NCBI GenBank assembly: GCA_964016885.1
Contig: OZ024743.1
Location: forward strand, 350,486,001-350,550,000
Length of the DNA stretch: 64,000 nt
Source: Eledone cirrhosa
Taxonomy: Eukaryota
Reading direction: 5' to 3'
The notes under the pieces are model-generated. The model made no database searches. It was not told the DNA's origin and saw nothing but the letters and a program-made list of their open reading frames with translations. Below, piece by piece: positions 1 through 64,000 of the stretch (positions within the stretch are counted from its first letter, which is position 1; the number at the start of each line of letters is the position of its first letter). The translations under genes were made by a program, and so were the position numbers.

Positions 1-496
1 TATGTAGATGTACATTTTTAACTTAATTGTTTAAGCGTCAGTCATACAAAAGTGAGTTACAAACGAAACGAAATTTAATTTCGTTTCGTTATTTGTTTTT
101 ATCGTCTCCGCTGAACCGGTGCGTACTCACATTCTATGCAAATTAGTCTGCCCACTACTAATTTTCATAGAAAAACCATATAACGATATGTGCTTTTACG
201 ATTCTCCAGAAAGGCCGGTAGATAGGTAAATATTGCTGATGAGTTGTAACAACAACGAAACTAGTTCAATATTCCTTGTCTGGCTTTCTGGAGAATAGAG
301 GAAAGGCGTTTCCTCGAAAACCAGTATGACTCTAAAAACCGGTTTGTCTGTGTGTTTACATACAGAATAGCTGGGTTGCTCACAGTAAAGCAACCAGTGA
401 AAGACTCGTTACACCTACATATGTATACGTGTGTGTATTCATATACACACTAGTATTTCAGTATGCATATGTAGATGTACATTTTTAACTTAATTG

Positions 497-499
<3 letters not shown>
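1..499 (+). repeat. Retrozyme-like ~468-bp repeat unit with terminal redundancy, octamer motif and hammerhead ribozyme
   Basis: 1-31 is repeated directly at 469-499. ATGCAAAT at 136-143; hammerhead at 229-273. Shares the aatttcgtttc and tatgcaaattagtctgc blocks with the 37779-38870 family. Confidence 0.7.
201..296 (+). ncRNA. Type I hammerhead ribozyme with minimal palindromic stem III
   Basis: Stem I AATATTG(229-235)/CAATATT(267-273), extended by ATTCTCCAGAAAG/CTTTCTGGAGAAT. Core CTGATGA 236-242; stem II GTTGT/ACAAC; GAAA 257-260; stem III A-CTAG-T; predicted cleavage after GUU at 266. Confidence 0.85.
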
Positions 500-564
<65 letters not shown>

Positions 565-638
565 ATAATAATAAAATTGAAGACTAAAATCCAGAGAGGG
601 CTCGATAAGGAAAATATATATCAAATATATAAGAACCG

Positions 639-860
<222 letters not shown>

Positions 861-1192
861 TAGATAGTGTTAGCAACTGGACTGGAAAGACCAATGGAAA
901 CATTGTTTCCTCGGTCCGATTTGATGAGAGTCGATCGGTGTGTGTTTGTGTGTAGTGGAAAATGAACAAACAAATCACAGGAGACAATTGTACACAGTTA
1001 TATTAGGTTCACGTATGTAAACCGCTGGAGACGGTAAAAAGAAGGCAACCAGCTCAACGTCAATTGGACTAGCTGCCCTCTTTGTTCCGTCTCTATGGTC
1101 TTATATACCCAATCCCTTAGACTATATTATAATATGTAGGTTGAAGCTTGTAGTTCTCCCTCCCTAACACACTCACATACACAGAGATACAT

Positions 1193-1223
<31 letters not shown>

Positions 1224-1490
1224 TAAAATAACAGATTAAAGTTTAAACCCTCTTTGGATTTTAGTCTTCGTATTTATCCTTATTACTATATATATATATA
1301 TATATATATAAAGAATTATCGTTCTACATAGCTGAATACAATAAATGTAATCTGAGTTCTGCAGTTCTGTTTACATGCCAACACAAGAGCAAGAATGAGG
1401 GGCTCATTCTACTGACATAGCTTTAAAAATGAGGCTGTTTGCATAATTGCAAACGATTCGAATATTATTATTAATATTCGAAAAACTCAC

Positions 1491-1602
<112 letters not shown>

Positions 1603-2164
1603 TGGTATTCAGAATATATTGATTTAAAAAAATAATCTTCAATCAACTGAAACTATCCTTACAAAATCAAAATCGAAACTCCCTTTATTCTGGTCTAAAA
1701 CATAGGGAAGGAATAGAATGTACTGATAATGAACCTTGCTTTATGCTGTCTTGGTGAAAGAACGGATTAGTTTCGATTTTATTACATCTCCCTAACAAAG
1801 TAAATTCTCTTTGCAAGTTGGCCCGAGTAGAAGAATGGTCAAATATATGTGAAAGTAGAAAGAAACTATGATCTGATTGATGGTTTAGACCCGGTGATGG
1901 TACATACAGACGCAAATGTAATCTATTTCTGCTCAAGAGGAATCAATCACCATGAGTGTATGCAAAAAGTCAATGTGACCAAAGACTCAAACGTAGAAAT
2001 AACTGTAAAACAGTCGAGAGAATTGGATAAAACAAACTTGGGGACGGAAAAGATCGGTCAGAGAAGAGAGAGAGAGAGAGAGAGAAGTCAAGAATGAGAG
2101 GAAGAGACAGAGAGGGAAGATAAAGGGGGTATATATATACATTTGAGTTAGTGTATATAACCAC

Positions 2165-2645
2165 ATATCCTTGTGGATATGGTCCGAACGTGGAAGAGCC
2201 GAGCTCCCACTGTCATCGCCTCCATCTCTCTCGCCCTCCGCATCTCTCTGTGTGGTGAGCAAATGGGGTCCCACGTGCTGGCCTTCCCACAGCCTCGGCG
2301 GACTGAATGGAGACGGCGTTACCCCAGAGGATGGTAAGGGAGATGCGCTGGAATAGCCATTCCAACTCGCGAGGCTTCATCTGCAGCTGGCCAGCTCAGC
2401 GCCTATAGTGGTGAGTAGGGAGATAGCTCTAGAGCCAAGGACACCAGAAGTCTCCACTGCCAAGGGCACGACCGCCTACCTGTCGGAGAGCGACTGGTAC
2501 TTGGAGAGTTTGGTCTCCTCAGCCCGACGTGCAGCAGAACCTGGGTTAGTCGCAGACTGCACCAGGTTGCGGCTGGAGAACGTGTCGCTGCAAGTGACAT
2601 CCCAAACGAGGGGCTTGCCACCGCGGAACAGGAAGATCGTCATTA
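2165..2645 (-). mobile_element. 3' fragment of a CRE-clade-like non-LTR retrotransposon (restriction-like endonuclease domain), decayed
   Basis: Manual minus-strand translation: GKPLVWDVTCSDTF...AEETKLSKY...*..VPLAVETSGVLG...(frameshift)EWLFQRISLTILWGNA. The 3' part recurs at 51266-51390. Confidence 0.75.
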
Positions 2646-3799
2646 GCCATGCAGTAGCATCAAACTAAGAGATTGTGCTACGTTCTACGGTTACATGAAG
2701 CACATATTAAATAACTCGGGGAAGTTATGAACATCACAAATGACTAAATATAGGTGCTCCAAAATTACATCTGGGACTGACTTTCTATTACATCACGACA
2801 TTTAACCGTCACTGATTTGAACTAAACATTGGGTTTCAATTACTTTTAAAAATCCAATACAAATTGGCTGGGAATAATGAACAGTTTCGCACATATGTAT
2901 ATATTTGTATGTACGTGTCTGCAGTATGTATGTGTTTTATAATTGTGTATGTAATGTATGTGTGAGAGAAAGAGAGAGTTTGGGTTTGGTGTATGTAATG
3001 TATATATTTGTGTATACGTGTCTGAAGTATGTATGTGTTATAGTTGTGTGTGTAAATGTATGTGTTAGAGAAAGGGAGAGTTTGGGTTTGGGTTTGGTGT
3101 ATGTCATGTGTATGTTTGTGCGTGTGCGCGCGTATGTGTGTAGTTTCATCGCGATAGTCACGCTCCGTTGAATCTTTTACCTTGGCAGAAAGAAGAGACA
3201 ACTTGAAAATTCAACGCCTTTCGTACAATTGTCACGACCACATACCATCCCTTAACTGCTCCCGCCCATAATACGACTTCCACACTATCACCACCATCCT
3301 TAAGCAGCAAGTGTCTACCCTACCGCCTCCAAACTACTCCAATGAGAAACATTATAAAGCTTACTTTTAAATCTTAATTCAAGCACATTAACCCATACAG
3401 AATACCAGGTTTCTAATATATTTGATCATAGATCTGCTTGATAGCTGCTTTGGGCTAACCTGGGGTTAAACATCATTGTCCGAATACCATTAGTTATAGA
3501 CCAGCTTTGGATCTAAACAACATATAACCCGCACTATTATCTCCACCAATGCCTCACAAGAACAATCACACCTTTCATACCATCATCACCGCCGTCACAA
3601 ACTCTACCGCTATCATTAGCACCACCACCACAACCACTACACTAATACCACTATTAGAACAACGGCTATCAATACCTACAGAAGAAATATTAGAACTCAA
3701 TAATACCACCTTTACCATCATCTAAACAACCACCACAATCCATACTACTCATATTAAAACTACTACCACTACTACAGCCAGCACTACCTCGAGAAATAG

Positions 3800-6287
3800 T
3801 ATAACTCAAATTATCAATAACACCAAAGCCTACACTACTACCACTATCAACTTTACAGTTACCACTGACCATACTACTATTACTACTACTACCACCACCA
3901 CCATTACCGCTATCACAATTACCACAACACCCAGAAGAAACTTTATAACCTAAACTATCAATAACACCAAAGCCTACACCACTGCCACTATCAACTTTAC
4001 AGCTACCACTAACCATGCTACTACTACTACTACTACTACTTATACCACCACGACCACGACTACTACATTATAACCTAAACTATCAATAACACCAAAGCCT
4101 ACACCACTGCCACTATCAACTTTACAGCTACCACTAACCATGCTACTACTACTACTACTACTACTTATACCACCACGACCACGACTACTACATTATAACC
4201 TAAACTATCAATAACACCAAAGCCTACACCACTGCCACTATCAACTTTACAGCTACCACTAACCATGCTACTACTACTACTACTACTACTTATACCACCA
4301 CGACCACGACTACTACATTATAACCTAAACTATCAATAACACCAAGCCTACACCACTGCCACTATCAACTTTACAGCTACCACTAACCATACTACTACTA
4401 TTACTACTACTACTACTTATACCACCACGACCACGACTACTACATTATAACCTAAACTATCAATAACACCAAGCCTACACCACTGCCACTATCAACTTTA
4501 CAGCTACCACTAACCATACTACTACTATTACTACTACTACTACTTATACCACCACGACCACGACTACTACATTATAACCTAAACTATCAATAACACCAAG
4601 CCTACACCACTGCCACTATCAACTTTACAGCTACCACTAACCATACTACTACTATTACTACTACTACTACTTATACCACCACGACCACGACTACTACATT
4701 ATAACCTAAACTATCAATAACACCAAGCCTACACCACTGCCACTATCAACTTTACAGCTACCACTAACCATACTACTACTATTACTACTACTACTACTTA
4801 TACCACCACGACCACGACTACTACATTATAACCTAAACTATCAATAACACCAAGCCTACACCACTGCCACTATCAACTTTACAGCTACCACTAACCATAC
4901 TACTACTATTACTACTACTACTACTTATACCACCACGACCACGACTACTACATTATAACCTAAACTATCAATAACACCAAGCCTACACCACTGCCACTAT
5001 CAACTTTACAGCTACCACTAACCATACTACTACTATTACTACTACTACTACTTATACCACCACGACCACGACTACTACATTATAACCTAAACTATCAATA
5101 ACACCAAGCCTACACCACTGCCACTATCAACTTTACAGCTACCACTAACCATACTACTACTATTACTACTACTACTACTTATACCACCACGACCACGACT
5201 ACTACATTATAACCTAAACTATCAATAACACCAAGCCTACACCACTGCCACTATCAACTTTACAGCTACCACTAACCATACTACTACTATTACTACTACT
5301 ACTACTTATACCACCACGACCACGACTACTACATTATAACCTAAACTATCAATAACACCAAGCCTACACCACTGCCACTATCAACTTTACAGCTACCACT
5401 AACCATACTACTACTATTACTACTACTACTACTTATACCACCACGACCACGACTACTACATTATAACCTAAACTATCAATAACACCAAGCCTACACCACT
5501 GCCACTATCAACTTTACAGCTACCACTAACCATACTACTACTATTACTACTACTACTACTTATACCACCACGACCACGACTACTACATTATAACCTAAAC
5601 TATCAATAACACCAAGCCTACACCACTGCCACTATCAACTTTACAGCTACCACTAACCATACTACTACTATTACTACTACTACTACTTATACCACCACGA
5701 CCACGACTACTACATTATAACCTAAACTATCAATAACACCAAGCCTACACCACTGCCACTATCAACTTTACAGCTACCACTAACCATACTACTACTATTA
5801 CTACTACTACTACTTATACCACCACGACCACGACTACTACATTATAACCTAAACTATCAATAACACCAAGCCTACACCACTGCCACTATCAACTTTACAG
5901 CTACCACTAACCATACTACTACTATTACTACTACTACTACTTATACCACCACGACCACGACTACTACATTATAACCTAAACTATCAATAACACCAAGCCT
6001 ACACCACTGCCACTATCAACTTTACAGCTACCACTAACCATACTACTACTATTACTACTACTACTACTTATACCACCACGACCACGACTACTACATTATA
6101 ACCTAAACTATCAATAACACCAAGCCTACACCACTGCCACTATCAACTTTACAGCTACCACTAACCATACTACTACTATTACTACTACTACTACTTATAC
6201 CACCACGACCACGACTACTACATTATAACCTAAACTATCAATAACACCAAGCCTACACCACTGCCACTATCAACTTTACAGCTACCA
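3800..6287. repeat. Tandem minisatellite array: 3 x 125 bp + 15 x 127 bp + partial unit, preceded by a diverged proto-unit
   Basis: Marker TAACCTAAAC at 3946, 4071, 4196, 4321, 4448, 4575 ... 6226. A/C-rich on +, with an internal (CTA)n. Confidence 0.95.
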
Positions 6288-6639
6288 GAGTCCCCATTAC
6301 TAATCCTAATATTACCAGTGCTACTACTACCACTATCACAACTGTTGCTGATGCCACTGCTACTACTGCTGCTACTGCTACTGCAGCTTATGAGGGCACC
6401 TTTCACGGTCGTTCGATTTTCTAGAAATAACAGCCGTCCTCATATCATCACATACTATCATTTATATTTGTTTTGGTGTTTGTTTTTAATAAAAGAAAAG
6501 ACACATTCGGCAACCTAGTCATAGATGTATAAAATGACAGGATGGGAGTAGCCAGGGATGAACAACAACTGCAACCTCTATAGAAGTAAGCTCTTTCTGG
6601 TCGAATGAACTGTTAGTAAATGCAGCCAAGATTCCACAG

Positions 6640-6820
6640 ACCTGTAAACTCTCCCCATCGTACGGGAAGATCTCCCACCCATTTTGAAGTGGGTGAGAGA
6701 TGTCTTCCCTTGTGAAAATGAGTATAGCTTTCATTATGTAAAATCTCCCCATTGTGCCCCATTTCTCCCCGTTTTGGGGCACTTTTTTCATGGTACTCCC
6801 CGTTTGGGTTTTTAAGAGAT
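6640..6820. repeat. Dispersed repeat copy (second copy at about 11468-11640), family unassigned
   Basis: Shared blocks gggtgagag-tgtcttc, gtgaaaatg-tatagctttcattatgtaa, ccccgttttggg-cac, tggtactcc-cgtttgggttttta. Confidence 0.65.
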
Positions 6821-6984
6821 TGTCATTAAAATAAAGAGCACATTGTATAGCGTTGTGCATGGTTTTATTATGTCCCGAAATATGTTTGCATTGCGAAGGG
6901 TAGAATTTATTTTATAATGGATCAGCTCGATCACGGGAACTTGGGGCTAAAGAACCATGCAACTGCAGTTAGGGCTAAAAATAG

Positions 6985-7480
6985 TAACGGCACAACTGAC
7001 ACTTCTACCACAACTGTGCCCCTGGTCGAGAGGCAGGTGCCTTGTCTGGGACGTCACTGTTAGTGACTCTTTTGCTCTTTCCCACATTCTGGATGCTGCG
7101 GTTAGGACGAGAGCCACAGCTTCTGCAGCCGAGCGGAGTAAGACCCTCAAATACTCTCATCTGTCGGCCAGCTACATTTTTCAGCCTGTGGCTTTCGAGA
7201 CCTTTGGGGGAGTCGGGCCGCTGACTGCGAGGTTCCCATTCTTACTAGCGGCTCGCCTAATAGAAGTGACTGGCGAATCTCGCTAGGGTGCTTGGCTGTT
7301 TCAGCGCATCAGCCTCGCCATCACCCGAGGCAATGCTGCGAGTGTGCTGGCTTGCCTCAAAAATCATTAGATAGGTTGCCCAGTACTCGCGACGTTGCTG
7401 TCTTTTGCTCTGGTGTTGGCTCCGTTGTTCACCCCTTCCTTTACATTTTCTTTAATATTGTAACATTAAAAGAATATATC
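6985..7480 (+). mobile_element. 3' fragment of a second CRE-clade-like retrotransposon (RLE domain)
   Basis: PWSRGRCLVWDVTVSDSFA...AERSKTLKY...FQPVAFETFGGVG...*GAWLFQRISLAITRGNAASVL. Confidence 0.8.
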
Positions 7481-8551
7481 TTACATTGTATCATCCTTTA
7501 TAGTGTTACCGAAGTACTATCAGCTTATCTATTGTTATTGTTGTTGCTGTTGCTGCTTCTACTGATGCTTTTTTTAACCACCAGATTAGCCCTGATCAAA
7601 CAGATCGATCTATGATCCAAGACATTCCATCTGTGATCATCCCGTATTTTTCCTATACTAGGACTACATTATCCAAAATGTTAAGGTGTGATTTGAGGGA
7701 GATTTAGCTGCTATTTCTAACTGAATACTACGTAGATGATATTTATTTAATGGCATGTGTCATAAGAAGAAATAAATATATGTGTTGTCATGGTAATTGT
7801 CCCAAAAGTTGTGATATTCTTATCAGATGGGGAGGCTCGTTGTTTTTTAGATGGTAGGATCTTATCTGAGAGAAGTTTTGGCTGTTATTTCTAAAAGGTT
7901 GCCCGAATCTCTGAGGTGATCCAATAAGATCAAAACAGGTCTGTTATTCTCGCCAGTTATTTTTTTTATCGTACTGATATTATCGGGGTTATTTTTAGGG
8001 AATTTTTGTCTACTAATTGCAAGGATAATTTCAGCTATATTCCATATATGAGATTGTATTATATGAATAAAGGTCCTTTGTTTGTTATTAGAAATAGAAA
8101 TAGAAGTAGATGTATTGGTTTGTGGTTTAGGCCTATGACCACAGGTATTCTAGCTATAGCGATCAGGTTTTATCGAAGGTGAAGGAAACTCGGAACCACA
8201 TTATCTGTTTAATCAGAAGTGCCTTATTTCTTTATGTTTGTTTTTTGTTCTCGGGTTTTTCTTTGTATGGTGTATATTTGAAAAATATAGAGATTCCCTT
8301 TTGTGCCGCTCGATGTTAAGATATCTGGTAAACATGATAATGGACAGTTGATTTCTTCAACCGAAATTGGGACGAATACATCACACCTGGTTTATGTGCT
8401 CTGCGGGGTGGAATTACTGACGAATTGATGTGTATTCCATAAGTATGTGTACACATACTGTAATTCTCAAGCAGAATCAGTGTAACAAATATGCGGTAAG
8501 GCTGGACATTTGAATTACAAGCGGTTACCATCTACCTTATTTTACTCATTA

Positions 8552-8670
8552 GTCTTGGGTCGACCTAAGGTTGTGGTAAAGACATTTGCCCCAGGTTCCA
8601 CGCACTGGGATTGCACCCGAAACCTTGTGATTGCGAAGTGAACTTTTTAACCACACAACCATGTCTGCGA
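8552..8670 (-). mobile_element. tRNA-derived SINE head, degenerate
   Basis: Minus strand TGGTTGTGTGGTT (A-box-like) ... GGTGCAATCCC (B-box-like), followed by CCTGGGGCAAATGTCTT. Confidence 0.55.
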
Positions 8671-9312
8671 CTATGTAATAGCTAATGGAGTGTATATCGT
8701 TTTCCCCCTCCCATTTTTTAGTTTTCTTTTTATTTCTTACTTTTAATTGCTTTATGAATATCAAATGAAAATATAAGCTTGGAAATGTTTACAAATATTT
8801 AGATATATTTTCTCAGAGAAGAATAGATGGTTTATGGGAAATATGGCTGTTATCTCTAGCAATTTAAATGACCACATAAAGATTCCTTTATTGGTACACA
8901 AAATTAAGGGTATCGCAATGGGACAAGGTCTATGATCAAATGTATTCTAACCGTGATCATCCCATCTATTTTCCGATGTGCAGACAACCAGGAAGAACAT
9001 TATCCAAAATGTGTTTTTTAGGACGATAGAGTAAGACTTGGAGGGAGTTTTGCCTGCTATTTCTAACAGGTCTAGAGAGCACACAGAGGCTTCTTTGTTG
9101 TAGAATGAGTGTCGTCAAGGGACGTGTCTATATAGCTGTGAAATCAGTGTTTAAATAAAAGATGTGTAAAACTATAAATATATCGCTGGGTTATAAATGC
9201 GACAATGTGCTCTTATCACACTAACTTTATTGTTAGGAACTGACCTAAAGGACATTGAATTTCTTTTTTCTATATTTTATTCAAACATTCAGCCACGATA
9301 AAGGACTTCAAA

Positions 9313-9345
<33 letters not shown>

Positions 9346-12277
9346 TGTATGTATGTATGTATGTATGTATGTATGTATGTATGTATGTATGTATGTATGT
9401 ATGTATGTATGCCAGCCATAGCAAGCAATAAAGTTGAACAAATGTGATTCAAACGTGCAACATACAAGAGTATTCTGTCACTGAATACCTACCTATCTGA
9501 TATATTTGATGTAAAACACATATACAATGTAAAACACGCTTACAAAGACACATCGCTAGTTTATACATTAACTATACACTAACTGATTTAACTGACGTAT
9601 ATTGTTAAGGGAGTAGTGGTGTGGTGACGGCAGTGGTGGCGGTGGCGTTGCTGTTTAACCCTTTTATGTCAGCTCTGACTGAGCAGTCCTAAAATCATTA
9701 CAGACGCGCCCAAACATTTTTTCGCTTGCATAGAGTTATATAGGACTACATTATCCAATCTTTATAAAATGACAATAGGATGTTATTCAAGGGTGGCTTA
9801 GTTGCTATTTCTAGCAGATCATCTTGCCACATAGAGGCTCCCCTATTGTTTTTATGCTATTTTATTGTCATTATCGCTTTAACTAAAAGAGGAACGCAGA
9901 TATAACTTAAAAGGTCGTATGATTAGGCCATGTTACCAGTGAACAAACCTAGCGATCAAGTTTCGTTCTTATCGCAGAACTGTAATGCGCATGACAGTTA
10001 CTCGGACTGGAGTCCAACGTTTACCTATAGCGTCACCACATCCAGCACTGTCGCTAACACCACTACATACTCCTCCAACAAGCCACAGCTGAAAAAGCAG
10101 CTGAATTATTCACCATTCATATATAAAAAAGACGACCAGTCGTTACTAGCGGCCAGATTAATTAAGCGACAAAACAAGATCTGACATAGCCGTCTCACCC
10201 GATGTGTTGGCAGCAAGGAAAAAAAATCTTTTTAAAATGGACGGGGCTTTCACATACCCAGAACAGAACAGCTGGCAGAAACCGTGTAGAATGTATGGGG
10301 TAAATCCTCTGCGTGAGGGGTAGAACCTACAGGATCGTCTGTGTCAGTTTTAGGGTGAAAATACAACCCCAAACAGGTAAAACCTTTGAGGTACGTAAGT
10401 GTATCCCATTATTTGGGAGGGAAAGACATACAAAGAAGAGTGTAAGAGACATGGACAACAATGTTAAACAGTGTCTCTTTATCAGCTTATCGTAACATGT
10501 GCGCTGGTGAGTTCAGGGATGATAATGAGCGATATCTGCTCAAGGGATGTAATCTGTTATGTGAACAGAAACAGAGGGCATAATACTTGTTAGGCAAGAC
10601 AAAGAGCTTAGTTGCTACACTTGTAGAAGGAAGAGTGATTCGGAGGCTTTTTTCCCCTAAAAACCTGCAGAAGATACGATTAAACAGTGATGGAGAACAA
10701 CAGAACCAACAATAACTTCAATAGATCCCAATCACTAGACGTCACAGTTCCAGACCTGACGATGTTCACCCGCTCTCACTGCCAGGAGAAGACAAGAAGA
10801 TCAAAGGACCCCTTCTGTTGATCATGACAAGCAGTGACAGTGAGGATGTGGTAGGGCCGGAGAGTGGTTGACAGCTTCAGCAAACAGCACTGAGTCCAAC
10901 TATGCGATGGGGCCAGAAAGTCCTCCCTACTCTGTCTTAATACTGGCGAGCAGGAGTAGTCTTCCTCTCTCCAACCAATAACCCCGGGAAAGAATAGAGA
11001 ACTACCAGAAAGAAAAGGAGGAAAAGGAATTAACAGAGAGGAAGGGTGATGCCGTTAGAAATGCATGAAATATGTAATAAGAGAACAACAACGGCAGCTA
11101 CTAAATTGTCCGTTTTAGACTGAGTAAAGGAGTAGAGGGATGAAAAAAAGGTAGATTTATTAATTAGTAAATATTGAATAGAGTCGAAATATAGAAAACC
11201 CAGAAGAGAGAGACTTGCTGAAAATATCCCACATGCTGAAACATAAACCGCCTGACGAGGGATTTTTTTGTCCCCTCTCACTCAAAAGACAGTTATGGGC
11301 ACTTTTGGATACAGACTATTCCACTAGAAGCAAGGATAGGGAGGTTAGAATAGTAGTTATGTTAATTATTTGGATGGTGACTATGTTTTGTACATGTTAT
11401 ACAATCAGAGTTACGGGTTAACATGTCAAGTCGTGATTGTATAGAATATGTACTGTGGGATTTACAGATCTGCCAACTCTACCCATCGGACGGAGAGATT
11501 TGCAATAACCTTTGGATTGGGTGAGAGGTGTCTTCTCTAGTGAAAATGGCTATAGCTTTCATTATGTAATATTTTGCCTCATTTATCCCCGTTTTGGGCA
11601 CCTTTTTTTTGTGGTACTCCTCGTTTGGGTTTTTAGAGGTTGGCAAGTCTGGATTTGTATGATTAAATTGAAATATTCTATAATACATAACGGAATGGCA
11701 TCAAAATGTGATTTATGCACAGTTGAAAAAAAAAAAACATTGAAATGAAAACATTCAAGTCAACTGGACATTTACCTTAATTCCAAATCCGAATTCCTAG
11801 AAAAGTGTAGGTACAAACGGAAGTATATTCTGAGATCTTTATTTAAACCGCTTTTAATGGAAAACACACATGATCCAAGCTTTGTATCTGAATATGGCTG
11901 TCAGAATTGCAGCTTAAATATTACCTTTAACTTCGCCTCCCCTCAATATGCTTCTCATACTTTCCAAACTTGCCTTTCACTTGCATCAATCAAAAACATA
12001 GTCAGTTAAATTTTAAATTTTAACATTTTTTTTTTAATTATTAAACTTTGGGTTTTTCTTTCTCATGATCTCGCTTTGCTCTTTCTATCCAGTTTTTCAC
12101 TATCTACTTAGCCGTCAAGCATTCCTCGACGTATCTCCTAACCTAGATATTTATGTATCTAAATAATAAACTAGCAATTTGTATAGAGCATGTGTGTGTA
12201 TCTATGTAATTATAATAAATAACACACACACACACATATATATGCATATATATATATATATATATACGCACACACAT

Positions 12278-12363
<86 letters not shown>

Positions 12364-12370
<7 letters not shown>

Positions 12371-12981
12371 GTAGTTTAGAAAGCCACAACAATGCAGATG
12401 GGAAATCTCGAGGTAGGAAGTGAGTGAGAAATAGGAGAAAAGTGAAAATTGAGAGAAACGAAAATGAAAACAAAACAAAGGTAGAAGGGTTACCGTAGTG
12501 GAGATTTAATCCCAATATTTCGGGCTTACGCCCATCAACGGGGGAAAGTTCCAAAAGGGGGGGGGGGGGAACAGGCTAAGCCGGAGAAAGTTGTTGTATT
12601 GTCGTTAAAACATAGGAATACCGTTATGGGGAAAAATTCAAACGAGGGAAAGAATGCGCGTGCGCGTGATAGGCTGTGGCAAAAGCTACTGACCAATTGG
12701 GTTAAATCAATAGGGTGCGCTAGCGTGTGAAAGCCGTAAAATATGTGTGTGTAAATATATATGTGTGTGTAACTGTGTGTGTATATGTGTATGTGTGTAT
12801 GTATGTGAGTGTGTGTGTGTGAAAGATAGTGGGCCGTAGAAGCTGGAAATCAAAGGGTGTGAAAGGTGTTTTGTTTTCATTTTCGTTTCTCTCAATTTTC
12901 ACTTTTCTCCTATTTCTCACTCACTTCCTACCTCGAGATTTCCCATCTGCATTGTTGTGGCTTTCTAAACTACATATTTTA
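12364..12981. repeat. Fold-back insert: ~115-bp near-perfect inverted repeat next to (TA)n, with a degenerate hammerhead in the spacer
   Basis: 12364-12477 is the reverse complement of 12867-12981. Minus strand 12509-12547 reads TCCC-CCGTTGAT-GGGC GTAA GCCC-GAAA-TATT-GGGA. Confidence 0.8.
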
Positions 12982-13370
12982 CACATTTCACAATGCTTCA
13001 AGCAAACTTTAACACCCTCATATATATATATATATATAACGTAATATGACATAACTTAAGGTTTTCATTCTCTCCCCCCTCTCTCTATCTCTATATATCT
13101 CTCTCTTGAGTTTTTTTCTCTGTCTGATGGTTTGATATCTCCCCGTTATTTTCCTCTGTTCTCTTTTCTTTTTGCTTTCTTCTTTTTCTTTATCTATCTC
13201 TCCCTTTCTTTTCTCCGCGTTTCTCTCTCTCTCTTTCTCCATCTTTTTACTTACTCTTAACACTATGACTTACTAAAGTAAACAAACCACTATCCTGATG
13301 GCCTCCCAAGACAACGGTCACTTTTAAAAGGGTACGTCAATGTCTATTTATAAAACTGTTATATATTGTA

Positions 13371-13430
13371 TTTTGTCTGATGAAGGCATACCATGATTTA
13401 ACTTGGTATCCTTGAAATATATATAATGAA
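13371..13430 (+). ncRNA. Degenerate hammerhead-like motif
   Basis: CTGATGA at 13377, stem AAGG-ATACCA/TGGTAT-CCTT, GAAA at 13414, then TATAT; stem I pairs poorly. Confidence 0.45.
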
Positions 13431-13472
13431 ATAAATATAGTTTTATAAATATAATTTCCATTTATTAATATC

Positions 13473-13548
<76 letters not shown>

Positions 13549-14714
13549 TGGGAGTGTAACTTGGAGTTACTGCAGGTTCACCCGGGTGAGCACTCGATGT
13601 TTAGGTTCACTTCTGTGTTGAGGTGTAGAGCTATACAGAGTGTAATAAGGATGATTGGTTACTCCTTCATTACATTTATTGGTAGGTGACGCGCGTTTTG
13701 CCACTGATCAGCTCAAGGTTCGATCTGTATCGATCTTACCCGACTCAATAATCGTCAGCTCGACGGACCCTTTAAAATGCTATAAGAAAATGAATACATG
13801 CTATGTGATAAAGTCAGAAGTTCATAAGTTGTACAATATGAGTTGTTTTGATTGGTGGAAAAGATCATAGGGATGTATTGGACTGTAGCGTATGTGGGGG
13901 TGGATGTGATGATAAGATGTTGGTGACGGTCGCTGGCTGCGATGGGCTGTAGTGTGGGGGTGGTGGATTGACTTTCGCCTGTAGTGTATGTGGCGGTGGA
14001 TGTGATGATAAGATGTGGTGACGGTCGCTGACTGGGATGGGTTGCGATGTGAGGGTAGTGGATGGTCGGTAGACAGATTGGCGTATATTTTTGGCTGGTT
14101 ATTGTGTGGGGTGTGGTTGTGGTGTTGTTGTTTATGGTAGGGGCGTTTGTGGTGTTGTGGTGGATGTGATGGTGGTGTCAAGTCCATGGGGAGGTACATA
14201 TCTAGACACTCTTAGTCTGACAAATACGTTGTATATATATATATACATGCGCATATGTACTGACATATATGCATACACACCTATATGCACACACATACAC
14301 GCGCCCACATAGATCCACACGTACATATATCTATATGCATATATGCACACACATATATATGTGTTCATGCGCGCGTGTGGATATATAGAGATAGGGGGGG
14401 AGTATCGGTGGGGGTGGGCGTAGTATAATGATAGAGGGAGGGTGAGAGCCAATGGAGATGGTGTTGTACATATAGACATACACATACATACACACGTACA
14501 CACACACACACACATACACATATAGATATACACACATACACGTACACACAGATATACACATATTTTATCGGTCGCTGTCTTCATTTTGCAAAGCTGTCTA
14601 AACGTAATGTTATAACTCTAGGGTTATATACCCTATTGAGTGCTTGGCTGCATACCGAGACTGCATTTGTTAGCCGAGCTGCAACCGTAGCTTCATTGAT
14701 GCTGTACTAAATGT

Positions 14715-14806
<92 letters not shown>

Positions 14807-14882
14807 CGAAGGAAATGTGGTAAGGAACCAGATGGACCATAACGCACCAAAGTACTCAATACTTAGGGTAGTAGAGTGGGTA

Positions 14883-15028
14883 ATAGGAACGAGTAGGACC
14901 CCGACGGCTGAGCTCAAGCCGTTTCGACGGCTAATTCTGGACTAAAAAAAAATTTTTTTTTTTTTTTTGTCCAGAATAAACCGTCGAAACGGCTTGAGCT
15001 CAGCCGTCGGGGTCCTACTCGTTCCTAT
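14883..15028. repeat. Palindromic fold-back between (TA)n tracts; each arm holds the 3' half of a hammerhead
   Basis: ATAGGAACGAGTAGGACCCCGACGGCTGAGCTCAAGCCGTTTCGACGG and its reverse complement. Plus arm reads GAAA-CGGCT-tgagctc-AGCCG-TC. A related motif occurs at 45251-45283. Confidence 0.8.
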
Positions 15029-15420
15029 ATATATATATATATATATAAGTAGTCATCCTACAAAATCACCGTTCTTGTAATTATTAGGCTGATTTTAATT
15101 CCTTTCACTTTTATTGGGAGATATAAATGCCAATGCAATAGTTTTATTGTGCGCTTCTATTGCTTACCCAAGCATAAAACAGCGTTAAAAGGGCGTTTTA
15201 GGTTTTCTCTTTATTCTGAAGTTACGTTTCTCTCCGTGTTTTCGATTGAAATAAAAGTGCCTTGCCTTGATATGCTTGTTCTTTTTTTTGGCGGGGGGGG
15301 GGGGCATTGCGATAGCACAATTAAAATATTGTGTTAGTGCTCGCACTGTTTTTTTATATACAGAGATGTATCATCCAAGGAAGGAGAATGCTTTCAAATA
15401 TTTATTATTATTATCATTAT

Positions 15421-15605
15421 TGGTAGATTGGCAGTATCGGTAAAGGGTTGGACGCCATGCTTTGTAGCATAGAGTTACGGCCCTTTATGATCTGATTTCA
15501 AATTCCGCCGAGGTTAACTTTGCCTTTCATCCTTACGGGGTCGATAAAATAAAGTACCAGTAATGCACTGGGATAATTGCTGGCCTTCTGCCAAAAGTAG
15601 AAATA
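15421..15605 (+). mobile_element. Abundant tRNA-derived SINE family copy flanked by (TTA)n
   Basis: Core GAGGTTAACTTTGCCTTTCATCCTTACGGGGTCGATAAAATAAAGTACCAGT, repeated many times in the window. Confidence 0.85.
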
Positions 15606-15850
15606 AAAGAAATAATAATTATTATTATTATCATATTATGGACGCACTTGTGTGAAGGTTCGTAAATTTAAGCTGTTTTAAAGTATCATTTTTTGTATTT
15701 TCTTGTCGATAATGAAGCATAAGGTACCCACCTCGGTTCCAAGGGGGGGGGGGAAACCTCTCAATATTCACGTTTTAAGCCCGAATATTCAGATTTATTT
15801 TTAAAAACTCAGAAAAAAAAATCGCTTCTCCATCAAAAAAAAAAAAACAT

Positions 15851-15895
15851 ATGGAAAATTTCGACCTTGAAACAGCCACTATAGATCTCACCGCA

Positions 15896-15972
<77 letters not shown>

Positions 15973-16945
15973 AGACAAGCCTGTCGCCCATCCCACTGAA
16001 TATAAAAACTAAACACAAAAGTTACCATCACAACCTTTTGTGATAGTAGCAGTACGATCTCGAAATGACATCACTACCTCCGCCGCCGCCCAGGCGTGGA
16101 GGTTAATTAAACGAGAGAAGTCCTGAGCAATCCTGACCATCCCGGACGGGGAAATAGCGACCATGCAAAGGAGGACGGTGTACTTTCGATGCATTTCAGG
16201 GCAGCCAAGCAGAGGTTGAGGTTGCTTTGGGGTGTATCGGAAGTGACATCGAGTACAAAGCAAGGGCCAAGTAGTTCGGTGCCATCTCGGTACTGTTCAA
16301 AACCGAGGCCCTTGCTATTAAGCAATCAGTGACGCCTGCAGAACGGAACGCATTATCATGCACCCGTCCCACATGGGCAAAAGGACAGTAAAGGTCCGCA
16401 TTCCCAGGATCCCACCAGTAAGGAACATATGGTGGCTCCTTGGATGCGTAATCGAGGAGAGGACAGACACTACCCTCCTAGATATCGAAGGGACAGAGAG
16501 AGAAGACTGGTCCGGAATGGATTTGGAGATTCTTCTCCAAATGAAACCAGAGGACATCAACAACATCCCGGATTTTGCCCGCCTGCAGGACGGGACAACA
16601 ATCCAATTAATCACTGAGGGAAGAAGGCCGCACTGCTTCGTCTGCGGGGAAGCAACGCATCTGCAAGCCTTCTGCCCTCAACTCAAAAATGCAGGGGGTC
16701 GCAAACCTCCTTTGTTGCCAACGCCAGTGTCAGCACGGAAAGCTGCACCACCACCACCACCACCACCAACAAAGACATGGGTAACCCGACCAACATCAAA
16801 AACAGCCGGACCACCACCAGCACCGAAACCAAGCAAAGGGGAAAACGAGGAAAGCTCTCCCACTCCCATTACCCCTCCAATTATACAAAACAGACACAGA
16901 CACACTCACAGCCACAGACCCTTTGTCTTCCAGCAGCAAAGATGA
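15851..16945 (+). pseudogene. ORF1a, Gag-like nucleic-acid-binding protein with CX2CX4HX4C knuckle (disrupted)
   Basis: ATG context AAAAAAACATATGGAA; QRRTVYFR block; KRTVKVRIPRIPP...EDWSGMDLEILLQ...ITEGRRPHCFVCGEATHLQAFCP, then a Pro/Thr-rich tail. Confidence 0.8.
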
Positions 16946-17190
16946 AGGAAAACCCCAAAGTGCCAAAAAACAAGAGAAAACTCAGCCCCCAAAAAGCTCC
17001 AACAAAACACAAAAACATACACAACAAAACATACAGACATCACTAACGCAAACACTTCCCCAATAACATCAGCACCAACATCAACATCAACACCTCCCCC
17101 ACAATCCCCGAAACGCAAACAACCTAAACAAACACAAGAACAAATAAACACACAGATACCTGAAATTGCAGACACCACACCTACAACAAC

Positions 17191-19201
17191 ATGGATAACA
17201 CAAGAAAGAGAGAGAGCGCTGTCAGACAACACAGAGAGAGGGAGACTTTGTCAACATATAAACAAGACAGCGTTCTAGCGAAGGTAAATATAAAAGAAAA
17301 TATTACGAAAGAAAAGAGGAACAATTTCATTTTTAATTATATAGTTACAGATTTAAAATTACCAAATATTTCTAACAGAAACAACACCAACAATAACACG
17401 AACAACAACATCATCAATAACAACAGCAACAACAAAAATAACAGCGATAAGGTCGAGAAAGACAATAACAATGACAATAACAACAGCCACAACAACAATA
17501 ATAGTAGGAACAATATCAACAAAAACAACAATAACAACAGCCACAATAACAGTAACAACAGCAACAGTATCAACGAAAACAACAACAACAGCAACAACAG
17601 TACCAACGAAAACATCAACAATGACATCGATACATGTAACAGCGATCTCAGCACCACCAGCAGGACCAGTAGCGGCAGCAATAGTGGTGCCGCTGAAAAA
17701 GGGACCACTTCTTTTGCAGGTGTGACCCGAAATATCGAAACAGTGTTAGTCCCAGAGGAGGAGATGGCAGTCGCAAGGGCCATGGTGACAAGAAACGCCA
17801 ATAGAGTTTCCCTGAAACCTCCACCCGATTTTTTCAAGGATCAGCAGCTACGGACAGTGACTTACCGCACCGTAAGCAAAATGTCTCATCGGGTGGAGGG
17901 CCCATGGAGGCTCAAATCCCAAAGGCCTTGGGTGCGTCTGGGCGCGCAAAACCCACACCACCCGAGGCAGAAAATATGCCACAGTGGACGTACTTTTCGC
18001 TACCCCCAAGAAGCGAAGTCTCACTCTTTGGAAACCTTAAAGAGTGAGGAGTTAGTCTTGGTGCCCTCCTACTGCGGGCAGAAAATTGTGAGGGTCAAAG
18101 TGACCCAGGTCCCGTCCGACGTGCCCATACCTTGGCTGGCCGCGTCTGTCCTTGCTGGAATCGAGGACAGGACGACCATGCTGCAAGTGGAGAAAATAGG
18201 GAGAGGGAACTGGTCAGGTATAGGCATGCAAATATTTATACAAACTGACCAAGAGTGTATCGACGTTATCCCCGATATCATAGACCTAGAGGAAGGACTA
18301 CAACTTCCTATAAGCGTGGAAGGAAGATGGCCAAAATGTTATCTCTGTGAATCAAAGGGTCACCTCAGGGCCTTTTGCCCGCAGAAGACAGCGAAGAAGA
18401 AGACCCCCCTCCTTCCAATGCCTGGTCTGCTGCTACCAAGAGCAGGGCAGGCAACAAACGCAGAAGACCCTTCCATGGTGAATAGGAGGGCAACGACCGT
18501 GGCACCCGTACCAAGGCCATGGACAACTAAAGCAGCAGCATCAGTGGCGGCAACACCAGTAACTACATTTGCAGTAGCTGCACAGCAACAAAATCTCCGG
18601 AGAGGGCTCCACTACCACCACCAACAGCCGTGGAGCACATACCCCTGCCAGGCGCCACGGAATCCGACATGGAGTCTGAGGCGGAAGTGAAATGGGAAAT
18701 GGTCTGCCACAAAAAGCAAAAGAGAAAAAACCCTTAGCTTCACCCTCCAAAAGTGAAGGCAAACAAAGAGGGGAAAAGGCTGCAAGGCGACTCGCAGCAA
18801 CGCCACCACCATCACCACAAACAACCACCACACCACCACCACCGGCATCACCACAAAATTCAACATCTCAAACGTACCCAACAGCAGCAACAAGAAGACA
18901 GCAACAAAACCAAACCACCCCCAAAACATTACACAGCCGTAAACTTATAAAGCAGCACACAGACATTACGGACAAAAATTACTACACCCCACCAACACCA
19001 AGAACTCTTCCGAAAAATATAAGCATTATTGAAATTAAAATAGGACCTTACAAACATTTAAAAGAAAAATTCCCCAACGCAGTTGGAGACTTCAGAGGGT
19101 CAATTACCAGGAGGATATACACCGACATCATCTTGGAGACACCCATGACGAGCCAAAAGGACGGTTCAACTGTCCCTTCTCCACACGATCAGGGTAGGTG
19201 A
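17191..19201 (+). pseudogene. ORF1b, second Gag-like ORF with Asn-rich N-terminus, CCHC knuckle and conserved C-terminal domain (frameshifted)
   Basis: QLRTVTYRTV...QKIVRVKVTQVP...NWSGIGMQIFIQ...VEGRWPKCYLCESKGHLRAFCP. C-terminal LKEKFPNAVGDFRGSITRRIYTDI lies in ORF 18692-19201. Confidence 0.85.
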
Positions 19202-22200
19202 TCCTTTCTCACTTACTCCATTCCTCACCGAACATTTCCTTACTTAGAATAGGCAGTATAAATGTACGTGGCCTGGGGTCATCTTGGAAGCAGGGCCACC
19301 TGCTTAACGATCTCAGGTCACTAAACATAGATGTGGTGGCCATCAGTGATACCAGAATCTCCGAAGTACGAGCCTTCGCACCGATCTTCGGCGGCTACGA
19401 TGTATACACATCTCCCAGCCGTCCGGAAGCGGGGGCGGAGTTGTGCTTTTTCAGAGAGGCTTGGATCTCGCCATATGGGCCATCTTCCTGGACCCAGATG
19501 GTAAGTCGGTGGTGCTGGACGTGACCGGCAGCGAAGGCAATGCTTTCAATCTAGTAGCCGTCTACGCTCCAACAGAGGCAGGACCGCCAAATTTCTTCAG
19601 ACGTCTAGAGACCTTTCTTGGAACGTCCCGCTCTTTAGTGTTAGTGGGTGACTGGAACGGTATCTTAGATGCACGCTGGGATTACGTGGGGCTAGTAAAT
19701 AAGGGAGGAGGATGTAAAATCCTCATCAACCTGCTCAGACGTTTTCAACTGTTTGACAGGTATCGACTGGATTATCCGAATGTACCAATGTGGATATGGG
19801 CAAAAAGCAATGTGTGATCCAGATCGTATCTAGATAGGGTATTGTGTATGGAAACAGATAAGGTTAGCGTAGGTTGTCCACAATTTAAAGTAGTCGGCTA
19901 CTCCGACCACAAATTTGTGATCTGTGAAGTCGACTTAGATAGACTTCACAGGCAAGGACCAGGTTACTGGAAGCTGAACGCGTCTTTCCCGGCGTGCAGA
20001 GCTTACAGAGACCGGATAAGCGAATTAGTTAAGCGTGCGTTGACGGGTGCGATTGTCAACAACAGATGGTGGTTTACCCTGAAAAGGGCAATTAGAGTAG
20101 AATCAATAAGGTTTAGCAAAGGAGTAAAGATAGAGGAAAATAGAGTAGAAGGAGAGCTAGTTAGAAAGCTAGAAGAGGCGTTTAGGACAGGCATCGCAAC
20201 CGACGTGTTTGCGGCAAGATTGGCACTCGACCAATTCTTCAATGCAAAGCACGATGGCTGCGTTGACAGAGCTAGAGCACGTGCTCTAAGACAAGAGGGG
20301 ACAAAAGCTGTCCAATGGACCCTGGTGGTGGAGGCGCGACGTGGCAACAAAGCCACATTTCAATCCTTGCCTGACCGAACCCGAGCAGATGTGAAAGGCT
20401 TTTCAGCAGCACTTTGCTCAACTGTTTGGGAGAGGCGGCGGGCGATCGGAGTAAGAACTTCTGTGCATACCTCGAGCGACTGCCGCAGCTCTCGCTGTCC
20501 GCAGTGCAGTATTGCGAAAACCCGATAACAGCTGGTGAAATACGGGAAGCGATGTCTGACTGCACGAGGGGCAATCGCCAGGTTTGGATGGTCTGCCCTA
20601 CGAGCTTTATGCGTACATGCCAGACTTGTTCGGCGACCTCTTGGCAGACGTCTACTGCAACTGGTAGCAGAACGGGAGCATTCCCAGTTTTGTGAGCCGA
20701 GGAGCGGTTGCGCTGTTGAGAAAAGACCCGAATAAAGGGGATGTTATAGACACCTTCAGGCCCATAACTCTCTTAAACAGACTTCAAGATTTTGGCCAAG
20801 GTGTTAGCAACGAGATTGGCGCTTGTCGTCGGTAATCTGCTAGGAGAGACACAGATATGCGCCATTCCAGACAGATCCATCCACGACAACCTCCACCTCA
20901 TGCGATACATCATAGAGAGAGTGGTTAAGGAACCTGGCACGGGTGATCAATTTAGATCAATCTAAGGCATTTGATAGGGTCGACCATCGGTACCTAGCGG
21001 CGGTCCTCGAGGCGTCTGGTTTCGGGTCCATTTTCAGGGGTTGGATCGCTGCGATGCACAGCGACATCTGCTCATTTGTGAAGGTGAACGGTCATCTGTC
21101 ACAGCCATTCAGCATCATGCACTTGGTCCGTTATGGTTGTCCCCTCTCGTCACTCTTGTACGTATTGGCCCTAGAGCCGTTACTGCATAAATTGGAGGCG
21201 ATGATAGACGTTCCACGCGAACTTGGATGTGGGAAATCCGTATCGGCTTACTCCAGCGACGTCACCGTGGTGGTGTCAAACACCGGACATATCCAGAACT
21301 CGGCAGCGCTCTCAAGGCATATGAATCAGTGACAGGAGCAAAGTTAAACCAGGAAAAGTCGGTGGGTTTGCAGCTCGGCACCTGGAGAGGCAAGTCCATG
21401 CCGTCCGACAGCGTCGTGGGGCGAGGATGGAAGGACCGGTTTAAATTGCTCGGGGTTTGGTTCGGTCCGGACCTCCAGATGGAGAAAAACTGGAGCGAGG
21501 CGACGAAGAGGGTTGCCTCTCTCACCCAGAAATGGGCCGAGAGGAAGCTGTCCCTGAAAGGTCGGGCAGAGGTGACGAATGCGTTCATCGCATCCGTCAT
21601 CTGCTACCGCCTAACCGTTGTGCATTGCCCCGGCCCAACTCTGACAAAACTGGAGCGCCTCCTCTTCCGCTTTTTATGGAAGGGACGTGCTCCATCTGCT
21701 GTCAACACCCGTTGCGTGGAGGGCTGGGCATGCCGTGGCTGATGGTGCGCAAATATGCACTGAGGCTGCGACATCTCTGGTGCTTCCTTGACGGGGAACA
21801 AGTGTGGTCGCCGTTCGCCAGGCACGTTTTCCCACAGCTCGTCTCCTTAACGGAACTCCAGTCCTGGGTCAAGAAAAGACCGAGGTATAGGCTTGTAATC
21901 TGGAATATCTCCAGGCGCTCACTACCCTCTTCCAGCTGGGCACCAGTATCGGTGGAACATCCACATCGGCGTTCTATAGAGGATTAGTGGAGGGGAAGAG
22001 CGACGACGTTCTTGGAGAGATCCTGGGCGTCGAATAAAATCAGCTGTTTGCTCTCTTCCGGGGAACTTTCAGCCCAGGGCCTATGGATAACTTCCAGAAA
22101 TCCCTGGCCTGGCAGTGCTACTGAGGAGCTTTGACGGTTCGAGATTAGCTCTACAGGCACGGAAGTGCGGCAGCCGAACCTGTCCGAGATGCGCGCAGAG

Positions 22201-22534
22201 TGACGGAACCGTCGTGCACGCACTCGTTCAGTGCCCGAGCATTGCTGACTTGTGGAGCTATGTCGAACAGTTTTCCTTCGAGGAGGAAGGGCAGGCGGTT
22301 TTCATCTGCCTGGTGGCCATGGCGAAAGAGATTGTGTGGTGGACAAGGTTGAAAGAGTTAAAGACAGACACTTTCCTCTTCGGCGAATCCCTGATTAACT
22401 TTTTCAAGTTTCATTTGAACAGGAAAATCAGGGTGGAGAGGCAAGTGCTGTCTTCTAGCAAGTTTGTTGAAAGGTGGGTGAATATAGCGAGAATGGTCCG
22501 AGTGAGCGGGACCGCTCTGAATATACGCTTATAG
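19198..22534 (+). pseudogene. ORF2 (APE endonuclease, reverse transcriptase, C-terminal Cys/His finger), multiple stops and frameshifts
   Basis: RIGSINVRGL, VAVYAP, LVGDWN, YSDH, GPGYWKLN, LDQSKAFDRVDH, RYGCPLS, YSSD (degenerate YADD), CPRCAQSDGTVVHALVQC. Confidence 0.92.
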
Positions 22535-23287
22535 TTTGAGGAATGGAAAAAAATTGAGAGGGCGCTTGCCCTGGTGGTCAGGGTGGCTGTGGTCTTTTGT
22601 TTGGTTTTCGCCACGAGTAGGAAATTTTCATTTTTATTGTTTATATATGGTATATGTTTCTATGTCTTTTTTCTTTTTCGTTTCTGATATAAATAATAAA
22701 AAATCTTTACACGCACAAAACCCACATCGTACCGTCCTGTACCGTACTGTGCCATATGTAATGTTTTTCTGATGTCAGCCCTTGTGGCCAATAAAGAAAT
22801 AATTATTATTATCCTCCTTTCTAGTCATGTGTAGTGACACTACTACCTTCCCTCTCTTAACAGGAGGTAGTGAGAGAATAGTGGTGGTAGCGATGATGGA
22901 GTGGTGACGGTGGTGATGGGGTAGTAGTACTGTAGTGATGGTATTGTTGCTGCTGTTGGTTTGTCTCTAGCTAAATTTTGTGGTAGTGGTGGCGGCGGTG
23001 GTTGTGGTGGTGTTGGTGGTGAAATTATTTGGCTGTTGTTTTCTTCCATTTATGACCATTTGTAACTATTTTCTTCTTTTGACTATAACATTTCTGATAC
23101 AAAATTAAAATTTGAGCAATATACCAGAGTGTTACGTGTTGTCACTTCAGGAGAGTTAAGACTAGTTTCTTATGTCCCATTTGTAATAAGAATTATTCTA
23201 TCACAATTGTTTTAAATATGTAAAAAGTCAAAACCTTACGGGAGCGATTCCATAACACTCTATCCACCATCTGCGTAATCTTCCCTA

Positions 23288-23318
<31 letters not shown>

Positions 23319-23530
23319 GGCGACCTACGTAGTAAATCGTATCATCGTGAGCTCCACAAAGGTTTGTTGTTTCCGTTTGTTAAAAATTGCCATTTATGGA
23401 AAATTTTATTGTTAACTGTATATAAGCGCACATACATTGTTTTCCGAAAAGGACACCCCAAAAGATTGGGGCCTTGTGCCCAAAATTTAAACATTTATAA
23501 TTATCAAAAAAAATTTATTTGAAAAAAAAC

Positions 23531-25456
23531 ATGGAAGTCTCACAGCCACACGAAGCTGACAGCCTTCCACATAAACTAACACCTCACACCGACACCACCA
23601 TTGTAAATATTACTACGTTTGCCAACACAAAAAATTTAAGCAGTAGCAATATTTTAAATTTGTCTCAGACAGACATTCATTTCCCGCCATTACCAATGAC
23701 TGCAGGTGTTAAAGCCGCCACCACCACCACCACGGCGACAACCACCACCCCCACCACCACCGCGACAACAGAAACAAAAGAAGAAAAAATAAATTAACTC
23801 GTGATGTCGAAATGAATTCAACCAAAATGGACTCTTCCACATCGAACACCACTGACGTCACCACCAACACAACTGAAACTAAAATTAATAATAACAAAAA
23901 TAACGATAACAACAACAGCAACAATGACAATAAAAAAGCACCCTGAGTTTTGCCAGAGTAGCAAAACAGTGCGAAGCATTTCAGGTAACTCAGGAGGAAT
24001 TAGAAAATGCCCCCAAAATGGTAAAGAAAGATGGGTACAGGGTCAGCCCCCCCCCCCCCCCGCCTAATAAAATGGAGCATCGGCGCCTATGCACCGTGTC
24101 GTATCGAACAATTAATGTAAAATCGCGCCGAGTGGAACGTGCATCCGAGTCCCAAATCCCAAAAGCTTTGGGACATGTGTGGGCAAGAAAAACCCACATC
24201 AGACGTGGGCAGAAGTATGGAACCGTGGACGTGTTCTTTGAAACACCAGAGGAGGCTAGAGAACACTCCATGGCCCCATTAAGAAGTGACGACTTCACAC
24301 TCGTCCCAAGATATTGTGGCCAGAGACTCGTAAAGATCAGGGTGACCCACGTTCCACCGGCCATGGAAATTCCCTGGCTAATAGCGGTCGTCCTCGCCGG
24401 CATCGAAGCCAACACCAAGATAATAGCAATAGCAAAAGAAAAGCAGGAGAACTGGTCCGGATCTGGGATGGAGCTCCTGATCCAAGCAGACCAAAAAGCA
24501 TTAAGGAGATTCCAGAGGTAATAGACTTCACTGACGGCAGCCACCTCACCGTAATTGTCGAGGGCAGAAGGCCTAGGTGTGTCGTTTGTGGTGAAGGAAC
24601 CCACCTCTCCTACCCACCCCAGTGACTCAACCATCAACACCACCAGTAGCAGAGATGGCAGCAACAACTGTAGCAGCAACAACAGAAGCAACTATAATAG
24701 CAACAACCCCAGCAACAGTAACAAAACCAACACCACCACTACCCAACGCTTCAGAACTAGCACCAGCGCCTACACCATCCACCACGCCACAACCAAAACT
24801 AACGCCTGTGGAGGATTTTCCACTCCCCGACCTATCACAACTGGAGACAGATTGTGACGACGAGGAGTGGGGAAACGGTATCAGGAAAAAAGAAAAAAAG
24901 AAACCAAAAAAAGAAAATTTCTCTTCCTTCCCCCTCCAAAAACAAAATACAGAGGGAAACAAATAAATTAACAAACAAAAAGGTTAGGACAGATATGCCA
25001 CCATCCACACCAGCATCACCAATCCCATCACCCCAAACACCAACACCATCACCATCATTAACCCCAACTCCACCATCACCTACACTACAAAAGTCACCAA
25101 AATGCGAAACAGAAACAAACCCACAACAAACGCAAACAAAACAAAACAACCAAAACGATACACACTACACAGCATTAAATTTGAACAACAAGCAATTATT
25201 ACACTACATCCAACACAACACCAGCATCACAGAAAAAGACTACACAACAACCCAAAAATTCACACCACCTCCACACATACAAATCACTCGCATCACACAG
25301 AAAACGTATATGACACTAAAAGAAAAATTCCCCAAAGACATCGGAGACTTCCAACAAGCACTCTCCAGGAGGATTTATAAGGACATCCTTCCGGAGGAGG
25401 CCACAAGCAGTGAAAAGGATGGAAAAACCGTCCTTCCTCTACGAGAAGTAAGGTAA
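23531..25456 (+). pseudogene. LINE copy 2 ORF1 (frameshifted)
   Basis: AAAAAAAACATGGAA start; RRLCTVSYRTI...RLVKIRVTHVPP...NWSGSGMELLIQ; VEGRRPRCVVCGEGTHL; C-terminal LKEKFPKDIGDFQQALSRRIYKDI. Confidence 0.85.
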
Positions 25457-25490
25457 GTGGTCTTTCCCATCTTTTCCACTCCATTTCAAT

Positions 25491-28400
25491 ATGACCTCAC
25501 TCAGAATAGGCAGCATAAATGCGCATGGCTTGGGGTCGTCATGGAAGCAGGGCCACCTGCTCAACGACCTCAGTCACTAAACATAGATGTAGTGGCCATC
25601 AGCGAGACCAAAATCTCCGAAGCACGGGCCTTCGCACCGATCTTCGGCAGCTACGATGTGTACGCAACTCCCAGCCGTCCGGGATCGGGGGGAGGAGTTG
25701 CTGTGCTTTTTCGGAGATGTTTGGATCTTGCCATACGGGCCATCTTCCTGGACCCAGAAGATAAGTTGGTGGTGCTGGACATGACCAGCGGAGACGGGCA
25801 AGCTTTCAGGTTAGTGGCCGTCTATGCCCCGACAGGAGCAGGGCGGCCTGATTTCTTCCGGCGTCTGGAGGCCTTTCTTGGAACGTCCCGCTCTTTAGTG
25901 TTAGTGGGCGACTGGAACGGGATCTTAGATGCACGCGGGGATTGTGTGGGATTAGTGGATAGGGGAGGAGGGTGCAAGAGTCTCACCAACCTGCTCAGGC
26001 GTTTTGAACTGTCTGACATGTACCGATTGGATTTCCCGAATGTACCAATGTGGACTTGCACAAATCGCATAGGGTCATCCAGATCATATCTAGATAGAGT
26101 ATTTTGTAGGGAAATAGATAGGTCTAGCATAGGCTGTCCACAATTCAAGATAGTCAGCTACACAGACCACAAATTCGTGATCTGTGTGCTTGACTTAGAT
26201 AGGCTTCATAGACGAGGACCCGGATGCTGGAAGCTAAACGGGTCCTTACCAGCGCGCAAGGCCTACAGAGACCGGATTAGCGAACTAGTTAAGCGGGCGT
26301 TGACGGGGGCCATCGTCAACAACAAGTGGTGGTTTGCTCTGAAAAGAGCAATTAGAATAGAGTCCATTAGGTTTAGTAAGGCTTTAGCAATAGAGAAAAA
26401 TAGAGCAGAGGGAGAATTAGTTAGAAAATTAGACGAGGCCCTTTGCAAAGGCATCGCGACCGACGTACTTGCGGCGAAATTGGCCCATGACCAATTCTTC
26501 AATGTAAAGCACGAAGGCTGCGTTGTCAGAGCTAGGGTGCGTGCTCTCAGACACGAAGGGACGAAAGCCGTTCAATGGGCCCGAGTGGCGGAGGCTCGTC
26601 GTGGCAACAAAGCCACGATCCAGTCTTTGGTGGACCACGACAGGCGCATGCTACTCGATCCCGGGAAAAATGTGTGAAGCTTTTCAGCGACACTTCGCTC
26701 AACTGTTCGGGGGCAGCGGCGGGCCGGATCGAGGGATGGACTTTAGTGTCTACCTCGACGGCCACTGAAGCGGAGTGTTGCGAAAAGCCGATAACAGCCG
26801 CTGAAGTACGGGAGACAATGACTGGCTGCACAAGGGGTAAATCGCCTGGTTTGGATGGTCTGCCCTATGAACTTTACGTACAAATGCCAAGACTTGTTCG
26901 GAGGCCTCTTGGCGGACGTCTACTGCAACTGGTAACAGAACGGGAGAATTCTCAGCTCTGTGAACTGAGGAGCGGTGGCGCTGCTGAGAAAGGATCCGAA
27001 CAAGGGGGATAACATAGATAATTTTAGGCCCATAACTCTGCTAAACACAGAGTTCAAGATTTTGGCCAAGGTGCTAGCAAAGAGGTTGGCGCTTGTCGTT
27101 GGTGGTCTGGTGGGAGAGGCGCAGACATGCGCCATTCCCGACAGATCCATCCACGACAACCTCCACCTCATGCGATACATCGTAGAGAGGGTAGCTAGGG
27201 AACCTGGCACGGGTGGGTCTTTGATCAATTTAGATCAGTCGAAAGCCTTCGATAGGGTCGACCATCGTTACCTAGCGGTAGTCCTGAGTGCGGCTGGCTT
27301 TGGGCTCGTCTTCAGAGGCTGGATCACTGCCATGCACAGCGACATCTGCTCTGTGGTGAGAGTGAACGGTCACCTTTCGGAACCGTTCAACATCATGCGC
27401 TCGGTACGCCAGGGATGTCCCCTCTCGTCCCTCTTGTACGTATTGACTCTCGAGCCATTACTGCACAAACTGGAGACGTTAAGGGGAGTCCCGCGCGAAC
27501 TAGGATGCGGAAGATCCGTGTCAGCATATGCGGACGATGTCACCGTAGTGGTGTCGAACGCCAAACACATCGAGGCGATCGGCACTACACTAAGAGAATA
27601 CGAAGCGGTGACAGGAGCAATGATCAACCAGGAAAAGTCAGTGGGCCTGCAGCTCGGCACCTGGAGAGGCAGGTCCATGCCGTCCAACAGCGTCGTCGGG
27701 CGCTGGACGGACGGACCGGTTAAATTGCTAGGGGTCTGGTTCAGTCCGGACCTCCAGACGGACAAAAACTGGGACGAGGTGACGAGCAGGGTGGCTTCTC
27801 TCACCCAGAAATGGGCCGGGAGGAAGCTATCCCTGAAAGGTCGAGCGGAGGTGGCTAACGCGTACATCGCGTCCGTCATCTACTACCGCCTGACCGTCGT
27901 ACCTTGTCCTAATCCCCGCCTGACTGCGCTGGAGCGTTTGCTCTTACGCTTTTTGTGGAAGGGACGCGCTCCGATGGTCAGGCGGTCCATCTGCTGTCAA
28001 CACCCGCTACGTGGAGGGCTGGGCATGCCGTGGCTGATGATGCGCAGACACGCGCTCAGGCTACGACATCTCCACCTCTTCCTCAACGGTGATCAGGTGT
28101 GGTCGCCGTTTGCTAGACGCGTCTTTCCCCAGCTCGTCTCCTTGACGGAGCTGCAGTCCTGGGTGAAGCAAAGACCGAGATGGAGCGCTTGGAGACTGGA
28201 ATGTTTTCAGGCGCTCACAGCCATCGACCAATCGGGCAATGTGATCGGTGGAAACTCCACCCTGGCGTTCTATAGAGGATTAGTAGAGGGGAAGAGCGAC
28301 GACGTACTTGGAGAAACTCTAGGCGTCGACGAAAATCAACTAGCCAATCTCTTCGGAAGGACTTTCGGGCCGGGGCCTATGGACAACTTCCAGAAATCCC

Positions 28401-28894
28401 TGGCCTGGCAGTGCTACCGGGAAGCTTTGCCAGTTCGGGATAAACTCTACAGGCATGGAGGTGCAGTCATCCGGGCATGTCCGAGATGCGCGCAGGGCGA
28501 CGAAACCGTCCTACACGCACTCGTCCAGTGTCCGAAAATTGCTGACTTGTGGGTTTATGTCGAACACCTGCTGTCACGTGTAGGACGGATCCAGCTATCA
28601 GCTGAGTCCATCGTGAGGATTGCCCCGCCCTCTTCCTTTAGCCGGGAAGGGCAAGCAGTTTTTATCTGTCTGGTGGCCATGGCGAAAGAGATAGTATGGT
28701 GGACACGTTTGAAAGGGCTGAAGACGAGCACTTACCTCTTCGGTGATGCCCTGATTAACTTTTTCAAATTTCATTTGAAAAGGAAAATCAGGGTAGAGAG
28801 GGAAGTGCTCTCTTCCCAGCATTTTGTTGAAAGATGCGTGAGAGAAGCAAGTATGGCCCGAGTGAATGGGCCTACTCTGAGTATGTGTCTGTAA
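25491..28894 (+). pseudogene. LINE copy 2 ORF2 (endonuclease-RT); RT-to-end part (26975-28894) open for 639 aa
   Basis: ATG 25491 MTSLRIGSIN, frameshift near 25572; FRPITLLN, LDQSKAFDRVDH, VRQGCPLS, YADD, GGLG, CPRC..ETVLHALVQC; stops at 26933 and near 26966. Confidence 0.93.
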
Positions 28895-29136
28895 ATTAAA
28901 GATGGATAACTGGGAGAGGGCACTTGCCCTGGTGGTCAGGGTCACTGTGGTCTTTTAATGGGCTTTCTCCACAAATGTCCCTCGGAAGTCTCCTCCCTAT
29001 TGGGGAATCTTTCTTTGTTATTTTATTACATCCTCTGTTTTTTTACACGCAGAAATGCCCATTTCTACCGTCCTGTATTCTCCTGTACTGTCCTTAATGT
29101 CTACTTTATGTGAACCCTTGTGGTTAATAAAGAAAA

Positions 29137-29173
<37 letters not shown>

Positions 29174-29268
29174 AACGACAAGTATCTGAGCGTCAGCAAG
29201 AGAGTCGAACTTTCCCAAGCACTACAGTTGTCAGAAACCCAAATAAAAACTTGGTTTCAAAACAGAAG
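29174..29268 (+). CDS. Abox: Homeobox exon (homeodomain positions 22-53) of an ANTP-class Abox/ceh-19-like transcription factor
   Basis: ttcag|AAC...AGA AG|gtaaat encodes [31 protein letters not shown](R). DKYLSV.KR..LS and IKTWFQNRR match the ceh-19/CG34031 (Abox) family from recall. Too short for the ORF track. Confidence 0.9.
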
Positions 29269-30298
29269 GTAAATATTATTGTTGTTGTTTTCGATATTTT
29301 GTGATAAATGTGGAATTTCCTCTCTTTTCCCTTCTACTTGTCTTCCTCCCCCCTCTCTCCCCATCTTCCTCTTTCTCTATCCATCTGTTTTCTTTTGTTT
29401 TATACCAATCTCTTCCTTTTTATTGCTACACCAGCGCGGTACAGATTTCCATCAAATGACATTTTTCACCGAACTGTTTTTTATAGAAATTATTTTTCAT
29501 CAACACGACTTTACATAAAGGCAATTTCTTTTAGGATAATAGCAGAATTTGTTTGGCAACAGCATCCACTACAATATTATTGCCACTTCATCATAGATGG
29601 ATAATTCATTTCCAGATAATGAAGAATTTCCCTCAAATCATTGTAGCAGCTTCTATGTCGTCACTTGATCTGCTAGGAATGGCAGCAAAACATCATTAAA
29701 ATCATACCCCAGCATCATCAAATATACATAAATACATTGGTCAATGTAGTGCCTGATACACAAAGGAAAATGTGGTAGTAAATACTGACCGACTTTGAAC
29801 AAATCTATTAAGTCAATCTAAGCAGTATTGAAGGGTGCCGAGTGTACCTGAACGCAAGCGGTGAATTGGTAAAGTCGTCAAAATGTATGAAAAAATACCT
29901 TGTGACAAAACTAATGAACGATACAGAAGGTTTGGAGAGGGGATATTTCCATGCATGAATAATTGATGATGCTAAACTTAATCAATCGTTCGATTGAACA
30001 CCTCCACCTGACTCTTGAATTACTTTAGTAGTAAAGTCGTCTGCCACAAGCATTCGACCTAGGTCTTGCTCTCTTTTTTCCACCAGTCTCTAAAAGACCA
30101 TAAACAACATATATATATATATATATTTTCAGTGTGGTCTACTCTTGGTGGTAGGGTCCGTCTCGTAGATAGAACTCAATGTATTTCAATGGCGTGTAAT
30201 CCAGTAAAATCCATAGAAAATTTCCGATTCCACTGAGTTAATTCCTTAGATACAGAGTCAGATATTAGCTATTGAATTAACAACAAAGTGAAATTAGT

Positions 30299-30501
30299 TT
30301 ACCTATGCATATCATTGTTTTACGATCGTTTCGTAGGGTTGATCATATTGTTTCGGATTGTTTCCGAAGAAGACGGTCTGATCAAACCTATATATGAGGT
30401 CTGATAGTATACAGTTATATAACTGCTATAGATCAGACAATATGTCAATATGATCACCCCCCCCCCCGAAACGATCGTAAAACAATGATATGAATAAGTA
30501 A
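30299..30501. mobile_element. MITE-like element with ~50-bp terminal inverted repeats
   Basis: CATATCATTGTTTTACGATCGTTTCG..TGATCATATTG versus CAATATGATCA..CGAAACGATCGTAAAACAATGATATG. A related element lies at 51739-52133. Confidence 0.7.
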
Positions 30502-30564
30502 AATAACTTGACTTTGTTGTTTTTATTTTCATTGCTAATTTAATACCTTATATATATATATATA

Positions 30565-33500
30565 CTAGCAGAAGTACCCGGCGCAGCCCGGGTGTAAGTC
30601 GACCTTTGCTCTGTTGTTAAAATGTGTGAAAATTACTTCCCGCGCATCACAGGTGTAAAAACCTTCGAACCTCAAGGAAAAAAACAGAGGTTAGTAGACG
30701 CAGGTGTGTAATTGAGCATAAATAATGGATCAATTGCAGGTTCACAGTGTATCGTTGAAATTGTTTTTTGCACAACTGAAATTGAATTTTCAGTTGATTT
30801 TTAAAGCAGGGTGAAAAAGACAGTTTTCAAAAAAAATCGGACGTTCCTGTAAAAGGTTTTCCCATGTGCAACTTTGTCTTATTTTTTGCGCAAAGTCGAA
30901 CCCCTGCTTCAGTTTTATTGATTTTTTACATGAATGCGTGACCTCTGAAGTAGATTTGAGTAGCTAAAAACCTGTCCCGGTAAATTTGCTATAGGTGAAA
31001 AAAAGTTGAACAAAATTGTGTCTAGGGTTATTGCCCTTTGCAACAGCCTCAACGTGTCTTCAAGTATGGTTTGTTAATTTGTGGAACTAAATCGACTTTC
31101 GTCAAATCGGACCGAGAAAACAATGTTTCCATTTGTCTTTCTAGCTGGTGTACCCGGTTACACTCGGGGTTATAAGGCGCTGGATTTAAACGGGTCTGCG
31201 CTAAATTCCAGCAGGATGCTTTAACCGAAATAAATGAAGAACAAACGTTTCTTTTTGTGCTCCAATCTGTGATATTGGTATTTTGAAAAAATAGTCCACA
31301 AACATCCATGGAGCATGTGTAAAAAGCTATGAGAAAAAGGGTTTTCGATTCTCCATTCATAAGATACCAAAACATTTCACGCAAATAAACCGGGATTTTA
31401 AGGCACTGCCCAATTCATAGCTGAAAGGTAAGAATCAAGTGGAATAATGTTTTGCGACATTGTCAAATGTACAACCGAACAAAAGCAAAGGATATAGCCA
31501 TTGAAATCTAGGTAGACCAAAGAATTTGGTGGGATTGTATATCAGAGGATTGTTTTCCTTGTGATTCGCGTCTAGCCTACAAAGCGAAGTTAGATGATTG
31601 TAGTCGGTGTTGTATCAATAAAAAATAAAAGCATACGGAAGACTGAACACTTACGAATTAAGTGAAAATCACGTTGATATTCCTATCGGAGCAACATGCA
31701 CCGAAAAACCTGACGGACTGTTGTGTCAATATTGATATCATAGAAATTACGAATGACCGACCTCTAAGATGTAATGGATAGGCCTTGGAGGTGAAGAGGA
31801 AGAATTAGTACAATTTTTTAGCTGAACATGTTGACCATTAATTTAAATAGACTTACGCAGTATCATCGTGCGGTTTTTTTGTTTATGGCCTAGAATGAGG
31901 GCCGGTTAAAAGCGGCAGAAAAATAAGCCATGCTGGTGATGTTTAGGGGCGTCGTAGGGAATAGATGCGGCGTTGTGAGTCAATTGTGAGGACAGTGGAA
32001 GGCACGCTGATCGCTTGAGAAGACGCGATGCTACACAGGATGCTTCTCGGCCATAATTGACAGAAAGGCATGTCAAGAGAAATGAAAGAGTTGCTATTCA
32101 CCCTTTGCTTAGCATGATGAACATGTAATTAAAAAGATTTATCATGGACTAGGGATGCAACATGATGAGGCATGACGTAACGGCAGGGTGCATGGCGGCT
32201 GACAGGACGTGGATGCGGCATGCCAATTGAGTTGCACCTCGGGAATGTAGAGAGCACCAGGAGGCACGATGATTGTTTGAGAAAACCGGGTGCAAGGCAG
32301 GATGTTTATCGGTCATCATAATCGGTAGGCTTTGGAGGACAAAGGGATGAATTTTTGTTTAATTTTGTTAAATATGGTCAAAATGAATGTAAAAGACTTA
32401 CACAGGATCGTATTCATGTTCGGTGCTGTCTTTGGTCTGAGATAATGGGCGGTTATGTGCGGTGCAGGAATAAACCATGCTGATGACATTTGAGAAAGTT
32501 GCTGATAGGGCAGGAATGCCGCATGTTGAGCCATGGCAGTCGTGAGGGACCAAGGCGTGCGGGCAAGGGAGAGGGCAGGGGTTGACAGTGGCAGAGATGC
32601 AGCTTGGTTAGGCATGACAATCTTGAAGGAGCACGGCGGGCAGGCAAAATAAAGGGCTGAGGAAGGGATGGCGGCTGACAGATCATGGATGCGGCATCGT
32701 GAGGCATAACGATGCAGTGGGTCGACGGCGTGCAAGGGAGGGAGATGGCTGAGATTGACGGTTGCAGGGATTCCGCATGGTGAGCCATGGCACTGGTGAA
32801 GGACCAAGGCGTGCGGGTAAGGGAGGTGGCAGGGGAGGGCATGGCGGCTGACAGAGCATGGATGCGGCATGGTGAGGCATGACGATGCACTGGGACGACG
32901 GCGTGCAGGGAAAGGAGAGGGTAGGACTTGATGGTGGCAGGCATGCGGCTTGGTTAGGCATGGCAGTCTTGAAGGAGCACGGCGGGCAGGAAAAAGAAAG
33001 GGCTGAGGAGGGGATGGTGGCCGACAGGGCAGTAATGCGGCATGGTGAGGCATGACGATGCAGTGGGACGACGGCGTGTAGAGAAGGGAGAGGGCAGGGG
33101 TTGACGGTGGTAGGGATGAGGCTTGGTCAGGGATGGAAGTCTTGAGCTCTCCCGGAGTGTAGGCAATGGAAATAGGCAGGGATGGACGGTGGCAGGGATT
33201 CGGCATGTTGAGCCGTGGCAGTCCTTAGGGACCACGGAGGGCAGGCAATGGAAAGGGCCGAGGAATGAATTGCGGCTGACAGGGCAGAGATGCGCATGGG
33301 GATGCACAACGATGCAGTGGGTCGATGGCGTGCAGGGAAGGGAGAGGGCAGGAGTTGGAGGATGCCTCATTATGCTACGGTAGTGGGACCACGGGAATGA
33401 AGAGAGCGCATGGAGGCTCGATGATCGCTTGAGAAGACTGGGAGCAATACAGGATGATGCGCGGCGGTATAGTCTTGATAGTCCTTATATAAGAAATGGA

Positions 33501-34023
33501 AGAATCGGCATATAAGGTTTGCTGAATATGGTGAGCGTTAATTTAAAGAAACTTACGGTGGATAATCCTGATAGATTGAACGTTTTTTGCATGGCGGGAG
33601 TCGCGACAAATGCAAGCAAGAAGAATGGCGTTTTTCGGTTGCCCGACATTTGCCTCTGGGGGTCCGATGAGAATTTCAAGTAGCCCACGTTGATCCCCGC
33701 AATTTCATTGGAACCGGACAAATTTCGTAAATATCGAATTTTGCCTCTGGCGATCCAATTATCGATTTTTCGAAATTTTAATGTAGCCCACGTTCATTCC
33801 CAGTTCAAAATACACACTTGCCTCGAGTTTCATCGAAATCGGACGATTTTTGAAAATATCGATTTTTGGCTCCTGGGGGAATTGATTATCGATTTTTCGA
33901 AAATTTCAAGTAGCCTATTCCAATCTACAGGTCGAGATTTATATATGTGTCAAGTTTCATGAAAATCGGATGAACGGGACACCAAACAAACAAACAACGC
34001 CTAACTTCACTTTATATACAAGA
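30565..34023 (-). mobile_element. Non-autonomous Helitron (3459 bp)
   Basis: Minus strand begins A|TCTTGTATATAAAG at 34023 and ends with hairpin ACCCGG-gctgcg-CCGGGT, 7 nt, then CTAG|T at 30565. A|T target, no TSD; no RepHel ORF seen. Confidence 0.88.
32450..33370. repeat. GC-rich degenerate minisatellite inside the Helitron (~58-bp subunits, ~173-bp higher-order period)
   Basis: GTGAGGCAT(A/G)ACGATGCA-TGGG recurs at about 32699, 32872 and 33045. Confidence 0.75.
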
Positions 34024-34293
34024 TGTATGAATATGTATGAATAAACTCAGAAAACAAAGGAGTCCACTCAAAAATTTGTTTCAGTTCACTTGTATTTTTA
34101 AGAGGAGTTCCCCTCTACTTTGGACTCAAAAGCAACCTCATTCCGCTTTGCAGCAATCGGAGTTTTAAATATTACGCACTATGTTGTACCGGTCACACAC
34201 ACACACACACACACAACCAGTCTCACTATCTCTAACTCCCCGCACCCACAGACACATACAAATTAACCTTATCTTTTCACTTTCTGTTCAAAT

Positions 34294-34480
34294 AATTGTT
34301 TCAACTTTTGGCACAAGGCCAGCAATTACCCCAGTGCATGACTGGTACTTTATTTTATCGACTTCGTAAGGATGAAAGGCAAAGCTAACCTCGGCAGGAT
34401 TTGAACTCAGACCGCAAAGGGCCGTGACTCTGTGCGGCAAAGCATGGCGTCCGACCCTCTACTGAGACTGCCAATCCACA
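34294..34480 (-). mobile_element. SINE copy of the abundant family
   Basis: Reverse complement of the core: ACTGGTACTTTATTTTATCGAC..GTAAGGATGAAAGGCAAAG. Confidence 0.8.
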
Positions 34481-34872
34481 GCCCTGTTCAAATAATGGTG
34501 TCTAATTAAGACACATCGTGAGTAAATTTGTAATGTGGGTTATACTTGACGGTTACTTTAATTTAATGACCTCGGTGTCATTTAAGCTCAGAATGTAAAG
34601 GGACAGTAACAATACTGCAAAGCAGTCTGACGTTCTAACGATTCTGACAATTTCTCATTCTAATTATATTCATACTATATATACAATTATGTCTACCATA
34701 ATAAGAGTATCATACATGAATCATTCCTTTTTAAGATAGGAAGTTATCACCCTTTCATCTGTTAGCCAACGTCGCCTTCGGAGTTCCTCTACTCACCCTT
34801 AGAAATACGTTGCGTCTTCTACTATGCGTGTTTCATTTGGGCGTGACTTGAAGTTACTAATAAAATGAATGA

Positions 34873-35335
34873 TGAATCCCATACTTGTCAGTCTGTGATG
34901 ACATTTTTTTATCGACTACTATTTGCTAAAACTCATAACATGAAAATTAAGATTTTTATTTTAAATGAAAGATCTTAGTTTTAAATTAAGATCGTTATTG
35001 ATTTCCTTTTCGTTCAGTGAGTCACGATTTTCATTTGAAATCATGACTAACTATAACTCGGTCATCTTAAACTGAAAATTGATCAATGCAAAATGTTTAT
35101 CTAATACTCTTCGGAAATTAAATCTTATTCGTAACCAGACCTTTTCTCCGCAGAAAAATTACACAACACCTAAAAATGAATGATAAATTCATTTTTAGGT
35201 GTTGTGTTAATAAAGATCTTAATTTAAAACTATGATCTTTCATTTAAAATAAAAATCTTAATTTTCATGTTATGAGTTTTAGCAAATAGTAGTCGATAAA
35301 AAAATGTCATCACAGACTGACAAGTATGGGATTCA
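34873..35335. repeat. ~120-bp inverted repeat with an internal 21-bp perfect hairpin (35161-35207)
   Basis: 34873-34993 is the near-perfect reverse complement of 35215-35335. Confidence 0.85.
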
Positions 35336-35389
35336 AAGACGAGACAGGGAGGCTATTGGTCGCAGGTCAAAAAGAAAACCTTTACTCTA

Positions 35390-35655
35390 GAGACTGCCTG
35401 GAAATATCAGATTTAGGCTGGTCTGTTCTACCCCATCCACTATATTCACCAGACCTTGCACCAAGTGATTTCCAATTTTTTCGTTCTTTACAAAATGCTC
35501 TGAATGGCAAAAGATTTTCCAAGAACATCAATTGAAAACGTTTGTGGAAACTTCTTGAGATCGAAACCATCTGAATTTCACTTGAAAGGAATCAACAAGT
35601 TACCTGATAAATGGCAAGATGTGATTCAAAATAATGGCGAATATACTTTTGATTG
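35390..35655 (+). mobile_element. Mariner transposase C-terminal remnant
   Basis: LGWSVLPHPLYSPDLAPSDFQFFRSLQNAL ... GINKLPDKWQDVIQNNGEY. Confidence 0.9.
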
Positions 35656-35779
35656 AAATTACTAGTAATAAATTACTGTCTTTCACTATTTAGGGTATAA
35701 AATATATTTAACTATAAAAGGTTTTAGTATATACATAACCATAAATAGTATCCTTAATACTATATATATATATATATTT

Positions 35780-35863
<84 letters not shown>

Positions 35864-35965
35864 GTCAATACTCATCTTTTTCCATTTCTCCGACGGTTCT
35901 TAACCCCACTATGAGGCTAAATAATTTCTTTAATTTCTTTAGTCAAAATACGGCGATAGCTAACA

Positions 35966-36037
<72 letters not shown>

Positions 36038-36370
36038 TATTAATACAATAACAGAGATAGTTTAAAGCTAATCTCTGAGTAGTAACCATCTCACTCAACA
36101 AACATTAGGTTATATTTTAATATAAACCCAATTTAAGTGTTTGGGGTGCTAACAATATGTATTATGTGGAAAAGCCAGTTGTATTATTTTATGAGATATA
36201 ACTAAAGTTAAAATATATCTCTCTTTCCAAACAATTGTTTCATTATAAGTTTTCTACAAATTCGGAGAATATTTACAGTTTATGTAGAAGCCTAATATAC
36301 ATTCTGTAAGAATATATTTAGGTGGGCGTTTATAAATCATCAGTGGAAGCCCATTAAACTTTGATATAAG

Positions 36371-36410
<40 letters not shown>

Positions 36411-36599
36411 CATATATATATTATATATATATATATATGGAATAGAATGAAACAAAATTTCATTTCTCACTCTTAGTGCGGCACTTACTTAAATGTAAGT
36501 AAGTATGTACGTATACGTACATACATATATGTATACAGACGTACAGTAGTATGTATATATATACATACATGTACACATATATATATGCACGTATAGATA

Positions 36600-37712
<1,113 letters not shown>

Positions 37713-37778
37713 GTGCATATATATATATATGTGTACATGTATGTATATATATACATACTACTGTACGTCTGTATACAT

Positions 37779-38870
37779 ACGATGTACTAGTTTCAAGCTT
37801 ATTAGCTATCGCCAGCATCGTATACCTTCCTGCCAGATGGTGGAACGTCTGAAAGTATATAATTTCCTTATGCATATTAACGGCTGAGCAGCCTAATTTG
37901 CATATCGAATGAGTTCAGTCAGCTGGGCGCACCGAAAACGATAAATGGAATAGAATGAAACGAAATTTCATTTCTCATTCTTAGTACGGCACTTACTTAA
38001 ATGTAAGTATGTATGTACGTATACGTACATACATATATGTATACAGACGTACAGTAGTATGTATACATATACATACATGTACACATATATATATGCACGT
38101 ATCGGTTTACCGAATATTTATTGTAATACTCGGTTTGTTTGTAAACAAACAAACAGCCCGAATTACGCCGTACGGTGTTTAGGCAACCACGTCATCTTTT
38201 TGTTCAACACTGACACAGGAACGATGTACTAGTTTCAAGCTTATTAGCTATCGCCAGCATCGTATACCTTCCTGCCAGATGATTGAACGTCTTAAAGTCT
38301 GAAAGAAGAGTGAGAAATTAAATTTCGTTTCATTCTATTCCATTTATCGTTTTTGGTGCGCCCAGCCGACTGAACTCACTCGATATGCAAATTAGTCTGC
38401 TCAGCCGTTAATATGCATAAGGAAAGTATATACTTTCAGACGTTCAACCATCTGGCAGGAAGGTATACGATGCTGGCGATAGCTAATAAGCTTGAAACTA
38501 GTACATCGTTCCTGTGTCAGTGTTGAACAAAAATGTGACGTGGTTGCCTAAACACTGTACGGCCTAATTCGGGCTGTTTGATTGTTTACAAACAAACAAA
38601 CCGAGCATTATAATAAATGTTCGGTAAACCGATACGTGCATATATATATGTGTACATGTATATATATATATATGTGTACATGTTCCTGTCTCAGTGTTGA
38701 ACAAAAAGGTGACCTGCGTAATTCAGGCTGTTTGTTTGTCTATAATAAATGTTCGGTAAACTGATACGTGCATATATATATATATATGTGTACATGTATG
38801 TATATATATACATACTACTGTACATCTGAATACATATATGTATGTACGTATACGTACATACATACATACA
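37779..38870. repeat. Retrozyme-like 442-bp unit: tandem copies on - followed by an inverted copy on +; further fragments at 36438-36595 and 37709-37778
   Basis: ACGATGTACTAGTTTCAAGCTTATTAGCTATCGCCAGCATCGT at 37779 and 38221 (period 442), and its reverse complement at 38467-38509. Confidence 0.85.
38442..38528 (+). ncRNA. Type I hammerhead variant (core CTGGCGA)
   Basis: Stem I ACGATG/CATCGT, extended by CTGGCAGGA/TCCTG-TCAG and GTTCAAC/GTTGAAC. CTGGCGA 38473-38479; stem II AGCT-aata-AGCT; GAAA; A-CTAG-T; predicted cleavage after GUA at 38503. Confidence 0.7.
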
Positions 38871-38872
38871 TA

Positions 38873-38959
<87 letters not shown>

Positions 38960-38993
38960 ATATATATATATATTATAACATATATAAAGCAGG

Positions 38994-39034
<41 letters not shown>

Positions 39035-39169
39035 ATGTGAGGGAGAGGGGAAAAACCGCAGTGTCACCATTCAGGATATTGAGTATATTTATTTGTTGCC
39101 ACATTTCCTATTGGGTTTTATTTCTAACAAAATAACACGGCACACTACGTTACTTGTAATATCATCTAG

Positions 39170-39392
39170 GGTGGTGGCTTTCAGGTATAGATAGACGTCG
39201 GACAACTTGATTTATGGCAGAGAGTTACGCCTCTTTACTGTCTGATTTCAAATCTCGTCGACGTTAGTTTTGCCTTTCATCCTTACGGGGTGGGGGTCGA
39301 TAAAATAAAGTATCAGTAATGCACTGGGGTCGATTTAATCGACTTTCCCCTACCCCAAAATTGTTGGCTTTGTACCTAAATTAGAAACCAAT
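39170..39392 (+). mobile_element. SINE copy of the abundant family
   Basis: TTGCCTTTCATCCTTACGGGG..GTCGATAAAATAAAGTATCAGT core and tail. Confidence 0.8.
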
Positions 39393-40002
39393 ATTAGCTA
39401 AAAAGCGTAACTCTCATTGACAAATCCAGAATTTGTAAGAATAAAATAATTTGATTAGTTTCATTTCTCTAATTCCCAAAGCAAATAAGGCATTGTTTTC
39501 CACTTTATAAGTCTTAAGTGAAGGAAATTTTATCCCACTGACCTCCCGGTAAATCTTATAGGCTGTCACTACTTCCAAAAGAAAATATTGCTTTGTTTCA
39601 GCATTTTAAAATTCATTCCCCCGACCTCTCAACCTAACACATATTTACCCAGTAAGCTCCATGATCAAAAAGAGCCACAAGTGAAAAGTGTTGTGATCTG
39701 TCTTCTCTAGGCAGATGGCATTGACGTAGTGTGTATATTGTATTTATATATACGCTTGTGTGTATGGTATATACTATGAGCTATCTGTGAGTAATTATGT
39801 GTTTTTGTGTGCATTATATGTGATTATATGTGTGTGTTTGTGCGCGTATCTTTGTATGTAAGCATATATGTATGTACGTATATATATATGTATCTATGTC
39901 AGGTCGCTCTCGAGCGCTACTGGTAACATGTAACCCAGTACAACCTGTCTCGTGATCGGGGGGTCGTCGGCGACTAAACCGGCAACCCCCCAAGCTTGCT
40001 TG

Positions 40003-40092
40003 GTGAGGAGGGTAATATTTGGACACCCTGCGGGATCAAATACAAAACCCGGCAAAGTGCGGAGGAACTGAGCAGAATCAACGACCATCCAA
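40003..40092 (+). repeat. Dispersed repeat (second copy 56651-56737), possibly a LINE 5' leader
   Basis: GGAGGGT-A-TTTGGACACCCTGCGGG...CAAAACCC..CAAAG-GCGG-GAACT..AG-TCAAC..CCATCCAA in both copies. Confidence 0.55.
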
Positions 40093-40511
40093 ATAGTACT
40101 TTTTTTTACCTGGGAGTAAAAGGCCCCCAGTTGTTGTCACCACACCTTTCTAAGAGAGAGAAACTCTGGAAAAAAAAACCTGCGGCTTCGGAAGCATCCG
40201 ATGATGTTGACAAGTTCTCCTTTTCGGGTAGTGTTTCCGATGCTCAAAGAGTGGGATTGGTCGAGTGCAAGGTCTTTCCCCACTTAAAAAACTTTCAAAG
40301 CACAGGCATTGATTGTTCAGGATATGTTAAAGGTTAGTGTGGCTGGCCGTAGATTATAAGTGCACCAAACTCTATAATCTGAGAAGCGATTGCAATACTC
40401 TTAACATACTTTGCAGCCATCATGTATGTATGTATATATGTATTTATATATGTATGCATGCATTTATGCATGTATATATGTATATATGTGTGTATGTATG
40501 TGTGTATGTAT

Positions 40512-40720
40512 GGTGGTACATAAAGATTGTGTCCCACAGGGAGACAATACCGATCCTATGGAAAGCACAACTCCCTTCTGTCACCTGTGTCATAAAACAT
40601 GCAGATCTACAGCTGGTCTACAAAGTCATCTACGAAGTCATGGACGCTAATGGGATGAAAATGAAGAATCAATAAGAGACGGCAATCGTCTGTGAAGACG
40701 CTGCGATCCCCATGTATGTA
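40512..40720 (+). mobile_element. RTE-clade LINE 3' end inserted in (TATG)n
   Basis: C-terminal finger CHLCHKTCRSTAGLQSHLRSH*, short UTR, (TATG)n on both sides. Confidence 0.7.
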
Positions 40721-41097
40721 TGCATGCATGTATGTGTGTGAGGGGGTATGTCTGTGAGTTTTACAATCCTCGGAGCCAATAAAACGTTAGAACAATTAAT
40801 GCAAATCAGTAATCATACCAACTCGTTCCCAAGGCCATGCTTAGTGGTAACAAATTTTCAGCAATTCTAGATTCCTGTATTTCGTATTTCAGATTTAGAA
40901 ACGTTTCTATTTCTTCGCGTTTTTGTCTACCACTCTAGTTTCAAATGAGCAAGCAACATCGATTAGCCAACACATTCTTTCCTCTTTATTGAGAATCTGG
41001 GCGGTAATATTCCATTTGCTTATCCGTTTGTGTTCTGGTTTGCGTCACTTTGTTTCTCTCCTTTCTCTGTTTCACTCTCTCCCTCTCTACTTTACAG

Positions 41098-41305
41098 GAC
41101 AAAATGGAAGAAACAGTTGGCTTCTCGACTGAAATTAGCCCAGAGACAAGGGATTTTACCATCTGCCTACTGGAATGCAGCCTTCCCAAGCTATACAAAT
41201 ATTTTTCAACCTTACCCTTCTTCAAATCTCTCTGATCTATCATCAAATCAAACAGCTCAGATTCAACCGTCATCGAGTCTCTCGTTTGCAATGAATCTCA
41301 GCTAA
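41098..41305 (+). CDS. Abox: Last coding exon of the Abox/ceh-19-like homeobox gene
   Basis: Long pyrimidine tract + tttacag|G ACA AAA TGG. The phase-2 join with 29268 gives WFQNRRTKWKKQLASRLKLAQRQG...MNLS*. AATAAA at 41339-41344. Confidence 0.92.
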
Positions 41306-41471
41306 ATCTATCTACAAAACAAACCATAGCATTTTTCAAATAAAATTAAATCACACTACCATTATTTATAGCATTTCTCTCTTCATCTCTCACTCCACTT
41401 TTTCACCTCCTTTCTCCCCTCTTTTTCACATTCTCTCTCTCTCTCATCGCTCTCCCCCCCCCTCTCTCGCT

Positions 41472-41590
<119 letters not shown>

Positions 41591-42277
41591 CTCTCTCTCT
41601 CTCTTTCCTTCATATATGGCAAAGCCTTTTCAATGACATTTCAAAAGACAATTCCTTGAATAAAAGTTCTGAAATGTAATTTTGTACACAGCATGAAAAA
41701 GATTTTTATTTATTTATTTATTTATTCATTAAAACTGATGTGCCGTCTCAAGGATTCTTTTCGGTCATGCTTCTGCAAAATTCTTGAATTTGACTTGTTA
41801 ATTCCGGTCTGGGAGGACATTTAATTGTAACTAGAATCTTAAAAGAGAGCTTCTTTTTTATAAGATCAGAACACGAAGAAGGCATTAACTATAGGTCTTA
41901 ACTACAATACCGTTCTATAAAGAAAATCTAGACCTGATTCAGCAAACCTATTTACTAAGTATTTGCAGGACTGTCTGTTGGGTTCTGCTTTCATGTACAA
42001 TAAAAGATTTAAGTTGATAATAATTAAGAATAATATTACTTCTAAGGGAAATAGGATATATCAACCACTTGTTAAGCAGAAAAAACGAAAATGACGTTCC
42101 CCATATGGAATCCAAGTCGATTCTAATATACCTAAGCCATTCTTTGACATTTTTCTCCAGACAATAAATACTATAAGGTAATAAATAAATACAGTTAGTC
42201 TTTCCTTCTCTACTACTCCTTACTTTGCCTTCACAACTAACCCATCAGTTAATTGAGGCAAAAAAGTAAAGACTCTC

Positions 42278-42595
42278 TTCGGTCAGGAATGACCATGGGA
42301 TTTACACCTAGAAAGTTTCCCTTCCGAGGAACAAGTCCGGGAAGCTTGTTTGTGAAAGACAAGTTATCACCCATGCATACCAGCCTCCCCTCCTCATGCC
42401 ACCGATGTTGTCCAAGGCAATGGCCGATACAGCTTGGCACCAGTGACGTCGCAACTCAATTCTACAGCTGAGTAAACTGGAGCAACGTAAAATAAAGTGT
42501 TTTGCTCAAGGATACAACGTATCAACCGGTCCGAGAATCGAACTCACAACCTATCAATTGCAAGCCCAATGTTCTAACCACCACTAAGCAATACG
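42278..42595 (-). mobile_element. tRNA-derived SINE, near full length
   Basis: Minus strand GTGGTTAG..GTTCGATTC head, then CCTTGAGCAAAACACTTT central block. Confidence 0.75.
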
Positions 42596-42943
42596 CATTC
42601 ACAATACTATAATAAATTCACAATAATTTAGGCAATGAAGCTAAAATTGTTAATAGTCAGTCTAATGATTATTTGAAATCTAATTCTAATCTAAATAAAT
42701 CTAACTACCAAGATAATGAATCTACCATATCTATAAATACCAAAATTATTATCAGCCATTCCTCTCCATAGTACTCCTTCTACGGCAATGATGCTCTTGC
42801 CCCGATTTGGCGGAGAGGAATCGCAGTCTGGGGACCCGAAAACATAGTATTGTATCAACAGTGACTGGCACAAAATAATTCATTTCTTTTCTTCTTTAAG
42901 ATGTTCGGGTGTGGTTTGAGGAAGATTTTATTGACTCGTTGAC

Positions 42944-42978
<35 letters not shown>

Positions 42979-43654
42979 TTTTGCTTTTTGTCATATAATC
43001 ACAGACTTTGATTGAGCAGGCCTTAGACACATAGATAGCGAGCTGAACAACCAAATACCATCCACATATTTATTTTCCTAGGCATTCTTTGTCTAAATCA
43101 TAACCAAACTGCACTTTCCAGTATGCAGTAAGGAATAATATGGCGTGTAGTGTGATAGCCTTAGCATGTGTTCTCTCCAGTTTATTTATATGCACGTGTT
43201 TTTGTTGTTATTGTTGTTGTTGCTGCTGTTCTTCTTCCTTTTGTATATCTCCTGTTCTCTCTGTGTGTGTATGTTGTGAAATGTAACAATCAGTTAATAT
43301 TGTCTAGACAAAATATATCCAAGACCATGCGTAAATATATATAAATATAAAAGTACAAGAAAACGGAAAAGTAAGAAAAGAACTTACACGAAGATGGAAA
43401 AAAAACGATTCCTAAGGCCTACATAGTTGTCTCGAGTCGACAAGAAATAATGCCAAGAACCATTAAAATACACTGGGTAGTTGCTGGCCTTGTGCCAAAA
43501 GTAGCAACAATTATTAGATAACGGGCATCATTAAGATGTTTAGCTGATCATCAGTAGGTCACATCATACTAAATACACATAGATATGTCATCGGCCATGC
43601 AGTCAAAACACAAACTGTGAATGCTCATGCAAATGCCATTTAGGCAGAAGGATA

Positions 43655-43931
43655 CAGGTGGGCCAACAGGAATGCTAAAAATAGTTCCTTATTTGACCCA
43701 TAAGTCAACTCAACTAAAATCACAAATGTTAGGAGCAAAAATAAAAAAATTATAATTTTGAAATACATAACAAGTTATATCTATATATCTATACAGGGTC
43801 TTAGATACATTTTATCTAGGCAATATTAACGGATGTATTACTGTATTTCTCTCCAAATAATTTTAATTGTAGTAGAGCTGACTTATGGACTTAACGACGA
43901 GCCATTTTTAGCATTCCTGTTGGCCCATCTG
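43655..43931. mobile_element. Fold-back/MITE-like element
   Basis: CAGGTGGGCCAACAGGAATGCTAAAAAT (43655-43682) versus ATTTTTAGCATTCCTGTTGGCCCATCTG (43904-43931); inner CCATAAGTCA/TGACTTATGG also pair. Confidence 0.7.
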
Positions 43932-43969
43932 ATTGCCAGGTAATGCGATCGATATTTTGTGTATTGATT

Positions 43970-44051
<82 letters not shown>

Positions 44052-44943
44052 CATAGTCCATGTTTTATCTATGAAGCCCTGGGTCGGCTTTGATTTAGAC
44101 CTATGAATAAAGTATTTGTAGCAATGACAATTGGACCCTGCTCTCGTGTATAATTTATATACACGCGTCGTACTATAATCATTGGTGTTGTGTAAAATGG
44201 TTATCTAGGTTGTTATTTTTTAGTTCCGTTCCACCCTTGATTAAGCAGAATTATTATCAAAGTCTTTCCATTCATAGCTATTCCACCTTTTTGCATAAAT
44301 AAGACTACAAAGTCCAATGTATCCTTCTTCTTTATTTTAACAGTAGAATGTGATTTGAGGGAATTTGAGGGAATTTGATTGATATTTCTAGCCAATCGAC
44401 TAAGTACAGGCTTCATCATTAGTGTGGGATCACTGAAGCGTTTAAAAGAGGGCTCCATTAGCGAGGAATTGTCGCTAATATGTGTGATTCTGCTCTGGTT
44501 ATTCTACAAAAATGCCACACAAGAGAAATTTAAATGACATCTTCAAACGAAGTATTATTTACAGCTTAGCTGGTTTATTATTTTGAAAGCTTCGTGTGCT
44601 TAACCTCAGTAGTCGAATAAAGTCAAATTTATTGATGTGAATCATTGTTTTATTATTTTGTTTACAGATCATTTATTTTTTACTTTCGCGATACTTTTTT
44701 ACTGTGACTTTATCTTATTACTAAGCCTGAAGGGGAAGTGTAATGCTGCCTAACAAAAAGCACGGTGTGATTAAAAAACAATTTAACATCAGAGATAAAT
44801 AAGATTTTTTTAATAACGTTCAGTAGACGTTCCCTATATATGTATATATTATGTTTATAGAGCATGATAATCAGTAATTCAGGTGAATCCGAAAAAGTAA
44901 TCGAAGTGATCCAATGAAGTATACATATATATATATATGAACG

Positions 44944-45187
44944 AAAAAGATGAAATCGAAAATGCATCTGGGGTGTTTTTAAGAATATTTATTTGTTTCC
45001 TTTACCGGTTTCACAGTTCTTATGCTTTTCAAAAGTAGTATTGAGATGGAGGGTTTGTGGTTGAGAAAAGGCACAAACCCTCCATCTCAATACTACTTTT
45101 GAAAAGCATAAGAACTGTGAAACCGGTAAAGGAAATAAATAAATATTCTTAAAAATACTCCAGTTGCATTTTCGATTTCATCTTTTT
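44944..45187. repeat. Hairpin with ~115-bp arms and 12-nt loop; arms carry GAAA-CCGG-TA (hammerhead 3' half)
   Basis: 44944-45059 versus 45072-45187. Confidence 0.85.
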
Positions 45188-45320
45188 TTCTTATACTTTC
45201 ACTTGTGTAGGACATCCAGTTTTTTATTTTCATTTTGAAAAAACACCACAGGACTCCGACGGCTGAGCTCCGGCCGTTTCGACAGCACCTACATCTGAAC
45301 TAAACCAGTAGTATTCTACT

Positions 45321-45389
<69 letters not shown>

Positions 45390-45486
45390 GTATTTATATA
45401 TATATATATATGTATATATATGTATTTATATATATATATATGTTTATATTTATATGTATTTATATATATATATATATATATATATG

Positions 45487-45527
<41 letters not shown>

Positions 45528-45701
45528 TTATATATATATATATATATATATGTATTTATATATATATATATGTATATATATATATGTATTTATATATATA
45601 TATATATATATATATGTATTTATATATATATATATGTATATATATATACATATATATATATGTATGTATATATCTATATGTATATATATATTTATGTGTG
45701 T

Positions 45702-45742
<41 letters not shown>

Positions 45743-45785
45743 GACGAAACATAAGTCAATTGCATGAACTCATAATCCTTTATTT

Positions 45786-45841
45786 ACTGCTATATATATT
45801 TCGATGATAGCCATTGAATGGCTATGACCTCATCAGGCAGT
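45786..45841 (-). ncRNA. Type I minimal hammerhead ribozyme
   Basis: Minus strand: ACTGC-CTGATGA-GGTCATAGCCATT c AATGGCTATCATC-GAAA-TATATA-TA-GCAGT. Confidence 0.8.
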
Positions 45842-46770
45842 TAGTCAGTTCTTAGATATGCCAGCTCTGTGTTTATAGTGTTGATGGTATCAGATCCTAG
45901 GGACATATGAACTTGTTAGGAATAATTTAATGTTGGCAGCAGGAATAGTCTTGATTCTCATTGGTCAGTTTGTAGATGCTAGTAGGGTTGGTATTTGACC
46001 TCAAAGAGGCAGGTGGTGTTGTAAAGTTCAGACCGTCAGGCAAGATGACAATAGTTCCATATGACTGATTTTCACAAAAAGCATTTCTGGTCAGATATAT
46101 ATTCAATTAGGGTTAATAGTATGAAATAGATACTACAGGTCATTCTTAAATTGAGGAATTTATGTGGAGTGGTGCTACTGAAATTTATGGTTAGAGTAGA
46201 AAATTTACAAATAAAAAGACTTATGTAGGTTGGCTTGCACGTACACTCACACCCACCTCCACAGACACACACATCCACACATACAAAATGTGTGGTGGTA
46301 ATACTAACAATTGTTAGCAGCAGCAAGATATAAGCTGACCACAACACCAACAACACTACCAAAATAATGGTAGAGGTCAAAACTGAACAATAGCAGGCAA
46401 AAACACTACAGGGAGCCTCACCCCAGAAAGAATTCTACAGACTTCTGACTGAGGAATGCTCTCAGAACTGACCAATGGGAAGTTTGACACTTTTTTTGTT
46501 ATTTTGTTCCTTTAACACATTGTCCCTTCTACCATTTTATCAATTTTTAAGCTAACTCCAACAATAACAACACTTAGAATGAGGAATGTTCTAATAACTG
46601 ACCAATGAGAGGAGAAGAGGACCTTTGACACAGAAATTCGTTTGTTTGAATTCATATGACTCCAGTTCCTCAGTGAATTAACAACCCAACAAGGAACTGG
46701 GCATATCAGAGTATTGACAATATTATACACCTAAACAACATATGTACTTGTCTATACCATACTAATTCAA

Positions 46771-46825
46771 ACTGCCTGAAGAGGTGACAGCCAAAGATGG
46801 CTGTCACTGAAATATATAGAGCAGT
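46771..46825 (+). ncRNA. Hammerhead homolog of 45786-45841, probably inactivated (U16.1 to G at 46819)
   Basis: ACTGC-CTGAAGA-GGTGACAGCCA aaga TGGCTGTCACT-GAAA-TATATA-GA-GCAGT, followed by AATAAA. Confidence 0.7.
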
Positions 46826-46966
46826 AATAAACGAAGCTAAATTTTAATCATTTGATTTTTATTTAACTTTATTTTACACTACTCCGGTGTAACCAAACCA
46901 ACCTGCGCACTTCGTCGAGTGCTCCAACCTGCATACTGAGGTGTTGGTATACAACCAACATAAACT

Positions 46967-47048
<82 letters not shown>

Positions 47049-47233
47049 GTATATGTATGTATATGTACACTATAATAAAGTAAGGAGTGCGGGACTGCGT
47101 ACGGTTTATTTCTTTTAATCCAGTAAGTAAAATAAGTTGGGTTAATTTGAATAACTAATGAATGAATATTACATAATTTCTCTACTAAATTTCGTAGCTG
47201 TTGATTTAAGATGTTTTTCATTACGTTGGTGTA

Positions 47234-47324
47234 TCCCTTGATAAGTTGGCCCACGTCTCAATAATGTTGCATCTCTATCATGTAAGATTTTTGCATAATA
47301 GCCAACGAAACTGTACAGTCGGGA
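47234..47324 (+). ncRNA. Type I hammerhead with U3:A8 core covariation and long stem II
   Basis: TCCC-TTGATAA-GTTGGC...GCCAAC-GAAA-CTG ta CAG-TC-GGGA; GUC triplet at 47318-47320. Confidence 0.75.
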
Positions 47325-47415
47325 ATTTGAGGAAAAAAATAAGTATTTATTTATGTCTAATATTTCTTCTTACTTTATAATATATATATATATATATATA
47401 CAGTATATATATATG

Positions 47416-47506
<91 letters not shown>

Positions 47507-47545
47507 AATAATGGAGCTGCGGCGTTGCAAATGGGTTACATATGA

Positions 47546-47896
47546 AAAAGTGAGTCCTTCATCAGTGACCCTCCAACCGTCCTAGGCATTTCATCGCTTT
47601 AAGGGCCATATACCTCAGGTTGGTGCGAACAACGGCTAAAAAAAGTCGTTGGGACACGTAAATAAAGAGAACGTTAGGGTGAACAAACAAAATGGTTTAA
47701 GCAACAGAAAGTGAGAAGAAAGAGACAAGTCCCAGATTTCTATGAATATAAACTCGATAAAATCGTGAACGAGAGAATAAAGACCATCAAACCTGGTTGA
47801 AATGTGAGCAAGGAAGGAATTTCGCAGTGGTCTAACGGGGGGAAGAAGAAGGGGTCTGGTCTGCGAATTCGGTAAACATAAGTTCTGTGAAGTCGC

Positions 47897-47994
<98 letters not shown>

Positions 47995-48455
47995 AAATTC
48001 ATACCGGCTTGGCCAAGAGTGCGCGAGATAAGTAATCGGACAGGTCAAGCGGGAAGAAAGAGGAGAGGAGGAGAGGTAGTGACAGGTTTTTTCTCTCTCT
48101 CTCTCGTCTGCGACTTCACAGAACTTATGTTTACCGAATTCGCAGACCAGACCCCTTCTTCTTCCCCCCGTTAGACCACTGCGAAATTCCTTCCTTGCTC
48201 ACATTTCAACCAGGTTTGATGGTCTTTATTCTCTCGTTCACGATTTTATCGAGTTTATATTCATAGAAATCTGGGACTTGTCTCTTTCTTCTCACTTTCT
48301 GTTGCTTAAACCATTTTGTTTGTTCACCCTAACGTTCTCTTTATTTACGTGTCCCAACGACTTTTTTTAGCCGTTGTTCGCACCAACCTGAGGTATATGA
48401 CCCTTAAAGCGATGAAATGCCTAGGACGGTTGGAGGGTCACTGATGAAGGACTCA

Positions 48456-48461
<6 letters not shown>
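47546..48461. repeat. ~360-bp near-perfect inverted repeat between (TA)n tracts; each arm ends just after CTGATGAAGG
   Basis: 47546-47910 is the reverse complement of about 48093-48461; the spacer contains (GA)n. Confidence 0.9.
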
Positions 48462-49630
<1,169 letters not shown>

Positions 49631-50309
49631 CACAACATCAACTAGGTAGATATGTATGCATGTCTGCATGCATGCATGTGTAGATATGGATGTTATTGTA
49701 TGTGTGGATGTGGATGTTTTGAGTTGTATGTGTGCATGTGTATATGCTTTGTATCTGTACATGTGTATATGCAGTTATTACATATAGCCAATGTTTTTTG
49801 CCATTTTACAACAATTAAATAATATTTATATATATATATATATTTACAAAATATGAGACAATCAAATGTTTGCTTAATACATTTAATACATTTAATTGCA
49901 ATGTACATTTAATTACAAAAATTTGATTGTTTTATATTTTGTATTTCTGCACTGTAATACATCTGATAATTTACATAGTGCTATTTCTCTTACGTGTAAT
50001 TGGGTAGTGCAGCATACTCACCTTTGTTATTTATAATTATATATAACTCATATATAAGTATAAATACTATACTACTGACATGTCCAGCTCTTTGAAGAGA
50101 CTCTAATCCTATATGCTACATAGTTTGCAAGCTCGGTGGAGCACGAGACTGTGACGAAAGCGTTCACTGTTTGTAAAATAGGCTACTCTTCTGACTATAC
50201 ACACCCATTGCATCACTATAAACACTATGTACATACAGTTCTTGAGAGCGTACTTAATTATCATTCTACTTTTATGATTTATGCCATGTACCTCTTTACG
50301 CTGTATTTT

Positions 50310-50341
<32 letters not shown>

Positions 50342-51265
50342 TTAACGTCCATATTCCACACTAGCATGGTTAGACTGTCTTGTTTCATTTGATGCGCGAT
50401 TGGTTAGGAGACATGTCTTGCTTGTAAGGAACTATCTCTGGTAGGTTTTCTACGGCTGGATTCCCTTCATAACACCAAACACATTTACAGTGTAAACTGG
50501 GAGCCTTTTTACCGTTTCTCCTACACGACCACTTTACAGTGTGGACTAGGTGCTTTTTGTTGTAGACATGCATCTAAGTATATATGTTAAGTACAATTTG
50601 TGCTTACCCTGCAGAAATAACTGTATACGCTATGTGCTCCAAATGTGACGCTCTTGTAGACAGTGTAACTATTTATTGTTGCATATTTTTCCAGTCCCTT
50701 GCCTCACTTTTCAACCTCTCTATTATAAACTATTATACTGTTCTGCCTCTCTTCTCTTGACATGTTTTCTTTATAATTGTTCATACACCTTACGTTTCCA
50801 CGTTTTTGTTGATTTAAAATCCCTCTCATGTTATTAATTATTTATTTTTGACCAATCCTTTCTCATCTAAGTCTCTCTGGAAACTTGCTCATCCTCCTTC
50901 TCCCTATCACCAACTTTGTATTCATTTATCATTCACCACTTTACACTGCTTTCACGTACATTTGTTTCTTACATTTCCTTCCTGGTCCATAACATTGTTA
51001 TATTCCAAAGATTAGCTCGGTAATAAACAAGTTAGTTAATTACCTTCTCCAAATTCTTCATTATTTTCAAAATTACTTGAAAATCATAGGCATTGTCTAT
51101 CATTAAAAAGATGGTAACGAGAGGGTTAATCATTTTTTTCAATTCACTTGCACTTAGCTTTTCTCTTAAATTGTAATAGATGGTTGATGTTTTGTTTCCA
51201 GTTGTTCAGTCAAGAGAACCTTTTCATGGATAGACTCATTAACTGCTTAATGAACACAACCACAA

Positions 51266-51390
51266 GGATATGGTTTAAACGGGGAAGAGCCGAACTCCCA
51301 CTGTCAATGCCTCCATCTCTCTCGCCCTTCCCATCCCTCTGTATGGTGAACAAATGGGGTCCCACGTGCTGGCCTCCCCACAGCCCCGAG
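51266..51390 (-). mobile_element. 3' end fragment of the CRE-like family seen at 2165-2645
   Basis: High identity to 2175-2300 (GGAAGAGCCGA-CTCCCACTGTCA...CAAATGGGGTCCCACGTGCTGGCCT). Confidence 0.75.
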
Positions 51391-51506
51391 CTTTAGACAC
51401 ACACACACATACATGTATATGTGTGTGTGTGTGAGTGAGTGAGTGAGTGAGTGAGTGTGTGAGTGTGTGTGGGTGTGTGGGTGTGGGTGTGGGTGTGTGG
51501 GTGTGT

Positions 51507-51608
<102 letters not shown>

Positions 51609-51738
51609 GTGTGTGTGTGTAAATAAACAATCTATTTTTGCAAGCGATGAACGAACTACGAATTTTTTTTTTAATTAAAATAATTTAGGGTAAAGTTAAC
51701 GGCCACAAAAATAGTCTAAGTAGATTCTTAATTAATCG

Positions 51739-52133
51739 TCTTACGATCGTTTAAGAGGGTTAATTCATTATGATAAATCGATATATTGACTAATTGCGAC
51801 TGGTTATGCCATCATCTGTTACAAAACAAAGACGGTGAGATGGACCTAGGACATCAAAACTAGTAATAGGGGGCGGCATAACCACTCTTTATTATTAATG
51901 AATTGGCAGTATCGGTAGAGGGTCGGACGCCATGCTTTCCAGCATAGTTACGTCCCTTTACGATCCGAGTTCAAATCTCGCCGAGGTTGACTTTGCCTTT
52001 CATCCTTACGGGGTCGATAAAATAAAGTACCAGTAATGTACTGGGTAATTGCTGGCCTTGTGCCTAAAGTAGAAACAATTATTAAATATATCGATTTATC
52101 ATGATGAGGCAACGCTCTGAACTGATCGTAAAA
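51739..52133. mobile_element. MITE-like element interrupted by a SINE (about 51895-52082)
   Basis: TTACGATCG..AGAGGGTT..CATTATGATAAATCGATATATT versus AATATATCGATTTATCATGATG..AACGCTCT..GATCGTAA. Confidence 0.6.
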
Positions 52134-52232
52134 CAATGAAATAATTAAGCACCTATCTTCGCCTTTTGATCTATTTTCATTGTTCAAAACATGCTTACAC
52201 ACACGCACACATATATATATATATATATATAT

Positions 52233-53312
52233 CCTTGTTAAGCCAACCCGGTAAGGCTAATGCTAAGTATCTTGCAAATGATTGTCGAGTCGAAGCTAGC
52301 TGATGAACAGTGTGTTTCGCTCCGGTTTAGCACAGCCGACCAAATATACATACTGCGGCAGGTTTTCGAGAAATCGTGGGAGTGTTGTCAAGAAGTATAC
52401 TCTTGTTTTGTAGACCTCGAAAAGGCATATCACCACATTCCTCGGGAACTGCTGTGGAGGTTTCTGCAGAAGTATGAGATCGATGGTCAGCTTCTTGTTG
52501 CCCTGATGTCTCTCTATGAATGCCCGAGTATTATGTTCGGATAAATGATGCTAAATAGAAACTATTCAATGTGGGAATTGGACTCTGCCAAGGGTGCATA
52601 CTGTCACATTTCCTGTTCATTATTTTCAATAACAGGATTGACATGCGCAGCCTGGTTGGAAATGGTATCACGACTTGCAAGTGTCAAATCAGTAGGCGGA
52701 AATTTGCAGATGACATGGTGTTACCTAACTCAACAGAAGATGATCTCCGACTTGCACTTGATATGTTTGTTACCGAGTTCTGCATGGCTGGAATGAAAAT
52801 CAGTGCTGCGAAAACAGATACACATCCTTTCAAGAATGCCTGTGCAGTGTACTCTACATGTAAATTGAATTACACTGAAGCAGATGGAGAAGTTCAAGTA
52901 TCTCAGGGCCGTGTTCATGAGTGATGGAAGGCAGGAGGCTGAATTAAGTGCAATAATTCGGTAATCAGAAGAAGGGAAGTAGGTGTAAAACCCTTACTAA
53001 TGGTTATGAATCTTGGGTAATGACCGAAAAAATACGATCGCGAATACAAGCATCTGAAATGGGCTTCCTCCGAAGGGTCTTTGGAGTAATGTTATTCGAT
53101 AGAGTGTGTAGCTCGGAGATCAGAGAGTCACTTTAAGTAGAACCATTACTTCTCCGAATTGAAAGATCACAGCTCCGATTCTATGGGCATGTGGTTAGAA
53201 TGTCTCAGGAAAGAATCGGTGGACTAATTGTACGGCTAAAACCAACCGGCAGGAGACCCAGAGATAGACACTGAACACGATGGTTGGATAACATCCATGA
53301 GCTTGGGTGGTC
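52233..53312 (+). mobile_element. Decayed RTE-clade LINE, RT and C-terminal part
   Basis: DQIYILRQVFEKSWE..FVDLEKAY, GLCQGCILS, FADDMVL, QLRFYGHVVRM. Confidence 0.85.
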
Positions 53313-53314
53313 TC

Positions 53315-56050
53315 TGGGGAGAAAGAAATCAGTTCTACGAGGCCTTGGATGAAATGCTATCCTTGACCCCCAAAACTAAAGGTCTTTACTTGCTTACCCA
53401 CATGCCTTGGTGTCCATAAAAGGGGTAAGATCAGCGAAAATAGCCAACGACTGCTTGATCTATGCTGCCTTCAAGGCATGTGCGTGACCAATATCATCTT
53501 CAAGTGTAATGACATCCATCAAGTGTCTTGGAGACACCTGTATTCCCACCGCTGCCACCAGCTTGACTTAATCATCACCAGGCGTGTGAAACTGGCCAGT
53601 GTCCTTCTCGTAGTTATCACATTGCATTCTGACACAGACCACTCCTTCGTGATCAGTAAGGTGCTTGTAGTACCAAGGAAGCTGTACCACTTCAGGAAGA
53701 AAGGTCATCCATGCATCAACACCTGCTATGTGAACAACCCAGAGAAGACGCAGCAGTTCGTCAGCAGGCTGTAAGAGGTATTTGTTGGAAAGACATCTGG
53801 TGAGGATTCCATTGACGCCGTGTGGTCTTACTTCCGAACCATAGTATACAGTTTGGTCTTTACTGCCTACGAGAGAACATAGCGGAAAAGTATGAGGCCA
53901 ACTGGGAAGAAATGGAGACCGTGACCGAGGTCATAAAGAAAGACCGTCTTGCTTACAAGGCAGTGCCTGGTCTCTGTGTCCTGGAAGCCCCCAGGACTGC
54001 CAGGAAGAAGGCCCAGCAGTCTATCTGCCAATTTTCTAGCACCTACTGGCTGAACCTCTACAGGAGCATAGAGGGCAGCCAACACCGGTGATGCACGAGA
54101 ATTGTATGAGTGCATCAAGAAGGTGACATGCCCATGTATTACCAAGACCGTCCTACTCAAGTCCCAAAATGGGTGAAGTTATCACAGACCAGGAGAAGTA
54201 ATTAGAACACTGGGTTTAGCGCTACCTTGAGCTGTACGCAACTCAGAATGTGGCCACTCATACGGCCCTAGCCGCCATCCAAGGCATGGAGAAGCTGAAC
54301 TTGGCACTTACTAGGGAGTAGCTAAACACAGCCAACGACTGCTATGTTGGCGGGAAGTTCCCCGGGCATGGTGGCATCCAGCCAGAAGTTTTCAAGAGCG
54401 GGAAGTCTGCACTGCTCCAAACCTTCTATAAACTCATCTACCTTTACTGGGCACAGGGGTACCACGTGTTATGCATGACACCAATATCGTCAATTTGTAC
54501 AAGAATAAAGGAGTCCACAGTGACTGCGACAACTACAGAGGAATCTCCCTGTTAGCATTGTCGAGAAGGTATTTACTAGCGTCGCCCAGGCACGCCTACC
54601 GGTTTTAGCCACCCGCGTCTACCTAGAATACCAGTGTGGCTTCCTAGCTGGCCAGCCAACTGTAGACATGATCTAGCTACGCCAGCTAGAGAAACAGTGT
54701 CAAGACCACAAATGCCTCTCTACATCACCTTAATTGACTTAAAAGGGCGTTTGACTTGGTCAGCCGGAGTGGGTTCTTCAGACTACTGCAGAAGATCGCC
54801 CCCCCCCCCCCCCCGTCTGCTCAGGATCGTCACTTCGTTCAATGAAGGCATGTACAGTACAGTTTGCTTTAAGGCATATCCCGTCAGCAGTGGTGTCGAG
54901 TAAGGCTGTGTCTTTGCACTAACACTCATTGGCATCTTCTTCTCCATGCTCCGTCAGTACGCATTTATGAAATGCAGTGAGGGGATCTATATTCACACTA
55001 GTACCTACAGCAAACTTTTTAATCTCGTCCGCCTTTGAGCCAAGACCAAAGTCATAGAGGTGTTCATCAGTGAAATACTTTCGCTGGTGACGCCGCCTTT
55101 ACCTCAGACACCAAAGACGGCCTGCAGCAGCGTGTCAGTCATATCTCCCACGCTTGTAAGAGGTTTGTATTGACCATCAGTCTGAAGAAGATAAATGTCA
55201 TGGTGCAGAACATATTGCTCCTACAAATATTGTCATCAATGGATGCAGTCTAGAAGTTCAAAGCTTCGGGTTCTTCAGATCTACTGTGTCCAGTTCGCTT
55301 TTCAAGGATTGTCAAGATAGGAGCAGTTATGTCTAAGCTGAATCAGAGGGTCTGGAATAATCCAGCCTCACTGAGAAGATCAAACTGCGAGTCTACCAGT
55401 AGAAGTGTGTGCTTGGAACACATACCTCTACAGTAGCAAGGTATGAACTACATACACGAGTCATGAGGGGAAACTCAATGTGTATCACAGACGCATTCTT
55501 CGCATCCGATAACAGGAAAAGATGCCAAACACAGAGGTCTTAAAATATATAAAGATGGGAAGCATGTTCGCCATTTTCAGCGAGAGGTGTCTTCGTTGAT
55601 TCGGCCATGTCAGGAGAATGGATTCGGATCGCATTCCCCAAAACTTATTTTACGACCTGTTGACTGAGTGCTTACGATTAGCGGGACGGCGAGGCCTGCA
55701 CTACAAAGATGTCTGTAAAAAAGACATGAAACATTACAACATCAATGTAACCACCTGGGAACAATGCGCAGGTGAACGTGCAGCTTGGCGCCTCGTTGTC
55801 AGAAATGGCATACAGACAGCAGAGCAGACAAGGCTACAGGGACCTTGCTGACAAAAAGGCGATAAGGAAGGGGAGACAACGACAACCTCAAAAAGTATCG
55901 TCATTTATCTGCAGTAAATGTAGTAGAGACTGCCATACGCATATTGAACGGTTCTGTAACTCACGAAAGTACAGATAAATACATCTGTGTACGTTTACAC
56001 CATTGACACTTAGACGGACAGATGTCAGTTATGTAAGTATGTATGTATGT
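53315..56050 (+). mobile_element. Second decayed RTE-clade LINE (endonuclease end to 3' tail)
   Basis: HQLDLIITRR, DTDHS, DCDNYRGISL, FGHVRRMDSDRIP, C-terminal CSKCSRDCH, (TATG)n tail. Confidence 0.88.
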
Positions 56051-56069
56051 TTTCTGGTTTCATTAATTT

Positions 56070-56575
56070 ATCTGAGTTCAAATCCCGTCGAGGTTAACTT
56101 TGCCTTTCATCCTTACGGGGTCGATAAAATAAAGTACCAGTAATTTCTGGCCTTGTGCCAAACGTAGAAACAATTAATTTATAAATGTTCACCTATAGAG
56201 AGAGATAGCCGGTTTCTAACATAGACACAAGATTCTTTCAATGGAATTTAGACAACATTAATTAGGTAAACTAAACCGAGGTTAACTTTGCCTTTCATCC
56301 TTACGGGGGTCGATAAAATAAAGTACCAGTAATACACTGGATAATTGCTGGCCTTGTGCCAAAAGTAGAAACAATTAATTAGGTAAATAGGGCGGTGGAT
56401 TGGCAGTATCGGTAGAGGGTCGGACGCCATGCTTTGCAGCAAAGAGTTACGGCCCTTTATGGTCTACGTTCAAATCCCGCCGAGGTTAACTTTGCCTTTC
56501 ATCCTTACGGGGTCGATAAAATAAAGTACATTGGGATAATTGCTGGCCTTGTGCCAAAAGTAGAAATAATTAATT
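56070..56575 (+). mobile_element. Cluster of three SINE copies/fragments
   Basis: Core at about 56090, 56278 and 56481. Confidence 0.85.
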
Positions 56576-56810
56576 AGGTAAATACGTATGCATGTGTGTG
56601 TATAGGTATGGATGTTATTGTATGTGTAAATCTGCATGTTTTGAATTACGTGCGGAGGGTGAATTTGGACACCCTGCGGGGTGAAAAACAAAACCCATCA
56701 AAGGGCGGGGAACTCAGGAGAGTCAACTGCCATCCAATAAAGTTTTTTTTAAAGTTTTTTTTTTTCTGGTGCGAGAGACTCCTAGTCTTCATTAAGACAT
56801 CTCTCTAGGA

Positions 56811-57146
56811 CAGCGGTTCCCAACCTTTTATAATAAATTCCACCTTAATGATATAGCAAAACAGTATGGCCCCCCAAAAAAAATTTAAATTTTTCATATA
56901 ATTTTTTTATGTAGAAATAATTTTGGCATGTCTTTTTATTTGTGAAGTAAAATCATAATTAGAAAAGGTAGAAAGTTGATAAAAAGTTGAATATAAAAAT
57001 TTGAAGCAAGAAAAAGAAAAAATTATGTTAGGAAACTATTCTTTTTTATGTATAAAATTTTGTGATTTTTAGTTAATTCCCGTGGCTCCCCCAATAACTT
57101 GCTATGGCCCACTGGTGGGCCATGGCCCTCTGGTTGGGAACCAATG
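56811..57146. mobile_element. hAT (Charlie/Buster-type) MITE, 336 bp
   Basis: TIR CAGCGGTTCCCAACC / GGTTGGGAACCAATG; perfect 8-bp TSD CTCTAGGA at 56803-56810 and 57147-57154. Confidence 0.92.
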
Positions 57147-58685
57147 CTCTAGGAGAAGGTCACTCTGATATAAAACCTGTGACTTCGTTTGCATCCAATG
57201 ATCTTTTTGAACAAATGCATTCGATGTTCAGAGAGCGAGATTGGCCCCGTGCAAAGGATTTCCTCACTTATAAAAGCTTCAAGCACAGACATTTTTTGTG
57301 ATGCATGGTATTGCTGGCCATAGGCCAGGACTAACAGGACTAAAAAGCCACGTCCGTGATGCTCATCCTTAAGCATCAAGCGATGGCATTACTCAAAATC
57401 GAGTTGCAACCATCATGTCTGTATGTATTGACCCGTAGGGATACCAAAGTGATATACAACATTTATATATAGCCACGTTTTACCAGAGAAAGTGAAGGGG
57501 AGGGATAGAGAGGGAGTGTGAAATATATATAGCAGAAGAATCACTCTTAGTACTTAACTGGTACTTTTGACCTTAAACCGCACAGAACCGGAACGATTAC
57601 CACTCAACTTCGCTTTTTATCTTCCGATGTCAATAAAAAAGTACCAGCCTTGTACTAAAAGTGATTCTTCTTCAGTCGATAAAAAAGTACCAGTATAGTA
57701 CTAAGAATGTTTTTTTTTATATAAAACATGCATGCTAATACCGTTCTTAATACGTTTTACTTACATTATTGATCAGCTGACAATGAAATTGAAACCAGTT
57801 GACTCATGGAAAATTTGCTAGTTGATAATATGACGTTTCAGGCCAGTAGAACAGGGAATGAAACATATTACGAAAGAAAAAGCAGTTTTCTAAACATGTT
57901 TAAATTTTCACCAAGCCCTTTACTGGGAAAATACAGGATTTCACCAGGAATGACCAACCGATATGAATCTATGACGGAAACAAAGCTAAGAAAATAAATA
58001 TTCTATATATGGGTGTATGCATATGCGTGTGCAAGTATAAAGGAGTGTCTATGTGGTTAACATACTTGATATAGTTACCAAAAGCAATATTTGAATAAAA
58101 TACACTTGTAATGAAAAGAAAAAAATCATTAGCGCTAATGATAATTCTTGTCTAGAAAGATAAAGAAGCTAACTCCGACATTCGAATTAATCAAATCTAA
58201 ATGTGGTTCGTTGTATAAAGAAAGAAGTAATAACTAGCGTATGATATAGACGTTTTATATATTTCATTCTATGGGCTCTTACTCAAGCAGATCAACACTG
58301 GCCTTATCAGATTCCAATGAATATATTGATTTCTGGTTGTGCTAAAAGGTAAGATATGGGGCAGTTTTAAACTGCTGATCGGAAAAACGCTTGCTGCCTA
58401 GACGTTTCATAAGTTGTCTCCCAATTTTAATGGTGAAATATAGATTATTGGTCCAAGCTCCGTATATAACTTGGACGAATGACAAGCAAAACGAATCAAG
58501 ATAAAATTTGAAACCTGGAATTGGTGAGAAACGTAACTAAATGTTACACGGCATTTGCTTGCCGCTGCTTCCGTTTCCGCCATCCCACAGTCCTTAATTC
58601 CAGTGATTATATTAAACAAGAAAACCTATTTCCTTCACCACTGAATCAAAGAGGTCCAGTCGCAATGTTTAATGACAAATTCATG

Positions 58686-58925
58686 TTAATTCCGCAGTAT
58701 CCAGCAGTTTATTATCATAGATACTATAATGACAGATGTAATGTGCTGCATGGAAGTCCTTAATCTTTCCATACTGCTTCCATAATTGCAGTTGTTTGCG
58801 TTACAGCATATGGTACAGTCTACTCTTAATATACCAAATAGATACCTCTTACATTCAGATGTACAGCTGCTGACACATTCACGAGTTATTTTCTTAATCC
58901 TCTTAAACATGCTGCTTGTTTTCAC
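58686..58925 (-). CDS. Last exon of a Ly6/uPAR (three-finger) protein with putative GPI-anchor signal
   Basis: ttttacag|GTG; VKTSSMFKRIKKITRECVSSCTSECKRYLFGILRVDCTICCNANNCNYGSS...ITSVIIVSMIINCWILRN*. CCxxxxCN motif plus hydrophobic tail. Confidence 0.88.
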   Translation of the reverse strand: MKTSSMFKRIKKITRECVSSCTSECKRYLFGILRVDCTICCNANNCNYGSSMERLRTSMQHITSVIIVSMIINCWILRN

Positions 58926-60809
58926 CTGTAAAATAAATAGTAAAATCTTAAATGAAAAAAAATCCGCAATAATCATGAAACTTTTATTAACTGAAAGGGT
59001 AATGATTGGGTTATTTTAATTATTTATTAGTTTAGTTTGTCTGATCAACTACAGCGGCTGTCACTCCCCATCGAGGATGACATGGTAGTATGTACTATGA
59101 ATTTCCTAACAGATTTGGGGTTCCCATGCCACAGACACCTTCATGACCCTCGCTTGATCCAGCGAAACATTTAATGTTAGTTTTTTATCAACACCGAGAG
59201 GATGAAAGACAAAGTGGATCTTGTCAGAATTTGAACTTGGAGCGCAAAGAGCCGGGGCAAATATCCAACGCTCTAATAATTGCTAAATTGACTGCCTTTG
59301 TGTATCTAAGTATGATGTTAATATTTGTAAAGCAGAAGGTATATTCCACCGAACTGACCACAAATTAACCTCAAAAAGTAGATGGACAAAAGACAAAATT
59401 AACTATGAATTACTGGTACTGTCCATTCGATTTTATTCTACACAATTTCATTCAAAATCTTTGAATTGACCTGATTTTATAGTAAAAGACACATGTCTAA
59501 GATACCTCGCAGTAGGACCGAATCTGGAATGTCATTATTGTAAAGCAAACTTCTTAATCATTCGGCTCTGCTGCTTCCAATCAAATAAAATATGGTTACC
59601 AATATACATAAATACCTATAATGCTATATTGCAATGATAGGAAGCCATATATTTATAAGCGGGGAGTATAGTCAATTGAATTTGCATTCAATACATTTAT
59701 ATCATCACCATTTCTTTTGCTAGTGAATCTATTCGTGGTACCCATTGACACTTATGATAATTCAGTCAGGAAGAGTTTATTCGATCAGTAATTTGAAACA
59801 GTGACACAAAGGTAACAATAACAAAGGAACAATCGACCGTATAAGGCCAACTATTAGTTACTCTCTCATGGTTAAATAATTACTGGCTGTTATTGATTTG
59901 TTTATTTTGTAATAGTCTAATCAATAGCATTCAATAGTTATAAGTTGGTGGTCAACGGTCTAAGCAGTAGGGATTAACCAATGATTAATAATTTACTGGT
60001 TTGGTTTCACTTCAGCAAAAGAAAAAATGCAGTCCGAGGGAATGCTTTTGTGGCCTCGTCCGCGGAGTACGGAACCTCTACCGCCGTGCCATAGGCCCAG
60101 AGCTCAATCATCCTCCCCATTCTTCTGTGACACTAGAGTTTTTGCCATTCCCTCCCCTTCCCGTTTTTATTTCCCTTTTTCTATTTTTTCTCTATATTTT
60201 CCTATTTTACATTCCATTCTTCTCAATCTAAATTTTCTTTTTCTATCAAACTGTATTTACATGATATATTCTATATATAAAATTATCTTAAATATTTCGC
60301 GTGAAGTTGATTTCTTAAATATCTATATGTTATTGGCGGAACTATCGTAAAAATTGTTCTGCTGCCATATTTTGTGGAGAAAAACAGGAAGTTTCTTTTC
60401 TGACTGATAGCTATTGCGAAAGAAGATTGTGTAGCAGCCAAAATTGCGTGAGAAGACTCAGGACAGAAGTATTATTTTTGTTCATTCAGGCTCCTTTTCA
60501 ACGTTTTTACATACAATTTGAGGAATTACTGCCTGTCAGTAAATTTGCAGAAAAGTGGGTAAGAATGACTAGTTGGCGTGGTTGAATAGGATTACATTGA
60601 ACATCCAGCTGTAGTCCAGAGACTATAATTTGAAGAGGCTACTCAGAATATACTACAATGTATGGAATTGCTAATTCGCTCTCAATAACTGGACTCTGTT
60701 TTCAGGTACATACATGAATTTGTATTTCCACTCGATGAAAGACCCACATTTTGTAATTCGTTTCAGTAATATTTCCTACTCGTCACGCTTGTGATAAAAA
60801 AGAAATCAA

Positions 60810-61905
60810 TAGTTAATGGCAGAATCAGTAGAATACTGGAAATGGTATCTAGTTTTAGCCCTTTACATTCAAATTCCACCACAGTCAGCTTTGCCTTTCC
60901 TCCGTCTATAAAAATAAAGTACCAGGAAGCACTGGAGCCGATGTAATCTACTTATCCTCAGCCCTTAAAACTGCTGACACTGAACTTAAATTAGAAACCA
61001 TTATTATTGGTTGGTGGATTGGCAGTATCGGTAGAGGGTCGGACGCCATGCTTTGACGCATAGAGTTACGGCCCTTGCCATTCTGAGTTGAAATCCCGCC
61101 GAGGTTAACTTTGCCTTTCATCCTTACGGGGTCGATAAAATAAAGTACCAGTAATGCACTGGTTAATTGCTGGCCTTGTGCGAAAAGTAGAAACAATTAT
61201 TATTGGTGTCTCATTGAGTTGAAATCCCGCCGAGGTTAACTTTGCCTTTCATCCTTACGGGGTCGATAAAATAAAGCAACAGTAATACACTGGGGTGATT
61301 TAATCGACTTTCCCCTCCCCTTCACATTTCTGGTCTTGTGCCTAAATTATTGGTGTTTCATAAATGCCCTAGATTGACAATATCGGTAGGGCGGCGGAGA
61401 ACATGCTTTGCAGTATATAGTTACGTTCCTTTACGTTCTGAGTTCAAGTCGAGATTAGCTTTATTTTTCATCCTTGCAGGCTCGATAAAATAAAACACCA
61501 GTAAAAATTGTTGGCCTTGTGCCTAAATCAGAAACCATTATTATGGTGGTTGGCAGTATCAGTAGAGGGTCGAACGCCATGCTTTCCAGCATAGTTACGT
61601 CCCTTTACGATCTGAGTTCAAATTCCGCCGAGGTTGACTTTGCCTTTCATCCTTACGGGGTCGATAAAATAAAGTACCAGTAATGCACTGGTATTTGCTG
61701 GCCTTGTGCCTAAAGTAGAAACAATTATTATGGTGGTGGATTAGTAGTATCTGTAGAGCGTCGGACTCCATGATTTGCAGCATAGTGTTACGGCCCTTTA
61801 CTTTCAGAGTTCAAATTCCACCGAGGTTAGCTTTGCCTTTCATCCTTACGGGGTCAATAAAATAAAGTACCAGAAATGCACTGGGTCGATTCAATCGACT
61901 TTCTC
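60810..61905 (+). mobile_element. Head-to-tail array of about six SINE copies joined by (TTA)n tails, inside the Ly6 intron
   Basis: TTTGCCTTTC-TCC core at about 60890, 61110, 61241, 61460 (diverged), 61639 and 61832. Confidence 0.85.
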
Positions 61906-62098
61906 CTCCCGATAATGGAAAGTGAGAATCTTTTCAAATGTCCTTTGAGTTTAGTTCAGCATTAAACCCGTGATCTCTGTTCAAGCCTAGATCAGTTTAC
62001 TAAGCAAAGAGGTCTTTAACTCAATCGTCATTATTGTATCTAAAAAAAAAAGAATGCAGTGAAACTACGATTAGAAAGAAAATGTTTTTTTTCCTTAC

Positions 62099-62256
62099 CT
62101 GGCAGAAATGTTGTTGTATCGTACATTGCTGTACCGGAAGTGACGTATCACCTCTCAAACAGGGGTCACTTGCTAGCCAGTATTTTTTGAAGCTTGTTGA
62201 ACAAACGTAACAGCTGTGCATCAGTGTATCGTTAGTCGATATATTGTGAGAATTCA
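62099..62256 (-). CDS. Middle exon of the Ly6/uPAR three-finger gene
   Basis: tttacag|TG AAT (phase 1) ... CAG|gtaagg (phase 0); NSHNISTNDTLMHSCYVCSTSFKKYWLASDPCLRGDTSLPVQQCTIQQHFCQ joins in frame to 58925. Confidence 0.88.
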
Positions 62257-63153
62257 CTGTAAATTAGAAATTACTAACAATTAAATACTTAATAGAATAA
62301 CAGTTTAAACCGTTTTACTGAAAACTTCATAAGAGAGTTGAAATTATTAATTGAAAAAGCAATGAAAAGATGTTATAATATATTGTTGAAAATAGGGTGA
62401 GGTTATATGATGAGGGTGAAGGTGCGGAGAGTAGTAGTAGTTACAATGTTGGGTTCACAATCGTAATGTTTTGAGTGCGATTCCTGAAACGGATGAGATA
62501 TTGTGTTCTTGGGGAAGGCACTTCATTTTATGTTTTTCCAGTCCAATCAGCTGAAAATGTTACCCTTGGGAAGGACTAGTGTCCCATACTCTCAGTCACT
62601 TAATACCTAATGAAATCAGGAAAGGCTCTGGTCTGATTAGCTTCGAAGTTCCATAAAGCGTTCATTAATCTCAATGTAATGAGGGATATATTAAAGAAGG
62701 ACAGTAAAATATAAACTTATCAAAAATACGTTTTCTTATATAGGCAAAAATGTTAGAAATTTATAGGGAAAGGTTAGTCGATGGCGTCTACAACACTATT
62801 TGACTGATACTTTATTTTATCGGCGAAAAGCAAGGTTAATGTCGATGGTTTTTGAACTGTGAACCTAAATAGCCAGAATAAACAACGCAAGGAATTTTAT
62901 CCCACGCTCTAGAGATTTTGTAAATCTACTCTCCTGATTAAATTTATAATAATTAGCTATCGTAAATGAAATAAAGATGGGAACTAGGGAATACTAGAAA
63001 CGGAATAATCTAAAAACAATTCCACCAATTGCAGCTGGCTAGGGATTAAACTTAGGAAGAAAAAGAATATCAACAAACGAAGAATCGGATCCAACACACA
63101 AACGCGCGCGCATACACACACGCACGCACACACATGCACACACACACACACAT

Positions 63154-63208
<55 letters not shown>

Positions 63209-63794
63209 CACACATTCACATACACACTCATGTTAAATGAAATACTAGCAGAATCGTTAATACATTAGACGAAATATATAGCAACATTTCTACAGTATTT
63301 TTACGTTCTTAATTCAAATCTCACCGATGCCATTCTTCTCTTCCGGAGTCGATATGAATTACCAGTCATGTACTGAGGTCGATATAATCAACTGTCTCCC
63401 ACTTTGTGGAAATGTAATAAAGTATTATTGTTTTTAGTGACTTTCCTCAGACTACTTTTCTAAAGCTAACGGCGATGGCGTATCTGAAGTGTGGCAGGTG
63501 GCTTGGGTGGAAAGGAGAAATCATCATCAACGTCCTCAAGAATAAAATATTGAGCAAAACTAAAGTCACAGAAATGATGGTTGTTACGGTAACATGTTTG
63601 TTTGACGAAAAACAACAGCATGGGAGACTCTCTACGTCGTCGCTTCGCCTCAGAAATAGCAGCTAAATCACACTGTACAATATATAGTCCTACATAACCG
63701 TAAGAAAATTGTATGGTCATGACAGGAATGCTTTTCAAATGGATCTAGGGATGAAATACCGTCGATTTCGAAGATGAGTGTTCTATCTAGTTGT

Positions 63795-64000
63795 TCAATC
63801 AACGGAACAGCCAGCAAATCAAATTAACGTGTAAGTGGTTGAGCATTCCACAGACATATAATTTAACGTAATTCTTGGGGAGATTTAGTGTGGCATAGTG
63901 TGTAACAAGGCTAGCCCTTTTATATATAGGCACAATCCATCTGATGGGCTTCCAGATAGTTCCTATCAACCCAGTTTTGCTCACAAGGCATGGATCGACA
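63795..64000 (-). mobile_element. Probable SINE body/tail, truncated by the window end
   Basis: TCAATCAACGGAACAGCC..AATTAACGTG-AAGTGG-TGAGCA-TCCACAGAC..CTCACAAGGCA resembles a common octopus repeat (recall only). Confidence 0.45.

Follow-up and report, generated by a model that had tools for sequence, protein, structure and literature searches.

An inverted insertion of a hammerhead retrozyme in Eledone cirrhosa, with a footprint matching that of Penelope-like elements and a putative internal snRNA-type promoter

The 64,000-nucleotide stretch of the Eledone cirrhosa genome analysed here (the window, which begins at G000:C4:350486001) opens with a sequence that we interpret with good confidence as one arm of an inverted insertion of a high-copy non-LTR retrozyme, likely put into a (TA)n target by an enzyme of Penelope-like elements (PLEs). 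The repeat is a new member of the non-LTR retrozymes. The original prediction for this DNA, a non-coding hammerhead retroelement of the non-LTR retrozyme kind, was well supported at the family level by copy number, arrays, covariation, and resemblance to the snRNA promoters of this genome; the anatomy it had described as a monomer was a misreading of one arm of an inverted PLE-type insertion. Which enzyme integrates animal retrozymes is a question for which PLEs have so far been proposed from co-occurrence and repeat similarity. The family described here is young, and offers both a PLE footprint that can be counted and a promoter that can be mapped against the host's own snRNA genes.

Structure of the insertion and of the repeat family

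Once the DNA upstream of the window was added, a 1,033-nt insertion between TA tracts was seen, consisting of a minus-strand arm and a plus-strand arm that abut directly (Table 1). The minus arm comprises unit positions 60 to 498 followed by 32 to 102, and ends at unit position 102 in (TA)n; the plus arm comprises 443 to 498 followed by 32 to 498. Only one difference was found between the arms in 439 shared positions, and a variant at position 176, rare in other copies, is common to both. The longest ATG frame in a natural trimer of units was only 20 aa. A 13-bp hairpin (62-90) lies within the tail.

Table 1. Features of the insertion, in window coordinates unless stated otherwise.
Feature	Position	Strand	Remarks
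Left arm, inverted	G000:C4:350485466-350485975 (L001:966-1475)	minus	510 nt, upstream of the window
Right arm	1..498	+	523 nt, 1.12 units; begins at unit position 443, which lies 25 nt upstream of the window
One 467-nt repeat unit	32..498	+	
Tail between the two fixed 3' ends	32..102	+	Putative RT start sites at about 28-33 and 98-102
12-mer TATGCAAATTAG	135..146	+	Contains the octamer; matches an element found at -77..-79 in this genome's U6, RNase MRP, and U6atac genes
+17 position	152..156	+	TCAGY core of U1/U2/U4 promoters in sister families; here CCACT, poor, score -3.9
TATA-like box	178..183	+	+43 from the 12-mer (+47..+49 in Pol III genes)
Hammerhead stem I, 5' strand	201..235	+	Bulge about 7 pairs from the core
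Hammerhead core	236..266	+	CUGAUGA 236-242; stem II 243-256 with AACA loop; GAAA 257-260; ACUAGU 260-265
Hammerhead stem I, 3' strand	267..296	+	
Second copy of 1-31	468..498	+	Corresponds to the "short" fixed 3' end, which in the family lies at unit position 28-33
(TA)32 tract	498..561		Target into which the right arm runs

These coordinates correct the predicted 468-nt period (1-31 = 469-499) to 467 nt (1-31 = 468-498). What had been taken for a terminal direct repeat is a slice, made by the window edge, of a partial tandem whose duplication extends 25 nt upstream, to 56 nt in total. The 31-bp repeat does belong to a tandem overlap, as had been supposed, but upstream of those 56 nt the sequence meets the inverted 510-nt arm of the same unit. 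A fold-back assembly artefact at the locus was rejected on two grounds, the different unit positions at which the arms end and the unrelated sequences that flank them; the inversion junction was spanned by no contig among those listed from five sequencing runs, which proves nothing. Each arm holds one ribozyme, and the copy therefore could not release unit-length RNA; it is likely a product of the process and not a source of circles.

Searches covered the 3.0-Gb genome. The exact 33-nt core pattern matched 7,777 times (reversed control, 0). A DNA search found 608 candidates, of which 38 were scored; these yielded 192 matches, most of them 96-99% identical. Eight overlapping loci were left out of the latter set, and L152 was dropped as a chance pattern match. 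Unit periods ranged from 466 to 470, with copies dispersed over many contigs. The tandem copies that the original prediction had proposed to look for genome-wide were thus found, as thousands of cores and arrays of up to 144. The longest of these (G000:C5:87617749-87686376) is a single array that spans 69 kb and has 144 intact cores; its 5' start is truncated, and its 3' end, of the long type, lies in (TA)n. It is a candidate source locus. C5arr and C5c, two loci in earlier counts, are one array.

The layout of the window's family (family A) recurs in sister family B (825 candidates, GUA cleavage site), in A2 (GUC site), and in the further sisters B2, C, D, and E. Two of these sisters are also present in the window. 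Positions 1358-1518 hold a 3' fragment of family D (86% to L162) ending in (TA)n. A multi-part inverted insertion of family B2 occupies about 36440-38870 and 39962-40057, with the 12-mer described below at 37904 (-) and 38384 (+); its cores read CTGGCGA and are likely inactive.

The hammerhead ribozyme and a putative internal promoter

The type I hammerhead core with its palindromic ACTAGT stem III was present as originally described, with cleavage predicted after U266. Stem III consists of a single pair and a palindromic CUAG loop and is followed by the cleavage triplet GUU, on which the original prediction was silent. The interrupted stem I proposed at about 35 bp is present, but with roughly 28 pairs. 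An Rfam HH9 match at 218-289 had an E value of 4.8e-8; its 38.6 bits fall short of the gathering score of 52, and no match in the Rfam scan reached gathering level. Folding energy gave z values of -4.9 for 195-300 and -9.4 for 1-499, and a natural cut-to-cut monomer folded as a circle reached -160 kcal/mol with 68% of its positions paired (z -11 against 40 shuffles).

Among seven sequences of families A, B, and C, the hammerhead core was invariant despite the divergence of the families, and both sides had changed in 7 of 17 pairs. The covariation score was 0.409, compared to 0.150 for shuffled and at most 0.104 for slid alignments, a figure inflated by the relatedness of the sequences. Among the first 100 listed of the 7,777 cores, one stem II pair was U-A in 58 and A-U in 42, with no mixed cases (the rows are not independent), and the triplet was GUU in 92 and GUC in 8. 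GUU is a slower cleavage triplet than GUC. The ACUAGU palindrome was computed to pair between two ribozymes at -8 kcal/mol, as expected of dimer-dependent hammerhead cleavage (PMC4209133); for predicted frog retrozyme dimers, a preprint reports cleavage in vitro in only one of nine (10.64898/2026.07.22.740005). We are fairly confident that hammerheads in multimeric transcripts would cut after U266, probably as dimers joined through the palindrome, and would thereby release unit RNAs.

An octamer, ATGCAAAT, lies at 136-143, 100 nt upstream of the core as originally predicted, but with seven matches in the window the 8-mer alone is not beyond chance; the element is the 12-mer around it (TATG[CG][AT]AAT[TG]AG), whose three matches in the window all fall within retrozyme copies. 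This 12-mer was found at -77..-79 in all five Pol III type-3 loci kept for the comparison (three U6, MRP, and U6atac), with TATA at -30, and in none of 13 U1/U2/U4 loci, of which the three U4 are near-identical. TCART at -56..-58 occurred in 12 of the 13 Pol II loci and in none of the five Pol III loci. Tandem duplicates of snRNA genes were dropped from these counts, as were five of six U6atac loci that had no upstream elements and were taken as retrocopies. The predicted internal snRNA-type promoter therefore does resemble the genome's own snRNA promoters, but with its octamer at the proximal U6-type position and not in a distal enhancer. At about -255..-290, most U1, U2, and U6 loci (L081-L114, L146) carried a distal motif like TTACCTCCCTTG, with no octamer there.

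The 12-mer turned up unasked in families A, A2, B, and B2, and a pattern of 12-mer plus core that excluded the main A and B forms gave 1,351 further matches (control, 0). Of 12 retrozyme sequences from seven (sub)families, 10 had a TATA-like box at +43..46 and 7 had TCAGY at +17, and the search had required neither; TCAGY at +17 reproduces the core-to-TATA distance of U1/U2. A matrix built from 10 Pol II genes peaked at +17 in 8 of 10 sequences, with poor scores in family A. A TCAGT core 26-28 nt before the TATA-like box is likewise poor in A; families B, B2, and D have it, as do some copies of C and E. The families being related, these elements are not independent origins. From this geometry, each unit probably holds an internal snRNA-type promoter made up of the 12-mer, the +17 core, and the TATA-like box, with Pol II the likelier polymerase. 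The start of transcription is predicted at 208-210 by Pol II geometry and at 212-214 by Pol III geometry. It is thus probable that transcription would begin just 5' of the hammerhead and, Pol II being the likelier enzyme, pass through the T tracts into the following units. Which polymerase is used depends, in insects, on the 3' half of the proximal element (PMC1761439).

Two other readings of the 12-mer, taken together, appear unlikely: that with the TATA-like box it forms a U6-type Pol III promoter, or that it is only the arm of a hairpin in units transcribed by read-through from outside. The exclusive match of the 12-mer to Pol III genes and the lack of a good Pol II core in family A speak for the former, and in favour of the latter, the 12-mer of families A and B can also form one side of an RNA hairpin (133-168 in the fold of the window copy). 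A 2020 review also sees metazoan retrozymes as seemingly promoterless, with newt satellite 2 and a schistosome repeat cited as exceptions (PMC7761336). Against Pol III, the distance from 12-mer to TATA is about 4 nt shorter than in all five Pol III genes, and the T5 runs at 96 and 482 (T8 in family B) would stop this polymerase before a full unit was made. Against a mere hairpin arm, families C, D, and E keep the 12-mer without a pairing arm, although the 12-mer was required by the search that found them. Two U6atac-like copies without upstream elements (L147, L148) lie directly behind (TA)n tracts and were possibly inserted by the same machinery as the retrozyme.

Insertion footprint and the RNA template

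The 3' ends of insertions clustered at unit positions 28-33 or 98-102, about 70 nt apart, and with few exceptions ran into (TA)n. The 5' edges were scattered, with 43 edges spread over 51-455. A pile-up of 5' ends at the cut site was looked for over these 43 edges and was not seen (3 edges near the site, 1.2 expected), and copying therefore passes through the cleavage site. Sixteen of the first 25 insertions were two-armed, and 15 of these 16 had one long and one short end (L019 is irregular). This set had been picked by similarity to the window. A second, picked from a position-ordered list by opposite-strand neighbours and not by ends, showed one long and one short end in 10 of 10. In both sets together, one arm has each end in 25 of 26 insertions, no pairs of two long or two short ends occurred in either, and the arms were unequal.

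This footprint matches the published anatomy of PLEs, which comprises partial tandems, an inverted 5' copy, a tail at one end, and (TA)n (PMC8557442). A PLE reverse transcriptase (RT) has been shown to start at two internal sites on the RNA, one on either side of the tail, and to extend both DNA strands (PMC11167929). The inserting enzyme is very likely a PLE reverse transcriptase-endonuclease. With such an enzyme, both target ends would prime reverse transcription at the two fixed internal sites and copying would stop at random, which would leave 5'-truncated tandems joined back to back, with the tail on only one of the two arms. Multi-unit arrays would be the sources of unit RNA, and copies like that of the window the products. 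Elsewhere in the window, at 47457-48469, another inverted insertion lies between TA tracts, with arms that are 99% alike and of which one is about 47 nt longer; it has CTGATGA near its end and represents another PLE-type footprint.

What such an enzyme would copy can be approached through the variants within loci. Haplotypes were read at 11 columns that vary across the family. All units of a locus, inverted arms included, had the same haplotype in 18 of 22 short loci, whereas only 33 of 325 locus pairs matched. By a stricter count, differences within loci were private in 58 cases and shared in 4; a looser count of 80 "private" differences contained alignment-edge artefacts. In one two-armed insertion of 13+7 units, the 20 units showed no variant at scored positions and had their own 468 period. 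This uniformity favours the repeated copying of one unit, as on a circle, and a circle-copying model has been proposed for retrozymes (PMC7229834). Two loci behaved otherwise. In L118, both arms carry the same three unit-specific variants equally far from the centre; a monomer circle accounts for this less well than arm-to-arm conversion or a linear template that was heterogeneous. The 2- and 4-unit periodicity of L117 fits multimer circles or DNA-level duplication. On balance we lean towards unit RNAs that would be ligated into circles of 466-469 nt and serve as the template.

The principal alternative keeps the family and its PLE helper and takes the template to be an uncut linear multimer from homogeneous source arrays, with circles, if any, as a side product; we regard it as rather improbable. 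The PLE tested so far has uncut RNA as its main substrate and needs no ribozyme cleavage (PMC11167929), and circles are therefore not required. The GUU cleavage site, the variants shared by the arms of L118, and the existence of very long homogeneous arrays also agree with a linear template. However, the fixation of new haplotypes in every unit of both arms calls for a bottleneck of a single unit, and the 13-unit arm would require a 6-kb RNA left uncut at 13 ribozymes. In addition, none of 26 testable variants was shared at equal rank from the 3' end (L117 and L221, the latter with a fragmented alignment, were dropped), a weak argument since later mutation gives the same result.

A wider reading, which we put forward tentatively as less probable than not, makes these families part of an animal retrozyme superfamily with a hybrid snRNA promoter that joins a U6-type 5' element to a U1/U2-type core and spacing, in which Pol II multimers would be cut and circularised and a dimeric PLE enzyme would double-prime one circle at two fixed sites and roll around it. 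If this is true, rolling-circle, double-primed retrotransposition would have left a direct record in the genome, and both the promoter of animal retrozymes and the class of their helper would be named. The family yields exact predictions, namely a cut after 266, RT starts at about 30 and 102, and transcription from 208-210. With its thousands of insertions and a template that is short and probably protein-free, it would also be a simple substrate for the study of inverted, tailed PLE insertions.

Candidate helper elements and relation to known systems

The genome contained 10,596 GIY-YIG candidates, among them RT plus GIY-YIG elements with long open frames (e.g., 938 aa at L061:4806-7622, minus strand). 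RT-GIY-YIG families with a CxxC motif were classed as Neptune-type following the description in PMC8557442, not by a tree. Like the retrozyme, these Neptune-type PLEs run into (TA)n with either a long or a short end; their tails measure 41-66 nt, and back-to-back copies occur. At about 70 nt, the retrozyme tail exceeds most PLE tails measured in this genome and the 30-40 nt of published PLEs; tail length alone points to PLE family N3 (66 nt) but is not diagnostic. The helper of the retrozyme is probably a Neptune-type PLE. A blastn search of the unit against 50 GIY-YIG loci of the 10,596 candidates found no PLE sharing sequence with it, the matches being inserted retrozyme copies and simple sequence only.

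Several PLE families have ribozyme-like motifs of their own. In the PLE 3' ends at L031, L041, L061, and L078, which belong to several families, the hammerhead-like core starts UUGA(A/U)AA and not CUGAnGA, with U3-A8 in place of the C3-G8 pair. The window itself contains, at 44930-45246, two 3' ends of a Neptune-type PLE placed back to back, of which one is short and the other long; the hammerhead-like core there reads TTGAAAA.

It is very unlikely that the unit is instead the pseudo-LTR (pLTR) of an autonomous PLE and the copies its 5'-truncated 3' ends. The PLE footprint would be expected of such copies, and frog retrozymes are reported to resemble pLTRs (10.64898/2026.07.22.740005). Still, the units stand head to tail, up to 144 in a row, with no coding DNA and none of the RT plus GIY-YIG frames that an autonomous PLE has between its repeats. 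A tblastn search with five PLE proteins touched only three retrozyme loci, as adjoining fragments, and the PLE 3' ends examined in this genome have minimal ribozyme motifs and different upstream motifs. An ancient derivation of the unit from a pLTR is compatible with these results. Least probable is that recombination spread an ordinary satellite, or an inverted-repeat DNA element, whose likeness to a ribozyme is passive. The long arrays with signs of DNA-level duplication and the sub-threshold Rfam score could be cited for this reading, but it is at odds with copies dispersed on many contigs, fixed 3' and random 5' ends, unequal arms, and covarying stems around an invariant core in diverged families.

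In comparison to the metazoan non-LTR retrozymes of coral, mussel, and axolotl (PMC7229834), the family has the same short AT-rich tandem unit with one type I hammerhead each, a highly self-paired predicted circle, and PLEs in the same genome; HHR_Amex1 likewise has a one-pair helix III with a palindromic tetraloop. The units described there are about 170-400 nt, compared to 467 nt here. Further differences are the GUU site, the visible helper footprint, and the conserved internal promoter motifs, and in the present case the circle is only predicted.

The promoter of newt satellite 2 contains an octamer. This hammerhead tandem repeat has an internal snRNA-type promoter reported as Pol II (PMC2220036, citing Coats 1994), and the predicted promoter of the window's family is likened to it by description, not by sequence. 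A difference is that here the octamer is part of a 12-mer that U6-type genes of the host have as their proximal element, and that this is combined with spacing like that of U1/U2. With Neptune and Naiad PLEs and the non-autonomous Chlamys (e.g., MRC1), the family shares partial tandems, 5' truncation, an inverted 5' copy, a one-end tail, (TA)n targets, and a type I hammerhead (PMC8557442; PMC11167929). Unlike PLEs, it has no RT/GIY-YIG frame, and its hammerhead is complete with a long stem I, not minimal.

The same partnership has been proposed for vertebrates, whose retrozymes are presented as non-autonomous PLE derivatives (bioRxiv 10.64898/2026.07.22.740005). The evidence put forward in that preprint, in which we saw no analysis of insertion ends or promoters, is co-occurrence and pLTR similarity, whereas here it is the integration footprint, with no pLTR homolog found. 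The retrozyme class, its link to PLEs, and the precedent for an snRNA promoter are thus already in print. In the open literature we found no description of this family, of the ends of retrozyme insertions, or of the integration footprint and promoter geometry of retrozymes; subscription journals, repeat databases, and supplements may list relatives.

Two further repeats were recorded in the window. Positions 3943-6287 contain a 127-bp tandem repeat with 18.5 near-identical copies and a strong C skew, and at least two LINE copies, in which endonuclease, RT, and zf-RVT domains were recognised, lie at 16322-28894.

Follow-up and report, generated by a model that had tools for sequence, protein, structure and literature searches.

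A (TTA)n-specific L1/Tx1-type LINE has probably inserted into an older TTA-led splice acceptor of an Abox-type homeobox gene in Eledone cirrhosa

The third exon of an Abox-type homeobox gene in Eledone cirrhosa lies directly behind a TTA microsatellite, into which an L1/Tx1-type LINE has probably inserted. For the window, i.e. the whole stretch of 64,000 nt analysed here (OZ024743.1, 350,486,001–350,550,000), we favour with good confidence the reading that a (TTA)n-specific family of this type entered an Abox acceptor that was already TTA-led and that the insertion was tolerated; with an AG-free TTA tract retained beside the CAG, splicing of the exon probably continues. The arrangement described in the original prediction was recovered in the sequence, with AATAAA at 29126–29131, the LINE end at 29138, a perfect ATT/TTA run at 29138–29170, CAG at 29171–29173 and the exon from 29174. 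The sense orientation of the LINE was confirmed as well, since ORF2 with its APE, RT and zf-RVT domains lies on the + strand. The features around the acceptor are as follows.

23288 to 23318, + strand: TTA tract at the LINE C 5′ junction, left part of the target, register TATT/G
23319 to 29138, + strand: LINE C, a full-length (5.82 kb), broken L1/Tx1-type element, the youngest in the stack
29122 to 29131, + strand: candidate branch motif GGTTAAT (29122–29128) overlapping AATAAA, read from the sequence
29139 to 29173, + strand: (TTA)10-TT-CAG, which serves both as the target microsatellite and as the intron 2 acceptor
29174 to 29268, + strand: exon 3 of the Abox-type homeobox gene, 95 nt, homeodomain residues 22–52
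41098 to 41305, + strand: exon 4, end of the homeodomain and C-terminus, with an ordinary pyrimidine-rich acceptor

The gene was traced with P0002, its Octopus orthologue, as tblastn query against the window together with the 200 kb that precede it. Four exons were found in order, at approximately −30030 to −29630, −24522 to −24419, 29174–29268 and from 41098, and intron 2 measures 53,592 nt (53.6 kb). All four exons are intact, as are the splice sites inspected, in agreement with the earlier statement that both downstream exons (29174–29268 and from 41098) had been preserved. Exon 3 matches PF00046 positions 22–52 (domain search, E 3e-12), is identical to Octopus P0002/P0004 at 32 of 32 amino acids (tblastn) and is followed by a GT donor at 29269. 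Exon 4 agrees with P0002 at 66 of 69 residues (tblastn), and exon 1 is only 74% identical to the Octopus proteins, the closest named relatives of the host protein. The length of exon 3 is 2 mod 3, and skipping would shift the frame. The region 29171–29330, comprising the CAG and exon 3, is single copy, with one match from one candidate in a search of the genome. The assembly therefore holds no instance of the 3′ transduction that had been proposed for this exon.

Judged by diagnostic residues and distribution, the gene would fit the Abox type. Criteria given for this family are E19 with R/K30, E17-R52, and EH1 and EH2 motifs (bioRxiv 10.1101/2023.03.14.532566), and Drosophila CG34031 has been placed in it (PMC10726417). 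The Eledone cirrhosa gene shares the E19/K30 pair as well as E17 and R52, which were read on P0002 and are the same in the Eledone cirrhosa exons, and exon 1 carries EH1-like and EH2-like motifs (judged by eye). Homeodomains are 77–87% identical across protostomes and ambulacrarians. No vertebrate appears among the named top 120 homeodomain relatives, and the database names of the relatives vary (ceh-19-like, ceh-28, Hox-B5-like and others). Orthology to ceh-19 is not claimed because no link between Abox and ceh-19 was found in the literature covered, where descriptions of ceh-19 do not place it in Abox. In Octopus bimaculoides, residues 5–28 of model P0001 match the LINE C group (62% identity, E 1e-4), as do residues 23–94 of model P0005. 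As both models begin with such peptides, related LINEs are probably present in the same gene of that species; the peptides themselves may be annotation artefacts or chimeric transcripts.

The exon order also bears on the notion of an assembly chimera at the TTA tract, which we hold to be extremely unlikely. It is true that the junction falls in a microsatellite, that neither a read nor a contig was observed across it, and that X1 has no contig over the exon, a hole in coverage that proves nothing. Still, exons 1–2 upstream and 3–4 downstream belong to a single gene, follow the exon order of the Octopus orthologue and are joined by gap-free sequence, and the only gap in 264 kb lies 61.5 kb upstream of the window, upstream of exon 1, the window itself being free of N. 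Furthermore, both unique flanks end in TTA and each occurs once, and the tract is only 33 nt long.

A domain search of LINE C ORF2, which is broken and split across frames, identified PF03372 (APE), PF00078 (RT) and PF13966 (zf-RVT). The best PDB matches were to human L1 ORF2p (E ~1e-31), with R2 proteins at 1e-9 to 1e-13. Among 120 listed protein relatives, mostly without names, were “Transposon TX1 149 kDa protein” and a Tetraodon pol-like protein, and the ESM Atlas added only RVT_1/zf-RVT look-alikes. Based on this predicted architecture of N-terminal APE, L1-like RT and C-terminal zinc finger, the LINE C family is assigned to the L1/Tx1 group of non-LTR retrotransposons. It is numerous, with at least 3004 candidates for the 3′ end and at least 2151 for the 5′ end in the 3.0-Gb genome. 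Dong/R4 elements possess an R2/R4-type RT without an N-terminal APE, and a restriction-like endonuclease. A Dong/R4 identity of LINE C was rejected in view of its N-terminal APE and an RT that is L1-like, the element being far closer to human L1 ORF2p than to R2. The two have in common the microsatellite class (TAA/TTA) and the presence in octopods: Dong elements target TAA microsatellites and are grouped with APE types in a review (PMC3812793), and Dong-R4 has been reported in Octopus (PMC13282606, PMC9115989).

The insertion preference of the family was read from the flanks of 29 further 3′ ends and 29 further 5′ ends, the best scoring among 3004 and 2151 candidates, respectively; these are the nearest copies and do not represent a random sample. 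A TTA tract stands directly before the element in 29 of 29 copies, phase matched in at least 11 of 12 letters, and the register TATT/G recurs at the 5′ junction in 28 of 29. The tail of another family member precedes 13 of the 29 5′ ends. On the 3′ side, TTA follows at once in 28 of 29 copies, the median perfect run being 29 nt, and poly(A) was found at the 3′ junction in none of the 29. The hits L005 and L038 belong to one copy, and L013 and L052 to another; both copies have TTA at either end. Occurrence of the target repeat in >20% of flanks has been used as the criterion for LINE target specificity (PMC4494074); the LINE C family exceeds this value by far, as judged from the best-scoring copies of thousands, and is a microsatellite-specific LINE with near-absolute (TTA)n specificity among the sampled best copies. 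The fixed register in 28 of 29 copies is suggestive only of an endonuclease that cleaves the TTA repeat specifically. All 15 tracts of at least five units in 264 kb read TTA on the + strand, and 13 of them are located at element ends.

In its mode of insertion LINE C is most likely comparable to Kibi and Koshi, Tx1-clade fish LINEs that insert into (TC)n and (TTC)n, with crocodilian Tx1 families found in (TTCC)n/(TTTC)n (PMC4494074); the lineages are likened here by their features. Shared traits are an ORF2 that combines APE and RT with a zinc finger at its C-terminus, insertion into a microsatellite that then borders the element at either end, and sequential tandem insertion at the target. 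Conversely, LINE C is distinguished from Kibi and Koshi by a target that reads (TTA)n on the sense strand of the element, by its octopod host, and by the fact that the target is also a splice acceptor. A description of a TTA-targeting Tx1 family in octopods was not found in the literature covered, a scope distinct from Repbase and Dfam-type libraries. For Octopus vulgaris, 13 L1-Tx1 families have been counted in a study whose main text lacks the word “target” (PMC13282606), and its repeat library could already hold the LINE C family.

The flanks also speak to the origin of the acceptor tract. According to the original prediction, the LINE abuts the exon with no intervening host DNA. This does not hold, because TTA lies 5′ of 29 of 29 copies and a contig of a related species (organism B, see below) aligns through 29155–29173; the tract is therefore target DNA, older than LINE C, and not just LINE tail. 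The opposite view, in which the LINE itself supplied the TTA tract as its tail, the normal acceptor was replaced, and the branch point is now LINE-derived (GGTTAAT), appears very unlikely to us. Insertion may add part of the tract, within the last 60 nt only GGTTAAT matches yUnAy in full, and TTA-led acceptors look rare, with 0 of 30 sites host-exon-like by eye; against this stand the TTA before every sampled copy, the tract at the acceptor in the related species, and the finding that the “displaced intron” is a repeat. The branch-point part of this view may be true on its own.

Upstream of the acceptor, 15402–29170 is occupied by a stack of repeats of 13,769 nt (13.8 kb), nearly all TTA-flanked, which lies within intron 2 between unique flanks. 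Its layers, in addition to LINE C, are given here.

15060 to 15401, + strand: single-copy host intron DNA (one match from one candidate in the own genome), ending at a TTA tract
15402 to 15419, + strand: outer (left) TTA tract, partly decayed, read from the sequence
15420 to 15635, + strand: SINE-like high-copy repeat, ~200 bp, ending in a TAA/TTA tail; it recurs several times in the window and also at loci L082-L092
15640 to 17186, + strand: LINE A, from a related family, with the 5′ UTR and a decayed ORF1; of 500 candidates the best apart from itself is 91% identical
17187 to 22799, + strand: LINE B, ORF1, broken ORF2 and 3′ UTR with AATAAA; 3′ ends of copies are followed by TTA tracts
22813 to 23288, + strand: repeat X, a 5′-truncated interspersed repeat whose tail is 23272–23289

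Before the stack arose, the acceptor tract was probably preceded by the single-copy segment 15060–15401. This flank also contains, at 15340–15365, a T-rich motif that resembles an acceptor, ends in CAG and lies 37 nt ahead of the outer TTA tract. The original prediction had instead taken 23272–23289 for the original upstream intron, which is refuted by its identity as the tail of repeat X (1014 candidates); single-copy DNA ends at 15401. A displacement by 5.85 kb did take place insofar as LINE C moved its previous neighbour, leaving 5.85 kb between the TTA tracts, but that neighbour was repeat X and not host intron. The 1014 candidates for 23040–23289 yielded 40 scored hits; leaving out the self hit, the 39 listed have identities of 84–91%. 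All 11 fetched copies of repeat X share ~410–520 bp and mostly the same end point in TTA/TTC tracts or other repeats. An assignment of repeat X as a minus-strand LINE 5′ end was rejected, since the copies end on the + strand in such tracts or other repeats. Most other copies of repeat X come after the SINE-like repeat and a linker of ~120 bp (compare 15420–15635 and L082-L092), and the two may form a composite element that was split here by LINE A/B.

Most other 5′ ends of the LINE A family follow TTA tracts. LINE B has accumulated many stops and frameshifts, and 7 of 7 of its copies begin matching at 17186–17187. At this position (17186/17187) the ORF1 of LINE A is fused to LINE B at its ORF1 start, with neither a TTA tract nor a LINE B 5′ UTR; a template switch or a deletion would account for the fusion. 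A much larger + strand run of the same TTA-flanked LINEs and SINEs (L068-L075) is located upstream of exon 1, from ~127 kb to 55 kb before the window begins, and at −117352 a repeat-X-like tail is again succeeded by TTA and the head of a LINE C. Other repeats in the window include a tandem array at 3714–6333 (period ~127 bp, 96% identity, strongly C-skewed), a decayed minus-strand array of ~87-bp units at 32500–33360, an inverted pair at 47344–47914 and 48092–48650 (~570 bp, 91% identity), and fragments of another decayed LINE-like coding region at 52240–54900 (ORF translations, by eye).

The layers were dated by private differences, i.e. positions at which at least 80% of the covering copies disagree with the window. 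LINE C shows 26/1639 and 26/1576 (1.6%), repeat X 14/431 (3.3%), LINE A 23/750 (3.1%) and LINE B 32/697 (4.6%), ages that rest on the nearest copies only and that subfamily structure may inflate; copies left out for short alignments numbered 5 of 29 for the LINE C 3′ part and 1 of 14 for LINE B. In organism B (run X4), one 622-nt contig aligned over 29155–29667 from its ninth letter with 56 differences. Three of the differences listed fall in exon 3, all synonymous, and counting the other 53 as intronic gives an intron divergence of 13%, or ~6.5% per lineage. As the stack parts carry 1.6–4.6% private differences against 13% intron divergence, the stack is younger than the split from organism B, which looks older than every dated part.

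The orthologous locus had been suggested as a check, and organism B provides it in part: at least (TTA)5-TTCAG is present at its exon 3 acceptor, on a contig that reaches only 24 nt upstream of the CAG. No organism B difference is listed before 29194, where differences close to the contig end may go unlisted. Summed contig depth, which is not copy number and serves only as a hint, was 294 and 345 in organism B versus 84,000 and 146,000 in X1 for two bins of the LINE C 5′ part, and 18,000 and 42,000 in organism B for two other 5′ bins. An independent element may lie upstream of the acceptor in organism B. As to insertion polymorphism, the RAD-seq runs X5 and X6 yielded nothing but spurious partial hits and lack coverage of the site.

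Selection on the gene was assessed from the same comparisons. Exon 3 of organism B has no listed amino acid change versus ~9.5 expected if neutral, and versus Octopus there is one change in 108 conserved codons. The neutral expectation since the older elements is 7.5–11 changes versus one observed (P 0.005–0.0002), and the gene has therefore tolerated the older stack under purifying selection. Since LINE C, 3.9 changes would be expected versus one observed, which is not significant (P ~0.10); intact exons are thus no proof that the gene survived the LINE C insertion, and the case for purifying selection persisting after LINE C alone is weak.

The tract before exon 3 is AG-free over its last ~36–39 nt. 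As seven UnA sites are found at −15 to −33 within this stretch, each without the −3 pyrimidine, the branch point need not be LINE-derived. GGTTAAT, as the only full yUnAy, would place a candidate branch A at −47, inside LINE C; yUnAy is the mammalian branch consensus, and the splicing rules applied here are borrowed from mammals. Use of either the tract UnA sites or GGTTAAT is possible and neither seems forced. Hence, of the earlier proposal that the branch point must now come from the LINE, the site at 29122–29128 stands as a possibility but the necessity does not. An AG occurs 4–5 nt downstream of the GGTTAAT candidate site, outside the risk zone of >6 nt (PMC9284458). With a pyrimidine content of 65% from −24 to −5, versus 80% for exon 2 and 90% for exon 4, the exon 3 acceptor is by this measure weaker than the other two tested in the gene. 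In the genome, (TTA)7-TTCAG occurs 104 times versus 54 times for the reversed control. Among the first 30 of these sites a LINE C tail lies upstream in nine, directly in eight, and none resembles a host exon (judged by eye only). The motif seems common and its coincidence with a true acceptor rare.

The insertion of LINE C placed a conserved AATAAA beside the acceptor, as originally stated: it is kept in 28 of 29 other LINE C copies and present also in related families, and the tail of the replaced neighbour, repeat X, has no AATAAA. Located 43–48 nt from the acceptor, the signal would appear to be an open risk. Cleavage usually takes place 10–30 nt downstream of AATAAA, and would here fall inside the acceptor tract. 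It is conceivable, although rather unlikely, that the LINE C AATAAA acts on the host pre-mRNA, or that the exon is often skipped, in which case the gene would be partly or wholly silenced or yield a truncated protein without the DNA-binding helix. Besides the conservation of the signal, the exon length of 2 mod 3 and the fact that selection since LINE C is not demonstrable are compatible with this outcome, as are the effects of sense L1 elements on polyadenylation and splicing that have been reviewed (PMC3812793). Such intronic insertions cause premature polyadenylation or mis-splicing (PMC3812793), and LINE C resembles them as a sense LINE with a poly(A) signal in an intron close to an exon. 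Unlike them, it sits inside a repeat that was kept beside the AG, has no poly(A) tail (0 of 29 copies at the 3′ junction) and goes along with no visible gene damage, the four exons and inspected splice sites being intact. Intron 2 contains 54 sense AATAAA, and the older sense signal of LINE B and ~50 others have been tolerated there. Finally, the donor of exon 3 lies ~140 nt downstream of the LINE C AATAAA. Suppression from a downstream donor was reportedly described by Ashe in 1997, and U1 suppresses intronic poly(A) signals within ~1 kb (PMC3826338).

Taken as favoured here, namely as insertion into an older TTA-led acceptor, the data suggest the following sequence of events. The TTA tract likely already formed the 3′ splice site of the Abox-type exon before the insertions, and L1/Tx1-type LINEs and related repeats likely inserted there several times in turn. 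The endonuclease would nick the TTA tract sequence-specifically and reverse transcription would start there, leaving TTA on both sides. The U-rich tract with its UnA sites, or GGTTAAT at −47, would serve U2AF and U2, and U1 at the donor ~140 nt downstream would keep the LINE AATAAA mostly silent. In a more far-reaching proposal, the acceptor is a self-renewing landing pad, at once splice signal and LINE target and hit repeatedly, with the LINE now acting as an alternative last exon that would yield an EH1-bearing protein without the recognition helix and thereby tune the homeobox gene; we consider this clearly unlikely.

In summary, a young L1/Tx1-type family is described from an octopod genome in which it is abundant, and its (TTA)n specificity is near absolute. 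Its insertion at the Abox-type gene suggests that a LINE with a microsatellite target can enter a developmental gene ~35 nt from an exon, and more than once, with the bases beside the AG kept because the target repeat stays on both sides. The locus would offer a clean natural test of splicing versus polyadenylation at a 3′ splice site.

Follow-up and report, generated by a model that had tools for sequence, protein, structure and literature searches.

Why do three neighboring hammerhead ribozymes in the genome of Eledone cirrhosa share the same non-canonical core, CTGGCGA, in which the A at core position 6 is replaced by G (A6G)? They lie in the window analyzed here, a 64,000-nt stretch (C4:350,486,001-350,550,000 in a 3.0-Gb genome) that is AT-rich and abundant in TA microsatellites. 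An earlier note had read the shared core as a fixed, possibly active or attenuated, natural variant of a retrozyme-like subfamily. The answer that we favor, with considerable confidence, is that the locus is one inverted non-LTR retrozyme insertion, which a Penelope-like element (PLE) likely placed in a TA microsatellite by reverse transcription, and that the rare CTGGCGA core likely arose after insertion and likely spread over the three hammerheads by gene conversion. The family to which the locus belongs is more telling than its odd core.

The repeat itself is as the note described it. The two minus-strand cores lie 442 nt apart, which is the repeat period, and the units are arranged in tandem and then inverted. 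The three CTGGCGA cores start at 37815(-), 38257(-), and 38473(+), and every one is followed by an identical 14-nt stem II with a U-U closure and then by GAAACTAGTA. The GUA site of the plus-strand hammerhead ends at 38503, and ATGCAAAT begins 88 nt ahead of its core. That distance, which the note also gave to the element at 1-499, holds for the plus copy of this locus but is 100 nt in the 1-499 element; the block sequence likewise needs amending, as its TCTGC ending is private to the plus copy, with GCTGC found in 64 of 87 family matches. The boundaries must be moved as well. The insertion begins not at 37779 but at 36433. Its terminal fragment (36433-36594) is separated from the rest by about 1.1 kb of (TA)n, and the insertion also includes a short piece in inverted orientation at 37709-37779. 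The three copies do not count as three observations; all are parts of one insertion that contains a single full monomer. Its features are as follows.

36433-36594, minus strand: outer end of the left arm, monomer positions 285-446 (96% match to 37941-38102), which stops at the downstream family end site (E2) and is followed by (TA)n
36595-37708, no strand: (TA)n tract within the left arm (Tandem Repeats Finder, TRF, array 36550-37757)
37709-37779, plus strand: short inverted monomer fragment, positions 285-351 by monomer alignment
37779-37835, minus strand: hammerhead 1, core start 37815, A6G at 37812, with the 3' strand of stem I cut after 6 nt
37785-38226, minus strand: the one full monomer from cleavage site to cleavage site, 442 nt, 37% GC, predicted to be highly self-paired as a circle (fold z -5.5 against 25 shuffles)
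37893-37904, minus strand: second copy of the TATGCAAATTAG block
38217-38277, minus strand: hammerhead 2, core start 38257, A6G at 38254, in a 5'-truncated upstream unit that ends at 38298
38299-38305, no strand: inversion junction between the arms (left arm starts at 38298 on the minus strand, right arm at 38306 on the plus strand)
38306-38347, plus strand: hairpin with the aatttcgtttc block, then end site E2 at 38347; it resembles one end of a resident PLE (fold, end classes, and similarity tests)
38384-38432, plus strand: TATGCAAATTAG block with TATATA 43 nt later, likely a U6-type promoter element (block shared with U6 loci, promoter function putative)
38449-38533, plus strand: tract identical in hammerheads 2 and 3, with hammerhead 1 sharing the part that it covers; likely a gene-conversion tract that spread A6G
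38453-38521, plus strand: hammerhead 3, with bulged stem I, core 38473-38479 (A6G at 38476), stem II 38480-38493 with U-U closure and AAUA loop, palindromic stem III, and a predicted cut after 38503
38676-38871, plus strand: last, partly deleted unit of the right arm, which breaks off close to the family's upstream end site (E1), with (TA)n beyond

The (TA)n tract at 36595-37708 was likely expanded or rearranged after insertion. Open frames of at least 250 amino acids across the locus fall only on the TA tract, and an Rfam scan of the window gave no match at the gathering score. Elsewhere in the window are a 127-bp tandem array at 3943-6287 (18.5 copies, 99% identity, strong C-over-G skew), a LINE-type element at 25457-28894 with an endonuclease domain followed by reverse transcriptase (RT) and zf-RVT domains in a second frame, and, at 1-499, a retrozyme of another family, family A, of about 466 nt with a canonical core at 236 and its upstream end site running into (TA)n. 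The window repeat belongs to a subfamily that we call family B.

With a type I hammerhead in each 442-nt unit and 37% GC, the element is indeed retrozyme-like. The family combines one type I hammerhead per unit (canonical in the family core, A6G in the window copies), short head-to-tail, low-GC monomers without protein, and a predicted self-paired circle, all of them features of non-LTR retrozymes. Judged by its sequence, it would be a non-LTR retrozyme so far undescribed in the literature surveyed. A search for an octopus retrozyme surfaced no description, with subscription papers and supplements, which may describe the family, lying outside its scope; in the main text of an Octopus vulgaris repeat annotation, the words hammerhead, ribozyme, and retrozyme do not occur.

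The proposal that structure is kept across divergent subfamilies by covarying stems is borne out. In a set of 13 hand-picked hammerheads (12 distinct) from three families, or about three lineages, pairing is kept in 95.6% of cells, and both partners have changed in 12 of the 17 pairs, counts that are inflated by relatedness; none of 500 shuffles scored as high, and sliding the pairing partners lowers the paired fraction to 32-51%. The U-U pair that closes stem II is present in all three window copies, as claimed, but it is no local peculiarity: it occurs throughout family B and is known from the axolotl in the available text of PMC7229834. It is shared by L106, a family of 310 nt whose stems differ, and by one of the three copies seen of a fourth family (L222), and other hammerhead variants close stem II with C-G or G-C. 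Stem III is a six-base palindrome whose letters change across families while the palindrome is kept, an architecture said to need dimers (PMC4209133, in the part available). The palindrome, its covariation, and the literature suggest a dimer of hammerheads; in a two-copy co-fold of the hammerhead domain, the double hammerhead was not the lowest-energy form.

Canonical cores with this type of stem III gave 40,405 genomic matches (control, 19), so that the genome carries about 40,000 such hammerheads. Predicted circular monomer folds beat their shuffles (25 each) with z scores of -5.5 for the window and -8.1, -11.2, and -5.0 for other monomers, and 51 of 52 tandem periods fall at 422-538 nt. The L106 family is a tandem hammerhead repeat (L106:4800-6850) with a different palindromic stem III; a further family with a 15-nt stem II region, again with a different palindromic stem III, is seen at L041:1052-1121, L167:2992-3061, and L222:3-72. 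For family A, a 17-nt block matches the genome at 5,740 places, and the family forms arrays of about 30 units. One inverted insertion recurs at 11 places on C20 and C27 (L016-L026); nine of these are on C20 at intervals of about 100-340 kb, suggesting that a large segment is repeated.

How common is the CTGGCGA core? A 26-nt family pattern in which the two middle core bases were left free has 3,174 exact genomic matches (control, 0). Among the first 100 matches listed, 92 read CTGACGA, and CTGGCGA accounts for 46 of the 3,174 (1.45%), at 42 loci, with three of these matches inside the window. The note had held CTGGCGA to be fixed in the subfamily and perhaps the family consensus; at this frequency, and with no linked haplotype, it is neither. 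Genomic copies that read CTGACGA were one half of the outcome that the note had set against its own reading, the other half being loss of cleavage, and an active or attenuated fixed variant finds no support in the frequency or in the canonical sister copies. Across 75 clean columns, A>G changes average 0.87%, and A6G is unremarkable because the 12 highest such columns reach 1.4-8.1%. Public contigs from the same organism have A at 38476 in 640,515 of 640,613 depth units (99.98%; run X1); the four public runs are DNA-like contigs of uncertain kind, from at most two samples of one study that is possibly the assembly's own source, and they show allele balance only, with rare variants dropped. No RNA run was listed as containing the sequence, a result that weighs on neither side.

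The reading in which A6G marks a functional or attenuated natural core within a small active sublineage has some points in its favor. A6G is about 2.2 times as common as the control change A9G, which has 19 matches (42 versus 19 loci, p = 0.004), and it is common to all copies in 3 of 18 multi-hammerhead loci compared with 0 of 8 for A9G; in a phage, moreover, A6C occurs naturally in a hammerhead whose activity is low and depends on metal (PMC3088659 and PMC7151607, each in part). Its low frequency argues the other way, as do its rate, which lies inside the ordinary range of A columns, its scatter over all major haplotype backgrounds with no rare variant tied to it, and the coincidence of the loci that share it with short identical tracts. 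A haplotype table and an association test, used in the search for an A6G clade, revealed none, the weak associations being with common subfamily markers only. We consider an active sublineage highly improbable. The excess over A9G counts mildly against pure neutrality, and a slight tolerance or context effect is possible.

What then explains the sharing? Among the 18 multi-hammerhead A6G loci fetched, all copies carry the change in three (the window, L032, and L137), some in two, and one in 13, so that at least one sister hammerhead keeps A in 15 of the 18. In the window, L032, and L137, the columns beside the core show no difference between sister hammerheads (0 of 59, or 0 of 35 where the window copy is truncated), whereas elsewhere the same sister pairs differ at 8 of 154, 6 of 153, 10 of 97, and 6 of 101 columns (4-10%). 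For 91 other sister pairs, the same core-flanking columns differ by 5.5% on average, with zero difference in 10 of the 91, L032 and L137 included. Because 38449-38533 is identical in hammerheads 2 and 3 while the rest has diverged, a short conversion tract is suggested, and the A6G of all three window cores is likely one mutation that spread by local gene conversion. If the tract had instead been duplicated locally in recent times, the picture would be identical.

Alternatively, the RNA template could already have carried A6G, for example as a circular monomer copied round more than once, its dead core having been cut by the core of its neighbor in a dimer. The window copies do share other minor alleles, at monomer positions 307 and 369, and rare variants shared by all copies exist (18, versus 575 private ones); PLE insertion in vitro was also not blocked by hammerhead mutants in the available text of PMC11167929. 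A shared template, however, predicts the usual flank divergence (the 5.5% family mean), and there is none at any of the three sharing loci, which leaves this alternative improbable. We return to gene conversion, reading the alleles at 307 and 369 as features of the source copy. Published changes at position 6 give low activity, A6C sharply lowering cleavage at low Mg2+ (PMC3088659, PMC7151607, from partial texts), and by analogy A6G likely impairs cleavage; our literature search surfaced no published study of an A6G hammerhead. The claim of a fixed non-canonical core thus comes down to ordinary decay and carries little weight, and the case is a caution that conversion can give the copies of one inverted insertion the same mutation, which then mimics a fixed variant.

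The ends of the insertions are more informative. There are two preferred 3' ends, about 57-67 nt apart, both of which run into (TA)n, with variable 5' truncation and frequent inversion. In the 143 loci of family B, TA follows 117 ends, of which 61 are downstream-site and 56 upstream-site ends, compared with 13 and 21 (34) that end otherwise. Where TA ends are present on both strands, 24 of 26 loci use one site per arm, two use the downstream site twice, and none uses the upstream site twice (p = 5e-6); 64 loci have a TA end on one strand only and 53 have none. The window obeys this one-site-per-arm rule, with the downstream site at 36433 and about the upstream site at 38871, and family A likewise ends at two sites. 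Inserted copies differ from the family majority by about 3%.

Such anatomy recalls PLEs, for which the available text of PMC8557442 describes a "tail" at one end only, partial-tandem and inverted 5'-truncated copies, and a microsatellite bias. In vitro, purified PLE protein cuts and extends both strands and uses two RNA start sites, and hammerhead mutants do not block the reaction (PMC11167929, in part). Like non-autonomous PLE derivatives, the family has partial-tandem or inverted 5'-truncated insertions and two fixed 3' ends in a microsatellite, and its genome contains an element with RT and GIY-YIG domains. A GIY-YIG search returned 10,595 first-look candidates, of which 150 were scored and 50 PLE loci examined. 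One of these, L221, has a 937-amino acid open frame with an RT match just below the Pfam cut-off, a GIY-YIG match above it, and the linker Cx4CxxC reported for Neptune elements (PMC8557442, in part). It also carries a minimal hammerhead whose stem III is palindromic, and its two ends, spaced by about 64 nt, lie in (TA)n. Inverted loci of the L221 type have one end per arm in eight of nine cases, in a set mostly fetched with a query that favored one end.

The last 30 nt of the retrozyme best match the first end of L221 among 9,958 windows (score 15, versus 11 for the next), and 7 of 3,000 shuffles matched any of six PLE ends as well. The match of the family A end is not significant (757 of 3,000 shuffles as high), and the register is shifted, the second end of the retrozyme resembling the first end of the L221-type PLE. 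Extended homology between the monomer and PLE terminal repeats (pLTRs) was absent from the 50 PLE loci, which showed the 30-nt end only, and two other PLE families with TA ends are present in the genome. We conclude that a PLE likely mobilizes the retrozyme; given the insignificant family A end, the shifted register, the absence of longer homology, and the two other families, the L221 family is a candidate for that role.

Movement by a TA-targeting LINE or by DNA-level recombination would fit the lack of long pLTR homology in the loci examined and the presence of LINEs, one of them inside the window, and a microsatellite target would hide target-site duplications. Two fixed ends, used one per arm, and a partial-tandem and inverted layout are nevertheless described PLE features (PMC8557442, in part), and the resident PLE mirrors the two-end, one-per-arm pattern. 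We therefore give a LINE or recombination very little credence and retain a PLE as the likely agent.

Several observations concern the PLEs themselves. The family of L221 (2250-7730), L226, and L232 is a young, TA-targeting one, with top copies 98-99% alike at the end. Its minimal hammerhead shows U3-A8 covariation, a core type that recurs in a second PLE family; the core of a third family is canonical. The window contains a short inverted pair of L221-type pLTR ends at 44935-45250, with minimal hammerheads at 45003(-) and 45119(+) and a left arm that reaches to about the first end site, within TA. An AT-rich motif located near PLE genes is not the shared signal.

How might such an element be transcribed? 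The octamer block is conserved in families A and B even though the partner with which it is predicted to pair is not, which points to constraint on the DNA. The same block lies at -77 to -79 in four of six U6 rows (three independent loci; the remaining two rows may be pseudogenes). A form with one mismatch is seen at -78 of the best-scoring U6atac row (one of 10 rows), and the block is absent from U1 (0 of 7 rows) and U2 (0 of 2 rows). The predicted transcription start falls just ahead of hammerhead stem I. T-runs are at most 5 in the monomers examined, compared with U6 terminators of 6-10, so read-through is plausible. Block-to-TATA spacing differs from that of the host, at 43-44 nt in families B and A versus 47-49 in U6/U6atac. 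The match is observed; whether the block functions as a U6-type promoter element we regard as evenly balanced. The monomer has no convincing match to a U1/U2-type promoter element, and a loose search of four arrays for the distal snRNA element gave only scattered matches with two mismatches. Among the papers listed by a search for retrozymes together with the U6 promoter, none treated both.

Among the host snRNA promoters (loci L291-L293, L341; L311-L321, L271, L273), U6 and U6atac carry an octamer-like element at -78 and a TATA at -30. Those of U1 and U2 have in common another short element, near -57, together with an AT-rich box at about -33. Farther upstream, at -253 to -287 (about -255 to -290), U1, U2, and U6 all have a distal element rich in pyrimidines.

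A possible life cycle can be assembled from these parts. Tandem units would be transcribed, likely from the internal U6-type element. Two hammerheads would pair through the palindromic stem III, whose architecture and covariation are observed, and would cut out circularizable monomers, as known retrozymes do. Weighing against this scheme, eight of nine frog retrozyme dimers failed to cleave in a published in-vitro test. A Penelope-like RT/GIY-YIG protein, the presumed enzyme, would nick both strands of (TA)n and prime at two sites about 60 nt apart, one per strand, and this two-site priming would yield 5'-truncated arms joined as an inverted repeat, in keeping with the observed ends and the one-site-per-arm pattern. 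The inserted copies would then decay to about 3% from the family majority, A6G being one such change that likely impairs cleavage. More tentatively, as a possibility that we hold to be somewhat less likely than not, these elements may be three-part parasites in which a hammerhead gated by dimer formation is joined to a U6-type Pol III promoter acquired by capture and to a sequence that mimics the two-site priming signal of PLEs. The one-site-per-arm inverted insertions would on this proposal be direct genomic evidence of Penelope twin priming of animal retrozymes, and the L221-type protein would be a partner, open to testing, of about 40,000 ribozymes within a single genome. The transcription and insertion of animal retrozymes are called open in the available part of bioRxiv 10.64898/2026.07.22.740005; as this genome supplies a named candidate enzyme (the 937-amino acid frame) and a candidate promoter, along with a simple target and two exactly placed start sites, both questions become testable at the bench.

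Overall, the family mixes features of several known systems, each compared here with the portion of its description that was available. It resembles the animal non-LTR retrozymes of Cervera and de la Pena 2020 (PMC7229834) in its short, low-GC tandem repeats, its type I hammerhead per unit, its self-paired monomer, and its tens of thousands of copies, and it is like axolotl HHR_Amex2 of the same source in that helix II has a U-U mismatch at its base and helix III is 2 bp long. The circles of PMC7229834 measure about 170-400 nt, however, whereas 51 of 52 periods here correspond to monomers of 422-538 nt, and the present copies, known from DNA alone, are mostly dispersed, truncated, and often inverted, with two fixed ends in (TA)n. 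A hammerhead repeat with an internal small-RNA-gene promoter has reported precedents in newt satellite 2 (snRNA-type promoter, Pol II) and the schistosome satellite (Pol III promoter) (PMC2220036); the block here differs in that it matches the upstream regions of U6/U6atac and not those of U1/U2 in the same genome. The phage Bcep176 A6C hammerhead (PMC3088659, PMC7151607) also departs from the canonical core at position 6, but with a different base and as the native form at its locus, whereas A6G is a 1.45% minority among canonical sisters.

With Neptune-type PLEs and their pLTR hammerheads (PMC8557442, PMC4209133, PMC11167929), the family shares partial-tandem and inverted copies, a "tail" at one end, microsatellite targeting, and a dimer-needing palindromic stem III. 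It differs from them in having no open reading frame and a full hammerhead with a bulged stem I rather than the minimal pLTR type; its ends are spaced about 57-67 nt apart rather than 30-40, and only its 30-nt end resembles the resident PLE. The same retrozyme-PLE partnership, with retrozymes as non-autonomous PLE derivatives, is proposed in bioRxiv 10.64898/2026.07.22.740005. In its available text, the case is built from co-occurrence and from homology to pLTRs, for the most part in vertebrates, and the mechanism of mobilization is left open, whereas the partnership suggested here is read from the anatomy of the insertions.
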